A DNA stretch of 59,105 nucleotides from contig JBMFWH010000004.1 of the NCBI GenBank assembly GCA_049965455.1, forward strand, positions 1-59,105, in the 5' to 3' direction. The notes beneath the pieces are model-generated. The model searched no databases and had not been told where the DNA came from. It was given only the letters and a program-made list of their open reading frames with translations. Position 1 is the first letter of the stretch. Each line of letters begins with the position of its first letter. Below are positions 1 to 59,105 of the stretch, piece after piece. The translations under genes and the position numbers were made by a program. The stretch is from Thermoplasmata archaeon (GTDB lineage Archaea; Thermoplasmatota; Thermoplasmata; Thermoplasmatales; ARK-15).

Positions 1-8
1 TGTTCAAA

Positions 9-785
9 ATGATAACTTTAGATAATGTATCCATTAGCTATGGAAAGAGTATTGTAATAAAAAATCTTAATGCAAAAATTGAGGACGGTTCTAAATGGTT
101 CATTATAGGGCCAAATGGGTCTGGTAAGTCCACATTCCTAAAATCATTGATAGGACTAGTGAATTATAAGGGTACTATAAAAATAAACGGTAGTGATTTA
201 AGATCAGTTAAGAAGATTAATACCAGTACTAATGTAAAAGAGGCGGTGAATATTTCAAGTTATCTGACAGTTTCTGAGTTTATTAAGTTCCATACTGAAA
301 TTAGGGGGTATGAGTATTCTAAAGCTATAAATATGTTAGAGGAACTAAAAATGTCGGAAATTCTGCATTTTAAAATTGGCAAGTTATCCACAGGGCAAGA
401 AAAAATGGCATATAATATAGCAGCAATTGCTACAAACTCAGATCTTGTAATTCTGGATGAACCTTTTGAAACTGTTGATCCTTGGAGAGTAGAGATACTT
501 TCTAATATTATTAAAGAGAACGTAAAATCATATATTATAGTAAGTCATATAATTGACAATTTATCTATATCAAAAATTTTTAATGATACTCTTTTGTTAA
601 TATTTTTTAGAGGTAATATATTTGGTCCAATCGGGAAAATTGAGGATTCAATAAACCTCTATGTAAAAATCGGATCTAGCAATAATAGTATTTTAAATTA
701 TGAGACCGATATGGGGGAAATATCAATTTTAAGAGATAAAGAAGAAGGTAGTGTCCCATTATATAAGATGGGTGATATATTATGA
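9..785 (+). CDS. ABC transporter ATP-binding protein of the RiPP cluster
   Basis: Walker A GPNGSGKS, signature LSTGQ, Walker B LVILDEP, H-loop VSH; overlaps the next gene (ATGA). Confidence 0.9.
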   Translation: MITLDNVSISYGKSIVIKNLNAKIEDGSKWFIIGPNGSGKSTFLKSLIGLVNYKGTIKINGSDLRSVKKINTSTNVKEAVNISSYLTVSEFIKFHTEIRGYEYSKAINMLEELKMSEILHFKIGKLSTGQEKMAYNIAAIATNSDLVILDEPFETVDPWRVEILSNIIKENVKSYIIVSHIIDNLSISKIFNDTLLLIFFRGNIFGPIGKIEDSINLYVKIGSSNNSILNYETDMGEISILRDKEEGSVPLYKMGDIL

Positions 786-1597
786 AAAGCATAGTCAGTC
801 AACTAACGAAACTTGAGTTCAAATCGATTTTTCGTAATAAACACAATATAATGTGGGGAATTGGGTACATTGTAATCTGGATTTTTATTTATAATTTTGC
901 ATTTCCTGCCCCTCCTCAGGGATATAAGGTAGAATATCTTGCTTCTTATGTTTCCTTTGTAGTATTGCTAGCTGGGAGTATAGCAGTAACCACTACTGCA
1001 TATAGGGTTGCAAATGATGCATTGCCACATATTTATTTATATAGAAGCACAAATGCTAGTTTATATGTCCTTATAATATCGATTCTAGTTCCGGTGTTTA
1101 TATTCGGGGTTATGATCTCTACCCTATCCTTCATTGTTGGATATTTAGTATTTGGATATTCATATGGCATATTTCCAGCTGTGAATATAACAATTCTTTT
1201 AATAGCCTTGATTGAAGTGACTTTTTTTTACATTTCTTTTGGTAGTTTTATCAGTTACATATTATTAAATTTAAAAAGTATAAAACTTATCAGATATATC
1301 ACAATGATTCCCCTGATTTTAGTTTTGGGCCTAATCCTAGGGTTACAGGTTACGAGATCACCTACTCTCGAACTATTATATATCTCTCCTTTTAACGCAA
1401 TATATTCTGCATTTGAATTATCGATAACTGGTTCTTCCAGTAAACTGTTTAATAACCTTGCAATCAAAAATTTTTACCTCTTACTATCTCCAATTTTGTG
1501 GGCAGTCATACTGCTAATATTATCCATTGTTTTTTACGGTATATATTACCTATCCTCTGCTAAAAATGAATTTAAGCTTGAAGATCTCTACGGGTAG
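782..1597 (+). CDS. ABC-2 type permease (putative RiPP exporter)
   Basis: About 6 hydrophobic segments; translationally coupled to the ATPase. Confidence 0.8.
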   Translation: MKSIVSQLTKLEFKSIFRNKHNIMWGIGYIVIWIFIYNFAFPAPPQGYKVEYLASYVSFVVLLAGSIAVTTTAYRVANDALPHIYLYRSTNASLYVLIISILVPVFIFGVMISTLSFIVGYLVFGYSYGIFPAVNITILLIALIEVTFFYISFGSFISYILLNLKSIKLIRYITMIPLILVLGLILGLQVTRSPTLELLYISPFNAIYSAFELSITGSSSKLFNNLAIKNFYLLLSPILWAVILLILSIVFYGIYYLSSAKNEFKLEDLYG

Positions 1598-1612
1598 AAG
1601 GGGTGTAAAAAT

Positions 1613-2530
1613 ATGTTAATAACAAAAAAACAACAGATCTCTCTTTTAAATTTTAATGATTTAAATCCCATATCTTTAGATCGTGACACAAGAATAAATG
1701 AAGGATTATTGCCAATAAACATTAATGAATATCATAATAGATTTTTCAATAAATATGACATTGCGGAACTCTATCACGAAAACAGTAAATTATATCGGAG
1801 TACAGATAGTAATATTGCCTTATCTATTGCACAACTAAAGACTGACCCTGCTTTACTGAGCCAATATTTAATAACCCCAACATATGATACAATATATTCG
1901 ATTGACACCCATGGAATAGTACTAGATGGTAAGGATAAAAGCTTGCGAGATTGCATATTTGGCCGTAAATCAATAAGAAATTATACAGCCAAAGAAATAG
2001 AGGATAAAATATTATTTTCAATACTTAATCTATCTGCCGGGAAAACACGCGAAGAAAGTATTAAGTTTCATGATCAAATACAAAAAATCAGATTCAGGGC
2101 AATACCATCAGGTGGGGCACTATATCCCGTAGATATTTTTATACTATTAAAAAATGTTAGAAACATTGAAAATGGGATATACTGGTATAATCCAAACAAC
2201 TATATTTTGAATCTCCTAACCAAGGATCAAGATAGGATGGATATGCTGGATAAAGCCATGATTGATCAGAATATCTCAAGAGATTATTTTGCACTTTTTG
2301 TCCTTGTTGGAAACTTTTGGAGATCTAGAGTAAAATATGGCCCAAGAGCATATAGATTTGTTTTATTAGAGGCTGGTCATTTGGCTCAGAATATACTTTT
2401 ATCACATGTTTATTATGATCTTGGATCAGTGCCTTTGCAGGCATTTATCGATGATGAAGTTAGTAGAGCCTTATTGATAGATGGGGTGGATATTGCGCCC
2501 TTATATGTCATTGCAGGAGGTACCTATTAA
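1613..2530 (+). CDS. SagB/ThcOx-type FMN-dependent azoline dehydrogenase
   Basis: RKSIR, PSGGALYP, RSRVKYGPRAYR (Lys-Tyr motif), LEAGHLAQN; adjacent to YcaO. Confidence 0.9.
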   Translation: MLITKKQQISLLNFNDLNPISLDRDTRINEGLLPININEYHNRFFNKYDIAELYHENSKLYRSTDSNIALSIAQLKTDPALLSQYLITPTYDTIYSIDTHGIVLDGKDKSLRDCIFGRKSIRNYTAKEIEDKILFSILNLSAGKTREESIKFHDQIQKIRFRAIPSGGALYPVDIFILLKNVRNIENGIYWYNPNNYILNLLTKDQDRMDMLDKAMIDQNISRDYFALFVLVGNFWRSRVKYGPRAYRFVLLEAGHLAQNILLSHVYYDLGSVPLQAFIDDEVSRALLIDGVDIAPLYVIAGGTY

Positions 2531-3616
2531 ATGAAGTATGATAGCAAAAGCTTTTACGACAAGTATACCTTGAATGATAGTTTTTCGATCTTTTATATTT
2601 CAGATAATATTGTTGAGTTTAGATACGGTTTTTTGTCATATTATTCTATTACCTTGCAGGATCCATTGAATAGAGGGAGACTAAAGACTTTAATAGATAC
2701 GATCAAGAATAAATTGGCAATTGAGGAGATTTCGTCTAAATTTGAAGAAGATGAGTTCTTGGACTTGATAAATAAACTAGAATCTGCAAATATATTACTC
2801 ATAAATAGCAATACATCCACAATATTTGATAAGGTTTCAAGGTACATTCAACTGATCTCTGGAAAAACTTATTCGCCGCAAGAACTAAAAAATGCACTCA
2901 GTAAGAATATATATATATTAAACAATGGTGGATCGGGAGAGATCCTTAAAGAATTACTATTGCAACTAGGCTTTAATAATGTTTACCAATTTATGATAAC
3001 CCATAATAAAAATATGGATTCAAGCATAAACCTTACAACTATGAAAGAGAAACTTAAAGATGCTGATATTTTATTATGCATTCTTGATTATTTTGATCCT
3101 ATTCTCCCAAGGATAATAAATGAGTTTGCAATAGAAGAAAACAAGAAATGGGTTTTATCAGCTATTGATGGGATTAATATATTTATTGGCCCTACGTTCA
3201 TACCAAAAGAGACTGCTTGCTATGAATGCATGCAAAATAGGCTTATAGCAAATCAATCGGATTCAGAAATATTTAGTAGGGTATTACCAAATATTATGAA
3301 TGGAAACTGGATCTCTGGTAAAAATTTAATGCCGGTCACATATTCTTATTTAATGGCCTCTATAGCCGCTCAAGAAGCAATGAACTTATTGATTTTAAAT
3401 CAACCAATGCTGATTAACAGATTGCTAATTGTAAATACACAAAATTTTTCATTTTCTATTCAAAAAATACTAAAACTTCCGCGATGTAATGTTTGTGGAG
3501 CGAGAGTTTCTCCAAAACCAATATATCTCTCTATGAGTGAAATCCTTTCGCTCAATGAAAATACGGAATCTGCTTCTGAGCCCTTATTTTTAAAAATAAA
3601 TAAGAATGTGGAATAG
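2531..3616 (+). CDS. SagC-like E1/ThiF-type leader-peptide-binding cyclodehydratase partner
   Basis: GPTFIPKETACYEC and LKLPRCNVCG Zn motifs; N-terminal region compatible with an RRE. Confidence 0.85.
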   Translation: MKYDSKSFYDKYTLNDSFSIFYISDNIVEFRYGFLSYYSITLQDPLNRGRLKTLIDTIKNKLAIEEISSKFEEDEFLDLINKLESANILLINSNTSTIFDKVSRYIQLISGKTYSPQELKNALSKNIYILNNGGSGEILKELLLQLGFNNVYQFMITHNKNMDSSINLTTMKEKLKDADILLCILDYFDPILPRIINEFAIEENKKWVLSAIDGINIFIGPTFIPKETACYECMQNRLIANQSDSEIFSRVLPNIMNGNWISGKNLMPVTYSYLMASIAAQEAMNLLILNQPMLINRLLIVNTQNFSFSIQKILKLPRCNVCGARVSPKPIYLSMSEILSLNENTESASEPLFLKINKNVE

Positions 3617-3629
3617 TGATTGAAGTAAT

Positions 3630-4919
3630 ATGATTGGGTATAGAGTTTTTAAAAGCCCACTTACGGATCAAATACTTAGTCTTTATGGCAACTATACTGG
3701 TATAGCTAAAAGTTTAGGAGCAAACAGTAATGAACTGCCATCATGTACCTATTCTGATATATCTATTGAAGAATGCAATCTTAATGCAATAATGCATACA
3801 AAACATAAAATAAACTTACGCCCCGCATCACTGGACAAAACTATCGAAAAAGCAATACTAAAAGGATTCTCTGAACTTGCGGAAAGGTACTGCCTATTTA
3901 TGTACCCATTTGCATACCCAGATATTCTAACAAAAGGTACATATAAGGGTATCGCACAAAATGGGATTCCACTATCCTTATCCTATGTTAATTTATGGGA
4001 TAACTCTAATAATAAATTTAAGAATTACTGGGCAGAAGGGGTAATATCAAGTTTAAAGTCAGATGATGAGATTATGTGGATTGAGGGGGAGTCAATTACT
4101 AAAAATATAAAAGTATACATCCCGGCACAAATCATTTTTTTAAGTACGAGCTCTTTATTCAATGAAAAATTGTACTGGCTTGGAACCAGCTCTGGAACTG
4201 CATCACACACAAATAGGAATGAGGCAATAATCTCTTCTGTCCTAGAACTTGTTGAGCGGGATAGTATAATGAAATATTTCTACACTAATATCACACCAAT
4301 AGAAGTATCTCCTTTTGGTGAGTCAAAAAAATTATTAAATGAAATTGGTGAAAGTAGATTGTTCAGGTTTTATTTTTTACCAAACGAATTCAAAATACCT
4401 GTCTTTGTTACAGTTTCGCTATCAAGAGATAAAAAGAAGCCTTATGCGGTATTTGGTTCAGGGTCAGGATTAAATCCAGATAGTGCGTTGAAAAAGTCAT
4501 TAATGGAGTCTTTACAAGGCATATCACTTGTAACATATTATACAATAGTAAATGATATCAAGAATAACAAAAAATTTCTGGATCTGGATTCTGGGCCAGT
4601 TTTATATGGAGACCCTAAAAACTCAGATTTTTTAGAGCAATATTTAACATCAACTTCACTTGATTTCGAAAGTGTGTTTGAGTACAATGAATATTCATTG
4701 TATGGTTTGGAAAACATCCTTGAAAGAGTTAAAAAAAATGATTATGATCTTTTTCTTTTTGATATAACCACGGAAGATATTAAAGAGGTGGGGTTAACTG
4801 TCATCAGAGCATATATTCCTCAATTGATCCCATTTTCTGTACCGGCATTGCCGCCAGTTTCACATCCTAAATTTGATGATGTGAAAAATATTACCCCCTT
4901 TGTCCATCCATTTCCATAA
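3630..4919 (+). CDS. YcaO (SagD-like) cyclodehydratase
   Basis: SELAERY, TSSGTASH, ELVERD, ALKKSLME and Pro-rich C-terminus PFVHPFP typical of azoline-forming YcaO. Confidence 0.92.
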   Translation: MIGYRVFKSPLTDQILSLYGNYTGIAKSLGANSNELPSCTYSDISIEECNLNAIMHTKHKINLRPASLDKTIEKAILKGFSELAERYCLFMYPFAYPDILTKGTYKGIAQNGIPLSLSYVNLWDNSNNKFKNYWAEGVISSLKSDDEIMWIEGESITKNIKVYIPAQIIFLSTSSLFNEKLYWLGTSSGTASHTNRNEAIISSVLELVERDSIMKYFYTNITPIEVSPFGESKKLLNEIGESRLFRFYFLPNEFKIPVFVTVSLSRDKKKPYAVFGSGSGLNPDSALKKSLMESLQGISLVTYYTIVNDIKNNKKFLDLDSGPVLYGDPKNSDFLEQYLTSTSLDFESVFEYNEYSLYGLENILERVKKNDYDLFLFDITTEDIKEVGLTVIRAYIPQLIPFSVPALPPVSHPKFDDVKNITPFVHPFP

Positions 4920-5029
4920 GACTTAGGTAAAAAAGGTATACTATTGTATATTATCCCATATATTTCAGCTTTTATCTTAAACTCAGGAGCTTATTTAGGA
5001 ATAAATTGAAATATTTTGGTGAATTCAAC

Positions 5030-5183
5030 GAGGTTGTCAATTCTCCGTTGAAAATATTAAAAAGAGTATCAATTATCATACCACGCATATTTCAAAAACT
5101 ATTCAAATTAAAAGATCCAGATAAAACCTATATTTTCGGCAAAATAAAATAATATTCACATATCAAGGATAGTTGACATGTCA
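5030..5183 (-). mobile_element. MITE family A, copy 1
   Basis: Reverse complement aligns with 48423-48577 and 44464-44563; imperfect TIR around TGTCAA..TTGACA; no ORF. Confidence 0.75.
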
Positions 5184-5237
5184 GAAAACAAAAAAGTTTA
5201 ATAATTATAATGTAAATAAACAACAGAGGCGAAAAAT

Positions 5238-5711
5238 ATGGAAAGTATACAAGAGCTATTAGAAATGGCTATAAGGGCAGAGATAGATTCTGAGAAGATA
5301 TATTCAGATCTCTCAAAAATGGTTAAGAATTATCTATTAAAAGAGAAACTGGAATTTTTGGCGAAAGAGGAAAATGGGCATAAAAAGATGTTAGAGCACA
5401 TATTTAGTATCAAGTATCCTAACAAGGCGCCGGAGATACCGGAGAGCACGAAAGTACCACTGCCACATATCGTGATAAGAGAAAAAGAGCCCCTTTCAGA
5501 TATATTTAGTCAGGCAATGGACGCAGAAGAGAAAACATCCAGGTTTTATACGGATCTCTCAAAGAGACTGAAAGGAGAAGAATCCAATATCCTAAGCTAT
5601 ATGAGCAATGTAGAAATGTCACATTATTATCTATTAAAAAGTGAACGAGAACTATTATTAAATTTCGAAAACTATGATCAATATTCTGAAATGATGCATA
5701 TAGGGCCATAA
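5238..5711 (+). CDS. Ferritin-like/rubrerythrin-family protein, paralog 1
   Basis: Two E...ExxH half-sites (AIRAE/EENGH, AMDAE/VEMSH); no rubredoxin domain. Confidence 0.85.
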   Translation: MESIQELLEMAIRAEIDSEKIYSDLSKMVKNYLLKEKLEFLAKEENGHKKMLEHIFSIKYPNKAPEIPESTKVPLPHIVIREKEPLSDIFSQAMDAEEKTSRFYTDLSKRLKGEESNILSYMSNVEMSHYYLLKSERELLLNFENYDQYSEMMHIGP

Positions 5712-5791
5712 TATTTTATTTTTTAAATTATTTATTCATTTTTAGAAAACTATTTATTTTAAATGCTATTAATCTATTAGCAGGTGATATT

Positions 5792-6268
5792 ATGACTGAG
5801 ATTGAAGAGATGTTAGAAATGGCTATAAGGGCAGAGATAGATTCTGAGAAAATATATCTGCAGTTATCACAGATGGCTAAAAATAAATTATTGAAAGAGA
5901 AACTGGAATTTTTGGCAAAAGAGGAAAGCAAGCATAAGGAACTCTTAGAGAACATATTTTCCATAAAGTTTCAGGATAGAGAGCTGGAGATCCCACCTAG
6001 CACGAAAGTACCATTACCCCAGATAGAGATACACAAAAATGAGCCATTATATGATATATTAACGCAGGCTATGGATGCAGAAGAAAAAACTGCAATATTC
6101 TACCAGGATCTGTCTAAAAAACTAAAAGATGGCGAAGCTGCAAGCTTGATGCAATATTTAAGCTCGGTTGAAAGGTCACATTATTATCTGTTAGAAAGCG
6201 AGAAAGAGCTATTGATGCAGATGGAAAAATACAGTGGCAATTACAAATATTATAGCCTTAACCCTTAA
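5792..6268 (+). CDS. Ferritin-like/rubrerythrin-family protein, paralog 2
   Basis: AIRAE/EESKH and AMDAE/VERSH; near-identical 5' DNA to paralog 1. Confidence 0.85.
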   Translation: MTEIEEMLEMAIRAEIDSEKIYLQLSQMAKNKLLKEKLEFLAKEESKHKELLENIFSIKFQDRELEIPPSTKVPLPQIEIHKNEPLYDILTQAMDAEEKTAIFYQDLSKKLKDGEAASLMQYLSSVERSHYYLLESEKELLMQMEKYSGNYKYYSLNP

Positions 6269-6903
6269 ATTTTTTTAAAGCCCCTGTGAATCCATTCTTT
6301 CACAACTTTACCACTGTATTTTATCGTTCCTCTAATATTGCGGGAGTTACCACCTGCGTGATTTCCATTTTTTAATATACCTTCAATCGAAAGATCTTCA
6401 ATCTCCAAATACACCCTACCAAGCTCTTCCAGATAATGAGCATCGCTTCCTGCTGAAACAGGAAGATTCAGAGACCTGGCCAGAAGCTCTGATCGCCTGT
6501 TGTTTCCAGGCAAACATCTGCCATTCATGATCTCTATAACATCAAATTTGTTAGCCCTTACATTTTTCTCTTTTAACCCTGTAATGTACCTGTATGGGTG
6601 TACTGCAACTGCTATTCCACCACTTTCATGTATCTTTATAATAGTCTCTTCCACACTCATATCCTTCGGAATATTATCTTTTATCCACAATCCGATCACA
6701 TGACCACTTATGGTGGACACTTCAATGCCCGGGATAATCATAATCTCTTTTTCGTCCTTTACGTTTTCGTATGCACCAAAATTGTTATGATCGGTGATTG
6801 CGAATCCATCCAGCCCGATCTTTTTTGCGTACTTTACAAGATCTTTAGGTTCGGTAGAAGAATCTGGCGAATATTTAGAATGCACATGAAAATCTATCCT
6901 CAT
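6265..6903 (-). CDS. PHP-family metal-dependent phosphoesterase
   Basis: DFHVHS, AITDHN, HP and GSDAH motifs. Confidence 0.9.
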   Translation of the reverse strand: MRIDFHVHSKYSPDSSTEPKDLVKYAKKIGLDGFAITDHNNFGAYENVKDEKEIMIIPGIEVSTISGHVIGLWIKDNIPKDMSVEETIIKIHESGGIAVAVHPYRYITGLKEKNVRANKFDVIEIMNGRCLPGNNRRSELLARSLNLPVSAGSDAHYLEELGRVYLEIEDLSIEGILKNGNHAGGNSRNIRGTIKYSGKVVKEWIHRGFKKI

Positions 6904-9110
6904 CTAACTTTTCCTCCGGGCCTAATGTCACGATCCAACGTAATAAGATGTTCTTTTATGTGAAGTATCATGGGCCTATTTCTGTCAAAAAACAGGATGC
7001 AATATTTTCCAAGCCATTCTTTAGGTGCTCTGTACGGTATTTTATACTGCTTGGATCCCGTTGCTATAACTGTATCCTCCTCTATCTTTTCAATCTTTGC
7101 CACCTCAAATTTCAATTTTTCAAAATTTTTGTATTTGAGAATCTTACCGGAATCAGAAACCAGGTTGTTCGCCTCAACAATCAACCCTGTTTCTTTGAGT
7201 TCTGGAAGCAGTAAGCAAACATGCTCAGAATCATCTGCAGCCAATAGCATGCCTTCTGACTTCACAGCCCTTATCTCTGCAGGCTCTAGATTGTATAAGA
7301 GTATAACATATCTTCCTGCCAGCTCTTCTTTCATATAATGTGTTCTTAATCCCGCGATAAGAGTTCTCTCTTCTCCCCCAACTTCAAGCTTTAGTATGTA
7401 TAACCTGTCAGCATCCGGGTGTTCAGTGACATCAGTGATCCTTGCTACCCGCAGATCCAGCTTTTGCCAATCTTCAAACTGCTCTTCCAGTTCCAGTTTC
7501 TTGAACAAAAGCTCTGGCTCATTCATCTGCATGGATTCTATATCATTCAAGCTCTCGCTCCATGCTATTGCAGATATTTTGCTGTCATAGCCTAGCATGT
7601 TCCATACTCTCTGCGAGGTTACTGGCAGATATGGATAGCCCATTATTGCAAGCGCCCTTGCTAACCTTAAAGATAGGTGCAGTTTCGTCTCGCATTTTTT
7701 AATATTTGAATTAAAAAGGTCCCAGGGTGCGCTGTTATCAAAATAGACATTTGCAAATCTTACCAGCGAAAGCCACTCTTTGAACGCTTTTTTTAAATCC
7801 ACGTTATTGATCATCTCTGCCATAGAATTAGATGTGTTTTCTATCTTCTTTAGCAGTTCTCTGTCCTTGTCATCCAGATCATGCTGATCTGGTACTTTAT
7901 CAAACCTGCTCTTAGTAAAAGTTAGGGCCCGGTTAATAAAATTTGCATACTTGTCAATGAGTTCTTGATTGACCATGTTCACAAAATCTGGAAGCGTAAA
8001 ATCAGAGTCTCTGAGCTCTGGCAAATTTAAGGACAGATAAAATCTAAGCATTTCAGCATCAAAATTTTTAAGAAGATCTGGCATAGTAAACCCGATGCCC
8101 CTGCTCTTTGAGAATTTTGCAAAGTCGAATCTCAGATATTCATTTGCAGGCACGTCGTAGGGTAGTTCTAAGTCTCCATGTGCCATCAACATTGCGGGCC
8201 ATCTTATGGTATGGAATGGTATGTTGTCTTTTCCTAAAAAATAATAATGTTTTGTATCTGGATCTTTCCAGAACTTTTTCCAGTAATCGGGATCGTTAAT
8301 GGATTCTGAATAAGCGATAGAAGCAGATAAGTAACCAATTACTGCTTCAAACCACACATATATCCTTTTATTTTCAAATCCTTTAACAGGCACTTCAACA
8401 CCCCACTCTAAATCCCGGGTGATAGGTATGTCTTTTAATCCCCCTTCCAGATACTTTTTAGTAAAGTTTATAACATTATCTCTCCAGAAATTTTTAGTAC
8501 CTAACCACTCTTTTATCTTTGATTCAAACTCTGAAAGCTTGAAAAACAGATGCTCTGTATCCTTAAAAATGGGGGTAGTACCACATATCTTGCATCTTGG
8601 ATTAATTAAGTCAGAAGGGTCCAGAGTCTTGCCGCAATTATCACACTGATCTCCTCGCGCTTCTGGATTGCCGCAGTAGGGGCAAGTGCCTTCTACATAG
8701 CGATCTGGCAAAAACCTGTTACAGTGCGGACAGTACGGAGATACCATCAATTTTGGATATACAAAACCCTTCTCATAAATTTCGAGTATAAACTCTTTCA
8801 CCACCCTTTTATGTACATTTGAGGAAGTACGCGAATATAAGTCGAAATAAACATTCATTTTCTCAATAATATCCTTATTGAGATTATGATATTTGTCAAC
8901 AATTTCCTGAGGCGATTGGTGCTCTTTTTCAGCAGTAATAGTTATGGGTGTACCATGCTCATCGCTGCCTGAAACCATTAGCACCTCGTTTCCGGTCATT
9001 CTCTGAAACCTGGAAAATATATCAGCAGGTAAAATCGCACCTGCCATATGCCCTGCATGTATCGGCCCGTTAGCATAGGGCCAAGCTACACCGATTAATA
9101 TCCTGGTCAT
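6900..9110 (-). CDS. metG: Methionyl-tRNA synthetase with C-terminal tRNA-binding OB domain
   Basis: PYANGPIHAGH, Zn knuckles, KFSKS, C-terminal HPDADRLY...SEGMLL. Confidence 0.97.
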   Translation of the reverse strand: MTRILIGVAWPYANGPIHAGHMAGAILPADIFSRFQRMTGNEVLMVSGSDEHGTPITITAEKEHQSPQEIVDKYHNLNKDIIEKMNVYFDLYSRTSSNVHKRVVKEFILEIYEKGFVYPKLMVSPYCPHCNRFLPDRYVEGTCPYCGNPEARGDQCDNCGKTLDPSDLINPRCKICGTTPIFKDTEHLFFKLSEFESKIKEWLGTKNFWRDNVINFTKKYLEGGLKDIPITRDLEWGVEVPVKGFENKRIYVWFEAVIGYLSASIAYSESINDPDYWKKFWKDPDTKHYYFLGKDNIPFHTIRWPAMLMAHGDLELPYDVPANEYLRFDFAKFSKSRGIGFTMPDLLKNFDAEMLRFYLSLNLPELRDSDFTLPDFVNMVNQELIDKYANFINRALTFTKSRFDKVPDQHDLDDKDRELLKKIENTSNSMAEMINNVDLKKAFKEWLSLVRFANVYFDNSAPWDLFNSNIKKCETKLHLSLRLARALAIMGYPYLPVTSQRVWNMLGYDSKISAIAWSESLNDIESMQMNEPELLFKKLELEEQFEDWQKLDLRVARITDVTEHPDADRLYILKLEVGGEERTLIAGLRTHYMKEELAGRYVILLYNLEPAEIRAVKSEGMLLAADDSEHVCLLLPELKETGLIVEANNLVSDSGKILKYKNFEKLKFEVAKIEKIEEDTVIATGSKQYKIPYRAPKEWLGKYCILFFDRNRPMILHIKEHLITLDRDIRPGGKVR

Positions 9111-9300
9111 TAAAATATGTAATAGCTATTTATATTTAAAATCTATCGATTCTATGTATATTTTTTCATAGTCACTTTCCTCAGTTTGAACACTGATTAA
9201 TGCAAAGCATACCATTTCACTGAGCAATATAGAAGGATATGCGCTATTATTTTTTGGAGAATATAGAAATTTTAAATAATTATAAATCTATATTGATTAC

Positions 9301-10068
9301 GTGGATAATCTGGTAATAGAAACTAAAAACTTGTCAAAAGCATATGGTTCTAAATATGCATTAAGTAACCTGAACATTCAGATAAAGGAGGGGGAGATAT
9401 ACGGGCTTTTAGGCCCTAACGGCTCCGGTAAAAGTACTTTGATGCGCATATTGGCCGGGCTCTCAATACCTACCTTAGGCACCGCTAAAGTGCTCGGTCT
9501 CGATGTTGTAGCTGATAATTTAAAGATCAAAGAACTAGTGGGATTCATACCTGAAGTACCGGTTTTATATGAATCTTTAACGCCAATAGAATACTTCGAT
9601 TTTATAGCATCAATGCGAAGACTGAATAAGAACATAGTATTCGGGAGGGTTCACGAGCTTGTATTGGCATTTGAGCTGAACGAGTACCTTAACGATTTTA
9701 TAGGCTCTTTATCGTTTGGAACAAAACAGAAAATTGCGATAATCGGAACATTATTGCATAATCCGAAATTAATAATTATGGATGAAGTAATGAATGGATT
9801 AGATCCTAAAAGCGCTAGAATCCTTAAAGACCTTATCAAGAGTTTCAGCAATCAGGGAAAGACTGTGATATTCTCCACGCACATTCTCGAAATTGTTGAA
9901 AATATATGCGATCGGGTTACGATATTGAAAGATGGAACCATGGTAGCTGAGGGAAACGTCAAGGATCTCAGGAATATAGTTTCTGGATCTCTGGAATCTT
10001 TGTTTTTCAAGGTTACGGGAGAAAGTAACTTTGAATCGATCATAAAAGCGATAAGTGAAAAATTATGA
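9301..10068 (+). CDS. ABC transporter ATP-binding protein
   Basis: GPNGSGKS, LSFGTKQ, IIMDE, STH. Confidence 0.92.
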   Translation: MDNLVIETKNLSKAYGSKYALSNLNIQIKEGEIYGLLGPNGSGKSTLMRILAGLSIPTLGTAKVLGLDVVADNLKIKELVGFIPEVPVLYESLTPIEYFDFIASMRRLNKNIVFGRVHELVLAFELNEYLNDFIGSLSFGTKQKIAIIGTLLHNPKLIIMDEVMNGLDPKSARILKDLIKSFSNQGKTVIFSTHILEIVENICDRVTILKDGTMVAEGNVKDLRNIVSGSLESLFFKVTGESNFESIIKAISEKL

Positions 10069-11648
10069 GCTTTAAAATACATACGATATTAACGAGAGAA
10101 GAGGCATATTTAGGAATAAAAAATGTATATAACGGAGACAGATCAAGCAACAGAATAAATGCAAGATTGAAAAATGTAGTGCTTTACAACAACATCAATT
10201 TTGCAGTACTATACCTTATTTTATCTGCCTCTTTTTCTTACTATCTTTATTTATCGCACACGTTCGCAACGTTAAATGGAGTTTATTTCGTAATATATCT
10301 ATTCGTGTTTATAGTGTCCCTGTTTTATTCGACGCTTTTTCTAAGCAATATAATAGATCTCAATCTGATAGAACCTTTGAAATCCATGCCAGTTACTAAG
10401 CGCACAATTCTGTATTCAATCACGATTTCATGGCTATTATATAGCGGGTTATCTGTACTTTTTATAGCTGTTCCGGTCACGATTGTTACATTTGTAATAT
10501 ATCATTCATTATTTACCATTATCATAGAACTTGCTTGGATCTTTATAGTCTTGGCATTCGGGTATTCTGTCGGGATTTTCCTCTCATTTTTTATATCTTC
10601 CAAATCTTATAGGTCCAAGTCCAGAAGATCCGCAGTAAAACAGGCTTTAAAAGCGTTTATCGTAATTTTCATACTCTTGTTCTGGCAGTTGATCTTTTAC
10701 CTGTCCAGATACATGTTTGGATTTTTCAATGTTTTTTCAGCCAAATATTCTGGATACTGGTTTTTGTTTCCATTTTCCGCATCTTATTCTGTTGCAAATA
10801 CGTTTAATGCACCATTTCTATCTATTTTTACTACGATCGCATATGTGATACTGTTTTCAATAGTTCTTGTATACTCCGGCAACAGGCTAAATAAATTCAT
10901 TTTTGAAGGATTTTACGTCAAAGAAAGCTCGAAAAACACAAAGATAAGGCATTCTGTTATTTCTTACAAAGCGCCATGGCTCGGCTATCTAATACGTACC
11001 TCCCACTTTTTGGGGAGGAAACCTCAGGCACTTATTTCCTTTATAATTCCCTTCGCATTATTTATACCATTAATAATGAACATAATAGGGCAGACTAACA
11101 TCTCTTTCACATATCTTCTGGGGTTCTCTCTGATAATAGTAATAATGCTCTCCATAGCCTCGCTTTCAACCATGGTGATGGAAGGCAAGTCATACTGGGT
11201 GCTAAACATGCTGCCAGTTTCAAAAAATCAGCTTGCCAAGATTAAATCGACATCTGAATTTATAATATTTGCGATAATTTTTTCAATAATATTAATTTTA
11301 ATGGCGTATATACTGAACCTATTCAATTTTTTAATGTTGCTTCTGTGGCTGATTATATTGATCGCGGCATTTGACTCACTTTATTTTACAAACATTTACC
11401 TGTTTTCAAAATTGACGCCTGACACCGATACGGTCACTGCAATATCTTTTGGTGGGAATGTGGCTGGAATTTTGATGGTATTTCTGGCCGGGATATTGAT
11501 TTACGTTCCTTTCGGGACAGTGTACGCGATCAAAATCATATATACGCTATCTGTATCCCAATTTTTTGGATCTGCACTTTGCGCTTATATTATAGTGCTA
11601 GTAATATTGAACTTATCTGAAAAAGTAAAAAAACCAAAAATATTTTAA
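10065..11648 (+). CDS. ABC transporter permease (12 or more TM segments)
   Basis: Highly hydrophobic, two-repeat permease layout; coupled to the ATPase. Confidence 0.8.
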   Translation: MSFKIHTILTREEAYLGIKNVYNGDRSSNRINARLKNVVLYNNINFAVLYLILSASFSYYLYLSHTFATLNGVYFVIYLFVFIVSLFYSTLFLSNIIDLNLIEPLKSMPVTKRTILYSITISWLLYSGLSVLFIAVPVTIVTFVIYHSLFTIIIELAWIFIVLAFGYSVGIFLSFFISSKSYRSKSRRSAVKQALKAFIVIFILLFWQLIFYLSRYMFGFFNVFSAKYSGYWFLFPFSASYSVANTFNAPFLSIFTTIAYVILFSIVLVYSGNRLNKFIFEGFYVKESSKNTKIRHSVISYKAPWLGYLIRTSHFLGRKPQALISFIIPFALFIPLIMNIIGQTNISFTYLLGFSLIIVIMLSIASLSTMVMEGKSYWVLNMLPVSKNQLAKIKSTSEFIIFAIIFSIILILMAYILNLFNFLMLLLWLIILIAAFDSLYFTNIYLFSKLTPDTDTVTAISFGGNVAGILMVFLAGILIYVPFGTVYAIKIIYTLSVSQFFGSALCAYIIVLVILNLSEKVKKPKIF

Positions 11649-11650
11649 AA

Positions 11651-13921
11651 TCATATTTTTTTCTGCACAAACTCACTTTTTTTAGAGTCCATGTATTTCT
11701 CTATTAATTCTGATAGGTCCTCTTCTTCACCACTGTAAAGTACCTGAGAAACCTTGCTCTTATCTCGATAAATAGTGATTCCTTTGCAATGTAACCTGTA
11801 AGCGAGCAAAAATGCATTCTCTACCTCATCCAGGCCTGCCTCATTTTTCAAGTTTATGGTTTTAGAAACTGCATTGTCTACATGGCCCTGGAACACAGAC
11901 TGCATTAGGATGTGCCAGGTATAATCGATGTCATGTGCGGTCACGAACAGTCTTTTTATATCATCCGGAAAATCGAAATTTTGCAATGAATCAGATCCCG
12001 CAATGTCCTTGATCAAGTTTTCAGAATACCTGTTGTTTTTCTTCAAGAACTCTTCGAACTGGGGATTGATCTCTAGCAGTTCGGCACCTTCCAACACATG
12101 CCTTACAAACACCAGCCCGTATAACGGCTCGATGCCAGATGAGGTTCCGGCTATTATCGATATTGAGCCGGTAGGAGCTATGGTGGTTGTGGCTGCATTA
12201 CGCATTGGCACGCCACGGTCATGCCATACCGAGTTGCCCCAGGCTGTGAAAGTGCCTTTTCTCTGGCACAAATCTTCACTGGCTTTATGGCTCTCTCGCT
12301 CCAAAAACGTCGCAATTTTATCAGCCAGGTCAATTGCCTCTTTAGAATTGTATGGAATCTTCAACTTTAAGAATAGTTCTGCCAGCCCCATGACACCAAG
12401 CCCTATCTTCCGAGTCTGTTTTGTCATATACTCTATCTGAGGCAATGGATATTTGTTTGCGTCAATCACGTTATCCAGAAAATTCACTGCTGTCCTGATT
12501 ACCTTCTTCAGCTTTTCCCAGTTAATGGCACCGTCTTCTACAAACTTTGTCAGGTTTATAGACCCGAGATTACAAGACTCGTATGGTAGCAGAGGCTGCT
12601 CTCCGCATGGATTAGTCGCCTCGATCTCACCGAGATAGGGAGTAGGATTCTTTTTATTGATCTCGTCAATAAATATTATTCCCGGATCTCCAGTCTTCCA
12701 GGCCTGAGAAACTATCAGGTTCCATAACTGCGAGGCTGAGACAGTGGCAGTTACTTCCTGTGTCCTGGGGTTTACAAGATCAAAACTACTGTTATCTTTC
12801 AGTGCGTCCATAAACGCATCAGTAATTGCAACACTGAGATTGAAATTCTGTAACTTTCCATCAAATCCTTTTGCAGTAATAAATGATATAATGTCTGGAT
12901 GATCTATTCTCAATATTCCCATGTTTGCGCCTCTTCTCTTCCCACCCTGTTTTATTATTGTTGTTGATTTATCAAATATCTCTATGAATGAAACAGGTCC
13001 TGAAGCCACCCCTTTCGTTGACCCTACCAGATCTCCTTCAGGTCTGAGCCTAGAAAACGAGAACCCGGTACCACCACCACTCTTGTGTATAATTGCAGCA
13101 TATTTTACAGCATCATATATAGAGTCTATCGAGTCGTATATCGGGACCACAAAGCAAGCAGATAACTGGCTTATAGATGTATTTGAGTTCATCAAAGTCG
13201 GCGAGTTTGGCAGGAACTGCAAATTGACCATGATCTCATAGTATTTTTTGATATAATCTTCAATTACCTCACTCTTTTCATCCAGAATTTTAAGCATATC
13301 TTCAAAATTCACTTTCATAGCATGCTCTTTATTGAGTGCGTCAAATGCCCTCAAAAGCATCTCTCTCTCAAATCTTGACAGATGCATTTTTTTATTTTCG
13401 TACATATAAGCTGTGTCACGATCTTTCTGTTTTTTATTAATGTCGTATACCTGCTCATCATAGAGAACCTCTACAAGACCCACATATCTGGCAACTCTAT
13501 AGAACATCTCTCTTGGGGTTTCTATGACCCTCCCAAAATCATCTTTCAATAAATATCTGGCTTCAAGTACTTTTATGGCATTCACATTCAGTTTTAAATC
13601 ATCCTTTATACCATACATGTACTTGATCTCTCTGATCTCCTTTCTTTTCTGTCTGTATAAAATGTAAGCTTTTGCAGTTTTTACCAGGTTTGATTCCATC
13701 AGAGTCTCTTCTACCAGATCTTGGATGTTCTCTACAGAAGGTACCGAGTTCTGAAATTGCTGAAACAGCTTTTTTTCAACAGTTTCTCCTAGCTTTTCAC
13801 TTTCCTTCTCCGGCATATCTGTTTCATCTGTGCTCTTTAAAGCTTTCAATATTGCATCCACTATTTTTTGACGGCTGTACAAAACATAGTCTCCACTTCT
13901 CTTTCTAACCAGGCTGATCAT
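11651..13921 (-). CDS. nrdJ: Class II (adenosylcobalamin-dependent) ribonucleotide reductase with ATP cone
   Basis: N-terminal ATP cone, PNSPTL, LSACFV, TNPCGEQPL, TIAPTG, CKGITIYRD. Confidence 0.93.
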   Translation of the reverse strand: MISLVRKRSGDYVLYSRQKIVDAILKALKSTDETDMPEKESEKLGETVEKKLFQQFQNSVPSVENIQDLVEETLMESNLVKTAKAYILYRQKRKEIREIKYMYGIKDDLKLNVNAIKVLEARYLLKDDFGRVIETPREMFYRVARYVGLVEVLYDEQVYDINKKQKDRDTAYMYENKKMHLSRFEREMLLRAFDALNKEHAMKVNFEDMLKILDEKSEVIEDYIKKYYEIMVNLQFLPNSPTLMNSNTSISQLSACFVVPIYDSIDSIYDAVKYAAIIHKSGGGTGFSFSRLRPEGDLVGSTKGVASGPVSFIEIFDKSTTIIKQGGKRRGANMGILRIDHPDIISFITAKGFDGKLQNFNLSVAITDAFMDALKDNSSFDLVNPRTQEVTATVSASQLWNLIVSQAWKTGDPGIIFIDEINKKNPTPYLGEIEATNPCGEQPLLPYESCNLGSINLTKFVEDGAINWEKLKKVIRTAVNFLDNVIDANKYPLPQIEYMTKQTRKIGLGVMGLAELFLKLKIPYNSKEAIDLADKIATFLERESHKASEDLCQRKGTFTAWGNSVWHDRGVPMRNAATTTIAPTGSISIIAGTSSGIEPLYGLVFVRHVLEGAELLEINPQFEEFLKKNNRYSENLIKDIAGSDSLQNFDFPDDIKRLFVTAHDIDYTWHILMQSVFQGHVDNAVSKTINLKNEAGLDEVENAFLLAYRLHCKGITIYRDKSKVSQVLYSGEEEDLSELIEKYMDSKKSEFVQKKI

Positions 13922-14106
13922 ACAAAAAATAGATATACAAAGATAAACATATAATTTTCTGTTATTTTTATAAAAGAATAGAAAATATTACAAAAATTGT
14001 GAATACTCATTAGGTTCATGAATTAAAGCGAACCACTTTTTTAATAAATAATCTGGCAACTTCCAGCAAGCGAAAGTTTTTTTAATGAATAACCATTAAT
14101 GAAACT

Positions 14107-14423
14107 GGGTATCAGACTTGGCCGGGAGGCTAGGCGTCTCCTGTACTTGAAATCGTCTATACGCAAGGGCGACAGTCAGAGGCGATGTAGCCAGATTACC
14201 ATCAAGCCACCACATACTGTTGATGCCCTGTCCTATGAGATCGAAGGTATATAAGGCAGGATCTGTAGAGATCCCGCCTTATATTCTATCATGGAAACCC
14301 CGCCAGGCCCGGAAGGGAGCAGCGGTACCGTGAACTCTTGGTGCTTGTAGGGGTGCGGGGTTGAAGTATCTGGTGGGGCACTTGATGATAGTCTGAACAT
14401 TCACTTTGATGTGTCTGATACCC
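14107..14423 (+). ncRNA. ffs: Archaeal SRP (7S) RNA
   Basis: Terminal helix GGGTATCAGAC/GTCTGATACCC, Alu UGUA motif, helix 6 GTAG loop, helix 8 CCAGGCCCGGAAGGGAGCAG; followed by a T-run. Confidence 0.95.
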
Positions 14424-14526
14424 ACTTTTTAATTATCCTTTTATACATGTTTGAAAAGAGATCGTCAAGTAAAAAAGAAATTCGCCAATTTTAAATAACT
14501 ATATGCTATTACCCTCCCTGACTAAT

Positions 14527-15885
14527 ATGTACAACCAAAATGTAGAAGAACTGGAAAGAAAAGCGAATGAACCCGCAAAGAAAGCAAACTCTTGGCATTC
14601 TTTCTTTAAAGGGAAAATTGAAGTAATGCCAAAATGTTCAATTACTAATTACCAAGATTTCAGCGTTTGGTACACACCGGGGGTCGCCGAACCATGTAAA
14701 GAAATTGCTAAAGATCCGGATAAGGTATATGAATATACCAATAAATGGAACAATGTTGCGATAGTGTCAGATGGGTCTAGAGTGCTGGGGCTGGGGAATA
14801 TAGGGCCACTGGCTGGACTTCCAGTCATGGAAGGCAAAGCCTTACTCTTCAAATATCTCGGCGGTGTTGACGCGTTTCCTATAATGTTAAATACGCAGGA
14901 TACTGAAGAGATCATAAAAACAGTGAAGACTATTGCCCCAACATTTGGAGGCATAAATCTAGAAGATATGGCAACTCCAAAATGTTTTCATATACTAGAG
15001 AGACTCAGGGCTGAGCTGGACATACCCGTATGGCATGATGACCAGCAAGGAACAGCATCTGTAGTGTTGGCAGGCGTTATTAATGCACTTAAGCTGACAA
15101 ACCGGAAAATTAAAGATACAACGATAACAATAGTAGGAGCAGGCGCTGCAAACATAGCGCTTACAAGAATATTGATAAAGGTAGGCGCTAATCCAAAGAA
15201 TATAATTTTGGTGGACAGCAAAGGAATTTTAAATGTACATAGGAGAGACCTGGAAAATGAGGCTCGCGATAATCCTTACAAATGGGAATATGCGCAGATC
15301 ACAAATGGAGAGAACAGATCTGGAGATATGGCAGAAGCGATGATAGGTGTTGATGTTATGATTGCAGCATCTAAGTCTGGGCCAAACGTTATTAAGAAAG
15401 AATGGATCTCTAAAATGAACAAGGATGCTATCGTTTTTGCAGTGGCGAATCCAGTGCCTGAGATATGGCCCTGGGAAGCAAAAGAGGCAGGCGCAAAAAT
15501 TATAGGCACTGGCAGGTCTGACTTTCCAAATCAGCTTAACAATTCTATTGGTTTTCCGGGAATTTTCAGAGGAACGCTTGATGTCAGGGCAAAAACGATC
15601 ACTGACGAGATGGCAATAGCCGCAAGCATGGCTATAGCATCGGTTGCGGAAGAAGAGGGGCTCAGAGAGGATTATATAGTTCCAACAATGGAAAATTCAT
15701 ATGTGTTTGCAAGAGAGGCAACAGCAGTGGCTGAAAAAGCGATAGAGCAGGGTGTGGCAAGAATAAAAAAGAGCCATGACGATCTGTTTAACGGTGCATC
15801 TATAAACATAGACAGCGCAAAAATGAAGATTAAGTGCATGCTAGACAGCAACTGCATCCGAAAAGTTGAAAACTTTATAAAATAA
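14527..15885 (+). CDS. NAD(P)-dependent malic enzyme
   Basis: YTPGVA, VMEGKA, INLED, HDDQQGT, GAGAA, ANPVPE; second ATG taken as the start. Confidence 0.93.
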   Translation: MYNQNVEELERKANEPAKKANSWHSFFKGKIEVMPKCSITNYQDFSVWYTPGVAEPCKEIAKDPDKVYEYTNKWNNVAIVSDGSRVLGLGNIGPLAGLPVMEGKALLFKYLGGVDAFPIMLNTQDTEEIIKTVKTIAPTFGGINLEDMATPKCFHILERLRAELDIPVWHDDQQGTASVVLAGVINALKLTNRKIKDTTITIVGAGAANIALTRILIKVGANPKNIILVDSKGILNVHRRDLENEARDNPYKWEYAQITNGENRSGDMAEAMIGVDVMIAASKSGPNVIKKEWISKMNKDAIVFAVANPVPEIWPWEAKEAGAKIIGTGRSDFPNQLNNSIGFPGIFRGTLDVRAKTITDEMAIAASMAIASVAEEEGLREDYIVPTMENSYVFAREATAVAEKAIEQGVARIKKSHDDLFNGASINIDSAKMKIKCMLDSNCIRKVENFIK

Positions 15886-15920
15886 CCAACATTTTTATAC
15901 TTTTTATTTTTATTCTATTT

Positions 15921-16907
15921 TTGATGGATCCTAATGATATAAGATTGAGATTATTACAGAGAAAATTAAAAGATGATGTTGCAGTTATAGACTCTGAGGC
16001 TCCGGAGCTATTGAAATTTCTGGGCACGAAAAGCTTAAGCTATCTTCTTGTAACAGGCACTGAAATCAAGATAATAGCGCACAAGGTATTTGAAGAAGAG
16101 CTTGAAAATTTGAGACTGGATCACGACATCATCATTACTAAAGATCCAGAGCTGGAGCTGAAGAAACATATAAAAGGCAGGATCTATGCAACAAAGCATA
16201 TTTTTAAAGAGGCATTCGATATTAAGGATATATTCAGCGACATACTAAAAAAACCAATGGAAGAAGATCTGGAAATGTTCAAAGAACTGACCAGAAAAAT
16301 TGATATGGCTCTTAGCAAGGCCGTAGAATCGATAAGAATAGGATTGCGAGAATATGAGGTAAAGGCAGAAATTGATTTTAACTTAGAAAAGTTAGGAATT
16401 GATCATTATCTTTATCCTACGGTAGTATTGTTCGGGAAAAGGACAGCATATCCTATGGGTCTTGCATCTGAAAAGAAGCTTGAGGAAAACGAGATAATTT
16501 TAATAGATACTGCTCCGGTGTACAGGGGCTATTCTGGTTCTATTGGGAGAATGATATTCACAGAATTTGATAGTTTTTGGGCAGAAAAACTGAATTTTCT
16601 GAACGAAGTGCTACAATCTGCTGCCACAATGCTTTTTCCTGGTTCTGAAATGCAGAATGTTGATGATTTTATAAGATCTAAATTAAAGATGAAAGGATTT
16701 GAATACGAACATTATACTGGTCATTCGCTTGGTGGTTTTTACAAGCCGATGATATACCCCGGTACACCGGATATATTAGAGAGAAACATGATATTTACTT
16801 TAGAACCAGGAATATACATACATAACAGGGGGGGAATAAGAGTCAAGAACCATATTTTAGTGAGAGATGCCGGTATCGAGATCCTTGACCGGTTTGGTAA
16901 GGAGTGA
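15921..16907 (+). CDS. M24 (Xaa-Pro peptidase)-fold protein with degenerate metal site
   Basis: GHSLG, TLEPGIY, GGIR motifs; second Asp and last Glu ligand positions substituted. Confidence 0.75.
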   Translation: MMDPNDIRLRLLQRKLKDDVAVIDSEAPELLKFLGTKSLSYLLVTGTEIKIIAHKVFEEELENLRLDHDIIITKDPELELKKHIKGRIYATKHIFKEAFDIKDIFSDILKKPMEEDLEMFKELTRKIDMALSKAVESIRIGLREYEVKAEIDFNLEKLGIDHYLYPTVVLFGKRTAYPMGLASEKKLEENEIILIDTAPVYRGYSGSIGRMIFTEFDSFWAEKLNFLNEVLQSAATMLFPGSEMQNVDDFIRSKLKMKGFEYEHYTGHSLGGFYKPMIYPGTPDILERNMIFTLEPGIYIHNRGGIRVKNHILVRDAGIEILDRFGKE

Positions 16908-17078
16908 CAAGCTTAATCTGTTTTTCACTTTTATAGCCGGGTACTTTAAAATGCGTGTTTTATGACCAAGCATGTGAAAATAAGAGTACTTTGTCAGTTG
17001 CAGTTTAAAGCCATAAAATACCATAAAATTTATATGATACTTATGTATGTATGAAAAAGCATTCAATTAAAAATAGCT

Positions 17079-17152
17079 GGGTCCGTAGCTCAGTACGGTA
17101 GAGCATCTGGCTTTTAACCAGGTGGCCGGGGGTTCAAATCCCCTCGGACCCG
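17079..17152 (+). tRNA. tRNA-Lys(UUU)
   Basis: Cloverleaf with GGGTCCG/CGGACCC acceptor, CTTTTAA anticodon loop and GGTTCAAATCC T-loop. Confidence 0.97.
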
Positions 17153-17179
17153 TAATAAGTTTAAAGGAGTAATAATAAT

Positions 17180-17434
17180 ATGAAAAAATTTAATGTCCTA
17201 GAACATGAATTAGTTCCCGAACATTATTTAGTTCCTCGAGAGGAGGAAGAAAAGATACTTCAAGAACTATCAGTTGATAAGAGTTTACTGCCGAAAATTT
17301 ATAGATCTGATCCAGCGGTAAAGATGCTTGAAAAAATTTATGGCCCGATAGAATCCGGGCGAATTGTAAAGATTATACGGAACAGCGCTGTGGCCGGAAA
17401 GACTATAGTCTATAGGACTGTAGTTGAACAGTAA
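17180..17434 (+). CDS. rpoH: RNA polymerase subunit H (Rpo5)
   Basis: HELVPEH, LPKI..SDP, IIRNS..AG....YR. Confidence 0.97.
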   Translation: MKKFNVLEHELVPEHYLVPREEEEKILQELSVDKSLLPKIYRSDPAVKMLEKIYGPIESGRIVKIIRNSAVAGKTIVYRTVVEQ

Positions 17435-17477
17435 CCAGCTATTTTTAAAAAATAAAATTAAAAAGGTGTATTAAAAT

Positions 17478-20400
17478 ATGAAAAATGTAATTGATGCGTT
17501 CTTTAGAGAGAGAAGTATAGTAAATCATCACATAGCATCGTATAATAACTTTATCCCATCTGCGGACAACGTTGAGAATGTTTTGCAGCACATAATAGAC
17601 AGCACTAAGATCTCCGATGAAGATATGCCTGGAGAGTTAACATTGGACCGGAGCAAGACCGGTGGCAAGATAATAAAAATAAGGTTTGGGAGAGACAAAG
17701 AGAATCCAAACCTGCCTACTGTAAAGTTCGTGATGTCTGCGGGCAGGGGAGGATCTGATTTTAACAGGATAAAGACACCCATGGAGGCAAGAATCAGGGA
17801 TTTTACATACAGTGGCGAGCTATTCATAACTTTTCAGGAAATTGACATTGATGATAAAACGAATGAAACAACGATCAAAGATGCCGAAGAAGTTAAGATC
17901 GGCGATATACCGATAATGATAAAGTCCAAGGTTTGCGTTTTAAATGAAAGAAACATCGATGATTACCTGCAGGACGAATATGTCAAAAAGCCGGCGGCAA
18001 TATCTAAAAACGACAGCTATGAGAAAAAGCTGCAGTTTCTGAAGGAAGATCCTGAAGATCCGGGCGGGTATTTTATAGTATCTGGAACTGAGCGGGTATT
18101 GGTTACTCTTGAGGATCTGGCGCCTAATCGAGTGCTGGTAGAAAAAGAGGACAAATACGATACCACGGTGGAAGTAGCCAAGATATTTTCGCAAGTGGAA
18201 GGATACAGATCCTTAATTACTGTTGAGAAGAAACTGGATGGTATGATATTAGTTTCTGTTCCTGTAATATCCGGCTCTTTATCATTAATAATACTGATGA
18301 AAGCGCTGGGTATGGAGAAGGACGAAGAGATCTATAATGCGATAGTGAGCAATGAAAAGATGGGCCCTATTATCCTGGCAAACATTGAAGATTGTGAGCG
18401 TGAAAAAGGGTACATTGATGAAGGGATAATGAGTACCGCTGATGCGATCAGCTATCTAGAAAAAAGGTTTGCGGCAGGGCAGGCTAAAGAGTACCGTGAA
18501 AAAAGGATCTCGCAGATTCTGGACAAATCCCTACTGCCACATCTGGGGGACAAACCATCAGACCGCCTTAAAAAAGCACTTTATCTAGGTAGGATGGCCA
18601 GAATGGCATTAGAGCTGCATTTTAATTTGAGGGCTGAGGATGATAAAGATAACCTATCCAACAAGCGATTAAAGCTTGCAGGAGATCTATTAGAAGAGTT
18701 GTTTAGAGATGCTTTTGAATCATTATTAAAGGATCTGAAATATCATCTAGAAAGAACTTACAATCGAAAGAAGGGAATGATCAAGCTTCGTGCTGCAGTG
18801 CGTCAAGATGTCCTTACGCAGAAAATATTACACGCGATGGCAACTGGAAACTGGGTTGGAGGTAGGACCGGAGTATCACAATTGTTAGATCGGACATCCT
18901 ATCTGAGCATGATCAGCCATCTGAGAAGAATCACGTCCCCTCTCACAAGGTCCCAGCCTCATTTTGAGGCCCGAGACTTACATCCTACGCAGTGGGGCCG
19001 GTTATGCCCCAATGAAACGCCTGAAGGTCAGAATTGCGGGCTTGTAAAAAATGCAGCCTTAATCATAGATATCTCTGAAGACACGCCTATAGAGCCCATA
19101 AAAAAGGAGTTGAATGATAAAGGCCTGAAAATGATAGCCCATGATACCGGGAAGCTTGCAAGAATATATTTAAACGGTGATCTGGTAGGTTTTTATGAAG
19201 ATCCTATAGAACTGTTGAACCATCTTAAAGAAAAGCGCAGGTATGGCAATCTGTCTCACAATATCAACATGAGATATGATAATATCACAAATGAGCTAAT
19301 GATCAATGCAGACAAGGGCCGCATTAGAAGGCCTCTGTTTATAGTAAAGGATGGATCGATACTTTACACGCATAAGCACCAGGAGATGCTTCAAAACGGC
19401 AAGAAAACCATTGCAGACCTATTGAAAGAGAGCGTGATAGAGTGGGTTGATGCCGATGAAGAAGATAACGCTTTTATTGCAGTATATCCATATAACGTGC
19501 CACCAAAATGCCCGAAATGCGGGCACATTTTAAGCAGAAACGATGCAATCTGGCAAAACCCAGGCAAAGACGAGAAAAATATAGAATTGATGTGCACTTA
19601 CTGCAAAGGCACTTTCAAAGTTGAAAAGCTGCTGAATAAGGAGCACACACATCTAGAGATAGATCCTATTCTGATACTGGGTGTGATAGCAGGCATGGTT
19701 CCTTATCCTGAGCATAACATGTCTTCAAGAATCACGCTGGGAGCGGCAATGACAAAACAGTCGCTGGGATTGCCGGCATCGAATTACAGGATGAGGCCGG
19801 ATACCAGAGAGCATCTGCTGCATTACCCACAGGTTCCGCTGTTAAAAACAAAGAGCATGGAATTTTCAAAATTCATAAAGCGCCCTTCAGGCCAGAATTT
19901 TGTGGTGGCGGTGGTATCCTACCAGGGTTATAACATTCAGGATGCGCTGGTAATGAACAGGGCCGCGGTTGAGAGGGGGCTTGGAAGAAGCACGTTTTTC
20001 AGGACTTATCAATCAGAAGAGCGCAGGTACCCGGGTGGACAGATGGATCGATTTGAGATCCCGAGCCCTGATGTAAAAGGAGTGAGGACAGAGGAAGCCT
20101 ACCGTTTCCTAGACACGGACGGCATTATATCCCCAGAGCGATTTGTTAGCGGGGGAGACGTGCTTATTGGCAAGACATCTCCACCCAGATTTTTGGAAGA
20201 ACAGACAGACATAATCTCTCCGCAAAAGAGGAGAGAATCATCAGTAACGATAAGGCCGGAAGAAAGCGGATATGTGGATGGAATAATACTGACAACATCC
20301 GAGAACGGGAACAAGCTTGTAAAAGTGAAGGTGAGAGATGAACGTATACCAGAGCTCGGTGATAAATTTGCATCACGGCATGGGCAGAAAGGAGTGCTTG

Positions 20401-21097
20401 GTGCCATAGTGCCTCAGGAAGACCTGCCATTTACTGAGGATGGGGTGATACCGGACCTGATAATAAATCCTCACGCAATACCATCCAGATTAACAATAGG
20501 ACATCTTTTAGAGATGATTGGTGGTAAGGTAGGAGCCATGGAAGGCAGGTTTATAGACGGCACGGTATTTTCTGGAGAGCCAGAAGAGGCTTTGAGAAAT
20601 GCATTAAAAGAAAACGGTTTTGATTATAATGGCAGAGAGATCATGTATGATGGTATAACCGGTAAGAAGCTTGAAGCAGAGATATTTACAGGGGTAATTT
20701 ACTATCAAAAACTGCACCATATGGTCGGTGGCAAATTCCACGCAAGGTCTCGCGGGCCGGTGCAGATCCTGACAAGGCAGCCTACAGAAGGAAGATCCAG
20801 GCAGGGAGGATTGAGGTTTGGAGAGATGGAACGTGATACTTTAATAGGGCATGGAGCGGCGATGGTTATCAAAGACCGGTTACTGGATCAATCAGACGGA
20901 ACACTGCTTTATGTATGTGGCAATCCCAACTGTGGTCATGTTGCAATATTTGACCGTAAGACAGGTTCTCTAAGGTGTCCTGTATGTGGCAACAAGACTA
21001 ACATATACATGATTGAAACAAGCTACGCATTTAAGTTGATGAGAGATGAAGTAATGTCACTTGGCGTGGTTATGAGAATGGTGTTGGGTGATTTAAA

Positions 21098-21101
<4 letters not shown>
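17478..21101 (+). CDS. rpoB: RNA polymerase subunit B (Rpo2), unsplit
   Basis: [33 protein letters not shown]. Confidence 0.98.
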
Positions 21102-25619
<4,518 letters not shown>

Positions 25620-25624
25620 ATTGT

Positions 25625-26050
25625 ATGGGATCTATCAAACTGGATGATCGTTCATTGAGAATGATGAATGTATTTTTCTCAAATACGAAAGTAGAGGTTA
25701 TGGATGTATTGGAAGAAGATAGCGTAATCGTGTTTGTGATCTTTCCTGGAAGTTTGCAAAAAGCGATTCAAAATAACGGTGCAAACATACAGAAGGTGAG
25801 GGAGATGCTTGGCAAGAACATATGGGTTCTAGAATACAGCATGGATCCAAAACGATTTATAAGCAACTTTTTTTATAGGTTCAGGGTCACAAACGTGGAG
25901 CTGGACGATGCAAATGGGAAATTCAGCATAGTAGTGCATGTGAACATGGCTGAAAAGGCGAGGGCCATAGGCAAGGATGGAAAAAACCTGAAACTTGCAA
26001 GAGAGCTGATGAACAGATATTTCCCAGTAGAGAGTATTCAGATTCAATGA
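25625..26050 (+). CDS. nusA: Archaeal NusA (KH domains)
   Basis: AIQNNGANI, AIGKDGKN; start taken as MGSIKL (25616 is an alternative). Confidence 0.9.
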   Translation: MGSIKLDDRSLRMMNVFFSNTKVEVMDVLEEDSVIVFVIFPGSLQKAIQNNGANIQKVREMLGKNIWVLEYSMDPKRFISNFFYRFRVTNVELDDANGKFSIVVHVNMAEKARAIGKDGKNLKLARELMNRYFPVESIQIQ

Positions 26051-26060
26051 AGGCGAGAGT

Positions 26061-26279
26061 ATGAAATTATATGTTAAAGTATATTTCAGTCCTGATGGCA
26101 TATCCCCGTTAGAAATCATCCGAATTTTAAAAGAGGGCGGATTCGTGTCAGTATTTGGGCAGTTTGATTTTGTAAAAGAGTTTGACAGTGAGCAAGAATA
26201 TAATGATACAGTTACCAGGCTTTATAATGCTCTCAAGGGTACAGGAGTAATGTTCAGGATAAATACCAGGATCGAGTGA
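26061..26279 (+). CDS. Small hypothetical protein at the end of the rpo operon
   Basis: 72-aa ORF 10 bp after nusA with protein-like composition. Confidence 0.7.
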   Translation: MKLYVKVYFSPDGISPLEIIRILKEGGFVSVFGQFDFVKEFDSEQEYNDTVTRLYNALKGTGVMFRINTRIE

Positions 26280-26630
26280 AAAAATAATTTTTTTCAAAGA
26301 AGATTAAAAATCTCGTCGAACTTAGTTTCTATTTTTCGCTTACCTTTTTGTTATATCTCCCTTGTTTTTATTTATTATCGCGGTGGTGAGTTTGTCCAAT
26401 TAACTACAAGAAGGCTTTCACAGATCAATAATGTGAGCGAAAATTATATTACTGTACAACTTAAAGCTCCCGCAAGGCACTATTTGAACCATGGGAAACG
26501 AGATATCAGTAATAGGCTTGGTGCATAAAGCTTATGAATCAACCAGATAATTGCTTTCAAAGTTGTATTTTAAACACAGACGATATCGTAAGTTAATGTT
26601 TATTTTTAGAGAATAATGAATAGATTTATC

Positions 26631-27326
26631 TTACTTGAAAAAGTGATCTATAATCTTATTGTGATCAAATGCTAGTACTGGAATCTGCTCTCTAGATAAT
26701 AATAATACCGAATCTGCATCATCTCCAGCTTTTAAAGACCCCCCAACTGCCTCCAGAACATATACTGCGGATACAACATGCCCTCTAGGGTCACGGTATG
26801 GATCTGAATAAACGTTAAGAAGTCGTTCAACCCTGGCCTTTATTCCCGTTTCTTCAAAGATCTCTCTCACCACCGCAGACTCTAAGGTTTCTCCATATTC
26901 TACGAACCCACCTGGAAGCGCCAGATAACCTTTAAAAGGCTCATTTTTTCTCTTTACGAGTGTTATGTTATCATTAATAATAAGTATTCCATCTACAGCG
27001 ACTGATGGTAATTTGTATGGTCGTGTTGAATAATATGTGAAAATGTTGAAGTACTTCTCATACTCCTCAATTAAACTTAGTCCATGCGCAGTTAACCTCG
27101 TGTTCCCTCTTCCAATCCCACCTCTTTCAGCGATTACAACTTTCTGCTGATATGCGGTTTCTATCTTTTTTATTACACCCCAGGCATAACGATATGACAT
27201 TTTTAGTGAATCTGCAGCGGCTTTTAAGTTTTTTAGCTCATCTATCTTTTTTAAAAGTGCATAAGAGCCCTCTCCTAAAACATACCTATCATGGTGCTCT
27301 AGCCAGATCTTAAATTTTATATTCAT
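26631..27326 (-). CDS. ModE-type winged-helix domain fused to a Nudix hydrolase
   Basis: N-term AAADSLKMSYRYAWG...RGG.G.G.T.LT; Nudix box GGFVEYGETLESAVVREIFEETGI; LAFDH. Confidence 0.85.
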   Translation of the reverse strand: MNIKFKIWLEHHDRYVLGEGSYALLKKIDELKNLKAAADSLKMSYRYAWGVIKKIETAYQQKVVIAERGGIGRGNTRLTAHGLSLIEEYEKYFNIFTYYSTRPYKLPSVAVDGILIINDNITLVKRKNEPFKGYLALPGGFVEYGETLESAVVREIFEETGIKARVERLLNVYSDPYRDPRGHVVSAVYVLEAVGGSLKAGDDADSVLLLSREQIPVLAFDHNKIIDHFFK

Positions 27327-27421
27327 AGTCTACCAGAGGAATATATAAAAATTGCATATTTATAACTTTTTTAAAATCAAGATCAAATATTTTTAATAAT
27401 TGTTTTCGATATCTAGGTGAA

Positions 27422-28354
27422 ATGAATATTAGATTATCGCTGGCATCTGCTATATACTTGGGTTTCAAGCCAGGAAACTTGAATTTTCCAGTTTCTACGA
27501 TATACATAATGTTTGGTGAAAAATGCTATTCAAATTGCTCTTTCTGTGCACAAGCATACTCTCAGGCCAAGGAAAATATGCTTTCAAGAGTTCCATGGTT
27601 CTCATACGATGCAGATCTGGTGATAGGGAGATTAAGAGTGAGCAAGTTAGCTAGAATCTGTGTCCAGACCCTGGATTATCCCGGCGTAGAAAAAGAGATT
27701 CTTGTATTTTTGGGCGGGGTGAAAAAGTTGAACATGCCAGTTTCAATATCGATAACCCCAATATCTAATGCCTCAATGACCATTTTCAGGGATTATGCAG
27801 ACACGATCAGTTTTGCTCTTGATGCTGCCACGCCAGCACTGTTCGAAAAATACAAAGGATATATGGTGGGTAATAGGTTTACATGGGAAGACCACTGGAA
27901 CGCACTTTTAAATGCCAGAAAAATATTTGAACACGTGAACACACACGTTATAGTAGGACTCGGGGAAAATGATCGAGACTTGATAGAGTTGATGCTGAGG
28001 CTAAAAGATTCAAAAATCAGCATTGCACTTTTCGCTTATACTCCGATCAACAAAAGTTTGAATCTAAAGGCACCGGATCTGAACAGGTACAGGAAGGTGC
28101 AGCTGGCACGGTACCTGATAGAAAATTACGATGCAAAGATCCAGAATTTTGAGTTTGAAAATAACATGCTAAAAAACATCTTATTTGAAAACATTGACAA
28201 AATAATTGAGGACGGAATTGCATTTATGACCTCTGGCTGCAAAGGTTGTAACAGGCCTTACTATAATGAAAGACCCGGTAAAGCAGTATATAATATCCCA
28301 TACCATCCTTCAGGTGAAGAAATAAAAGCAATTAAAAAAGAGCTAAAACCATAA
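27422..28354 (+). CDS. Radical SAM protein, LipS2-like (biotin-synthase-related)
   Basis: CYSNCSFC and C-terminal TSGCKGCNRP, resembling the TxGCPxC(N/D)RP motif of Thermococcus LipS2. Confidence 0.75.
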   Translation: MNIRLSLASAIYLGFKPGNLNFPVSTIYIMFGEKCYSNCSFCAQAYSQAKENMLSRVPWFSYDADLVIGRLRVSKLARICVQTLDYPGVEKEILVFLGGVKKLNMPVSISITPISNASMTIFRDYADTISFALDAATPALFEKYKGYMVGNRFTWEDHWNALLNARKIFEHVNTHVIVGLGENDRDLIELMLRLKDSKISIALFAYTPINKSLNLKAPDLNRYRKVQLARYLIENYDAKIQNFEFENNMLKNILFENIDKIIEDGIAFMTSGCKGCNRPYYNERPGKAVYNIPYHPSGEEIKAIKKELKP

Positions 28355-28380
28355 ATACCTCAAAATGCATTATGTGATTC

Positions 28381-29160
28381 ATGCTAAGCATCTCAGTTTT
28401 TCAGCCTTCGGGATCTATGAAATACAAGAAAAATCTGCAATTCTTAATGGAACAGATTAAAGCTCAGGACTCTAAAATGCTTATATTTCCAGAGCTTTTT
28501 ATTACAGGATACATGATCCGCGATGAGCTGTTCAAATATCATTTGAATCAGGAAGTCGAGGATTTTAAAGCCATAAGGAGCATGGCTGAAAAGTATGATA
28601 AAACAGTAATATTCGGTTATCCTGAAGAACATAATGGCCAGTATTATAATTCTGCAGCATTGATCTCCAAAGATGTTGTTGCCACGGTGAGGAAAATATA
28701 CCTTCCCAATTTCGGGCCATTTGAAGAAAAGCTATATTTTACAGATTCAAATGAAATAAATGTTTATGATACTGAATTTGGAAAGATAGGCATACAGATT
28801 TGCTATGATATATTCTTCCCTGAAATATCCAAGATTCAGGCATTAAAAGGTGCGGATATCCTGGTCAATATTTCTGCAAGCCCGATCACATCAAGATTTT
28901 ATTTCGAGAACCTGATGGTTTCACGGGCTGTTGAAAACTCGGTGTTTTATATTTACAACAATTGGGCAGGAACACAGAGAAGTCTCGTTTACTGGGGCGG
29001 GTCAGCAATAATCGGGCCCAAGGGTGAGATACTTGCTAAAGCGCCATATTTCGAGCCATATGTATTAAAATATCAGATTGATCTTAGAGACCTCAATATT
29101 GCAAGAAGGCTCAGGCCTACTATAAGAGATACAAAATTGGAGCTGTTCAGGAACATATAG
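28381..29160 (+). CDS. Carbon-nitrogen hydrolase (nitrilase superfamily)
   Basis: FPEL, RKIYLP, ICYD catalytic triad. Confidence 0.92.
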   Translation: MLSISVFQPSGSMKYKKNLQFLMEQIKAQDSKMLIFPELFITGYMIRDELFKYHLNQEVEDFKAIRSMAEKYDKTVIFGYPEEHNGQYYNSAALISKDVVATVRKIYLPNFGPFEEKLYFTDSNEINVYDTEFGKIGIQICYDIFFPEISKIQALKGADILVNISASPITSRFYFENLMVSRAVENSVFYIYNNWAGTQRSLVYWGGSAIIGPKGEILAKAPYFEPYVLKYQIDLRDLNIARRLRPTIRDTKLELFRNI

Positions 29161-29403
29161 GTTACATTTCTCATACATACTGTGTTTGAGACAGTATTTT
29201 TACTGAATGTGCATCAAATCCTTTCATGCGAAATAAAAAAAATGATCTGCGTATCAAGCCTACATTTTAAAATGCAATGGATCAATCATTTGAAAAATAT
29301 CTATTTGATCGTTAATATTTAATTTTTGTAATACATAAAATTAATATAGCAAATTGAAAATATATAAAAGTAATTAGATAAATGAAAGCAGGATGATTAT
29401 TGT

Positions 29404-30777
29404 ATGAGAATAAACCTTTTGAGCGTGAAAGGAGGAGTAGGAAAATCCACTCTCACCATGGCACTGGCCAAAGCTCTTGCGCTTAAAAACAAGAATGTCT
29501 TGTTAATAGATAGGGATCTGACTGGCTATCTATCTTCTATGATGGGAATAGAAGGCAAGGGACTGTTAGAGAGGTTTATGGACAATATAGATTATGTAAG
29601 TGACATATACAAGGAGATAAAGGTAGAAAACAGCATTATTGGGATCTTAAAGCTCTACGGAGGACTCAGCGAGAAAGACGTACTGAAATTCATGAGCGTT
29701 ACAGAAACTGAGCTAGAGAAGCTGGAGATTATTTACAAATACTTCTTGTTGAATAGAAGTTTTGATTATTATATCTTAGATAATGCTCCATATATAACAA
29801 ATGAAAGCATAATAGTAAAAAATGAAACGAAACTTTTCAGGGACATTTTTCCAGACATGGAAAACGTAAGGGTATATGTTTCGAATTTTTCAATGAGTTC
29901 TGTGAATACTACCGAACAATATGCGATAAAAGTGGAAAGCGAGTATAAGATAGGAAAAGCTTTAGGCGTAATAATAAACATGGTACCATCCATACCTAAC
30001 GAGCTCGATAGAGCAAGGGAGGTTGCAGAGAAACTTTGCTCAAGAATCAACGCAAGAATCTCGATAGTGATTCCTGTGCTGGAAAGTCTTATTAATTTTA
30101 CGGGATCTATCCAGGATCTTGCATTGCCGCCAGAAATCACGAGGCTGGCAGATATTCTAATAAGTGGAGTGCAGGATAAACAGACAATTATAAACAGCAA
30201 TAGCCTTGTAAACGTCAAGAATCTGGCAATGGTGAATGGTGTTGTACTGGTAGAGGGACCTCCTGGGCTGGGAAAACTGAACATTGCAAAATCGATTGTT
30301 AAAGAGGCTAGTAATAATGGAAGAGACATAATTTTCTTTAAGACCAGCGAAATGTTCTCGATCAAAAAAGATGAAAATGTGGAAGTTTATGAAGTAACGC
30401 TGATGCCAAAGTATTCTGAGTTAAGGTTTACAGCAAACTCGATCCTTGATATTTTAAAGCTTTCAAAAAACATCAGCACCGAGCTGATAAAAAACATAGC
30501 CAGTAAATACAAGGAATGCAAGAGCCCAGTCATAATAATATACAATGCCAACAACCTTAATCCAGTATCCAGTTGTTGTGACATAAATGCATTAAGGGAA
30601 GAGTTCTGGAATACCTTTTTAAACCAGATATTACACAATGAAAAAAACGCATTGATCTTACTGTTCTGCGATGATATATCTGAAGATTGCAAGGTTCTGA
30701 AATCACTGGCTAACTATACTGTGGAGATAAGCGACATTGAAAGCCTGAAATACAAGATTTACAACGGTGCAATATGA
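29404..30777 (+). CDS. MinD/ParA-family ATPase fused to a degenerate RecA/KaiC-like P-loop domain
   Basis: Deviant Walker A KGGVGKST, LLIDRD, YILDNAP; second P-loop VLVEGPPGLGKL. Confidence 0.8.
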   Translation: MRINLLSVKGGVGKSTLTMALAKALALKNKNVLLIDRDLTGYLSSMMGIEGKGLLERFMDNIDYVSDIYKEIKVENSIIGILKLYGGLSEKDVLKFMSVTETELEKLEIIYKYFLLNRSFDYYILDNAPYITNESIIVKNETKLFRDIFPDMENVRVYVSNFSMSSVNTTEQYAIKVESEYKIGKALGVIINMVPSIPNELDRAREVAEKLCSRINARISIVIPVLESLINFTGSIQDLALPPEITRLADILISGVQDKQTIINSNSLVNVKNLAMVNGVVLVEGPPGLGKLNIAKSIVKEASNNGRDIIFFKTSEMFSIKKDENVEVYEVTLMPKYSELRFTANSILDILKLSKNISTELIKNIASKYKECKSPVIIIYNANNLNPVSSCCDINALREEFWNTFLNQILHNEKNALILLFCDDISEDCKVLKSLANYTVEISDIESLKYKIYNGAI

Positions 30778-32267
30778 GAGTTGCAAATGTAGCGTTTCTA
30801 TTATCGATATTTATTATTCCGGGGATATTCTCGTATTTTACATGCAATAGTTTGCCTCTGATCTGGCTAAATTATGGAATATGGTTTTCAATGACCGCTG
30901 GATTTTACGTGTTTGTAAATTTTGCATTGCTTGCCTCAAAAGCTAGAAAAAGCAATGATTTATTACTGGCAACGCCCCCAACATTAAGAGCATGCGCATT
31001 TGTAGTTTCTTACAACGAGAACCCTGAGCTAGTAAAAGGCACCTTGTTTTCAGTAAAATCTGCGCTTAACGATGGCGAGGCAATCTTCTTGCTCGATGAT
31101 TCAACAGACAAGAATATTGTGGGGCAAATGCGCGCCTTTTGCAAGAGTAATGATATTAATTATCTGCACAGGGAAAACAGAAAAGGATTTAAAGCGGGTG
31201 CTATAAATGAAGCATTGGGCAAAATATATGGAAAATATGACCTGGTGGCAATATTCGATGCGGATCAGAGACCCTTGCCTGCCTTTTTCCACGAAACGAT
31301 CCCGTATTTCAACGACACATCCGTGGCACTGGTCCAGGTTCCGCAAACTTATACTGAGTTGCAATCCCAAATTTCAGAAGGGGCATTATATCAGCAAGAG
31401 CCATTTTTAAGAATATTGATGAAAGGTAGATCCGATCGCTCTGCGTTTTCAATTGGTTCAGGATCCGTTTTCAGGGTCTCTGCTCTAATGGATGTTGGCG
31501 GGTTTGTAGAATCGAGCATCACTGAGGATGTGGCAACTTCGTTGAGATTGCAAGAAAGAGGCTATAAATCTATATATGTGGATATGCCGCTGATATGGTA
31601 CGGAGAACCCCCGAAAGATCTGGGCGCATACATGAGCCAGCAAGGAAGATGGTCTTTTGGTTACTTTCAAATAACAAAGGATATCATGACCAGAAAAATA
31701 TCCTTCTCCCAGTTTTTCGATTACATCACGGGCACTCTTTACTGGCTCAAAGAAGGAATAATCACGGTCTTTGAGCTCTTAGGGCCTATGGTCTTTCTCA
31801 TTTTCAAGGTTCCGTTCTTGAAGCTAGATCCTGTTATTTATGCACTCGCATATGTTCCGTATCTTGTGGCATCGATGCTTCTTTATGCGCTTTTGATCCG
31901 AAAAATAAATTACGGAATAAGTGGCTTCTATTTGCATCAGGTTGTTGAATATCTAGCTTTCCCCGCAATAGTCATTTCATTTATATACTGGCTCGCCGGT
32001 CAAAAAAGACCATTCAAAGTGACCCCGAAAGAGGTGGTGTTGAAACATACACTGAAATTTGTAATTCCTGTTATTGTAATATTGGCATTACTTGTACTGA
32101 GCGACGTAATGGGCATTTTATGGTACCTGTCTGGGAGCACTTTGAATCTGAAGCTTGCAATAATAATGAACCTGTTCTGGGCTTCATATCAAATTCCGTT
32201 TTTGGTAGGAGGAGTTGTGATCTCGCTGAACGTTGATAATAAAGAAAAAGAAAACCTGATAAAATGA
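30774..32267 (+). CDS. Processive GT2 glycosyltransferase, cellulose synthase (BcsA)-like, lacking PilZ
   Basis: DDS, FKAG, DAD, TED, QQGRW and FKVTPK motifs plus flanking TM helices. Confidence 0.85.
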   Translation: MRVANVAFLLSIFIIPGIFSYFTCNSLPLIWLNYGIWFSMTAGFYVFVNFALLASKARKSNDLLLATPPTLRACAFVVSYNENPELVKGTLFSVKSALNDGEAIFLLDDSTDKNIVGQMRAFCKSNDINYLHRENRKGFKAGAINEALGKIYGKYDLVAIFDADQRPLPAFFHETIPYFNDTSVALVQVPQTYTELQSQISEGALYQQEPFLRILMKGRSDRSAFSIGSGSVFRVSALMDVGGFVESSITEDVATSLRLQERGYKSIYVDMPLIWYGEPPKDLGAYMSQQGRWSFGYFQITKDIMTRKISFSQFFDYITGTLYWLKEGIITVFELLGPMVFLIFKVPFLKLDPVIYALAYVPYLVASMLLYALLIRKINYGISGFYLHQVVEYLAFPAIVISFIYWLAGQKRPFKVTPKEVVLKHTLKFVIPVIVILALLVLSDVMGILWYLSGSTLNLKLAIIMNLFWASYQIPFLVGGVVISLNVDNKEKENLIK

Positions 32268-32394
32268 TCGTCTTTGTAATACGATATTATTCTTAAAAAG
32301 TCTGGTTAAAGTTGATAAGTTAGGAAAATCAAGGAATATAATATAGACAAAATTTAAATCTGTATTTTCAATATACCTTAACAGTGATCTGATT

Positions 32395-33675
32395 ATGTCT
32401 GATAAGTTTGATCTGATAGTAGTTGGTGGAGGCCCGGCAGGATTAGCTGCCGCTTACACTGCTGCAAAAGCGGGCTTGAACACTTTTGTTGCTGAACGCG
32501 GCGATAATTCAGGCTCTAAGAACATGTTTGGCGGTGTACTTTATGTGGACACGCTTAGAAAGATGATACCTGAGTTCTGGAAAGAAGCTCCTGTAGAAAG
32601 GCCATTATCCCAGCGAAAAATCACGTTTTTAACGGACGAATCATACGTTTCTATAGACTACAAGAACCAGAAGTTCAGAGAGCCGCCATACAACGGTTTT
32701 TCAGTGTTGAGAGCCAAATTTGATAAGTGGTTTTCTCAGAAGGTGGAAGAGGCAGGTGCATTGATAGGCACCGGCATCAAAGTTGATGATCTCGTATATG
32801 ATGGAGATAGAGTGAGCGGCATAAAGTCAGAGTCTGACGTAGTTGAAGGGGACATGGTTATTGCCGCAGATGGGGTGATATCATTAATTTCACAGAAGGC
32901 AGGGTTGAAGACAGTGCCAAAGCCACAAGATGTAGGGCTAGGTATGAAAGAGATCATAGAGCTGCCAGAAGGGGAAATTGATAAAAGATTCGGATTGAAG
33001 AAAGGTGAAGGTGTGGAAGAGCTGATACTTGGGGCGCCAACGCGTAACCTGCGCGGTGGTGGATTTGTATACACCAATAAAAACACCGTATCACTAGGGC
33101 TTATTGTATCACTGGAAGCCATGCGAAAAAGCGAGTATTATGCATATGATCTGATCGAGAAATTCAGGGCTAATTCTTATATCAGCGAGTTGGTAGAAGG
33201 TGGCACGATAAAAGAGTATTCGGCGCATGTCATACCTGAACGCGGGCTAGACATGATCCCGAAGCTATACCGGGCCGGTATGATGGTCGTTGGTGATGCT
33301 GCTGGATTTGTCAATTCATCAGGCATATACCTGAACGGTGTAGACCTGGCAATATTGTCTGGAATACTGGCAGCACAAAATGCGATCAGAGCACACAAAG
33401 AAAAGGATTTTTCAGCAAAGAGCATGATGCAGTATGAAACGATGTTGAAGGACAGCGTGATAATGAAGGATTTCTACACATATAGGAAGGCGCCTAAAGT
33501 AGTTGAAAATGAGCGCTTTTATAAAGAGTATCCAGCAATGATAAATAACATCATGCGAAACATAATCTTATCTGACGGAATGCCCAAAAAGAAGATCATG
33601 CAGCTTTTAAAACAGGAAAATGTGCCTTTGACAACTTTATTGATGGACGCATTGAGTGGAGGTAGAGCTCTATGA
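32395..33675 (+). CDS. fixC: FixC-like FAD-dependent ETF:quinone oxidoreductase
   Basis: GGGPAG, GSKNMFGG, EYSAH, VGDAAG; coupled to FixX. Confidence 0.85.
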   Translation: MSDKFDLIVVGGGPAGLAAAYTAAKAGLNTFVAERGDNSGSKNMFGGVLYVDTLRKMIPEFWKEAPVERPLSQRKITFLTDESYVSIDYKNQKFREPPYNGFSVLRAKFDKWFSQKVEEAGALIGTGIKVDDLVYDGDRVSGIKSESDVVEGDMVIAADGVISLISQKAGLKTVPKPQDVGLGMKEIIELPEGEIDKRFGLKKGEGVEELILGAPTRNLRGGGFVYTNKNTVSLGLIVSLEAMRKSEYYAYDLIEKFRANSYISELVEGGTIKEYSAHVIPERGLDMIPKLYRAGMMVVGDAAGFVNSSGIYLNGVDLAILSGILAAQNAIRAHKEKDFSAKSMMQYETMLKDSVIMKDFYTYRKAPKVVENERFYKEYPAMINNIMRNIILSDGMPKKKIMQLLKQENVPLTTLLMDALSGGRAL

Positions 33676-33953
33676 GTGAACTTAGCATTGATGACAGACT
33701 GGCATTGATAAAATACAAGGTAGATTCCAAGCCACATATCATACTCAAGGACCCAAGAATATGCGATGCTTGCCAGGGCAAGTTCTGCGTACATTCTTGT
33801 CCTGCAAAATGCTATATTATAGAAAACAACCAGGTTGTATTCCATTACGAAGACTGCGTTGAATGCGGTTCTTGCTTCATAGTATGCGACAGCAAGGCTA
33901 TAGACTGGAACTATCCCAGAGGCTCTTTCGGAGTCACTTACAAATATGGATAA
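33672..33953 (+). CDS. fixX: FixX-like ferredoxin
   Basis: CDAC..FC..SCPA.CY, CVECGSC, WNYPRG.FGV.YKYG. Confidence 0.88.
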   Translation: MSELSIDDRLALIKYKVDSKPHIILKDPRICDACQGKFCVHSCPAKCYIIENNQVVFHYEDCVECGSCFIVCDSKAIDWNYPRGSFGVTYKYG

Positions 33954-33956
33954 AAG

Positions 33957-34445
33957 TCATTCCTTGGTAAGTTCATAATATATATGACTAACTTCAGGCA
34001 AAATAAGCATTGTGACAGCAGTGGTTATGGCTGCCGGTGAGCCTGGCACTACAAACACTATCTTTTTATTTATCAATCCTGCAGAAGCCCTGCTCATCAT
34101 TGCTGCACTGCCAATCTCTTTGTAACTTATCATTCTAAATAACTCCCCGAACCCTTCTATATTTTTTGTAAAGTATGGCTTAATGGCCTCTATGGTAAGG
34201 TCAAATTTGCTCAATCCAGTTCCCCCGTTTACTATCAAGAAATCACAGTTTGCCTCTAATATCGAGGCTCTCAACATTGAAACGTCATCTTTCACAACCT
34301 TGTAATATGCAAGCTTATGCAACTTTGAGACCAGCTCTATTGCAAGCTTTCCAGATTCGTCAGTATCTTCAGTCCTTGTGCTGCTTGCCGTGATCACGCC
34401 AAAAGTCAGCACGTAGCTATGATCTTTATGGTCTTTCACGCTCAT
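33957..34445 (-). CDS. moaB: MoaB/MogA molybdopterin adenylyltransferase
   Basis: DESG, NGGTG, GFGELFR, SRA, PGSP. Confidence 0.88.
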   Translation of the reverse strand: MSVKDHKDHSYVLTFGVITASSTRTEDTDESGKLAIELVSKLHKLAYYKVVKDDVSMLRASILEANCDFLIVNGGTGLSKFDLTIEAIKPYFTKNIEGFGELFRMISYKEIGSAAMMSRASAGLINKKIVFVVPGSPAAITTAVTMLILPEVSHIYYELTKE

Positions 34446-34921
34446 AGTTTATCATACTCCTTCTTAATCTCGTTATAGGTATCCTCTATCGCCTGGCTTA
34501 TGACTCTAGTATCTGAGAATACGGGCATAAAATGTGTGTCTCCATTCCATCTTGGAACTACGTGAACATGCAAATGATCCTTGAACCCAGCACCCGCAAC
34601 AGTTCCTATGTTTATGCCGACATTAAACCCGTCAGGATGCATTGCGTTCTTGATGGCCATGATAATCTTTTGCATAAACCCAGAGATCTCATTTAACTCG
34701 GTGAAGGTTAGCAGTTCAAAGTCAGCCACATGCCTTATTGGTGCTATGAGCACATGACCCGGGTTGTAAGGATATTTGTTCATAAGCATTAGAGCGTGCT
34801 CGCTACTGTCGATTATTCTATTCCTTTCTTTTTCAAAGGCAGTGCAAAATATGCACTCTTCTGTTTTTGGTGTTCTTATATACTCTATACGCCAGGGCGC
34901 AAATATACGATCCATGGTCAT
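34442..34921 (-). CDS. HIT-family nucleotide hydrolase
   Basis: APWR, CIFC, HLHVHVVPRW. Confidence 0.92.
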   Translation of the reverse strand: MTMDRIFAPWRIEYIRTPKTEECIFCTAFEKERNRIIDSSEHALMLMNKYPYNPGHVLIAPIRHVADFELLTFTELNEISGFMQKIIMAIKNAMHPDGFNVGINIGTVAGAGFKDHLHVHVVPRWNGDTHFMPVFSDTRVISQAIEDTYNEIKKEYDKL

Positions 34922-35034
34922 AGATCATCAATTGAACGTATTTAATGTTTGCCAGGATTGCATATCTGTAAAGAGTACTTTATATTACAGGACATAGGAA
35001 AATTTAATAATACTTTTTGTAATGAGCTATCTAT

Positions 35035-35673
35035 ATGACAATCACAACAGGGCAGATTCAATCGGGCATATATCATTTTATAGGATACCTCAAATTGCCG
35101 GGGATATTGCCGGATAATTTATCCTTTTTGTACTTGATATTATTGTTAGCGCTTGGCCTTGCCCTGATATTTAAAGGAAAAGCAGTTTGGAAACTTTTAT
35201 TTGGGATACTGGGCGCATATATAGGGGCCGTGTTTTCGATATCAATAATGGATATGATACATTACACAAAAATACCGGTATTGATTATTGCAGCTGCGGG
35301 GGCATTATTAGGCGCGATATTATTATTGTTCTTAGTGAGATTGTCACTGTCTGCCGGATTTGCATATATCACGTACTTATCCTTCTCTATATTATCCGGG
35401 CACAATTTCATTATTTCCATTATTGCTGCTTTAATTGCGTTTTCGGTTGCATATATACTTTATAATAAGATAATAGTGATACTGGCCGGCTTAATTGGCA
35501 TGGTCATATTATGGTTTGTATTTTCAAGATTTGGTGCATCTTATTCAGTATCTGTATTGCTCGCAGTTATAATATTCGCTATTGGGATGTACCTGCAATT
35601 TACGGAAAAGTCAAGATATCACAAAAATGAAATGCGCAAAAAAGAGCAAGAACAGATTTACATGCAACAATAG
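35035..35673 (+). CDS. Membrane protein (DUF4203/TMEM198-like)
   Basis: About 7 Gly-rich TM segments and a GxxxQ motif near the end. Confidence 0.65.
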   Translation: MTITTGQIQSGIYHFIGYLKLPGILPDNLSFLYLILLLALGLALIFKGKAVWKLLFGILGAYIGAVFSISIMDMIHYTKIPVLIIAAAGALLGAILLLFLVRLSLSAGFAYITYLSFSILSGHNFIISIIAALIAFSVAYILYNKIIVILAGLIGMVILWFVFSRFGASYSVSVLLAVIIFAIGMYLQFTEKSRYHKNEMRKKEQEQIYMQQ

Positions 35674-35770
35674 CATGGGTGTTTTACGGCATAGCATATT
35701 TGTAGATACTTGCCGCAAAAAAAGCAGACAGTTAAAAAAATTTACAGTGCAGGAAAAAAATTGCGTAACT

Positions 35771-35929
35771 GGTCACGATTTTGAACTTGTAATATAAATA
35801 AAGTGCCTTTAATACAATCTGATATTGATCTATTATTACAAAATAAAATCAGGTTTTTATTATTTAAATACGTTAAAAATCACGCATAATACTCTTTTAT
35901 TATGCTAGCTTAACTTCAGAATAGTGAAG
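35771..35929 (+). mobile_element. MITE family B, copy 1 (most diverged)
   Basis: GGTCACGATTTTGAACT...ACTTCAGAATAGTGAAG; internal similarity to 46150 and 51955 copies. Confidence 0.75.
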
Positions 35930-35969
35930 TATTAGAAAACTATTTATTTAATTATTTTATAGTGATATT

Positions 35970-36950
35970 ATGAAGTTCGGTGTTATTGGCATTGGTAATC
36001 ATGCACAAAAAAGAGTAATGCCGGCTATATACAACACCAAAAATGAAATTTCTGCAATATATAGCCGTTCTATCGAAAAAGCAATAAACTTGTCTCGGCA
36101 ATATCATTCAAAGCCATTTGACAGCATTGATCATTTTTTAGATCAGGATTTTGACGCGGTTTACATTGCTTCCCCAAATTTTCTGCATTATGAACATGCT
36201 AAAAAAGCGCTATTGAAAAACAAACACGTGTTGCTGGAGAAACCTATGACATTAAAAAATGAAGAAGCGCTGGACCTCATAAATACTGCCAACGCCAGAA
36301 AATTGAGCCTGGCAGTTGGTTTTCACCTGCGTTTCCATCCTGCTGTAGGTATGATAAAGGACCTTTTGCCAAGACTGGGAAACATTACTTATATTCATGG
36401 TTCATGGTCCTGGTATTCTACGGTACATGCGATAGATACGGACAGGTCCTGGTGGTTTGAGGAGGATAAGGTTGGTGGAGGACCGGTAATGGGAACAGGG
36501 GTGCATGTGATAGATACAATAAACAATGTGTTTTCAAGATATCCTGATTCCGTATTTTCAATGCGTAACCCCGCAAAGGCAGTTATAGAAACTACTGAGT
36601 ATATCTCTATGCGGTACTCCCAAGTCATTGCTAATGTGCTGGCGTCAAGGGACGTTGCAAGCCCTGACAACAGCCTGATAATATACGGCACTGACGGAAC
36701 TCTGATAGCCAAGGATTTTTTCAGCACCGAGGTATCAGGATCTTTGATTTTCTTACATAATAAAAAAGAAGAGCAAAAAATTGAGAAATTGAATATGTAC
36801 GAAGCTGAAATCTTGGATTTTATAAACTTAGTAAAAGGTAAGCACGCAAAGATAGCAAAAGGCATGGACGGATATCAGGTTGTAAAAATTGTAAATGCAG
36901 CTTATGAATCTGATGTTGCGGGAAAGATTATAAGCATAAAAAATGATTAA
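35970..36950 (+). CDS. Gfo/Idh/MocA-family oxidoreductase
   Basis: GVIGIGNHA, HVLLEKP, GVHVID. Confidence 0.92.
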   Translation: MKFGVIGIGNHAQKRVMPAIYNTKNEISAIYSRSIEKAINLSRQYHSKPFDSIDHFLDQDFDAVYIASPNFLHYEHAKKALLKNKHVLLEKPMTLKNEEALDLINTANARKLSLAVGFHLRFHPAVGMIKDLLPRLGNITYIHGSWSWYSTVHAIDTDRSWWFEEDKVGGGPVMGTGVHVIDTINNVFSRYPDSVFSMRNPAKAVIETTEYISMRYSQVIANVLASRDVASPDNSLIIYGTDGTLIAKDFFSTEVSGSLIFLHNKKEEQKIEKLNMYEAEILDFINLVKGKHAKIAKGMDGYQVVKIVNAAYESDVAGKIISIKND

Positions 36951-38430
36951 GGCATTTGTTAACGCCAAAATATACGCATCATTCAAGCCTTTAAAAATTA
37001 CAGATGCGCTCATAATCAAAGATGGTAGGATTGCAGAACTTGGCTCTGATAAGATCCCGGATTTTGGAAAAATGGAGGTTGTAGATCTTCACAGGTCAAT
37101 AGTAATGCCAGGGTTTGTGGATGCGCACATGCATCTTGATGAGCTTGGAGAATACCTGAACATACTTGATCTAAGAAATGTAAGATCCATCAAGGAGATG
37201 CAAGAAAAACTTAAAGCTGTAGAGAAAAACGATTGGATAATTGGGCATGGCTGGGATCAAGAGTTGTTTGAAGAACATCGCTGGCCAGACAGGTTTGATC
37301 TGGACCAGATCATTAAAGACAAGCCCGTATTTCTGAGCAGAGTTTGTTTGCATGCAGCAGTATTAAACACCAGGGCGTTAGAGATGCTGGGATTATTGAG
37401 TTCAGATTACGGCCCTGACTATCTAGTTCGTGATGATCGAGGAATTACGGGCATAGTTAAAGAACAAGCGTTTGAACAGGCGCGAAAAAATATAAAAAAA
37501 GATGTGCAGAAATATATAATTGACGGAGCGAACGAGACTTTGAAGAATGGCGTTACCTCTGTGGGATTTGTAAGCTGTAACTCTGAAACCTTAAAAATTT
37601 TAGATAGATTGAGAGAAAAGTTAAGATTGAGGGTACATGTATATGTTAATCCTGATTCGATGGATGCTTTGAAAGAGTTTAAAAACAGTGCGTTTTTAAA
37701 AGTCAACGGAATAAAACTGTTTATTGATGGGTCTCTAGGTGCAAGAACAGCATGGTTGTCCAGTCCTTATGCGGATGCTAATACCTCTGGGAATTCAGTG
37801 ATAGATGAACATGAATATTTTCGAATTTGCAGGAAGACGGACCAGCAAAATCTGCAAATAGCCACACATGCAATTGGAGATCGCGCGCTGGACGTAGTGC
37901 TGGACACTTATGCACTATTAAGAAACAAGCACAGGATAGAGCATGTCTCTTTAATACGCGAAGATCAAATCTTAAAAATCAAGGACATTGGTGCCACAAT
38001 CGTAACACAACCACATTTTGTAATTACAGATTTCTGGGTTTTAAACAGAATCGGGACTGATAGGGCAGAACAAGCATATCCATTTAGGACATTAATTAAA
38101 AACAATATCCCGGTTGCATTTTCTACAGATTCTCCAGTAGAGCCCATAGATCCTTGGCAAACAGTATATTCAGCAGTTACGAGAGGGAAATATGAGAAAA
38201 TACCACTATATTATGAATCCAGGCCACAGACATTGAGCCTTGAAGATACTTTATTCTTATATACTAAAAATTCAGCTAAGGCATTGTTAGATGACAGTAT
38301 TGGATCGCTCGAACATGGTAAATACGCGGATTTTATAATATTGAACAGGGATCCATTTCAGGTAAGCAAATCACAATTGAAGGATATAGAGGTAATAGAA
38401 ACATATGTGGCAGGTGAAAAGATATTATGA
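36943..38430 (+). CDS. YtcJ-like metal-dependent amidohydrolase
   Basis: PGFVDAHMH, KLFIDGSLG, HAIGDRA, RIEH, STDSP. Confidence 0.92.
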   Translation: MIKAFVNAKIYASFKPLKITDALIIKDGRIAELGSDKIPDFGKMEVVDLHRSIVMPGFVDAHMHLDELGEYLNILDLRNVRSIKEMQEKLKAVEKNDWIIGHGWDQELFEEHRWPDRFDLDQIIKDKPVFLSRVCLHAAVLNTRALEMLGLLSSDYGPDYLVRDDRGITGIVKEQAFEQARKNIKKDVQKYIIDGANETLKNGVTSVGFVSCNSETLKILDRLREKLRLRVHVYVNPDSMDALKEFKNSAFLKVNGIKLFIDGSLGARTAWLSSPYADANTSGNSVIDEHEYFRICRKTDQQNLQIATHAIGDRALDVVLDTYALLRNKHRIEHVSLIREDQILKIKDIGATIVTQPHFVITDFWVLNRIGTDRAEQAYPFRTLIKNNIPVAFSTDSPVEPIDPWQTVYSAVTRGKYEKIPLYYESRPQTLSLEDTLFLYTKNSAKALLDDSIGSLEHGKYADFIILNRDPFQVSKSQLKDIEVIETYVAGEKIL

Positions 38431-39347
38431 TCGAGATAGACGGAACTAAAATGGAAAATCTGCATTTTAAATGGAGCGCTAGTAACAAGCCAATAGCTTA
38501 CGTATCTGCTGAAGAAGAAATTACGGTAAAAGTGCCGGATGCCTCAACAATGCAGATCACTGAGCAATTTAAAACTGAGGATTTAAAGAATTTAGACCAG
38601 AGCAAGCTGGATGGTGCTGTAGGGCCAATATATATTAATGGGGTCGAGAAAGGAGATCTGCTGGAAATAGAGCTATTAGATATCAAAGTGGGATCTTGGG
38701 GATGGAGTGCAATACTTCCTGATTTTGGTTTATTAAAAAATCGGTTCCAAGAAACGATAGTAATATGGCGCATAAAAGACGGTATCGCCACTACCAGACC
38801 ATTATTGAAAAACATAAAGATACCTATTTCTCCGTTTTTGGGCGTGATAGGAACTGCTCCTGAGAGTGGATCCTTCGACATGATCCCACCCAGACATTTT
38901 GGAGGGAACATGGACAATAAACTATTGGGGAAACATGCCAAAATTTACCTTCCAGTGCTCACAGATGGGGCTTTATTATCTATATCAGATCCACATGCCT
39001 CGCAGGGAGACGGTGAAGTGTGTGGTACCGCAATTGAAACAACGGCAACTGCAAAGATAAAAACGAGAATATTAAAGCAGAAAAACTTAAAATATCCATA
39101 CGCAATTATTAATACTGAGCAGAAGAAGGAAGAACTGCTGATGACAATGGGCATTGCTGAAGACCTTTACAAGGCGTCTCAATATGCGGTGGAGGACATG
39201 ATATCAATGCTGGAAAAATATGGGTTTAGTGCGGAAGAGGCGTATATCCTGAGCAGTGTTACTGGCAACCTGAGTATTTCTGAGATTGTCGATGAGCCAC
39301 ATTTTGTAGTGTCATTTACAATGCCCAAGAAACTGGTAGAGGTGTAA
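38427..39347 (+). CDS. Acetamidase/formamidase
   Basis: GPIY, GGNMD, DPHASQGDGEVCGTAIE. Confidence 0.92.
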   Translation: MIEIDGTKMENLHFKWSASNKPIAYVSAEEEITVKVPDASTMQITEQFKTEDLKNLDQSKLDGAVGPIYINGVEKGDLLEIELLDIKVGSWGWSAILPDFGLLKNRFQETIVIWRIKDGIATTRPLLKNIKIPISPFLGVIGTAPESGSFDMIPPRHFGGNMDNKLLGKHAKIYLPVLTDGALLSISDPHASQGDGEVCGTAIETTATAKIKTRILKQKNLKYPYAIINTEQKKEELLMTMGIAEDLYKASQYAVEDMISMLEKYGFSAEEAYILSSVTGNLSISEIVDEPHFVVSFTMPKKLVEV

Positions 39348-39351
39348 AAAG

Positions 39352-39783
39352 ATGGTAATGAAAAAGATAATTATTTGTTATGACGGATCAGACTTTGCAA
39401 AACGTGCTGTAAATTTTGTGGTATCGAATATTGCAACCGCAGATACTGAACTGCATTTAGTATATGTTGGGGTCATTAAGTTCGGTGAGACGGTTAGTTA
39501 TATGGATGTGGAAGAGAAAATGCTGAAAATGGTTAGAGAGAACGGCGAGAAAGTGTTGAATGAAGAATATAAGAAAATTGTGGAGAGTTTCAAAAAAGTA
39601 ACCGTGAAATATCTAGAAGGAGCAGATATAGCAGATATAATTCTAGAATATGAAAAGTTGATAGGCGCAAACTTGATAGTTGCTGGCAGTAGGGGCATGA
39701 GCATCTGGGCGGGAGCGTTGCTTGGATCTGTAAGTCAAAAACTGGTTGTTAAGTCTCCAGTACCTGTGTTGATCATAAAATAG
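39352..39783 (+). CDS. Universal stress protein
   Basis: YDGS, GSRG, LLGSVS, PVPVLII. Confidence 0.92.
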   Translation: MVMKKIIICYDGSDFAKRAVNFVVSNIATADTELHLVYVGVIKFGETVSYMDVEEKMLKMVRENGEKVLNEEYKKIVESFKKVTVKYLEGADIADIILEYEKLIGANLIVAGSRGMSIWAGALLGSVSQKLVVKSPVPVLIIK

Positions 39784-39809
39784 AAGAAGTATTTAAAAAA
39801 ATAAAAAAA

Positions 39810-42356
39810 TTAAAGTATAACGCTGTTTCCACTCAGCGTTACGTTTATTGATACATTCGCTCCATTCACTGTTATTGTTGCAGGCACTGATGAATATATA
39901 CCACTCGGGGTAAGTATCAGTAGATAGTATGCGCCATTTGTTACATGGAAATTCAAAGTATTGGATGTGTTAATTGCAGAGTATAGAAATGGATGATTCT
40001 GGCTGTTTGAGTATAGAAACGCCATCACTGAAGTGTTGGAAAGCCCGGATATGGTGATTGTTACATTGTAATATACTGGAACTATTGGACTGTAATCTCC
40101 TCCAATTGCTATAAGTCCATAAAAGTTAAATGGAGTTGGCATGCCAGATGTGTAATAGCTCCAGAAGTTGCCAGACTGTGTGGCCTGATTCATAATGTTT
40201 CCAGATAATTGGTATCCATTCACGGTGTTGACTATACTGGCAGGTTCAGGAGTAATGTTCCAGGCATCAGTGTAGTTTGCGGAATATCCGTTATAGATAT
40301 TATAATGCGGACTGTATGCAGGGATCGTGATGTTGAAGTAGTTATTGTAAATAGTGTTGCCGGAACTGTACATGCTCAATCCTGTCGCATATCCCAGATA
40401 TGGCATGTCTGCTGCTGTTATAGGTACTGGATATGAGTTGAACTCATTACCCCAAATAACGTTGTTAGATCCACCATACACAAGCATTGAGCTGCCCCAG
40501 TCATAAAAGTTATTGCCTGCTACTAGATCATTGGTACTGTTCCATAATATTATGTTTGCCACAGGGAAATCATACATGAAAAGATTATATGAGAACCAGC
40601 CTGTAACGTAATTGGCATGATATATGGAAACGTGAGATGTATTATATAATTGAATTTGAAGGTAGTTGTATGTAGGGAGTTTGAAGTAATTTGCAATGTT
40701 TGATGCAGTAGCGCCGAAGTTGATGAAGAACGCTGGTGGGCTGTTGACAGATATGTAAACGTTAGTGTTCAGGATAAGCAATCCCGGAAACACAGGAAAC
40801 GCGTAATCATTCAACTGGCTGAACAATGGATTTAACGAACCGTACTGATTGTTTTCAAGAACATATGGATTATTCATAGTACCGTTACCAGCCATTGAAA
40901 GAGCAGCGACCTGGGCATTGTCAAATGCAAACAGAGGTGTGTATATTCCCATTGCCATGTTCTTTACCATATTTACATTTAATACCGAAGAACTGCTGAA
41001 AGTCAGGCTTACAGGATTATAGTTACTGAGCAGTATCTCTGCACTGTAAGTGCCTGTAGGCAGCTCATATGACACCGCCCCCGAGGTACCTATCGCAGCC
41101 CACTGTGCGGTTGAAGCGTTAAATTTCGGGCCGGGACTTATGAACATGAACGCATTTGAGGGAGTCACAGTTCCTGAGATCTTGATATTGCCAGATCCAG
41201 ATGACACGCCCCATAAAGGTGCCAGGATGGATGGTCCGGTAGTAAGCACTGCCGTAGGAGTGACACCGTTCCATGATGATGATACACCGAGGCTTGTTTC
41301 TCCGGTATCTGTTCCAAAGTTATATGCAGATGGTACTGCAGAATATCCTGTAGATGACAGATAACTCAGGTGCATAGTGGCATTTGCATTAAACACGTTT
41401 GTCGTGCTTCCGCCGCCAGGACCGCCGAGCATTATTTCAGCATCATAAAGCAAATAGCCATTTGGTGTAACCTCATTACCATTAACCTGATAATAAGCAG
41501 GTGCAGTCTTGTAACCTGAAGGCATGCCATATGAGGAGTTAAACAATACTTCATCAAAAGATCCAGCGATAGGAGCTTGGTTCTGCTGTATTAAAGTGTA
41601 ATTGAAAAATACAGCATCCTGGTTATCTATAACTGTGCTGTTTAGGAATAGATTTATGGTGAATGGGAACTCAACGTTGCTAAATGAGGGGCCTATTGCG
41701 TAATAGTATGTGGGTGGAACTGGAATGCCATCATAGCTGTACAATGAGTTGGGAGTGAACAAGAACTGGTTGCTTGAAAAGTTCCAGATATTGTCTATTA
41801 ACTCTAATGTATGAGTTCTTACCGAATAAAACACTACATTCTGATTCCAGAAGACATAACTGTTGTTACCGAACAGCGTGACGTTTCTGAGTACTGTATT
41901 TAACTGAAAAGTAAGGCTATAAGGGCCATCATCATCCAGATAAAACACGTTAAGATTATTAACAGTGATAGATCCTTCAAAGCTGGTAGTGTTTAACACT
42001 GTCCCTGTCAAAACACCACTATTGTTCATCAATCCAAAATAACCCAATCCCATTGGCGCTGGAGCTGAGCCGTATAGTGGAGATATAGTATTACCATTTT
42101 TCACATATTTAGCGTTAAAATTTGGTAAATATGCGTATTTAGCAGGAATACCATTCTCTTTTAATGTACTTAGCACCTTCTGGGTCATTGTCGATCCTTG
42201 TGCGTTTGATGCTTGGTAGGTCTGTGCATGGCTTGGTGCAGCCGTAGCGTTTGCAGACGATACCAAAAAACCAGAACTCAAAAAGACGACGACTACTGCT
42301 ATTGACAGTAGAACTTTCAATATATTTGCCTTTTTTCTATTTGTTATGTTACCCAT
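39810..42356 (-). CDS. Thermopsin (peptidase A5) family secreted protease with C-terminal beta-helix-like and extra domains
   Basis: Signal peptide, PAPMG, QLNTVL, FWNQNV, DNIWN, YDAE...GGPGGG, GTDTGE. Confidence 0.88.
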   Translation of the reverse strand: MGNITNRKKANILKVLLSIAVVVVFLSSGFLVSSANATAAPSHAQTYQASNAQGSTMTQKVLSTLKENGIPAKYAYLPNFNAKYVKNGNTISPLYGSAPAPMGLGYFGLMNNSGVLTGTVLNTTSFEGSITVNNLNVFYLDDDGPYSLTFQLNTVLRNVTLFGNNSYVFWNQNVVFYSVRTHTLELIDNIWNFSSNQFLFTPNSLYSYDGIPVPPTYYYAIGPSFSNVEFPFTINLFLNSTVIDNQDAVFFNYTLIQQNQAPIAGSFDEVLFNSSYGMPSGYKTAPAYYQVNGNEVTPNGYLLYDAEIMLGGPGGGSTTNVFNANATMHLSYLSSTGYSAVPSAYNFGTDTGETSLGVSSSWNGVTPTAVLTTGPSILAPLWGVSSGSGNIKISGTVTPSNAFMFISPGPKFNASTAQWAAIGTSGAVSYELPTGTYSAEILLSNYNPVSLTFSSSSVLNVNMVKNMAMGIYTPLFAFDNAQVAALSMAGNGTMNNPYVLENNQYGSLNPLFSQLNDYAFPVFPGLLILNTNVYISVNSPPAFFINFGATASNIANYFKLPTYNYLQIQLYNTSHVSIYHANYVTGWFSYNLFMYDFPVANIILWNSTNDLVAGNNFYDWGSSMLVYGGSNNVIWGNEFNSYPVPITAADMPYLGYATGLSMYSSGNTIYNNYFNITIPAYSPHYNIYNGYSANYTDAWNITPEPASIVNTVNGYQLSGNIMNQATQSGNFWSYYTSGMPTPFNFYGLIAIGGDYSPIVPVYYNVTITISGLSNTSVMAFLYSNSQNHPFLYSAINTSNTLNFHVTNGAYYLLILTPSGIYSSVPATITVNGANVSINVTLSGNSVIL

Positions 42357-42486
42357 AAATTTCTATATTAATAGCCGAGTATTTATAATTTTTTATTGTA
42401 AATATTGCAAAATTATTATAAAAATTGGCTGTAATATTAGCTATAAAAAATAGGATAAAATTTTAGAAAGTTTTTATTTATGTGAA

Positions 42487-43074
42487 TCAAGACAAATTTG
42501 CCTTAATGCTAGATACTGTTTCCACAATCATCAGTTTTTCCATATTTTTAAGGGATCTTTCATGAGCATCCTTATCCCCTGAAGACACAGCATCACTTGC
42601 TATGACTGCATAATATCCTCTGTTAATGGCATCTCTTGCAGAAGACTCTATGCCTATTTCCGTGGCTATGCCAGTAAAGATTATCGTTTCTATCCTGGCA
42701 TTTCTGAGCATCAGGTCAAAGTTTGTTCCGATAAAGATGCTTGCTGTGTTTTTTAATAGAACTATTTCATCTTTTAATGGCTCGATCTCCAGATCAAACA
42801 TTTCTTTGGGCATGTCCCCGAAACTGGATCCCATTTTGCGAAGCATATACTTTCTTGCCGGCGATTCAAAGTTCGGTGGCAGGGGCGTAATCTTTGTAAA
42901 GAATATGGGAATTTTATTTGCCCTAGCAACGGATATTAGATCATTTAAAATTCTAATAAAATCAGCGCGGTTAAATATATGTGATACCAGCATCTTCTGT
43001 ACATCCCAGACTACCAATGCCGTGTGCATCGGGTTAATTATATCTTTCAGAGTTTCATAATTTTCTTTTTTCAT
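42487..43074 (-). CDS. Isochorismatase-family hydrolase (YecD-like)
   Basis: ALVVWDVQ, K..ASIF.GT, GIATEIGIESSARDA. Confidence 0.88.
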   Translation of the reverse strand: MKKENYETLKDIINPMHTALVVWDVQKMLVSHIFNRADFIRILNDLISVARANKIPIFFTKITPLPPNFESPARKYMLRKMGSSFGDMPKEMFDLEIEPLKDEIVLLKNTASIFIGTNFDLMLRNARIETIIFTGIATEIGIESSARDAINRGYYAVIASDAVSSGDKDAHERSLKNMEKLMIVETVSSIKANLS

Positions 43075-43121
43075 ATTATTTTATTAGTAATATTCGCTAT
43101 ATATATTTTCCTGAGCGCATA

Positions 43122-44393
43122 TTACACATGAAATTTTATCATAGAAAAGAAAAAATAGCTGCTTAGCACAGTTACTCCAGCTAAAACAAATGTAAACCAG
43201 TAACCTATATAATATGATATATACCCTGATAGCATGGCTCCTATCAAAGTACCGCCACCTATGATTGCACTGTATGCCCCTAGCGATTTGCCTCTATTAC
43301 TCTTTCCTATTGTCTGAAATACCATTACGCTTGAAACTGTGTAATATATTGAGAACCCAATACCCGCGGCTAGAGCGTAAAATATTAAGTTTGAATAAAG
43401 AATAATTGGTTTCATTAAAATGAATATAATGCCGATCATGAAATAAGAGCCACCCCTCAAAAACAAAGCACTGTAAAGACCTTTAGAGGTTGAAATAGTG
43501 TGCGTTTTAGAGCCAAGAAAATAAAATGTTATGGTCTGAACTATCATGCCTACGAAAATAACCAAGAATATGGTAGATTCTGAAAGCCCATTTTGCTTTA
43601 GCCCAGCTGGATAAACAGTGTTGAAAAGCCCAGACCCTATAAAAAACAAAAAAATTGCAAAGTAAAGTTTTGAGATAGTGTTGTTGCCTCTCAATCTAAA
43701 GGCTCTTCTTAGCTTGATAATATTGGCATTTGTAGATTTTATAAACAATATGGAGTTTGTGTACATGCGTGACAAAAATGCTGATAGGTCAGTACCAAAA
43801 ATAGACCTATCCATTTTTTTAACAGGTTCAGGTACATAAATAACACTTGTTACTACCGAAATCAGTGAGATAAAGAACAGTATCATGATCAGAAACTTCA
43901 TTGTTATTACGTCCGTAACTACAAATGCGAACGCGAAGCCAATAGTTCCGCCAACACTCCCAGCTAACTGCAATTTTGAAAATACCCTGCTCCAGATATC
44001 TCTAGATGAAGTTTCCATTACCAGCAAATTCAGCGGGGCAGCATTTGCGGTGATAATAAACGAATAAAGTGCGTAAATCAAAATTATGTCCAGTACATTA
44101 CTTATGAAATAGAGAGCGAGAAGTGACCCCGCAAGCCCTATGTACGAAATTATTATCTGTGCCCTTCTTCTCTGGTACAAGTCTGAAATTTTGCCCCATA
44201 TATAAGATGCGGGGATGGAAATAACGGTTCCTGCAGTTATGGCATATGAGGCTTCAATAACCCCCCCACCAGACTTTAATATATAGAGCACAATTATGGT
44301 TGATAATGGGCCCATGGCTATGTTTGCAAATATTGTGTTATAAATCCATTTTAAACCGTATTTATCTTCAGTTTTCAGAGATATATAGCTCAT
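43122..44393 (-). CDS. MFS transporter
   Basis: 12 TM segments; WGKISDLYQRR motif A. Confidence 0.85.
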   Translation of the reverse strand: MSYISLKTEDKYGLKWIYNTIFANIAMGPLSTIIVLYILKSGGGVIEASYAITAGTVISIPASYIWGKISDLYQRRRAQIIISYIGLAGSLLALYFISNVLDIILIYALYSFIITANAAPLNLLVMETSSRDIWSRVFSKLQLAGSVGGTIGFAFAFVVTDVITMKFLIMILFFISLISVVTSVIYVPEPVKKMDRSIFGTDLSAFLSRMYTNSILFIKSTNANIIKLRRAFRLRGNNTISKLYFAIFLFFIGSGLFNTVYPAGLKQNGLSESTIFLVIFVGMIVQTITFYFLGSKTHTISTSKGLYSALFLRGGSYFMIGIIFILMKPIILYSNLIFYALAAGIGFSIYYTVSSVMVFQTIGKSNRGKSLGAYSAIIGGGTLIGAMLSGYISYYIGYWFTFVLAGVTVLSSYFFFSMIKFHV

Positions 44394-44463
44394 GGCTTTT
44401 TAGCGTTAACTAAAAAACAATATTTAACTCTTTTTAGCTAAAACTTCAGTAGCCAGATTTTTC

Positions 44464-44563
44464 GATCATGTCAACTCTTCTTTGATAATTGCTTATTATT
44501 TCATTTTGTCGAAGGCATAGCTTTTATCTGGATCATTTAATTTGAATATTTTTTGAAAAATAT
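44464..44563 (+). mobile_element. MITE family A, copy 2 (right end missing)
   Basis: Shares TATTATTTCATTTTGTCGAAGGCATAGCTTTTATCTGGATCAT exactly with the 48423 copy; right boundary approximate. Confidence 0.75.
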
Positions 44564-44601
44564 TAATAAAAGATAAATAGCAGTTGCTCTTCTTATAGTG
44601 T

Positions 44602-46011
44602 ATGCTTAGCAATGCAGGTAGAAAGCTCATACTTTTCACTACTTCCTTAGCTGCATTTTTAGCTCCATTTACATCAAGCTTGATCTCTTTCGCAGTTCCT
44701 AAAATAGGGCAGACTTTTCACGCAAATTTCACAGAGGTGGTATGGGTCCCGCTGAGTTTTTTGATTGCCTTGGCATCGTTCATGATACTTTTTGGTAAGA
44801 TATCTGACGAATACGGGAGAGTTAAGCTATTCAGGCTCGGATTTATAATATTCTTGATCGGATCTTCACTCATCTATTTTGCTGCCAATATCTATATGCT
44901 CATAGCACTGGTGTTTTTTACTGGGTTGGGAGCAGCGTTCATAGGCACAAATTCTACAGCTATAGTAAGTCACATATACCCGCAACATATCCGTGGTGGT
45001 GCACTGGGGATCAATGTCATGTCAGTATATCTGGGATTAACCGCAGCGCCATTTCTTGGCGGTATATTAATACAGTATTTTGGCTGGCGCTCAATATTTC
45101 TTATAAATATCCCTATCGCTCTGTTAGGCCTGTTAATATCTTTTTCCTCAATGAAAAAACTGGATATTAAAGGAAAAAAAGTAAAGATAGATGTGAGAGG
45201 TGCAATAATATTTACGGTAGGATTAGTCTCTACAATTTTCTATTTGAGCATATCCCAGGTCTATGGCTGGATCTCGATGATATATTTATTAATATTTGGC
45301 ATTGTACTTCTAACTATTTTTGTTATGCTAGAATCTAAAACTGCAAATCCACTTCTGGACATTTCTCTATTTACTAAGAACAGGACATTTGCAGCTTCCA
45401 ATTTTACGGCGTTTTTAAACTATATCAGCACTTTCTCAATAGTGTTTGTGTTCTCAATATACCTGCAGATTATATTGAAATACAACCCTTTTAATGCAGG
45501 GCTTATACTGGTGGCAGAGCCTATATTCATGGTGATATTTTCTCCAATTAGTGGTAAACTTTCTGATAGATATGGCTCGAGAGAGATCGCAGCTATCGGA
45601 ATGGGTGTTATTGGAATATCCTTTTTAATACTCTCATTCATAAAGATAAGTTCTGTATGGGATATAATAATACCTTTGAGCATGATCGGAATTGGGTTTG
45701 GATTGTTCTCAGCACCAAACACAAATTCTGTTATGGGATCTGTTACGAGAGACAAGTTTGGAGTGGCTTCAGGAACCCTAGGGACCATGAGATTCACAGG
45801 ACAGTTGATGAGCATTGCACTTGCGAGCACTATCTTAGCTGCCAGCTTGCCAAGAACTATGCTTTTAGAGATGTTCTCTGGTGTTGAGAGTGTTATTACT
45901 GTTTCATATTGCAATGCTTTTGTTTCTGGGTTTAAAGTGGTCATGCTGGTATCTGGGATATTGAGTTTGATCGGAATATACACGTCCCTGTTAAAAACCA
46001 AACACTCTTGA
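44602..46011 (+). CDS. DHA2-type 14-TM MFS efflux transporter
   Basis: GKISDEYGR, GWRSIFLINIP, PLLD, SAPNT. Confidence 0.9.
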   Translation: MLSNAGRKLILFTTSLAAFLAPFTSSLISFAVPKIGQTFHANFTEVVWVPLSFLIALASFMILFGKISDEYGRVKLFRLGFIIFLIGSSLIYFAANIYMLIALVFFTGLGAAFIGTNSTAIVSHIYPQHIRGGALGINVMSVYLGLTAAPFLGGILIQYFGWRSIFLINIPIALLGLLISFSSMKKLDIKGKKVKIDVRGAIIFTVGLVSTIFYLSISQVYGWISMIYLLIFGIVLLTIFVMLESKTANPLLDISLFTKNRTFAASNFTAFLNYISTFSIVFVFSIYLQIILKYNPFNAGLILVAEPIFMVIFSPISGKLSDRYGSREIAAIGMGVIGISFLILSFIKISSVWDIIIPLSMIGIGFGLFSAPNTNSVMGSVTRDKFGVASGTLGTMRFTGQLMSIALASTILAASLPRTMLLEMFSGVESVITVSYCNAFVSGFKVVMLVSGILSLIGIYTSLLKTKHS

Positions 46012-46149
46012 TCCTGTTATTCATGCTCTTAAATATCTTTTTAATTGTTTTGTTTGTTAATATCAAATTGATCTTATAAAAATACGCATTTTACATAAAA
46101 AACATCATTTATCCCGCTTAATATTGCTTCCATACAGGACATGGTAACT

Positions 46150-46327
46150 GATCACGATTATGAAGTGGCGATATAACACAAATTACCTTTAATACAATAT
46201 ATTTTTAATTTATTATTACAAAATAAAATATATTCTCTATCTTTTAAATACAGTGAAAATTACGCATAATACTAGCTTTATGAGAACTTAACTTCAGAAT
46301 CGTGACCTATTACACATTATACGACTA
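46150..46327 (+). mobile_element. MITE family B, copy 2 (TIRs 46150-46307 plus 20-bp tail)
   Basis: GATCACGATTATGAAGT...ACTTCAGAATCGTGACC followed by TATTACACATTATACGACTA. Confidence 0.8.
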
Positions 46328-46396
46328 TATAATGTCGCATCTGTAAAAAACATGAGGTCACAAATAGCAAAAACATTGGCAGAACTAACCTGAAAC

Positions 46397-47272
46397 TTAT
46401 TTAGACTGATTCTGAGCAATCAGGCCCATAGAAGACTTACCAAGTTGATGCCATGTAAACGCCATGATCGGAACAGCAATCGCTATCATTACAATAAGAA
46501 TAATAAAAGTGCCAAAGTCAAATGACAATAACTTATCCACCCCCAAATAATATAGAGGCCCAAGCGCAATAAATAGGATACCTCCAAAAAGAAGCACCCT
46601 TGCGCCGACAAGCCTGCCAAAGCTCTCGATCCTTTGAGCATTGAATTTCTTGCTTACCTGAAGAACTTCTCCAAAGATAAATCCTATTAACACGAGGATT
46701 ACAAAGGTTCCAATCCCAAACAATGTGCCGGGTAACCATCCCAGCATCCACAACCCTGCAGATGCCATAGCAGGCAACGTAACCAGATATATCCATACCG
46801 AGAATATGCCGGTATCAACTCCAAAGCCGGAAATAAAGCCGTGAATGAGGCACCAATGAACCGGAACTAGCAGCTTAGACTTTTTATCCGGTTTATTGAA
46901 AGGAATGTGTTTGGCAAGATCCTTGCGTGATATATTCATAAATGGATGGATATGAGGCATTTTGTTCTTCAAGATAAGATACCCTGCAATGGCCATAACC
47001 AATCCAACTACTGAATAAACTGGCCCATTTAATAGATCTGAAGAAACGAGAAATGCACCTACCGCAAAGTACACGATCTGACTCATTATGGCACGTTGTG
47101 TGGTGAACGCGAGAGAAAAAAAAGCCCCTGCCATCATCCCGCCCTTGCCAGTCGCAGTTCCAACTGAATATGAAAACGTGATCGGCCAGGTGTGCTCGTC
47201 CGGAATGACTCCATGCAACATTCCTAACCCAAAGCAGCCGGCCAGTAGGTATATTAAATTGTTATCTATCAT
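46397..47272 (-). CDS. Putative Ni/Co transporter-like membrane protein (NiCoT/UreH/DsbD_2-like)
   Basis: GMLHGVIPDEHTWP His motif in TM1, HGFISGFG; about 7 TM segments. Confidence 0.6.
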   Translation of the reverse strand: MIDNNLIYLLAGCFGLGMLHGVIPDEHTWPITFSYSVGTATGKGGMMAGAFFSLAFTTQRAIMSQIVYFAVGAFLVSSDLLNGPVYSVVGLVMAIAGYLILKNKMPHIHPFMNISRKDLAKHIPFNKPDKKSKLLVPVHWCLIHGFISGFGVDTGIFSVWIYLVTLPAMASAGLWMLGWLPGTLFGIGTFVILVLIGFIFGEVLQVSKKFNAQRIESFGRLVGARVLLFGGILFIALGPLYYLGVDKLLSFDFGTFIILIVMIAIAVPIMAFTWHQLGKSSMGLIAQNQSK

Positions 47273-47288
47273 TTTCTATCCTCCTTTT

Positions 47289-47645
47289 TTATTCACAAGA
47301 TAGACTCATAATAAGAACAGTTTTTGCTAGTTTGTCAGAATTGCATATCTCTTTATATGCCTCCATAAAGGTAATGCCAGATCTTGAAAAAAATATTTTA
47401 TGCAGGTCATGATACAAAATTATGTTCATATTAACACTTTTACCATGTTCTGTATTTGCTGTCAACCCATGTTTACTATTTATCAGCTCTTTATCTTTAA
47501 CTATGTATGATAGCTTTTTGATAGCTGGAGCTCTTACATTCACATCCGAAACTCGGGCAGGAAGATCCCAATTTGAATATTTCTTTATGTATAAAATACA
47601 ATCTTGCACGACTCTGCTTAATTTTTGATTAGTATTATTATACAT
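47289..47645 (-). pseudogene. Eroded DtxR/MntR-like metal-dependent regulator
   Basis: LS...QDCI, PARVSD-NVRAPA (HTH appears shortened), TEHGK, H....IFF...GI. Confidence 0.45.
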
Positions 47646-47763
47646 ATATTAGTGCAATACTAATTTATTATTTAAACATTACTTTTCGAGTGCCTAAGTT
47701 ATTAGCAGAACATCATAGACCTATCAATTTGTATAAGCTAGAAAAATATAATAAACGGATACG

Positions 47764-48021
47764 ATGGCATCATTCAGAATAGACACAGCAATGTTAAGAA
47801 AACATATCAAAGAAACAGGAAAACAGTCTAAATACCTAAATTGCATCCACATCCACTCAACAATTACTGCGCAACAAACCTGCTCAAAGAATCTAGGCAG
47901 GGCACGGATTAATCCAGGGCTTAAAGATATAACCAGCACAGAGCGGTATACTCATCCGCCAGATAGAGAAGTGCAAAATAATGTTTACGAGTATTCCAGA
48001 ACAGAAAGTTTTTTTTCTTAA
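47764..48021 (+). pseudogene. C-terminal remnant of a tyrosine recombinase/integrase
   Basis: Across frameshifts reads KLHPHPLNNYCATNLLK...PGLKDITSTERYTH, matching box II HxLRHxxAT...LGHxxxxxTxxY. Confidence 0.75.
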
Positions 48022-48091
48022 TGTAGAAAACTATAGCTGTGTTGACAATATGATCAAAGGTGACTTCAAATCATCCGGGAGCTTTACAGAG

Positions 48092-48250
48092 TGGGAGCAC
48101 TGGGATTTGAACCCAGATCCGCGGGTCTCTCCTTGGGTCATTGCTCCAGTTAATCATCATCTTGCGCGCGTTTCAATCAGTAGACCCACGAAAGGTCAAA
48201 TCATACCCATAACTGGAGCCCGCTAGGATACCTAATTACCCCATGCTCCC
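48092..48250 (-). tRNA. tRNA-Trp(CCA) with 86-nt intron at 37/38
   Basis: Acceptor GGGAGCA/TGCTCCC, anticodon stem GCGGG/CCCGC, CTCC/GGAG bulge-helix-bulge, GGTTCAAATCC. Confidence 0.95.
48127..48212 (-). ncRNA. tRNA-Trp intron-encoded box C/D guide RNA
   Basis: D' CTGA, C' ATGATGA, D-like ATGA; guides GTGGGTCT and AACTGGAGC complementary to the pre-tRNA. Confidence 0.85.
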
Positions 48251-48252
48251 AA

Positions 48253-48360
48253 TCACTTCTTGTTAGCTCGCTTTTGACGCATCAATCTTCGCATCTTCTT
48301 CTTTCGCCATTTCCAACGCATATTATGTCTTTTTTTCCAAACTCTTGAACTCCTTTTCAT
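48253..48360 (-). CDS. rpl41e: Ribosomal protein eL41/eS32 homolog (35 aa, absent from the ORF track)
   Basis: MKRSSRVWKKRHNMRWKWRKKKMRRLMRQKRANKK; GGTG RBS and upstream TATA-like box. Confidence 0.88.
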   Translation of the reverse strand: MKRSSRVWKKRHNMRWKWRKKKMRRLMRQKRANKK

Positions 48361-48422
48361 TGTTACACCTTTAAATCGGGTTAGGATAAATTAATTGGTG
48401 TTTATAATCCTTTCTTTTTTAT

Positions 48423-48577
48423 GGTCTTGTCAAATCTTCGTTGATAAATACGTATTATTTCATTTTGTCGAAGGCATAGCTTTTATCTGGATCATCTAAT
48501 TTAAATCGTTTTCGAAATATGCTATGTGGGATGATGAATGCTCTTTTTAATATTTTCAACGAAAAATTGACAGTATC
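48423..48577 (+). mobile_element. MITE family A, copy 3 (complete, 8-bp TSD)
   Basis: Ends GGTCTTGTCAAATCTTCGTTGA / TCAACGAAAAATTGACAGTATC; TTTTTTAT at 48415-48422 and 48578-48585. Confidence 0.8.
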
Positions 48578-48896
48578 TTTTTTATGTTTTGTCAATCTTC
48601 TGTTAATAAACTATGATGCCAATAAGACATTAATAAACATTAATTGTTTTTAATATTTGTTTTGAGTGACTAATATTGAACTGGAAAATGGCTTTTCGCC
48701 ACGCTTATTGTCTTGGCAATGCCAGATTTTATGGCTTTAGAAATACTTATTTTTCTCATTTATGCATTCTAAAAGACTGGGGATGCTATTTTCTCCGTTA
48801 CCCCACCTTTTAGTGAAATATAGGGGTGAAAATCAAGTTAAAATACCGATTTTATCCAGCATCGTAACAAGTTACTTTTTTATTGAACCACGCAAA

Positions 48897-49958
48897 TCAA
48901 CGTTTTGCTCTCTGGTACTGCAACGGCCATGTAATATCATATTTCAGTGTTTTTGCTGCATGCAAAGGCCAGTATGGATCCCTCAACAATTCTCTTCCCA
49001 TCGCTATTATGTCTGCATCTTTTCGCTCTAATATCTGCTCTGCCTGAACGGGATCATATATTATTCCCACAGCAGCAGTTTTCACGCCTGTTTTTTTGAT
49101 TGCTCTTGAAAAAGGAACCTGGTAAGATGGTTTTGCCGGGATTTTTATATCTGGCAAAATGCCACCTGTGGATACATCTATAACATCGACATTGTGTTCT
49201 TTCAACACTTTTGCAAGCTTAATAGACTCTGAAAGAGTCCAGCCTTTAGCCCCGACCCAGTCTGTGGCAGATAGCCTAACAAATAGCGGTAAGTGATCTG
49301 GCCACCTTTCACGTATGCGGTCTACGGTTTCAGTCAGGAACCGTATTCTGTTTTCGAAAGAGCCACCGTATCTGTCAGTTCTATGGTTTGAAACAGGCGA
49401 CAAAAACTGATGGGCAAGATAGCCATGTGCAGCATGGATTTCGACAATCTCAAAGCCTGCATTATATGCTTTATATGCAGCTTCAGAAAAGCTAGTTTCA
49501 ATATTCTCAATATCATGTATAGAAAGCTCTCTCGGAATCGGCGAAGACTCTGAAAATGCAATGGCACTTGGTGCTATTGTAACCCATCCGCCGTTCGCTG
49601 GTAATATAGGATCCTCATTATCCCAAGGCGCTTTTGTGCTTGCCTTTCTTCCTGCGTGGGCAAGTTGTATACCCGGGACTGAACCATTTGATTTTATAAA
49701 ACTGGTGATCTCTTTGTACATTTTCAGATCTTCAATATAAAGCCCTAAATCATAGGGTGTGATCCTTCCTTCAGGCTCAACAGCAGTGGCCTCAACCATT
49801 ATTATTCCTACTTTTCCAACGGCTCTGGCACCATAGTTGACCAAGTGCCATGTATTTGGTTTACCATCTGATGCACAATACTGGCACATAGGAGACATCA
49901 TGATCCTGTTCATGGATCTAACGGATCTTAGTGTAATAGGCTCAAATATGTTTTTCAT
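48897..49958 (-). CDS. Old yellow enzyme, YqjM/NamA-like NADH:flavin oxidoreductase
   Basis: SPMCQY, QLAHAGRK, HAAHGYL, RTDRYGGS, GRELLRDPYW; ATG at 49958. Confidence 0.92.
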   Translation of the reverse strand: MKNIFEPITLRSVRSMNRIMMSPMCQYCASDGKPNTWHLVNYGARAVGKVGIIMVEATAVEPEGRITPYDLGLYIEDLKMYKEITSFIKSNGSVPGIQLAHAGRKASTKAPWDNEDPILPANGGWVTIAPSAIAFSESSPIPRELSIHDIENIETSFSEAAYKAYNAGFEIVEIHAAHGYLAHQFLSPVSNHRTDRYGGSFENRIRFLTETVDRIRERWPDHLPLFVRLSATDWVGAKGWTLSESIKLAKVLKEHNVDVIDVSTGGILPDIKIPAKPSYQVPFSRAIKKTGVKTAAVGIIYDPVQAEQILERKDADIIAMGRELLRDPYWPLHAAKTLKYDITWPLQYQRAKR

Positions 49959-50377
49959 TATTTGATTAAACAGGAACTTACTTTTATAATTTCCTATTTT
50001 TTCATCGTGGTTAACATGTTTCAATGAACTGTCAAAATGCTCATTAAAATGCTAGCTTTTCTGGTAAAAAAGGATAAGAAACAGCTAATAGTGTTCAGGA
50101 CAAAGGGTTCGGATCTATACAAATATTCGATGATCTTGAAAATTTTGGATCATTTTTCAATCTTTCTATAAAAATCGCCAAGATAGTGCTCAGAGCCTCT
50201 ATTTTGTCATTTATTCAAACTCTGGTAGCAGAAGACATTTATTTTTCATTATACCATATGGCCAAGACAGTTGCTTAATATCTTATATGAATGTTAGGAG
50301 TGTTATAGAGTTTCTAAAAACTACAATATTTCGGAATTTACACAAAAATAAATATGTACGTATTTTAATACACTATC

Positions 50378-51100
50378 GTGCAAAAAATCATACTAGAAAA
50401 GAAAGACGTTCATGGAACCTGGAGAATCAAAGAGAGCAAAAAGTACAAAATATTAGAATTTGAAAATTCCACGTATTCTATCATAAACAAAAAGGGTATC
50501 TTTGCATATGGCTACTGGGATTTCTTTTTACCTTTAGCAGAGTTTTATGAAAAACCATCGGTATTGATGATAGGGCTTGGCGGAGGGACACTGGTATATC
50601 AGATAAGAAATATAGTAAAGGATGGAGCAGATATCGATATTGTAGAAATAAGCAGTGTGGATATTGAAATTTCTAAATTATACCTCCCGCAGTTAGCAAA
50701 TGAAAAAATTTATCATGAAAACGGCATTGATTTTGTAAGTAAATGTGATAAAAAGTATGATCTGGTTATTCTCGACGCATATTTATTTTTGGATATACCC
50801 CCAGAATTCTTGGAATCGGAGTTTGTAAAAAACGTCTCAAGAGTAACCAAAGAAAATGCAATATTTGCCATAAATTATGCACAAACTTTTTCAGGAATAA
50901 TGCATTTTAAAGAGTTTGTTAAAATACTAAAATCGGTTTTTTCAGTATATTTAGTAAACGCTTATTTTACAGATCTGAATTCTATTATAATCTGCGTAAA
51001 AAATATAGATAAAGAGAAAATAATAGAGAAATTAGAAAAATCAAACATAAGATATCCATGGACCATAAAATATAGATATAAAAACCTAAAAACTCTATAA
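50378..51100 (+). CDS. Spermidine-synthase-like SAM-dependent methyltransferase
   Basis: LMIGLGGG, VEI, YDLVILDAY. Confidence 0.75.
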   Translation: MQKIILEKKDVHGTWRIKESKKYKILEFENSTYSIINKKGIFAYGYWDFFLPLAEFYEKPSVLMIGLGGGTLVYQIRNIVKDGADIDIVEISSVDIEISKLYLPQLANEKIYHENGIDFVSKCDKKYDLVILDAYLFLDIPPEFLESEFVKNVSRVTKENAIFAINYAQTFSGIMHFKEFVKILKSVFSVYLVNAYFTDLNSIIICVKNIDKEKIIEKLEKSNIRYPWTIKYRYKNLKTL

Positions 51101-51300
51101 AGAATAAAAAATTAAACCTCTGGCATTACAGTACATATTTCAACCAAATATTTTTGGGGCACAAGAAAATGAATTTAGAAGTTATTGGGATCTTAGAAAA
51201 TAATGGTTTGATACAGAAAAAATAGCATATTATCCATGCATCATCCGCATAAAAATGGATCTCAAGTTGATCATTAACCTGATTTTGCAAAGATTAACCA

Positions 51301-52276
51301 TTATATGATCTTTCTCTTGCGTAATGGTGAAAATAGGAACCTTATAACTATTCTCCTATATGTTAGCCATGAAATTCTCTTGTTATTTTTCTTGTTTGCA
51401 AGAATCCTCGGCACGAAAAAGCGGGATACGGTCTCTGGTTTATCTCCTAAAATGTTGAATATCTTTACGAATCTGGATCTTTCAATGAATGTGCAGCACC
51501 TCCCTCCGTGCGCTTTAATACAAAGTCCGTCGCCATCATGCTCGGCCATAATCTGCCCGCCTGCACTTTGGATCCTGCAAGCTCTTTAGCCAGCCATTTT
51601 GTGAAATATGTGAGTGCATGTTTTGAGGTACCGTACAAAATAATCTTTGTGGCAATCATGTTATTTGAGCCGTACCCATCCATGTTCCATATTTGCCCGT
51701 GCCCTTGCTTCAGCATGTTCTTTACCGCAACCTGTGACCCGAAGATCATGCCTTTGATGTTTGTATCTATGAGATCGTCCACGTAATTGAAGGGGGTTTC
51801 ATATATAAATTCAGTAGGGCTTATAATGCCAGCATTGTTGATCCATATATCAACACTTCCCCACTGTTTATAGGATCTGGGCCATAGGTTCTCAACCTCT
51901 TTTTCTGACCTGACATCACAGACTACAAACATTATAGTCGTATAATGTGTAATAGGTCACGATTCTGAAGTTAAGTTTTCATAAAAGCGAGTATTATGCG
52001 TAATTTTTATGGTATCTAAAGGATAGATAATATATTTTATTTTGTAATAATAATAATAATAAATTTAGAATATATTGTATTAAAGGCACTTTCTGTTATA
52101 TCTACACTTCATAATCGTGACCTTCTGTTTCCATACTTTTCTTACAAATACCCTAATTTTTCAAAAGATGATTCACTGTGCCCCGACATCGTGACGTTGC
52201 AACCAGCCTTCAAAAAATCTATTGCCATGCAAAATCCCAAACCTCTGGTACTTCCCGTAATAACCACGTTTGCCAT
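51301..52276 (-). pseudogene. Short-chain dehydrogenase/reductase interrupted by a MITE, a stop codon and frameshifts
   Basis: TGSTRGLG at the 5' end, in-frame TAA, then NNAG and YGTSK after the MITE; C-terminus in another frame. Confidence 0.85.
51935..52122 (-). mobile_element. MITE family B, copy 3 (TIRs 51955-52122 plus 20-bp tail), inserted in the SDR gene
   Basis: 17-bp TIR with one mismatch; removal rejoins the SDR frame as GNR-IMFVVCDVR. Confidence 0.85.
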
Positions 52277-52420
52277 ATTTTTTACCTCATCGGAAATTAA
52301 AATGCCTATCGATTATTTAAAATATATCCGGTTTTTTGCCTGACATGCTTTCTTATCTGTCTATTTTCTATGATTTCAGCTAAACTTAAATTTAAATATT
52401 GAAACTGGCTAAATTCAATA

Positions 52421-52854
52421 ATGAATCATGATGAGAATTTTTTAAACGTGGTATCACAGCTTGGCGGAGAGATTATGGATATTGGGTCATTCGTTAAAAT
52501 AGTAAAAGAAGTGGCTTTAAAAACCAAGGTACCTGAGAATCAGATAATAAAATCCCTGTTGTTCATCACACTTTCCGGGAATATACTGGCATTGTTGTGC
52601 GGCGATTCAAGAGTTAGCATTGAAAAGCTGGCCGGTGTTTTTGGTATGCCAGGCTCGCAACTGAAAAAGAGGTGAAAGAGATCACTGGATTTGAGGCAGG
52701 GGCCGTCCCGCCGATCGGAATAAGAATAAGGTCTGTCATAGACAAGGGAGTGCTGAAACACCGATTTGTGATCGGCAGTGGCGGGGCAATCAACAGACTC
52801 TTGGAAATAAAAAAGTATCAAAACGCAGAAATTATCGATATAAAAATTAAATAA
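52421..52854 (+). pseudogene. YbaK/aminoacyl-tRNA deacylase, frameshifted near 52648
   Basis: QIIKSLLF in the first frame; RLATEKEVKEITGFEAGAVPPIG and GSGG in the second. Confidence 0.8.
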
Positions 52855-52877
52855 GCAGTGCAATATTCACATGGATA

Positions 52878-54176
52878 ATGAAAGCTATATGCATAGCTGG
52901 TACTAGAAGCAGCGCCGGTAAAACATCTGTATCAATGTTGCTCGCTTCAAAGTTTAAAGAGATGGGATATGCAGTGCAACCGTATAAGATAGGTCCTGAT
53001 TTTATAGACAGTGCCTATCTGGAAAAAGTATGTGGAAGAAAATGTATAAATCTGGATCTTTATATGCGTAGAGCACAGTTAAATGCCGATTTTTTAAATA
53101 CAGATGCAGACATAGGAATAATAGAAGGGGTGATGGGGTTATATGATGGAGTGTCTGGCAGCTCTGACTGGGGCTCAACTGCACACATATGCAGGGTACT
53201 TGATGTTCCCGTGATACTGGTTCTTGACGGTTCTGCCTCTTCTAGGAGCATAGCGGCTGAGTATTTAGGGTTCAGAGAATTTTCAAAGAATACAAACATT
53301 GTGGGAGCCATAGTGAACCGTGTATATGGCGATAACCATTTAAAAATGCTGAGACAGGCGCTTGGAAAGAATCTGTTTGGGTACGTTAATAATATGGGCA
53401 AAAACATGATACAAGAGCGCAGGTTAGGGCTTTTGCCAGTGTTTGAAAACGCAGAGTTCAGCATATCAAGATTGGTAGAAGCCTCAAATTTTGACATGAA
53501 AAAAATAGGCGGGCTAATGAAAAATGTCAACGCTAAACTGAGGGCCGTTAAAAGTAAGGGTACTATTCCTATAAACATTGCCTATGACAGGGCTTTCAAT
53601 TTTTATTATGCGCAGAACTTAATCATATTGTCAAAATATTTCAAGCTCCAGAATTTTTCACCGATCAGTGATTCAGAGTACGAACCTACGGTGATGTATA
53701 TTGGCGGAGGGTTTCCAGAACTTTTTGCAAAAGAGCTGGCAGAAAATCATGCCATTAAAAGGAAATTGAAAGCAGACATGGAAGACGGAATGCCAGTATA
53801 TGCCGAATGTGGAGGATTAATGTACTTGACTAGTTACATCAACCTTGGCACAAAGTATGAGATGGTAGGGCTTATGGACGCATACATAAACATGGAAAAC
53901 AAACTGAAGATTGGATATACCAGGATCTCGGTAACCAAGAACAACATATTGCACTCTTCAGGTACCCGAATAAACGGCCAAGTTTTTCACCATGGCGAAA
54001 TTTACGGTGCTGAAAATCTGGAAAAGACGTACAGCTACAGAATGGTGAGCAAGAAGGGGCAAATTGACGGTGGATATAGCGAATATAGCGCTCTTGCAGA
54101 TTTCAATCATATTTTCCTGAGCGATAAAATGGTCAGGAAAATGTATGAGCTTGCTGTAAAATATTCCAGAAGATGA
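52878..54176 (+). CDS. cbiA: Cobyrinate a,c-diamide synthase
   Basis: SSAGKT, KIGPDFID, EGVMGLYDG, AFNFYY, GGGFPE, AECGGLMYL. Confidence 0.9.
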   Translation: MKAICIAGTRSSAGKTSVSMLLASKFKEMGYAVQPYKIGPDFIDSAYLEKVCGRKCINLDLYMRRAQLNADFLNTDADIGIIEGVMGLYDGVSGSSDWGSTAHICRVLDVPVILVLDGSASSRSIAAEYLGFREFSKNTNIVGAIVNRVYGDNHLKMLRQALGKNLFGYVNNMGKNMIQERRLGLLPVFENAEFSISRLVEASNFDMKKIGGLMKNVNAKLRAVKSKGTIPINIAYDRAFNFYYAQNLIILSKYFKLQNFSPISDSEYEPTVMYIGGGFPELFAKELAENHAIKRKLKADMEDGMPVYAECGGLMYLTSYINLGTKYEMVGLMDAYINMENKLKIGYTRISVTKNNILHSSGTRINGQVFHHGEIYGAENLEKTYSYRMVSKKGQIDGGYSEYSALADFNHIFLSDKMVRKMYELAVKYSRR

Positions 54177-54185
54177 TCATTGTTA

Positions 54186-54968
54186 TCACGGCGGTGCAAA
54201 AGAGGCAATCATCATGCCGTAATAGGTGGGGCATTGATAATCAATATATTTCACCCGGTATTTATTAACATGCAGTATCCCTATCAGGATCAGGATCTGC
54301 CAGAAACTGTCAGGTTTTGCATGTTCGATTATTTTATGATCAATACATTTTATGGAATCTATCCTGTTCTGTTCAAATGCAGTTTTTACAAAATTGTCAT
54401 AAACTCTGGCATACTTGCTGGATCCGTAGGGACCTGATTTTAAATGAGTATGTGCTTGATCAGCGCTGATTATGATCCCTACTTTTTTGCCATATTTTTC
54501 AGTAACCGATCCTAATATCGAGCCAAACTCAATCAATTGCTCAGCGGTTAAATCCCGTGCAGGAGTTATTATTACCACCTTCTTGCCCCGGTTCAGGAAA
54601 TAGAGCGGAATAAACGAGCCCCAGTCTAAAGTGATTTTTGAGGACTCACCTTCTAAAGCGCCAAAGTTGACGCCCACAACCGGAAGTTTAGGCTTTGCTG
54701 CATTATAAATCAAAGTCGCTAACTCCCGATCGCAATCATAATTTCTGCGGATTTTCCCGAGATTGCCTGCAGTATACTCTGTCAATATTATTCCAATATG
54801 ATCTGATATCCTTATATTATGAGGCGTTACAACAACAAATGTATCGAGGTTTTTGCTCAAGACCTCTTTCTTGAGTTTTAGCATCGACTTTTTCAAATGC
54901 ACAGATGCATTATCCTGGCTGTTTATAATTTCCTCGCCATGAGGCACCATTGCTAAATATTCTATCAT
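54186..54968 (-). CDS. LigB/Memo-fold (class III extradiol dioxygenase-like) protein
   Basis: PHG, TPH, LDWGSFIPL, SADQAH, YYGM. Confidence 0.75.
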   Translation of the reverse strand: MIEYLAMVPHGEEIINSQDNASVHLKKSMLKLKKEVLSKNLDTFVVVTPHNIRISDHIGIILTEYTAGNLGKIRRNYDCDRELATLIYNAAKPKLPVVGVNFGALEGESSKITLDWGSFIPLYFLNRGKKVVIITPARDLTAEQLIEFGSILGSVTEKYGKKVGIIISADQAHTHLKSGPYGSSKYARVYDNFVKTAFEQNRIDSIKCIDHKIIEHAKPDSFWQILILIGILHVNKYRVKYIDYQCPTYYGMMIASFAPP

Positions 54969-55017
54969 ATATCAAATATATACAATTTCTGTATAACTTT
55001 TTTACGGATCGAAAACC

Positions 55018-55617
55018 CTATTTTTTAAAAATTGCGCTTATATATGCATCATACTCTTTTATTTCGCTTATAGGTACATTAGCATTATACGCAATATTAT
55101 TCAGCTCTTCCCTGTTCAAAGTGTGAGCCCTCGCCAGCGTGATCGGGAAATAGAGCTTGTCCTTGTTAAATTCATAGATCCGGAACTCTCCATGATCTTT
55201 TAGATGCGCTAATATGTCTGACAAAGCCTTCTCGCGATCTGCCCAGTGATGAAATGAGAGGGTACTGTATGCGAGCTCAAAGCTATCTTCAGGCAATGCT
55301 CTGCTGCTACCCAATTGAAACTTGACACGGTTATCTACACCTATCTTTCTTGCCAGCTTGTTTCCGATATTTACCATGTAAAGGGATGGATCGATACCCA
55401 CACCTTCAATGTGCTCGTTCTGTTTTGCTAAGTTTACAAGCACGTACCCAGTTCCAGAACCAATGTCCAGGATTTTCGTTTTTTTGCTCTTTGCTATGTC
55501 CGATATAATATACCTGTAAAATCTTTTCATTATAGATATTCTATGCGCTACTTTGTAACCGTATGAACTTAAGCAGTAAAAGTGCTCTTCCCCATCTTTG
55601 TAGAGACCATCTTTCAT
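55018..55617 (-). CDS. Class I SAM-dependent methyltransferase
   Basis: ILDIGSGTG, GIDPS, STLSFHHW. Confidence 0.88.
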   Translation of the reverse strand: MKDGLYKDGEEHFYCLSSYGYKVAHRISIMKRFYRYIISDIAKSKKTKILDIGSGTGYVLVNLAKQNEHIEGVGIDPSLYMVNIGNKLARKIGVDNRVKFQLGSSRALPEDSFELAYSTLSFHHWADREKALSDILAHLKDHGEFRIYEFNKDKLYFPITLARAHTLNREELNNIAYNANVPISEIKEYDAYISAIFKK

Positions 55618-55637
55618 AATCTCTCTTGTAATTGAAC

Positions 55638-56900
55638 CTACTTATATATTTTTTCATCCACAAGCTTGAAATCCAGGGCGTCAAGTTCCACGTCTCTCTT
55701 TGTGCTCCAGTAATCAGGCTTAGAGATCTCTCTAAGATATTCATGCTGAATAATCAGCTTCATCACTTCGCTACTGCCAGTCCAGATCAGCCCTAACCTC
55801 GAGTCCCGCAAAAGCCGTTCAATCGGATACACGGTCGTATATCCGATCCCGCCCATTATCTGCATTGCATCGTTCACAACTTTCCACATCATCTCTGTTG
55901 AATTCAGCTTTGACATTGAAACCAGCTTTCTCAAATATGCTTTTTCAATCTTTTCCGTCTCAAGCATGTCTGCAGCCTTGCTCGCAGTGTAAACTAAAGC
56001 GGTGGCATTCTCTATTGCAGTCACACTCTCTGCAATCTTGAAATTTATGCCCTCATGCTCTATTATTTTAGAGCCGAATGCCTCTCTCTTCATCGCGTAA
56101 TTAGTGGCCACTTCTATTGCCGCAGTAGCCACTCCGATAGAGCCGGCGGCAGTGGTCAATCGCTCTGGAACCATCATCCTGTTAAATATCTCATAACCAC
56201 CATTAAGCTCTCCAATCAGGTTTTCTTCAGGTATCTCCGCATCACTGTATATAATGCGTGCAGTACCACCACCTTTGTTGCCCAATAATCCGTATACGGT
56301 TTCTACTTTCAATCCCGGCGTGTCCCGATCTACTATGAAGGTGCTTATCCCTTTTGTTATCGGTTTTGAATCAGGATTCGTAATTGCATAAGTCACAAAA
56401 AAGTCAGCGCCTTCCCCGCCAACTATGAACCTTTTCTGCCCGTTTAATATGTACTTATTGCCTTTCTTGTCCGCCCTCGTTTTCATCATTCCAAACAGGT
56501 CCGAACCTCCTGACGGCTCGGTAATAGCCTCGGCACCGTATTTAGATCCTGAAGTGATGCCTCCCAGATACTTCTCTTTCTGTTCTTTCGTTCCAAACCT
56601 GTAGATAGGTTCTCCCACTATAGAGCCCAATGAATACATGCAGCTTAATGTGAATCCCAGATACCCAAACTCTTCAATTGCTGCCATCTCTGCTGTCCAG
56701 CTGCTCTCTTTCCCGCCATACTGTTTTGGGAACCTTAATCCTGTTATATCTCCGTTCGCTATAAGCTCTATAAACTCTCTGGGGAATTTTACAGTTTCGG
56801 ATTCTATGTTCCGGATAAGATCATGAGACACGGATTTTACAATGCTTCTAGCCTTGTACTTTATCTCTTTTTCTTCTTTGCTCAAAAGAAAATCTTGCAT
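55638..56900 (-). CDS. Acyl-CoA dehydrogenase
   Basis: ITEPSGGSD, NGQKRFI, QIMGGIGY, ERLLRD. Confidence 0.93.
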   Translation of the reverse strand: MQDFLLSKEEKEIKYKARSIVKSVSHDLIRNIESETVKFPREFIELIANGDITGLRFPKQYGGKESSWTAEMAAIEEFGYLGFTLSCMYSLGSIVGEPIYRFGTKEQKEKYLGGITSGSKYGAEAITEPSGGSDLFGMMKTRADKKGNKYILNGQKRFIVGGEGADFFVTYAITNPDSKPITKGISTFIVDRDTPGLKVETVYGLLGNKGGGTARIIYSDAEIPEENLIGELNGGYEIFNRMMVPERLTTAAGSIGVATAAIEVATNYAMKREAFGSKIIEHEGINFKIAESVTAIENATALVYTASKAADMLETEKIEKAYLRKLVSMSKLNSTEMMWKVVNDAMQIMGGIGYTTVYPIERLLRDSRLGLIWTGSSEVMKLIIQHEYLREISKPDYWSTKRDVELDALDFKLVDEKIYK

Positions 56901-57220
56901 TTTTGTTCACAACTCCTTTTTATTGAATGGTAATGACTCAACTTTATGCATATGAATGCTGGATTGCCAGAAATAGACATAACCATTATGATATGTTTTG
57001 AGATCAAAACAAAAGGATTCTAAAAAGCTTAAATTATCCTGAAAAATGCGTTCCAGCATAAATTCCAGTTTCAAGTAAACATTCATTTTTATTGCATAAA
57101 AACTAACAATCACGGTTTATATAAATTTTACGATTATTTTTTCTTTAAACTTTGAAATGCTTTTTAAAAGACCTGGAAATAGCCAAAAAGCTTTATTAAT
57201 ACTGTTACTATGATTCAATC

Positions 57221-57739
57221 ATGCGTTATTCAAAAAATGAAGTAAGGGATAAAATAGCAATCATCGAGTTTTTAAAAGCAGAAAAATTTGGAACTTTAGG
57301 GCTTGTAGATGAGGATAAGCCTTATGCCGTGCCTGTGAATTTTTTGTATCTTGATGACAAGATCTATTTTCACAGTGCCAGAGCAGGCAGAAAATGGGAC
57401 ATTATCCACAAAAATGCAAATGCGTTTTTTGTAGTAGCAAGATGGAATAACACTATTCCTGCGCAAACTGCATGCGATATTGGCACCTCTTACTTCAGCG
57501 TGATGCTTGAAGGAACGGTCCGCATTGTTGAAGATAAGGTGGAAAAAGATACAGCGTTCAATATGTTCATTAAAAAATATGCATCAGATGCAGAGCATGT
57601 AAGCGTGCAATTGATGGACAATTACAGGTCTTCGCTCAATACCGGCATGGCATTATTTGCCATTGCAATAAAAACCATGTCTGCGAAGGCCAATCCTCCA
57701 ACCCAGAAAAATTACTATTCAGGCAAGGTCAAAAATTAA
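57221..57739 (+). CDS. Pyridoxamine 5'-phosphate oxidase-like flavin-binding protein (NimA-like)
   Basis: PYAVPVNF, IYFHSA..GRK, YFSVM..G. Confidence 0.85.
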   Translation: MRYSKNEVRDKIAIIEFLKAEKFGTLGLVDEDKPYAVPVNFLYLDDKIYFHSARAGRKWDIIHKNANAFFVVARWNNTIPAQTACDIGTSYFSVMLEGTVRIVEDKVEKDTAFNMFIKKYASDAEHVSVQLMDNYRSSLNTGMALFAIAIKTMSAKANPPTQKNYYSGKVKN

Positions 57740-57759
57740 AAAAATATAAAAAAATAAAT

Positions 57760-58032
57760 TTATTTCTTGTATTTTATCTTACTGGATGCTCTGAATACAA
57801 ACTTTTTCTTCTGTGGCACATTAATTATCTTCTTTGTCTTTGGAATTCTTGCTTTTCTCTGGCTCTGTATTCTTCTCTCGAATATACCGAATCCCACTAA
57901 ATTGATCTTTTCTCCTTTATTTACTTTATCAACTACTGTGCTGATTAATGTGTCTATAACTTTCTTTGCTTCTCTCTGTGTCATGTTTGCTTTCTTTGCA
58001 ACATCCCTTGCAAGGTCATTAACACCTACCAT
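57760..58032 (-). CDS. HU-family nucleoid protein (Thermoplasma HTa type)
   Basis: KINLVGFGIFERR...RKAR.P...VP.KKKFVFRASSKIKY; GGAGGTGA RBS. Confidence 0.93.
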   Translation of the reverse strand: MVGVNDLARDVAKKANMTQREAKKVIDTLISTVVDKVNKGEKINLVGFGIFERRIQSQRKARIPKTKKIINVPQKKKFVFRASSKIKYKK

Positions 58033-58216
58033 TTTCTAATCACCTCCTTTTTAACTATTTAAATAGTATATTGTTATCTAACTATATAAATATTTTTGTT
58101 AATATACCTTAAAACTATGTGTTTATCATAGGTTATAAAATTATAAATTTTTTTATAAAATTGATGAGTTATAAAAAAATAAAAAAATATTTATAATATT
58201 TAAATAATATTTGTTG

Positions 58217-58579
58217 CTATTTACGAAACATAAAAAGGTATCTGTCTATTAATGCGTGATCGGCGATGTTTTCATCATTTTTTGAACCCCATAACTTTTT
58301 CTTTAATTGTTCATTTTCAGCCAGCAATCCGGATAAATTTATGGCCAGGATCTGGTTATCTTTCAACATAGAAAAGTATTCGAATTTCAATCCCGCAATT
58401 TCACTTTCTTTTTTGACAGCCTGATTGTTCATGATTTCAAGCTCATTTTTTCTGGATTTTAAAATATTGTAAATCTCTTTCAGCTCTGTAATCGTGGCAT
58501 TGCAAGAGCTGGACATTAGATTCTCAGCTATCTCACGATCGTTTAAATTGAACAGTTTGACCAGATCCTCAATCTTCAT
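58217..58579 (-). CDS. Hypothetical coiled-coil protein
   Basis: Heptad-like pattern; overlaps the upstream gene. Confidence 0.65.
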   Translation of the reverse strand: MKIEDLVKLFNLNDREIAENLMSSSCNATITELKEIYNILKSRKNELEIMNNQAVKKESEIAGLKFEYFSMLKDNQILAINLSGLLAENEQLKKKLWGSKNDENIADHALIDRYLFMFRK

Positions 58580-58892
58580 CTTTTTTCATCCTTATATTTT
58601 CAGAGCTTAGAAACTTTATCTTATTGTTCATGAGAGTTGCATCTTTTCTGGCAGATTCAATAAGATCTCTATAATAATCAAGTTCTTTATTTAGCTCATC
58701 TAAATGTGCTTTGAGTTCTTCTGCATTCGCATTGGTTTTTTCCAAGTCACTATCTAAAATTTTTTTGATAGTGCATAAAACCTGTTTTTCATCTGCCTTC
58801 TCTAATTCATCGTGACCGATAGCTATTTTTTTTGCGGTCCTGTTTTTTCTAACTACTTTTATCTGAGGCAAAGTCTCTTTAAAATTGGTCAT
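58569..58892 (-). CDS. Hypothetical coiled-coil protein
   Basis: Heptad-like pattern; GAGG RBS before the ATG at 58892. Confidence 0.65.
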   Translation of the reverse strand: MTNFKETLPQIKVVRKNRTAKKIAIGHDELEKADEKQVLCTIKKILDSDLEKTNANAEELKAHLDELNKELDYYRDLIESARKDATLMNNKIKFLSSENIRMKKDED

Positions 58893-59105
58893 GACATTCA
58901 ATCCTCTGCAATATAGGCGTTATCACCAGAACTGGATTTTAAGGCAAACGCCATTGCCTGTAATAATGATAAATACAGATTAGTATTTAAAAATTATTGG
59001 TAGATCTATGCCGGAAATTGACGGTTGTATCTTTTTTGTTGTTTTATTAAGATAGCACGTGTTTCTTCAACACTTTTTTGTGTTATGTATATACAACATG
59101 AAAAA

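What the first reader, a model, noticed from the sequence alone, without database searches (positions are those of the whole stretch)
9..4919. Azol(in)e-RiPP (LAP/TOMM) maturation and export cluster in a Thermoplasmata-like archaeon
Seen: five tightly packed co-directional genes (ABC ATPase, permease, Lys-Tyr dehydrogenase, E1-like protein with Zn motifs, YcaO ending PFVHPFP). The block is visibly more AT-rich than the rpo operon and is bounded by a MITE at 5030. Known: the SagB/C/D triad makes thiazole/oxazole peptides, and similar clusters are described in Sulfolobales and Pyrococcus. Inference: a laterally acquired cluster making an uncharacterised archaeal azole peptide whose precursor lies left of the window.
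Basis: partly seen in the sequence, partly recalled or inferred. Interest (0 to 1): 0.75.

Follow-up and report, generated by a model that had tools for sequence, protein, structure and literature searches.

The report
Archaeal polythiazole peptide gene cluster
An uncultured Thermoplasmata archaeon carries, on a mobile-element-flanked island that its close relatives lack, a complete six-gene set for turning a nine-cysteine peptide into a thiazole-rich product and exporting it; such systems are well known in bacteria, but no archaeal one has been studied.

Summary
Window 9-4919 encodes five tightly packed co-directional genes: ABC ATPase, ABC-2 permease, SagB-type dehydrogenase, E1-like SagC-type partner and YcaO.

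The predicted precursor exists. The window starts at a contig end, and contig C121 overlaps it by a unique 77-mer. C121 carries, 34 nt upstream of the ATPase gene, a 48-aa ORF, MIELSSQYGGDIPIGLKVADETEKIKALGIYCCCCCDFCCCCSAASGI. It is the most Cys-dense of 31,087 open frames in the genome.

The YcaO is of the azoline-forming type:
- its best HMM is SagD;
- its best fold matches are LynD and MusD;
- it is separated from the TfuA/Mcr-linked YcaOs with 100 % SH-aLRT support;
- the genome has no TfuA.

The block is an island:
- its GC lies in the lowest 1 % of 5-kb windows;
- it was not found in 39 relatives;
- the same-genus genome G002 has an uninterrupted locus;
- it has an IS on the left and a MITE on the right.

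Its enzymes have no relative above about 31 % identity. The core resembles the uncharacterised "gallolytisin" precursors of Cox et al. 2015, most of all that of Acidithiobacillus ferrooxidans (GIYCCCCADCCCCG).

Verdict: a genuine, complete member of a known kind (a linear azole peptide, LAP/TOMM, cluster) that is rare in this lineage. Product and function are inferred.

The parts
1..8 (+). Last 8 nt of the 34-nt T-rich spacer between the precursor gene and the ABC ATPase gene. The precursor gene itself lies outside the window, on G000:C121:304-450 (176 to 30 nt left of window base 1). It encodes 48 aa: a 29-aa leader-like part plus the core IYCCCCCDFCCCCSAASGI.
   Evidence: C121's last 77 nt equal window 1-77, and this 77-mer occurs nowhere else in the assembly. 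ORF listed. The 48-aa protein P0160 is on record on a 59,723-base contig, the same longest-contig length as for the YcaO. It has 9 Cys in 12 residues; the next best of 31,087 open frames has 6.
9..785 (+). ABC transporter ATP-binding subunit, 258 aa. Walker A GPNGSGKST, signature LSTGQ, Walker B LVILDEP.
   Evidence: PF00005 78.5 bits. Weak likeness to lantibiotic-protection ABC ATPases: TIGR03740 79.5 bits, below its cut-off. Motifs read.
782..1597 (+). ABC-2 type permease, 271 aa and polytopic; its start overlaps the ATPase stop by 4 nt.
   Evidence: PF01061 23 bits, below its 26.9 cut-off, aligned over 7-211 of the protein and 5-206 of 211 profile positions. Hydrophobic sequence.
1613..2530 (+). 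SagB-type FMN-dependent azoline dehydrogenase ('B' protein), 305 aa, with the Lys-Tyr motif (VKYGPRAYRF).
   Evidence: TIGR03605 110.1 bits, above its 78.4 cut-off. PDB relatives are azoline oxidases: 3eo7, BmdC, McbC (40.8 bits) and CyaGox.
2531..3616 (+). E1-like (ThiF/MccB-like) partner of the cyclodehydratase ('C' protein), 361 aa, with two CxxC pairs. The N-terminal ~110 aa are the presumed leader-binding domain.
   Evidence: TIGR03882 54.4 bits, above its 36.9 cut-off; TIGR03603 (SagC) 81.2 bits, below its 187.65 cut-off. MccB 32.8 bits with both CxxC pairs aligned, and the N-domains of LynD, MusD and TruD. Atlas look-alikes are 'TOMM leader peptide-binding protein' clusters, score 0.95. 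For the N-terminal 110 aa there is only a sub-threshold winged-helix hit, E 0.022.
3630..4919 (+). YcaO cyclodehydratase ('D' protein), 429 aa, ending ...PFVHPFP.
   Evidence: PF02624 137 bits. TIGR03604 (SagD) 198.4 bits, below its 219.25 cut-off. In the alignment with 30 relatives, E82, E85, R86, E206 and P429 are invariant. AF2 model with pLDDT 88.2. Best folds are LynD (E 3.2e-21, TMq 0.71) and MusD.
5027..5178 (.). MITE copy that marks the right edge of the island.
   Evidence: 39 other copies in the genome at 78-91 % identity. Homology to the same-genus genomes resumes at window 5178 (G002) and 5185 (G001).

Best explanation
This is a complete, discrete-enzyme LAP/TOMM gene cluster of six genes, carried on a strain-specific, IS/MITE-bounded island in a Thermoplasmata archaeon. 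The order is precursor, ABC ATPase, ABC-2 permease, B, C, D.

Proposed mechanism. Step 1 is shown. Steps 2 and 3 are inferred from family membership and established TOMM biochemistry. Steps 4 and 5 are inference only.
1. A 48-aa precursor is made. It has a leader, MIELSSQYGGDIPIGLKVADETEKIKALG, and a core, IY-CCCCC-DF-CCCC-SAASGI.
2. The E1-like C protein binds the leader and presents the core to the YcaO. The YcaO uses ATP to cyclodehydrate the nine Cys, and perhaps the following Ser, to thiazolines (or an oxazoline).
3. The SagB-type flavoprotein oxidises these to thiazoles. The result is two contiguous penta-azole blocks separated by Asp-Phe, with a mass change of about -20 Da per ring.
4. 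The leader is removed by a protease that is not encoded in the cluster. The host has a TldD/PmbA pair and one CaaX-type protease elsewhere.
5. The two-component ABC transporter exports the product and/or protects the producer. By analogy with bacterial LAPs, the product most likely acts on competing cells as an antimicrobial or membrane-active 'archaeocin'.
For: Gene content and order.

Precursor:
- It sits 34 nt upstream of the ATPase gene, across a unique 77-nt contig overlap.
- Both the precursor and the YcaO are on record with a longest contig of 59,723 bases.
- A GGAGGT lies 7 nt before the ATG (sequence).
- It is the most Cys-dense of 31,087 frames.

YcaO:
- The SagD model scores 198 bits against 66 for the thioamidation model.
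- All 31 sequences of the alignment (the query and its 30 nearest relatives) match TIGR03604.
- Acidic and Arg residues are invariant.
- The best fold matches are the azoline-forming heterocyclases LynD and MusD, TMq 0.71, against 0.58-0.60 for the methanogen YcaOs and 0.64 for McbD.
- It is separated from 10 Mcr/TfuA-linked YcaOs of the same class by a branch with 100 % SH-aLRT (neighbour genes confirmed in 4 of 4 scanned).
- The genome has no TfuA and only one YcaO (completeness 94.7 %).

B protein: above the SagB cut-off, and its PDB relatives are all azoline oxidases.

C protein: above the TIGR03882 cut-off, with the CxxC pairs aligned to MccB.

C protein with precursor, co-folding: weak support only.
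- Score 0.35; best of 3 controls 0.01.
- The mark was reached by 51 of 78 solved complexes and 2 of 108 mismatched pairs.
- At 0.60 or under it was reached by only 5 of those 78, and by all 4 mismatches that passed (of 180).
- The runs agree in at least 66 % of contacts; the partner's pLDDT is at least 39.

Island.

Precedent for the core: Cox et al. 2015 describe PZN cores as 5 heterocyclizable residues, 2 nonpolar, then 5-6 heterocyclizable residues, and gallolytisin cores as Cys4-Xaa-Cys4 (passages; Table S2 rows).
Against: No chemistry, RNA or protein evidence exists, and no RNA run is listed as holding the stretch.

The YcaO and the C protein fall below the curated cut-offs of the SagD (198.4 < 219.25) and SagC (81.2 < 187.65) subfamily models.

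The first Pro of the C-terminal PxPxP motif is Val.

A leader-binding RRE fold in the C protein was not demonstrated.

The cluster has no protease, regulator or dedicated immunity gene.

An IS ends about 15-20 nt before the precursor start codon, so the native promoter may have been displaced.

The precursor has no detectable relative among 5.8 billion clustered proteins, so it cannot be shown to be conserved.

By plain sequence search, the best PDB hit of the YcaO is the thioamide-forming MJ1094 (48 bits).
Confidence: 0.8

Rival explanations
1. Same biosynthesis but a different role. The exported thiazol(in)e-rich peptide would be a metal-binding or metal-detoxifying molecule (a metallophore) rather than a weapon, selected in acidic, metal-rich habitats.
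For: The closest core in print belongs to the iron- and sulfur-oxidising acidophile Acidithiobacillus ferrooxidans: GGIYCCCCADCCCCG against GIYCCCCCDFCCCCS here, with unrelated leaders. That points to selection on the core itself. The cluster has no separate immunity gene. From recall: thiazoline-containing natural products such as yersiniabactin and pyochelin, and some cyanobactins, bind metals.
Against: A dedicated SagB dehydrogenase predicts fully oxidised thiazoles, which are weak ligands. Every LAP named in the passages of Cox et al. 2015 that I read is antibacterial or cytolytic (microcin B17, streptolysin S, plantazolicin). No metal-responsive regulator or uptake gene lies in the cluster.
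Confidence: 0.12
2. The island is a recently landed cassette that is transcriptionally silent or decaying, and no product is made in this host.
For: An IS terminus lies about 15-20 nt upstream of the precursor ATG, and that IS's own transposase gene is split by a second IS. There is no protease or regulator. The cluster was not found in any of 39 relatives. In one metagenome run, a contig about 88 % alike skips the 93 nt that hold the core.
Against: All six reading frames are intact, with conserved catalytic residues, tight or overlapping junctions and a Shine-Dalgarno-like GGAGGT before the precursor. The IS end carries a TATA-like TTTTTAAATATT about 40 nt before the ATG, which could drive the operon.
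Confidence: 0.1
3. The YcaO performs other YcaO chemistry (backbone thioamidation, amidine formation or peptidase activity, as in MusD) rather than azoline formation.
For: By sequence, the best PDB match is the thioamide-forming MJ1094 (48 bits). MusD, a YcaO with ATP-dependent peptidase activity according to its PDB title, is the second-best fold match. The PxPxP motif is imperfect.
Against: There is no TfuA in the genome. The E1-like partner and the azoline dehydrogenase are adjacent. The substrate is poly-Cys. The SagD model scores three times the thioamidation model. In the tree the protein is separated from the TfuA/Mcr YcaOs.
Confidence: 0.04
4. The Cys-rich ORF is not the substrate. The C121-C4 join would be an assembly artefact, or the ORF a chance frame, with the true precursor elsewhere.
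For: The join rests on a 77-nt k-mer overlap in a repeat-rich MAG of 128 contigs. The ORF has no homologue.
Against: The 77-mer is unique to the two contig ends. The peptide and the YcaO share a longest-contig length of 59,723 bases on record. The joint and depth tables indicate that a metagenome contig (X1 record 6) runs from the ORF's 5' part into the ATPase start, but only its 256-354 piece is listed. Nine Cys in 12 residues is unmatched by any of 31,087 frames. The core matches published LAP core patterns.
Confidence: 0.04

Closest known systems
'Gallolytisin' group of predicted TOMMs (Cox, Doroghazi & Mitchell 2015, PMC4603692); uncharacterised. It includes Streptococcus gallolyticus and Acidithiobacillus ferrooxidans.
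   Same: Both have a discrete C and D cyclodehydratase, a B protein, ABC transporters and a short precursor (37-46 aa there, 48 aa here). The cores are two Cys runs split by one or two residues. The A. ferrooxidans core ...GGIYCCCCADCCCCG shares G-I-Y-CCCC...D...CCCC with ...LGIYCCCCCDFCCCCS here.
   Different: The core here is Cys5-Asp-Phe-Cys4 plus a SAASGI tail, not Cys4-Xaa-Cys4. The leaders are unrelated by eye. There is no regulator gene. The host is an archaeon. The D protein cannot belong to any published isofunctional group, because the paper's edge threshold is BLAST E < 1e-54 and the best relative anywhere scores E 1.6e-35 at 28 % identity. A direct comparison with the A. ferrooxidans enzymes could not be made.
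Plantazolicin (PZN) of Bacillus velezensis/amyloliquefaciens
   Same: The core layout is the same: 5 heterocyclizable residues, 2 intervening residues, then 5 heterocyclizable residues (PZN as described in Cox 2015). The precursor is short (about 45 aa) and the cluster has discrete B, C and D plus ABC transporters.
   Different: There is no N-terminal Arg and no PZN methyltransferase or protease gene. The core is all Cys rather than a Cys/Thr/Ser mix. The intervening pair is Asp-Phe, not two nonpolar residues.
Streptolysin S-like cytolysins (sagA-I)
   Same: SagB, SagC and SagD homologues, an ABC exporter, and a precursor with a run of five Cys following a Gly-containing junction.
   Different: Cox 2015 defines cytolysin cores as a Gly followed by 10 or more contiguous heterocyclizable residues, and the clusters as containing a CaaX-like protease. 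Here the longest run is 5 and the cluster has no CaaX gene; the one in the genome lies on another contig. The precursor matches no NCBIfam family.
Microcin B17 synthetase McbBCD with McbEF export
   Same: The division of labour is the same: an E1-like Zn protein, a YcaO, an FMN dehydrogenase and a two-component ABC exporter/immunity pump. McbC (40.8 bits) and McbD (fold TMq 0.64) are detectable relatives. As for MccB17 (recalled: TldD/E remove its leader), no leader protease is encoded in the cluster, and the host has a TldD/PmbA pair.
   Different: The MccB17 core is Gly-rich with isolated and 4,2-fused azoles, not two penta-Cys blocks. Sequence identity is very low.
Thermoacidophisin (Sulfolobus) and haloazolisin (Halobacteria), the archaeal TOMM families of Cox 2015
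   Same: The hosts are archaea. Thermoacidophisin also has discrete C and D, a B protein and ABC transporters, and shows cross-domain spread.
   Different: Thermoacidophisin precursors are rich in Tyr and Gly. Haloazolisins have fused, highly divergent cyclodehydratases and Ser-rich cores. Neither has a poly-Cys core.

Membership tests
TOMM / linear azol(in)e-containing peptide (LAP) cluster | YcaO-domain cyclodehydratase (D protein) with conserved ATP/Mg-binding residues | tested here: met
   PF02624 137 bits against a cut-off of 25.7. E82, E85, R86 and E206 are invariant among the query and 30 relatives. The assignment of these residues to the ATP site is recalled, not tested. The fold matches LynD, MusD and McbD. 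The SagD subfamily model scores 198.4 bits, below its 219.25 cut-off.
TOMM / linear azol(in)e-containing peptide (LAP) cluster | C-terminal PxPxP motif of azoline-forming YcaOs (the motif's role is recalled from the literature) | tested here: inconclusive
   The protein ends V-H-P-F-P, so the last two Pro and the His are kept and the first Pro is Val. 41 of 49 nearest relatives end P-x-P-x-P, and 8 of 49 also deviate.
TOMM / linear azol(in)e-containing peptide (LAP) cluster | E1-like partner ('C' protein) adjacent to the YcaO | tested here: met
   TIGR03882 54.4 bits (cut-off 36.9) and PF00899 34.7 bits (cut-off 28.1). It aligns to MccB and to the N-domains of LynD, MusD and TruD. The gene ends 13 nt before the YcaO gene.
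TOMM / linear azol(in)e-containing peptide (LAP) cluster | Leader-peptide recognition element (winged-helix RRE) in the C protein | tested here: inconclusive
   There was no PqqD/RRE hit. Only WH_MCM3_C at E 0.022 and 15.4 bits, below its cut-off of 27. The single-sequence AF2 model is unusable, pLDDT 34. Co-folding with the precursor gave weak support: 0.35 against a best control of 0.01.
TOMM / linear azol(in)e-containing peptide (LAP) cluster | SagB-type FMN dehydrogenase with the Lys-Tyr motif (needed for azoles as opposed to azolines) | tested here: met
   TIGR03605 110.1 bits (cut-off 78.4). K-Y is present in VKYGPRAYRF and aligns to the KYG of BmdC.
TOMM / linear azol(in)e-containing peptide (LAP) cluster | Short precursor with a Cys/Ser/Thr-rich core encoded nearby | tested here: met
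   A 48-aa ORF lies 34 nt upstream of the ATPase gene. 11 of its last 17 residues are Cys or Ser.
TOMM / linear azol(in)e-containing peptide (LAP) cluster | Azol(in)e rings in the mature product | not testable with these tools
   This needs mass spectrometry of the modified peptide.
Streptolysin S-like cytolysin family | Core with a Gly followed by 10 or more contiguous heterocyclizable residues, and a CaaX-like protease in the cluster (definition from Cox 2015) | tested here: not met
   The longest contiguous run is 5 (CCCCC, then DF, then CCCCS). The cluster has no CaaX gene; the only Rce1-like gene is on contig C9.
Gallolytisin group (Cox 2015) | Cys4-Xaa-Cys4 core motif | tested here: inconclusive
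   The core here is Cys5-Asp-Phe-Cys4, with two residues between the runs. The motif G-I-Y-CCCC is shared with the A. ferrooxidans member.
Gallolytisin group (Cox 2015) | D protein within the isofunctional group (network edges at BLAST E < 1e-54) | tested here: not met
   No protein among 1.84 billion representatives scores better than E 1.6e-35 at 28 % identity, apart from an identical 80-aa fragment. The E-value scales differ, so this is an approximate test. The named members could not be fetched.
Plantazolicin class | Core starting with Arg, plus the PZN-specific N-methyltransferase (Cox 2015) | tested here: not met
   The residues before the first Cys are Ile-Tyr. There is no methyltransferase among the six genes.
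TfuA-associated thioamide-forming YcaO | TfuA partner and grouping with McrA-type YcaOs | tested here: not met
   PF07812 gave 0 hits in the genome, while the control rang in M. acetivorans. A branch with 100 % SH-aLRT separates the protein from 10 class YcaOs, whose neighbours are TfuA (2 of 2 scanned) and McrB (2 of 2 scanned).

The most novel reading that the evidence does not exclude
A 'GIY-Cys4/5-x-Asp-x-Cys4' bis-polythiazole peptide would be a habitat-linked molecule shared across domains. On this reading the same core is made by an acidophilic bacterium (Acidithiobacillus ferrooxidans) and by this Thermoplasmata archaeon, through enzymes that have diverged beyond 70 %, and the cassette moves on IS/MITE-bounded islands. 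In the archaeon the operon would be driven by a promoter inside the terminus of the upstream IS. If it is expressed, it would be the first archaeal azole RiPP with an identifiable precursor. Its role could be interference competition or metal handling in such communities.
Probability: 0.25. Interest if true: 0.7.

Novelty: new member of a known kind. Interest (0 to 1): 0.5.

Why it matters
Archaeal RiPP chemistry is almost unexplored. The 2025 genome-mining paper whose passages I read (PMC12144867) lists YcaO-related RiPPs among the abundant predicted archaeal classes, and stresses how few archaeal RiPP products have been identified.

Most archaeal 'YcaO clusters' are either McrA-thioamidation enzymes or lack a recognisable precursor. 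This one is a small, complete and unambiguous test case: a precursor, B, C and D, and an exporter in about 5.4 kb. It could be synthesised and reconstituted directly.

It also documents rare, IS/MITE-mediated acquisition of a LAP cassette by a Thermoplasmata lineage. A TOMM-type YcaO was found in 0 of 39 relatives and in only 1 of 399 other genomes of the class, and that one has a different architecture.

Finally, it links to an uncharacterised bacterial poly-Cys LAP group, gallolytisin.

Tried and rejected
- The search for related loci with the YcaO found no relatives in genome contigs or metagenome contigs. The same search with the best hit P0011 in genome contigs also found none. With alignment A2 the tool found no conserved stretch to search with.
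- A metagenome scan with a degenerate back-translation of GIYCCCC-x-D returned 16 loci. None has B, C or D homologues by tblastn at E <= 1e-3. The frames are short or out of context, and L047 is the antisense of a poly-Gln gene. I treat them as chance matches.
- The word-based search found no homologue of the C protein (1 hit, itself, among 3,088 candidates) and none of the precursor.
- The single-sequence AF2 model of the C protein had pLDDT 34.2 and is unusable.
- Plasmid collection: 62 records hold YcaOs, all bacterial or haloarchaeal and all below 60 % identity; the listed ones are 23-27 % identical. None is a close relative.
- Sequencing runs: no RNA holder is listed, and all holders have small shares of 0.16 or less. 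The laid contigs mostly cover the IS terminus, so there is no evidence on expression.
- A class-wide search with TIGR03882 was noisy. 159 of 400 genomes had weak partial hits to E1-like enzymes, and 5 of 400 were over the cut-off. G000's 56.5 bits is the only strong hit. The tallies include two unpublished genomes, G327 and G239, which had sub-cut-off hits only.
- Walking the assembly graph further left failed. The tail of rc(C48) equals the tail of C63, and the head of rc(C108) lies inside C26. The left edge of the island is therefore undefined.
- Earlier scan notes held no look-alike of this YcaO.

Full report
OBSERVATION

The ORF listing shows five co-directional ORFs at exactly the reported places:
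- 9-785, 258 aa.
- 782-1597, 271 aa, overlapping the previous gene by 4 nt.
- 1613-2530, 305 aa.
- 2531-3616, 361 aa, starting on the base after the previous stop.
- 3630-4919, 429 aa.

Pfam and NCBIfam assign them as follows:
- An ABC ATPase (PF00005, 78.5 bits).
- An ABC-2 type permease (PF01061, 23 bits, below its 26.9 cut-off but aligned end to end).
- A SagB-type dehydrogenase (TIGR03605, 110.1 bits, cut-off 78.4).
- An E1-like TOMM cyclodehydratase partner (TIGR03882, 54.4 bits, cut-off 36.9; PF00899, 34.7 bits).
- A YcaO (PF02624, 137 bits).

The subfamily models SagC (81.2 < 187.65) and SagD (198.4 < 219.25) are the best hits but are not reached, so these are divergent members.

The Lys-Tyr motif, the two CxxC pairs and the C-terminus PFVHPFP are all present. 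Both CxxC pairs align to those of MccB.

The block is AT-rich. Its GC is 0.3175 against a genome mean of 0.3737, and only 0.99 % of 1,107 5-kb windows are as low. GC3 of the five genes is 0.24-0.29, in the lowest 1-7 % of 760 ORFs of 250 aa or more.

The repeat at about 5027-5178 matches 39 other places in the genome at 78-91 % identity. It is a MITE, as earlier notes on this genome also concluded for repeats of this size.

THE PRECURSOR

The window is G000:C4:1-59105, so it begins at a contig end. The 557-nt contig C121 ends with the same 77 bases as window 1-77, and this 77-mer occurs nowhere else in the 128 contigs.

C121 carries an ORF at 289-450 (53 aa). Its second ATG, at 304, is preceded by GGAGGT. 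From that ATG it encodes MIELSSQYGGDIPIGLKVADETEKIKALGIYCCCCCDFCCCCSAASGI, 48 aa. The stop lies 34 nt before the ATPase ATG, across a T-rich spacer.

Exactly this 48-aa protein is already on record (P0160). Its longest contig is 59,723 bases, the same figure as for the YcaO P0001. That supports the join independently of this assembly.

Among 31,087 stop-to-stop frames of 25 aa or more in the genome, this one has 9 Cys in a 12-residue window. The next best have 6, in 4 frames.

It has no sequence relative in the word-based search of 5.8 billion clusters and matches no Pfam or NCBIfam family at E <= 10, apart from one meaningless hit.

WHICH KIND OF YcaO

The exhaustive HMMER search of 1.84 billion representatives gave 3,452 hits at E <= 1e-3 but only 8 at E <= 1e-30. 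The best full-length relative is 28 % identical (E 1.6e-35). The protein is therefore an outlier in sequence.

The query and its 30 best relatives (alignment A2) all match TIGR03604. They share invariant E82, E85, R86, E206 and a C-terminal Pro.

41 of 49 relatives end P-x-P-x-P. The query ends V-H-P-F-P.

An AF2 model built on A2 is confident (pLDDT 88.2, pTM 0.91). Its best solved matches are:
- the azoline-forming heterocyclase LynD, E 3.2e-21, TMq 0.71;
- MusD, TMq 0.71;
- the methanogen thioamidation YcaOs, TMq 0.58-0.60;
- McbD, TMq 0.64.

The genome has one YcaO and no TfuA (completeness 94.7 %).

In the same class, 60 of 399 other genomes have a YcaO at E <= 1e-10, but all except G041 align only to model positions of about 58-404. 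I inspected ten of them. They lie beside McrB genes (2 of 2 scanned) or TfuA genes (2 of 2 scanned).

In a maximum-likelihood tree of 61 rows, a branch with 100 % SH-aLRT separates those ten from the query and the PxPxP-type proteins. This was the quick IQ-TREE mode with LG+G4. The query sits on a long branch of 1.31 with no supported close sister.

THE PARTNER ENZYMES

The PDB relatives of the B protein are all azoline oxidases or SagB-like proteins: 3eo7, BmdC, McbC at 40.8 bits and CyaGox.

The C protein aligns to MccB and to the N-terminal E1-like domains of LynD, MusD and TruD. Atlas look-alikes are 'TOMM leader peptide-binding protein' clusters with a score of 0.95.

A leader-binding winged-helix domain in its first ~110 residues could not be shown. 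There is only a sub-threshold winged-helix hit (E 0.022), and the single-sequence AF2 model was unusable (pLDDT 34).

Co-folding of the C protein with the precursor gave weak support:
- Score 0.35; best of 3 controls 0.01.
- The mark was reached by 51 of 78 solved complexes and 2 of 108 mismatched pairs.
- At 0.60 or under it was reached by only 5 of those 78, and by all 4 mismatches that passed (of 180).
- The runs agree in at least 66 % of contacts, and the partner's pLDDT is at least 39.

AN ISLAND

With the YcaO protein as query, 0 of 39 relatives matched: same genus 0 of 2, same family 0 of 14 including the genus, same order 0 of 25. With the 4.9-kb DNA as query, 0 of 5 relatives matched. 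This means 'not found in those searched'; completeness of those genomes is 76-99 %.

The flank to the right is conserved at about 90 % identity in the same-genus genomes G001 and G002. It holds two rubrerythrin-like genes, a PHP phosphoesterase gene and the methionyl-tRNA synthetase gene.

In G002 this flank is preceded by a 432-nt spacer with a small ORF that I read by eye as SHOCT-like. Before that comes DNA which in G000 lies on another contig, C48. Homology to the window begins at 5178 in G002 and 5185 in G001, which is the right end of the MITE.

On the left:
- C121:1-148 is identical to the 3' end of a 284-aa ORF on C33 that I read by eye as an IS4-like DDE transposase.
- That stretch interrupts a second transposase-like gene, which starts at C121:198 on the minus strand and continues on C108.
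- Laying contigs of four public metagenome runs shows that C121:149 to about 285 is a high-copy element whose unmatched continuations begin at 275-294.
- An IS terminus therefore lies about 15-20 nt upstream of the precursor ATG.
- A TATA-like TTTTTAAATATT (C121:256-267) and a perfect 9+9 palindrome (227-246) lie inside that terminus.

The graph could not be walked further left, so the left extent of the island is unknown.

HOW IT MOST LIKELY WORKS

By established TOMM biochemistry, which is inferred here and not tested, the steps are:
- The C protein binds the leader.
- The YcaO cyclodehydrates the Cys residues with ATP.
- The SagB flavoprotein oxidises the thiazolines to thiazoles.
- The ABC pair exports the product and/or protects the producer.

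The core layout is five Cys, then Asp-Phe, then four Cys plus Ser. It predicts two contiguous penta-azole blocks.

No protease is encoded in the cluster. The host has a TldD/PmbA pair (C2) and one CaaX-type protease (C9). I recall, without checking here, that TldD/E remove the microcin B17 leader.

Function is inferred by analogy only. An antimicrobial or membrane-active role is the most likely. A role in metal binding is the main rival.

COMPARISON WITH WHAT IS KNOWN

From Cox, Doroghazi & Mitchell 2015 (PMC4603692) I saw passages, all of supplement 1 and searched rows of supplement 2. The paper describes:
- Plantazolicin cores as 5 heterocyclizable residues, 2 nonpolar residues, then 5-6 heterocyclizable residues.
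- Cytolysin cores as a Gly followed by 10 or more contiguous heterocyclizable residues, with a CaaX protease in the cluster.
- An uncharacterised 'gallolytisin' group with discrete C and D, ABC transporters, a regulator and a Cys4-Xaa-Cys4 core.

Table S2 lists, under gallolytisin, the Acidithiobacillus ferrooxidans precursor ending GGIYCCCCADCCCCG. This shares G-I-Y-CCCC...D...CCCC with the peptide found here, while the leaders look unrelated.

The term 'gallolytisin' occurs in no other paper of the library. No paper holds all three of Acidithiobacillus, YcaO and thiazole.

The archaeal TOMM families in that paper have different precursors: thermoacidophisin in Sulfolobus and haloazolisin in Halobacteria.

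A 2025 archaeal RiPP mining paper (PMC12144867, passages) lists YcaO-related RiPPs among the abundant predicted archaeal classes and stresses how few archaeal RiPP products have been identified.

I could not fetch the A. ferrooxidans enzymes, so whether the shared core reflects transfer or convergence stays open.

VERDICT

The thing itself is a new, sequence-divergent member of a well-known kind of system. It is rare in its lineage and complete enough to be tested directly.

It is not categorically new, and product and function remain inferred. I score interest 0.5.

Noticed in passing
G000:C121:149-290 (331 to 190 nt left of window base 1): An IS terminus ends about 15-20 nt before the precursor start codon. 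It holds a TATA-like TTTTTAAATATT and a perfect palindrome AATCTGACA-TT-TGTCAGATT. In four metagenome runs this stretch has very high depth, and the loose ends begin at 275-294. The IS end may supply an outward promoter for the RiPP operon. Alternatively, the AAAATATAA just after the IS end could drive a leaderless transcript that starts at the in-frame TTG (C121:313).
   Followed up: partly
G000:C121:1-148 / C33:11174-11321 / C108: These are nested insertions. A transposase-like gene starts at C121:198 on the minus strand and continues on C108. It is split at C121:148/149 by the end of a second element, whose 284-aa ORF on C33 I read by eye as an IS4-like DDE transposase. Neither ORF was scanned against Pfam.
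   Followed up: partly
L009 (C121) 354-448, run X1: One 239-nt metagenome contig, about 88 % alike, covers C121:256-354. According to the joint table it resumes at 448, skipping or replacing the 93 nt that encode the end of the leader and the whole Cys core. Two other contigs cover 473-557 with 1-4 differences. This may be a related cluster with a different core, or an assembly effect of the low-complexity TGY run.
   Followed up: no
L025 = G041:C105:4219-7261: This is the only other TOMM-type YcaO found among 399 genomes of the class. The protein is 439 aa and ends IPHPFI. It is followed by a 220-aa nitroreductase (PF00881, 37.3 bits) and a 354-aa protein with no Pfam family but an SGGKDS motif, which looks PP-loop-like by eye. 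No E1-like partner is present.
   Followed up: partly
L034 (G002:C19), the 432 nt left of the point homologous to window 5178; G000:C2:119-535: At the site of the island, G002 has a small membrane-protein ORF with a SHOCT-like C-terminus (read by eye). G000 lacks it at this locus and has only a 67 % identical stretch (DNA level) on C2.
   Followed up: no
G000:C48:248-420 and window 46146-46316, 51946-52122: A second, different MITE family of about 172 nt has more than 55 matches in the genome. One copy lies at the other side of the assembly break, next to the C48 region that is syntenic with G002.
   Followed up: no
window 5238-5711 and 5792-6268: Two tandem paralogous rubrerythrin/ferritin-like genes of 157 and 158 aa (PF02915, 60 and 69.7 bits). 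They resemble the N-terminal domain of the iron exporter MbfA but lack its membrane part. They are native to the genus, being present in G001 and G002.
   Followed up: partly
   Followed up: no

Follow-up and report, generated by a model that had tools for sequence, protein, structure and literature searches.

To our knowledge, little has been established about how archaea switch the synthesis of exopolysaccharides and biofilm matrix, with the bacterial c-di-GMP/PilZ logic missing in most of them. In bacterial BcsA, a PilZ domain lets c-di-GMP open the gating loop. A 59,105-nucleotide stretch of DNA from a Thermoplasmata archaeon (hereafter, the window) raises the question of what accompanies a BcsA-type synthase in which this domain is lacking. 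Its two-gene cassette (29165..32341, no strand assigned) comprises gene 1 (P0001; 29404..30777, forward strand), encoding a predicted two-domain cytoplasmic partner protein of 457 amino acids, and gene 2 (P0002; 30774..32267, forward strand), encoding a predicted processive BcsA-type GT2 synthase of 497 amino acids without PilZ. The open reading frames share an ATGA start/stop overlap (30774..30777, forward strand), in line with the coupled pair that an earlier note on this DNA had described. The same 4-nt overlap (gap −3) recurs in 15/31 same-strand partner/GT2 pairs, and loci L045 and L103 have it too once the gap is taken to the tblastn match start. Judging by its letters, a TATA-like AT-rich element 35–44 nt 5′ of the gene 1 start (29360..29369, forward strand) may be an archaeal promoter. 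A search of public sequencing runs yielded one DNA run, its share being small (0.11), and none of RNA.

Gene 2 carries the full set of GT2 catalytic motifs (31005..31652, forward strand), i.e., YNE (YNEN, residues 80–83), DDS (DDSTD, 108–112), KAG (140–142), DAD (162–164), TED (250–252), and QQGRW (289–293), all invariant in a 26-row family alignment (A4). FKVTPK (residues 414–419; 32013..32030, forward strand), an instance of the gating-loop motif FxVTxK, is matched by FNVTAK in the alignment with E. coli BcsA; its F414, V416, T417, and K419 are invariant in the same alignment, and hydrophobic segments at residues 420–455 and 467–485 come after it. QQGRW, FxVTxK, and the post-catalytic membrane region are marks of processive synthase-translocases. 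The match to PDB BcsA 7lby_A (E 6.9e-34) aligned residues 74–490 with BcsA 276–693, and all six PDB sequences matched at E ≤ 0.001 were cellulose synthases. By BLASTP, gene 2 was 26% identical to E. coli BcsA over 446 columns (E 1e-37), the alignment running to position 702 of the 872 in that protein, which is the start of its PilZ region. Pfam detected no PilZ in gene 2, whose C-terminus lies 12 residues past the last hydrophobic segment (467–485 of 497). The earlier note had read both the complete motif set with FxVTxK and the stop after the last transmembrane helix in this way, and both readings held. On sequence grounds, gene 2 is a BcsA-type GT2 lacking PilZ: it resembles BcsA/BcsB (PDB 4hg6, 7lby) in its predicted GT2 core, interface helices, transmembrane channel region, and gating motif, but has only two N-terminal membrane segments and is without BcsB in the host genome.

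That genome (94.74% complete) gave no match to PilZ, to GGDEF, or to BcsB (PF03170), a domain found in the positive controls E. coli and B. subtilis. Within the window, Pfam scans of all 14 + 30 large open reading frames revealed no other polysaccharide gene, consistent with the earlier statement that bcsB, bcsZ, and bcsC are not nearby. Of the synthase models, TIGR03030 (CelA) scored 190.5 bits over profile positions 135–569 of 714, not reaching its cut-off of 699.1, and NF008558 scored 139.8 bits, not reaching 992. This CelA score, the great breadth of the family, and the failure to find a BcsB-like or other export partner could all fit a GT2 that is non-processive or makes short chains and whose acceptor is a lipid, a lipid-linked precursor, or an envelope protein, with the partner aiding folding or membrane insertion. 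We regard such an enzyme as quite unlikely, given that the BcsA match spans the entire post-catalytic membrane region and gating loop and that the family keeps QQGRW and FxVTxK without exception.

The full-length AF2 model of gene 1 (pLDDT 84.9, pTM 0.62) shows two folded domains and a low-confidence linker (residues 265–269). The first (residues 1–262; 29404..30189, forward strand) is a ParA/MinD-type (SIMIBI) ATPase domain, as the earlier note had proposed. It contains an intact deviant Walker A, KGGVGKST (residues 9–16; 29428..29451, forward strand), which matches KGGxxGK[ST], and YYILDNAP at residues 122–129; residues 3–196 scored above the Pfam cut-offs of CbiA (47.4 bits, cut-off 25.4), AAA_31 (44, cut-off 27), and ParA (40.7, cut-off 27.1).

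The second domain (residues 263–457; 30190..30774, forward strand) had weak AAA-type Pfam matches alone (AAA 27.7 bits, nSTAND3 28.3), no match to PF06745 in Pfam at E ≤ 0.01, and no sequence hit in the PDB (best E 0.039). From its AF2 model (pLDDT 88.5, pTM 0.87), Foldseek returned KaiC 7s65_B as the best match (E 1.7e-7), and VIA-align placed the predicted structure close to Elp456 4ejs_B (Z 14.8), Sso2452 2w0m_A (Z 13.7), and KaiC 8dba_A (Z 13.4), with Z 13.4–14.7 over 165–177 residues for KaiC chains. The AAA+ identity implied by Pfam was rejected, AAA+ chains falling ~4 Z units under RecA/KaiC chains. With this predicted fold, the RecA/KaiC label of the earlier note is right despite the weak AAA-type matches, and the degenerate motifs that it had reported were located as well: GPPGLGKL (residues 285–292; 30256..30279, forward strand), in which Leu replaces the Mg-binding Ser/Thr, and IIIYN within VIIIYNANN, which begins at residue 376. 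A canonical Walker A, GxxxxGK[ST], is not present in the domain, which, as modeled, is a RecA/KaiC fold with a decayed P-loop. Across 42 family members, the P-loop was canonical in 3, of the form GxxxxG[KR]x in 6, and lacking in 33. Because only 3/42 members retain a canonical Walker A, NTP hydrolysis appears dispensable for the partner family. Across the family, F401 and W402 alone are (nearly) invariant; both lie in an EEFWNTF motif (30598..30618, forward strand). Four cysteines (C391, C392, C422, and C429; 30568..30690, forward strand) are conserved within the ParA-fused subfamily, with C422 and C429 at least 90% conserved in a 24-row alignment (A9).

Several structural relatives put such a domain in context. 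Archaeal KaiC-like/iKaiC proteins share the single RecA/KaiC domain in model-based comparisons (Z 13.7 for Sso2452, 13.3 for PH0284, and 11.5–11.8 for FlaH), and we take Sso2452 (2w0m), PH0284 (2dr3), and FlaH/ArlH (4yds, 4wia) to be the solved KaiC-like examples. By analogy with iKaiC and FlaH, which also have decayed ATPase motifs, gene 1 may serve a membrane machine as an accessory subunit. Unlike the KaiC family, however, the partner forms a separate tiny family mainly tied to GT2, outside the reach of the PF06745 and PDB sequence searches. The top structural match of the model, Elongator Elp4/5/6 (4ejs, 4a8j; Z 14.8–14.9, rmsd 3.0–3.3 Å over 157–159 residues), likewise has a RecA-like fold in which the ATPase motifs are not conserved, and serves as a scaffold in Elongator; but at 12% identity and from a eukaryotic tRNA-modification complex, its likeness is one of fold only.

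Is the pairing of this domain with the synthase more than a local accident? Loci were gathered with an alignment query, a single-protein query having given none. By sequence the KaiC-like family is an orphan: a search of 1,835,955,588 representatives gave 44 proteins at E ≤ 0.001, and Pfam has no entry devoted to it. Of 80 related loci, 33 have a partner-family gene next to the GT2 (immediately upstream in the same orientation in 31, divergent in 2), many of the 80 being related metagenome bins that are not independent and several repeating genomes of the genome survey. The titles of partner-bearing loci name Thermoplasmatota, Thermoproteota, Nitrososphaeria, Archaeoglobi, Methanocellales, and Micrarchaeota, and of 400 genomes sampled evenly from the class, 9 had the two genes side by side. 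This recurrence is more than chance, and the pair, whose neighborhood conservation the earlier note had left to be checked, is a conserved module across archaea. Among distant GT2 loci (L097–L122 minus L103; 31–41% identity; bacteria and methanogens), 0/25 had a partner. Among closer loci (L043–L096), 22/54 had none at E ≤ 1e-3; 4 of these have <150 nt upstream, and two (L063, 3.2e-4; L072, 2e-5) with domain-level sub-threshold partner matches are counted among the 22.

The N-terminal heads vary, from ParA to a coiled coil, an ABC-type ATPase, or none, and most partners are without any enzymatic head. A deviant Walker A of the same class as in gene 1 occurs in 14/42 partner-family rows examined. 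ParA is absent from 27 of the 33 partner-bearing loci, a count to be read with the fact that all 33 contain the KaiC-like domain by search design. The synthase’s fixed partner is the KaiC-like domain, not ParA: of the fused dual-NTPase partner in the earlier note, the KaiC-like part stands, while ParA is one of several swappable heads. It may nevertheless be asked whether ParA/MinD is the functional core, as in BcsQ, positioning or stabilizing the synthase, with the KaiC-like domain as a passive linker or oligomerization scaffold without regulation. This would suit the intact ParA motifs beside a degenerate second P-loop in the window, the ParA fusion as the commonest architecture among database representatives (17/42), and the scaffold ring formed by the nearest structural match, Elp4/5/6; with ParA lacking in most partner-bearing loci and its P-loop lysine replaced (KGGVGGS) in 3/14 ParA-fused rows, it nonetheless seems rather improbable.

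Synthases without the partner show related signs of a need for a cytosolic module. Seven partner-less long-form GT2s have a ~170-aa C-terminal helical extension instead, and at L095 a GT2 of greater distance follows a true KaiC-family gene (PF06745, E 2.6e-40), the two overlapping by 4 nt. The N-terminal ~140 aa of 305-aa partners were considered as a counterpart of the long-form synthase extension, and this candidate was dropped for the time being (hhalign probability 0.43%, not significant); both regions gave sub-threshold Rubrerythrin matches (E 5e-3 for the partner region and 3e-4 for the extension). A complex prediction for the GT2 (A4) and the KaiC-like domain (A5) gave a score of 0.00 against a mark of 0.32 and no verdict either way.

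The history of the cassette could be examined at closer range. In two genomes of the same genus (G001 and G002), the flanks (window 26600–29164 and 32342–34000) match at 85–89% identity and lie ~112–135 bp apart, i.e., the cassette present here is absent from 2/2 same-genus genomes with intact flanks. The junction is an AT-rich spacer with no obvious repeats, and GC content does not differ between cassette (0.376) and window (0.379). The host is a heat-loving archaeon, and by Pfam scans of the window’s open reading frames the cassette’s neighbors are housekeeping genes. In a GT2 tree of 49 rows, each partner architecture forms its own clade; the window’s GT2 groups with crenarchaeal and Nitrososphaeria sequences inside the ParA-type clade (SH-aLRT 97), and a constraint joining it to its own family’s clade, a group named after the tree had been seen, was rejected (AU p 0.0011). 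Partner heads thus track the synthase tree, a congruent phylogeny indicating co-evolution.

A patchy, laterally moved cassette could also point to conflict or defence, with the KaiC-like protein and its swappable ATPase, nuclease, or vWA heads as a sensor and the synthase as an effector that remodels the surface on attack. The AAA_15/AAA_21 head matches AriA, PtuA, and GajA models (E 1e-9 to 1e-11), and Mrr_cat+KaiC and vWA are among the partner heads. Set against this, PADLOC found nothing in gene 2 and only short P-loop stretches in gene 1, the window neighbors are housekeeping genes, and an enzymatic head is missing from most partners; we consider such a role highly improbable.

We favor, with a probability of roughly 60%, the reading that the two genes form a self-contained and horizontally mobile cassette for making an extracellular, synthase-dependent beta-glycan, and that within it the KaiC-like pseudo-ATPase partner is a regulatory or assembly subunit. 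From the anatomy, homology, fold, P-loop decay, kept adjacency, congruent phylogeny, and cassette presence/absence observed here, we infer the binding, the gating or assembly role, the ParA role, and the product as follows. Gene 2 would build its polymer from a nucleotide sugar and pass the chain across the membrane by a channel of its own transmembrane region. Neither sugar nor linkage is readable from its sequence, and the CelA score is far under the cut-off; a beta-glucan such as cellulose would be the leading guess. The KaiC-like domain, presumably inherited with gene 2 in place of PilZ, would dock onto the synthase from its cytosolic side, as a subunit indispensable for regulation or assembly. 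Variable N-terminal modules might supply lineage-specific input or organization, and the ParA/MinD ATPase of the window might add ATP-dependent dimerization or positioning. Since the KaiC-like domain accompanies the synthase across many archaea, it may replace the bacterial c-di-GMP switch. More generally, and only as a tentative proposal that we would sooner question than assume, archaea might control BcsA-type synthases not by c-di-GMP but by a dedicated KaiC-derived pseudo-ATPase at the cytosolic place of PilZ, an adaptor for swappable heads. The heads named for this adaptor are a ParA/MinD ATPase, an ABC-type ATPase, a coiled coil, vWA, and a ferritin-like bundle.

In E. coli-type Bcs systems, too, a BcsA-type synthase is accompanied by a MinD/ParA ATPase (BcsQ) and by a RecA-like domain whose Walker A is degenerate (BcsE); one report gives the BcsE N-terminal domain a predicted RecA-like fold that probably does not bind ATP (PMC7439463). 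Here, in contrast, both parts are fused in one polypeptide, with no BcsR, no REC-GGDEF/GIL module (no Pfam match in gene 1), and no c-di-GMP machinery in the genome. The BcsQ models TIGR03371 (34.9 bits, cut-off 157.85) and NF007460 (17, cut-off 399) were not reached by gene 1, the Pfam CBP_BcsQ match (21.3 bits, exactly the cut-off) spans only P-loop residues 3–37, and a sequence-profile comparison of A5 with E. coli BcsE residues 1–217 gave an hhalign probability of 0.39%. With the BcsQ cut-off missed, this BcsE result, and no GIL/GGDEF, the likeness is best read as one of analogy, with no sequence-level sign of homology to BcsE, so that the BcsQ+BcsE fusion of the earlier note survives as a functional parallel and is not supported as family membership. 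An archaeal comparison comes from a source that cites an inactivated KaiC (iKaiC) concept in archaeal signaling and describes Methanobacteriaceae MTH_548 as a REC domain fused to a BcsA-like glycosyltransferase (PMC5847659). By that description, MTH_548 would likewise be an archaeal BcsA-like enzyme under a non-PilZ, non-c-di-GMP module; there, however, the receiver is fused to the enzyme, whereas here the KaiC-like protein is separate.

The cassette would be a variant of the synthase-dependent polysaccharide systems, a compact two-protein system with one member of known enzymology and the other from an undescribed KaiC-derived family. Neither this family nor its tie to archaeal BcsA-like genes is described in the literature searched; Makarova et al. 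(mBio, 2017), who reportedly present KaiC-like proteins as archaeal hubs, may bear on the novelty. Control of a membrane polysaccharide synthase would widen that signaling-hub idea. Should the adaptor proposal be true, a RecA-like regulatory partner could be old and general in this synthase class, with the degenerate RecA-like N-terminal domain of BcsE as a parallel or remnant. The family’s natural variants, which differ in their heads and in having or lacking a P-loop, would be ready-made experiments, and a thermostable minimal BcsA-type synthase could be of use for structural and biotechnological work.

Relatives of both gene 1 domains also occur apart from the synthase. KaiC-like paralogues include 421–453-aa proteins beside an Hsp70-like gene and 900-aa AAA_15 fusions, all away from any GT2, so the synthase is not the sole associate of the KaiC-like domain. 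In Acidianus, a stand-alone ParA of 253 aa (P0006/P0007) was considered as a split form of gene 1 and set aside as a paralogue: the copy in genome G415 lies 22 kb off the cassette, flanked by an MMPL transporter and a PMT_2 glycosyltransferase.

The two plus-strand ORFs of the cassette, gene 1 (P0001, 29404-30777, 457 aa) and gene 2 (P0002, 30774-32267, 497 aa), overlap in ATGA, and this two-gene anatomy, already read from the sequence as translational coupling, is secure. The 244-nt AT-rich spacer 5' of gene 1 contains, on a sequence reading, a TATA-like stretch that would be a candidate element. Housekeeping genes lie upstream (RNA polymerase subunits, NusA-like KH protein, Nudix regulator, LipS2 lipoyl synthase, CN-hydrolase) and downstream (FixC/FixX-like proteins, MoCF, HIT, amidohydrolase), and no other polysaccharide gene was found among the 44 large ORFs scanned in the window.

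P0002 matched GT2 families, and its best curated model was TIGR03030, cellulose synthase catalytic subunit (190.5 bits, covering profile positions 135-569 of 714; the equivalog cut-off, 699.1, is far higher). A PDB sequence search returned six matches at E ≤ 0.001, all of them cellulose synthases from bacteria (top match 7lby_A at E 6.9e-34, with residues 74-490 aligned to BcsA 276-693), and P0002 was 26% identical to E. coli K-12 BcsA over 446 columns (E 1e-37), in an alignment that stops at BcsA residue 702 of 872. All motifs named in the earlier note were located (YNE, DDS, KAG, DAD, TED, QQGRW and, for FxVTxK, FKVTPK) and were invariant across 26 aligned archaeal synthases. The same note had seen no PilZ domain, and this held: a hydropathy scan gave two membrane segments at the N-terminus and about five at the C-terminus, and since the last occupies residues 467-485 of 497, there is no room for PilZ. 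PilZ, GGDEF and BcsB had no match in the source genome (1.53 Mb, 128 contigs, 94.74% complete), with control genomes positive. Because BcsA is the nearest relative of P0002, a beta-glucan is the leading guess for the product; for cellulose itself, we would set the odds somewhat below even.

In P0001, residues 3-196 matched a ParA/MinD-type domain above Pfam cut-offs; its deviant Walker A (KGGVGKST) is intact and a YYILD stretch is present, in keeping with the MinD/ParA ATPase seen in the earlier note. For residues 263-457, Pfam gave weak AAA-type matches alone. Predicted separately with a 42-row alignment, this region reached pLDDT 88.5 and pTM 0.87, and Foldseek ranked KaiC, RecA, RAD51 paralogues and FlaH at the top (E about 1e-7 to 4e-6). 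An independent structure search placed Elp4/5/6 first (4ejs_B, Z 14.8, rmsd 3.3 Å, 159 residues aligned), then KaiC-like Sso2452 (Z 13.7), KaiC (13.4) and PH0284 (13.3), with AAA+ chains at Z ~10.5-10.9; a repeat comparison agreed with the first. Together with the second P-loop, GPPGLGKL, which has Leu at the Ser/Thr position, these matches bear out the suggested RecA/KaiC-type domain with a degenerate P-loop. In the full-length model (pLDDT 84.9, pTM 0.62), residues 265-269 form a low-confidence linker between two folded domains. Four cysteines, C391, C392, C422 and C429 (window 30568-30690; SSCCD ... FCDD ... EDC), are kept within the ParA-fused subfamily and partly (2 Cys) or wholly missing from other architectures; they may form a metal or redox site.

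The KaiC-like family is a small sequence orphan, since its profile matched only 44 of 1,835,955,588 representative proteins at E ≤ 0.001 (24 at ≤1e-10, 5 at ≤1e-30) and no PDB sequence (best E 0.039). Among 42 aligned members, 17 carried ParA-type Pfam domains and one AAA_15, while KGGxG[KG]S occurred in 14, three of them with the P-loop lysine replaced. In a second 42-row set of KaiC-like domains alone (window, 31 locus-encoded partners, 10 short database matches), the second Walker A was canonical in 3, GxxxxG[KR]x in 6 (window included) and missing in 33, and F401 and W402 of P0001 were the only (nearly) invariant residues. One ParA-fused subclade (P0144, P0145, P0164, L044:124-1548, L046:1522-2943) has KGGVGGS as Walker A, lysine being replaced by glycine, and both its NTPase-like domains look inactive. 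KaiC-like paralogues also occur away from any synthase gene, as 900-aa AAA_15 fusions (L030:4959-7661, L042:5521-8223) and as proteins of 421-453 aa whose N-terminal half is unassigned (L031:3883-5172, L040:3967-5232, L041:4753-6033, L032:3658-5019), each with an Hsp70-like gene in divergent orientation and a gene for a small HAD/PNK3P phosphatase as neighbours.

The KaiC-like domain is the conserved partner of the synthase. In four relatives from the window's own family, the gene overlapping the synthase start encodes a 272-282-aa protein with a coiled-coil-like N-terminus and a homologue of the P0001 C-domain, without ParA. Using the synthase alignment as query against one genome per species, we examined the best 80 of 183 confirmed loci and called partners by C-domain HMM match to an ORF at E ≤ 1e-3. 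A partner was called at 33 of these 80, always adjoining the synthase gene, immediately upstream and co-oriented in 31 cases and divergent in two. Fifteen of the 31 same-strand pairs overlap by 4 nt (L045 and L103 do so too when the start of the tblastn match is used for the gap), and the others are spaced -117 to +12 nt, except L066 (383 nt). According to the sequence records, these loci belong to Thermoplasmatota (Thermoplasma, Ferroplasma, Aciduliprofundum), Thermoproteota (Sulfolobaceae, Desulfurococcales, Caldisphaera), Nitrososphaeria/Conexivisphaerales, Archaeoglobi, Methanocellales and Micrarchaeota. Neighbourhood conservation, proposed as a check in the earlier note, was found for the KaiC-like partner; the ParA fusion is one of several forms. 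Partner genes were absent from all 25 remote loci that were scored (31-41% identity, from Abditibacteriota, Chloroflexota, Methanoculleus, ANME-1 and other taxa; L097-L122 except L103), and 22 of 54 closer loci gave no match at E ≤ 1e-3. Among these 22, four have no upstream sequence, seven are long-form synthases (L082 being in both sets), and the overlapping upstream genes of L063 (vWA-containing protein) and L072 (845 aa) gave domain-level sub-threshold matches (3.2e-4 and 2e-5). L095, where an Mrr_cat + KaiC gene overlaps from upstream, is likewise one of the 22. Across 400 genomes sampled evenly from the class, the KaiC-like profile was found in 23 and the synthase in 32 (E ≤ 1e-40), adjacent by coordinates in 9; neither locus nor genome counts are independent events, because several loci share contigs with sampled genomes and many bins are related.

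Partners ranged from ParA + KaiC-like (422-475 aa; window, L043, L044, L045, L046, L049, L057) through coiled-coil-like N-terminus + KaiC-like (269-282 aa, Aciduliprofundum/Thermoplasmatales type), ~140-aa helical N-terminus + KaiC-like (305-307 aa, Nitrososphaeria), minimal (181-187 aa, Archaeoglobi and Methanocellales), P-loop-less (205-230 aa, Thermoplasma and Micrarchaeota) and AAA_15/AAA_21 ATPase + KaiC-like (892 aa, Ferroplasma) to the divergently transcribed form (414-418 aa, L047 and L050). Each architecture formed one clade on a 49-row maximum-likelihood synthase tree, built from the window and 48 loci with an ORF call of at least 450 aa (L045, L065, L074, L078, L080, L082, L083, L088, L094, L103, L106 and 21 distant loci, L097, L099-L102, L105, L107-L112 and L114-L122, were left out). 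The window synthase fell in the ParA-type clade with Thermoproteota and Nitrososphaeria (6 rows, SH-aLRT 97), and not in the coiled-coil clade of its own family; constraining it to that clade, a group named after the tree was seen, cost 68.5 log-likelihood units (AU p 0.0011). The long-form synthases (665-696 aa; L064:6001-8007, L075:3097-5118, L082:111-2117, L086:5767-7857, L087:2561-4558, L093:1286-3328, L096:5983-8022), which have no KaiC-like neighbour, form their own clade and share a ~170-aa C-terminal helical, ExxH-rich extension with conserved spacing (E...ExxH...E...DExxH) that looks ferritin/rubrerythrin-like (sub-threshold Pfam Rubrerythrin match, E 3e-4). In the database proteins P0097 and P0098 (442-447 aa), the first ~110 residues of a ParA-type partner continue in frame into the last two thirds of the synthase, starting at the QVPQxY region, as if a deletion had fused the two neighbouring genes.

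A search for the synthase was positive for 14 of 40 relatives, and both same-genus genomes (98% and 96% complete) were negative. Because both retain the flanks (26600-29164 and 32342-34000) at 85-89% identity and only ~112-135 bp apart, the cassette (29165-32341) is a 3.18-kb gain or loss. No repeats were seen at the junction, and cassette GC is unremarkable.

Given adjacency, translational overlap, breadth and congruent phylogeny, we consider the synthase and the KaiC-like protein functionally coupled, with a probability of roughly 0.75-0.8. The KaiC-like protein would dock on the synthase from the cytosolic side, taking the place of PilZ as a regulatory or assembly subunit, to which the ParA domain would add ATP-dependent dimerisation or positioning. 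This model fits two published observations, both in PMC5847659: the paper cites the proposal that KaiC-like and "inactivated KaiC" domains serve as signalling hubs in archaea, and it describes REC-BcsA-like fusions in Methanobacteriaceae. As for the suggested likeness to a BcsQ+BcsE fusion, the E. coli system described in PMC7439463 (MinD-like BcsQ; BcsE with a degenerate RecA-like N-terminal domain) offers a striking parallel to the two domains of P0001, which would be one of analogy: the ParA domain missed the BcsQ equivalog (34.9 bits vs cut-off 157.85), and no sequence relation of the KaiC-like domain to the N-terminal domain of E. coli BcsE was found. Published work already mentions short BcsA-like genes in archaea (PMC10086821, PMC12350378), and the literature searched, with Makarova et al. 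2017 outside that search, yielded no description of the KaiC-like partner family.

Elsewhere, a Nitrosotalea MAG encodes a 367-aa protein with an Mrr-type restriction endonuclease domain (Mrr_cat) and a bona fide KaiC domain (L095:249-1352; PF06745, E 2.6e-40) upstream of a more distant GT2, with a 4-nt overlap. Among stand-alone proteins, the one closest to the ParA domain is L123:4717-5478 (G415:C12; 87% identical to Acidianus protein P0007); its gene has an MMPL-family transporter on one side and a PMT_2 (GT-C) glycosyltransferase on the other, and the cassette of the same genome is 22 kb away. The window also carries two tandem rubrerythrin genes (5238-6268, +), an 848-aa thermopsin-family acid protease (39810-42356, -) and, at 9-4919, a plus-strand row of ABC ATPase, unknown 271-aa ORF, nitroreductase-family protein, ThiF-like protein and YcaO cyclodehydratase that resembles an azoline-type peptide modification cluster.
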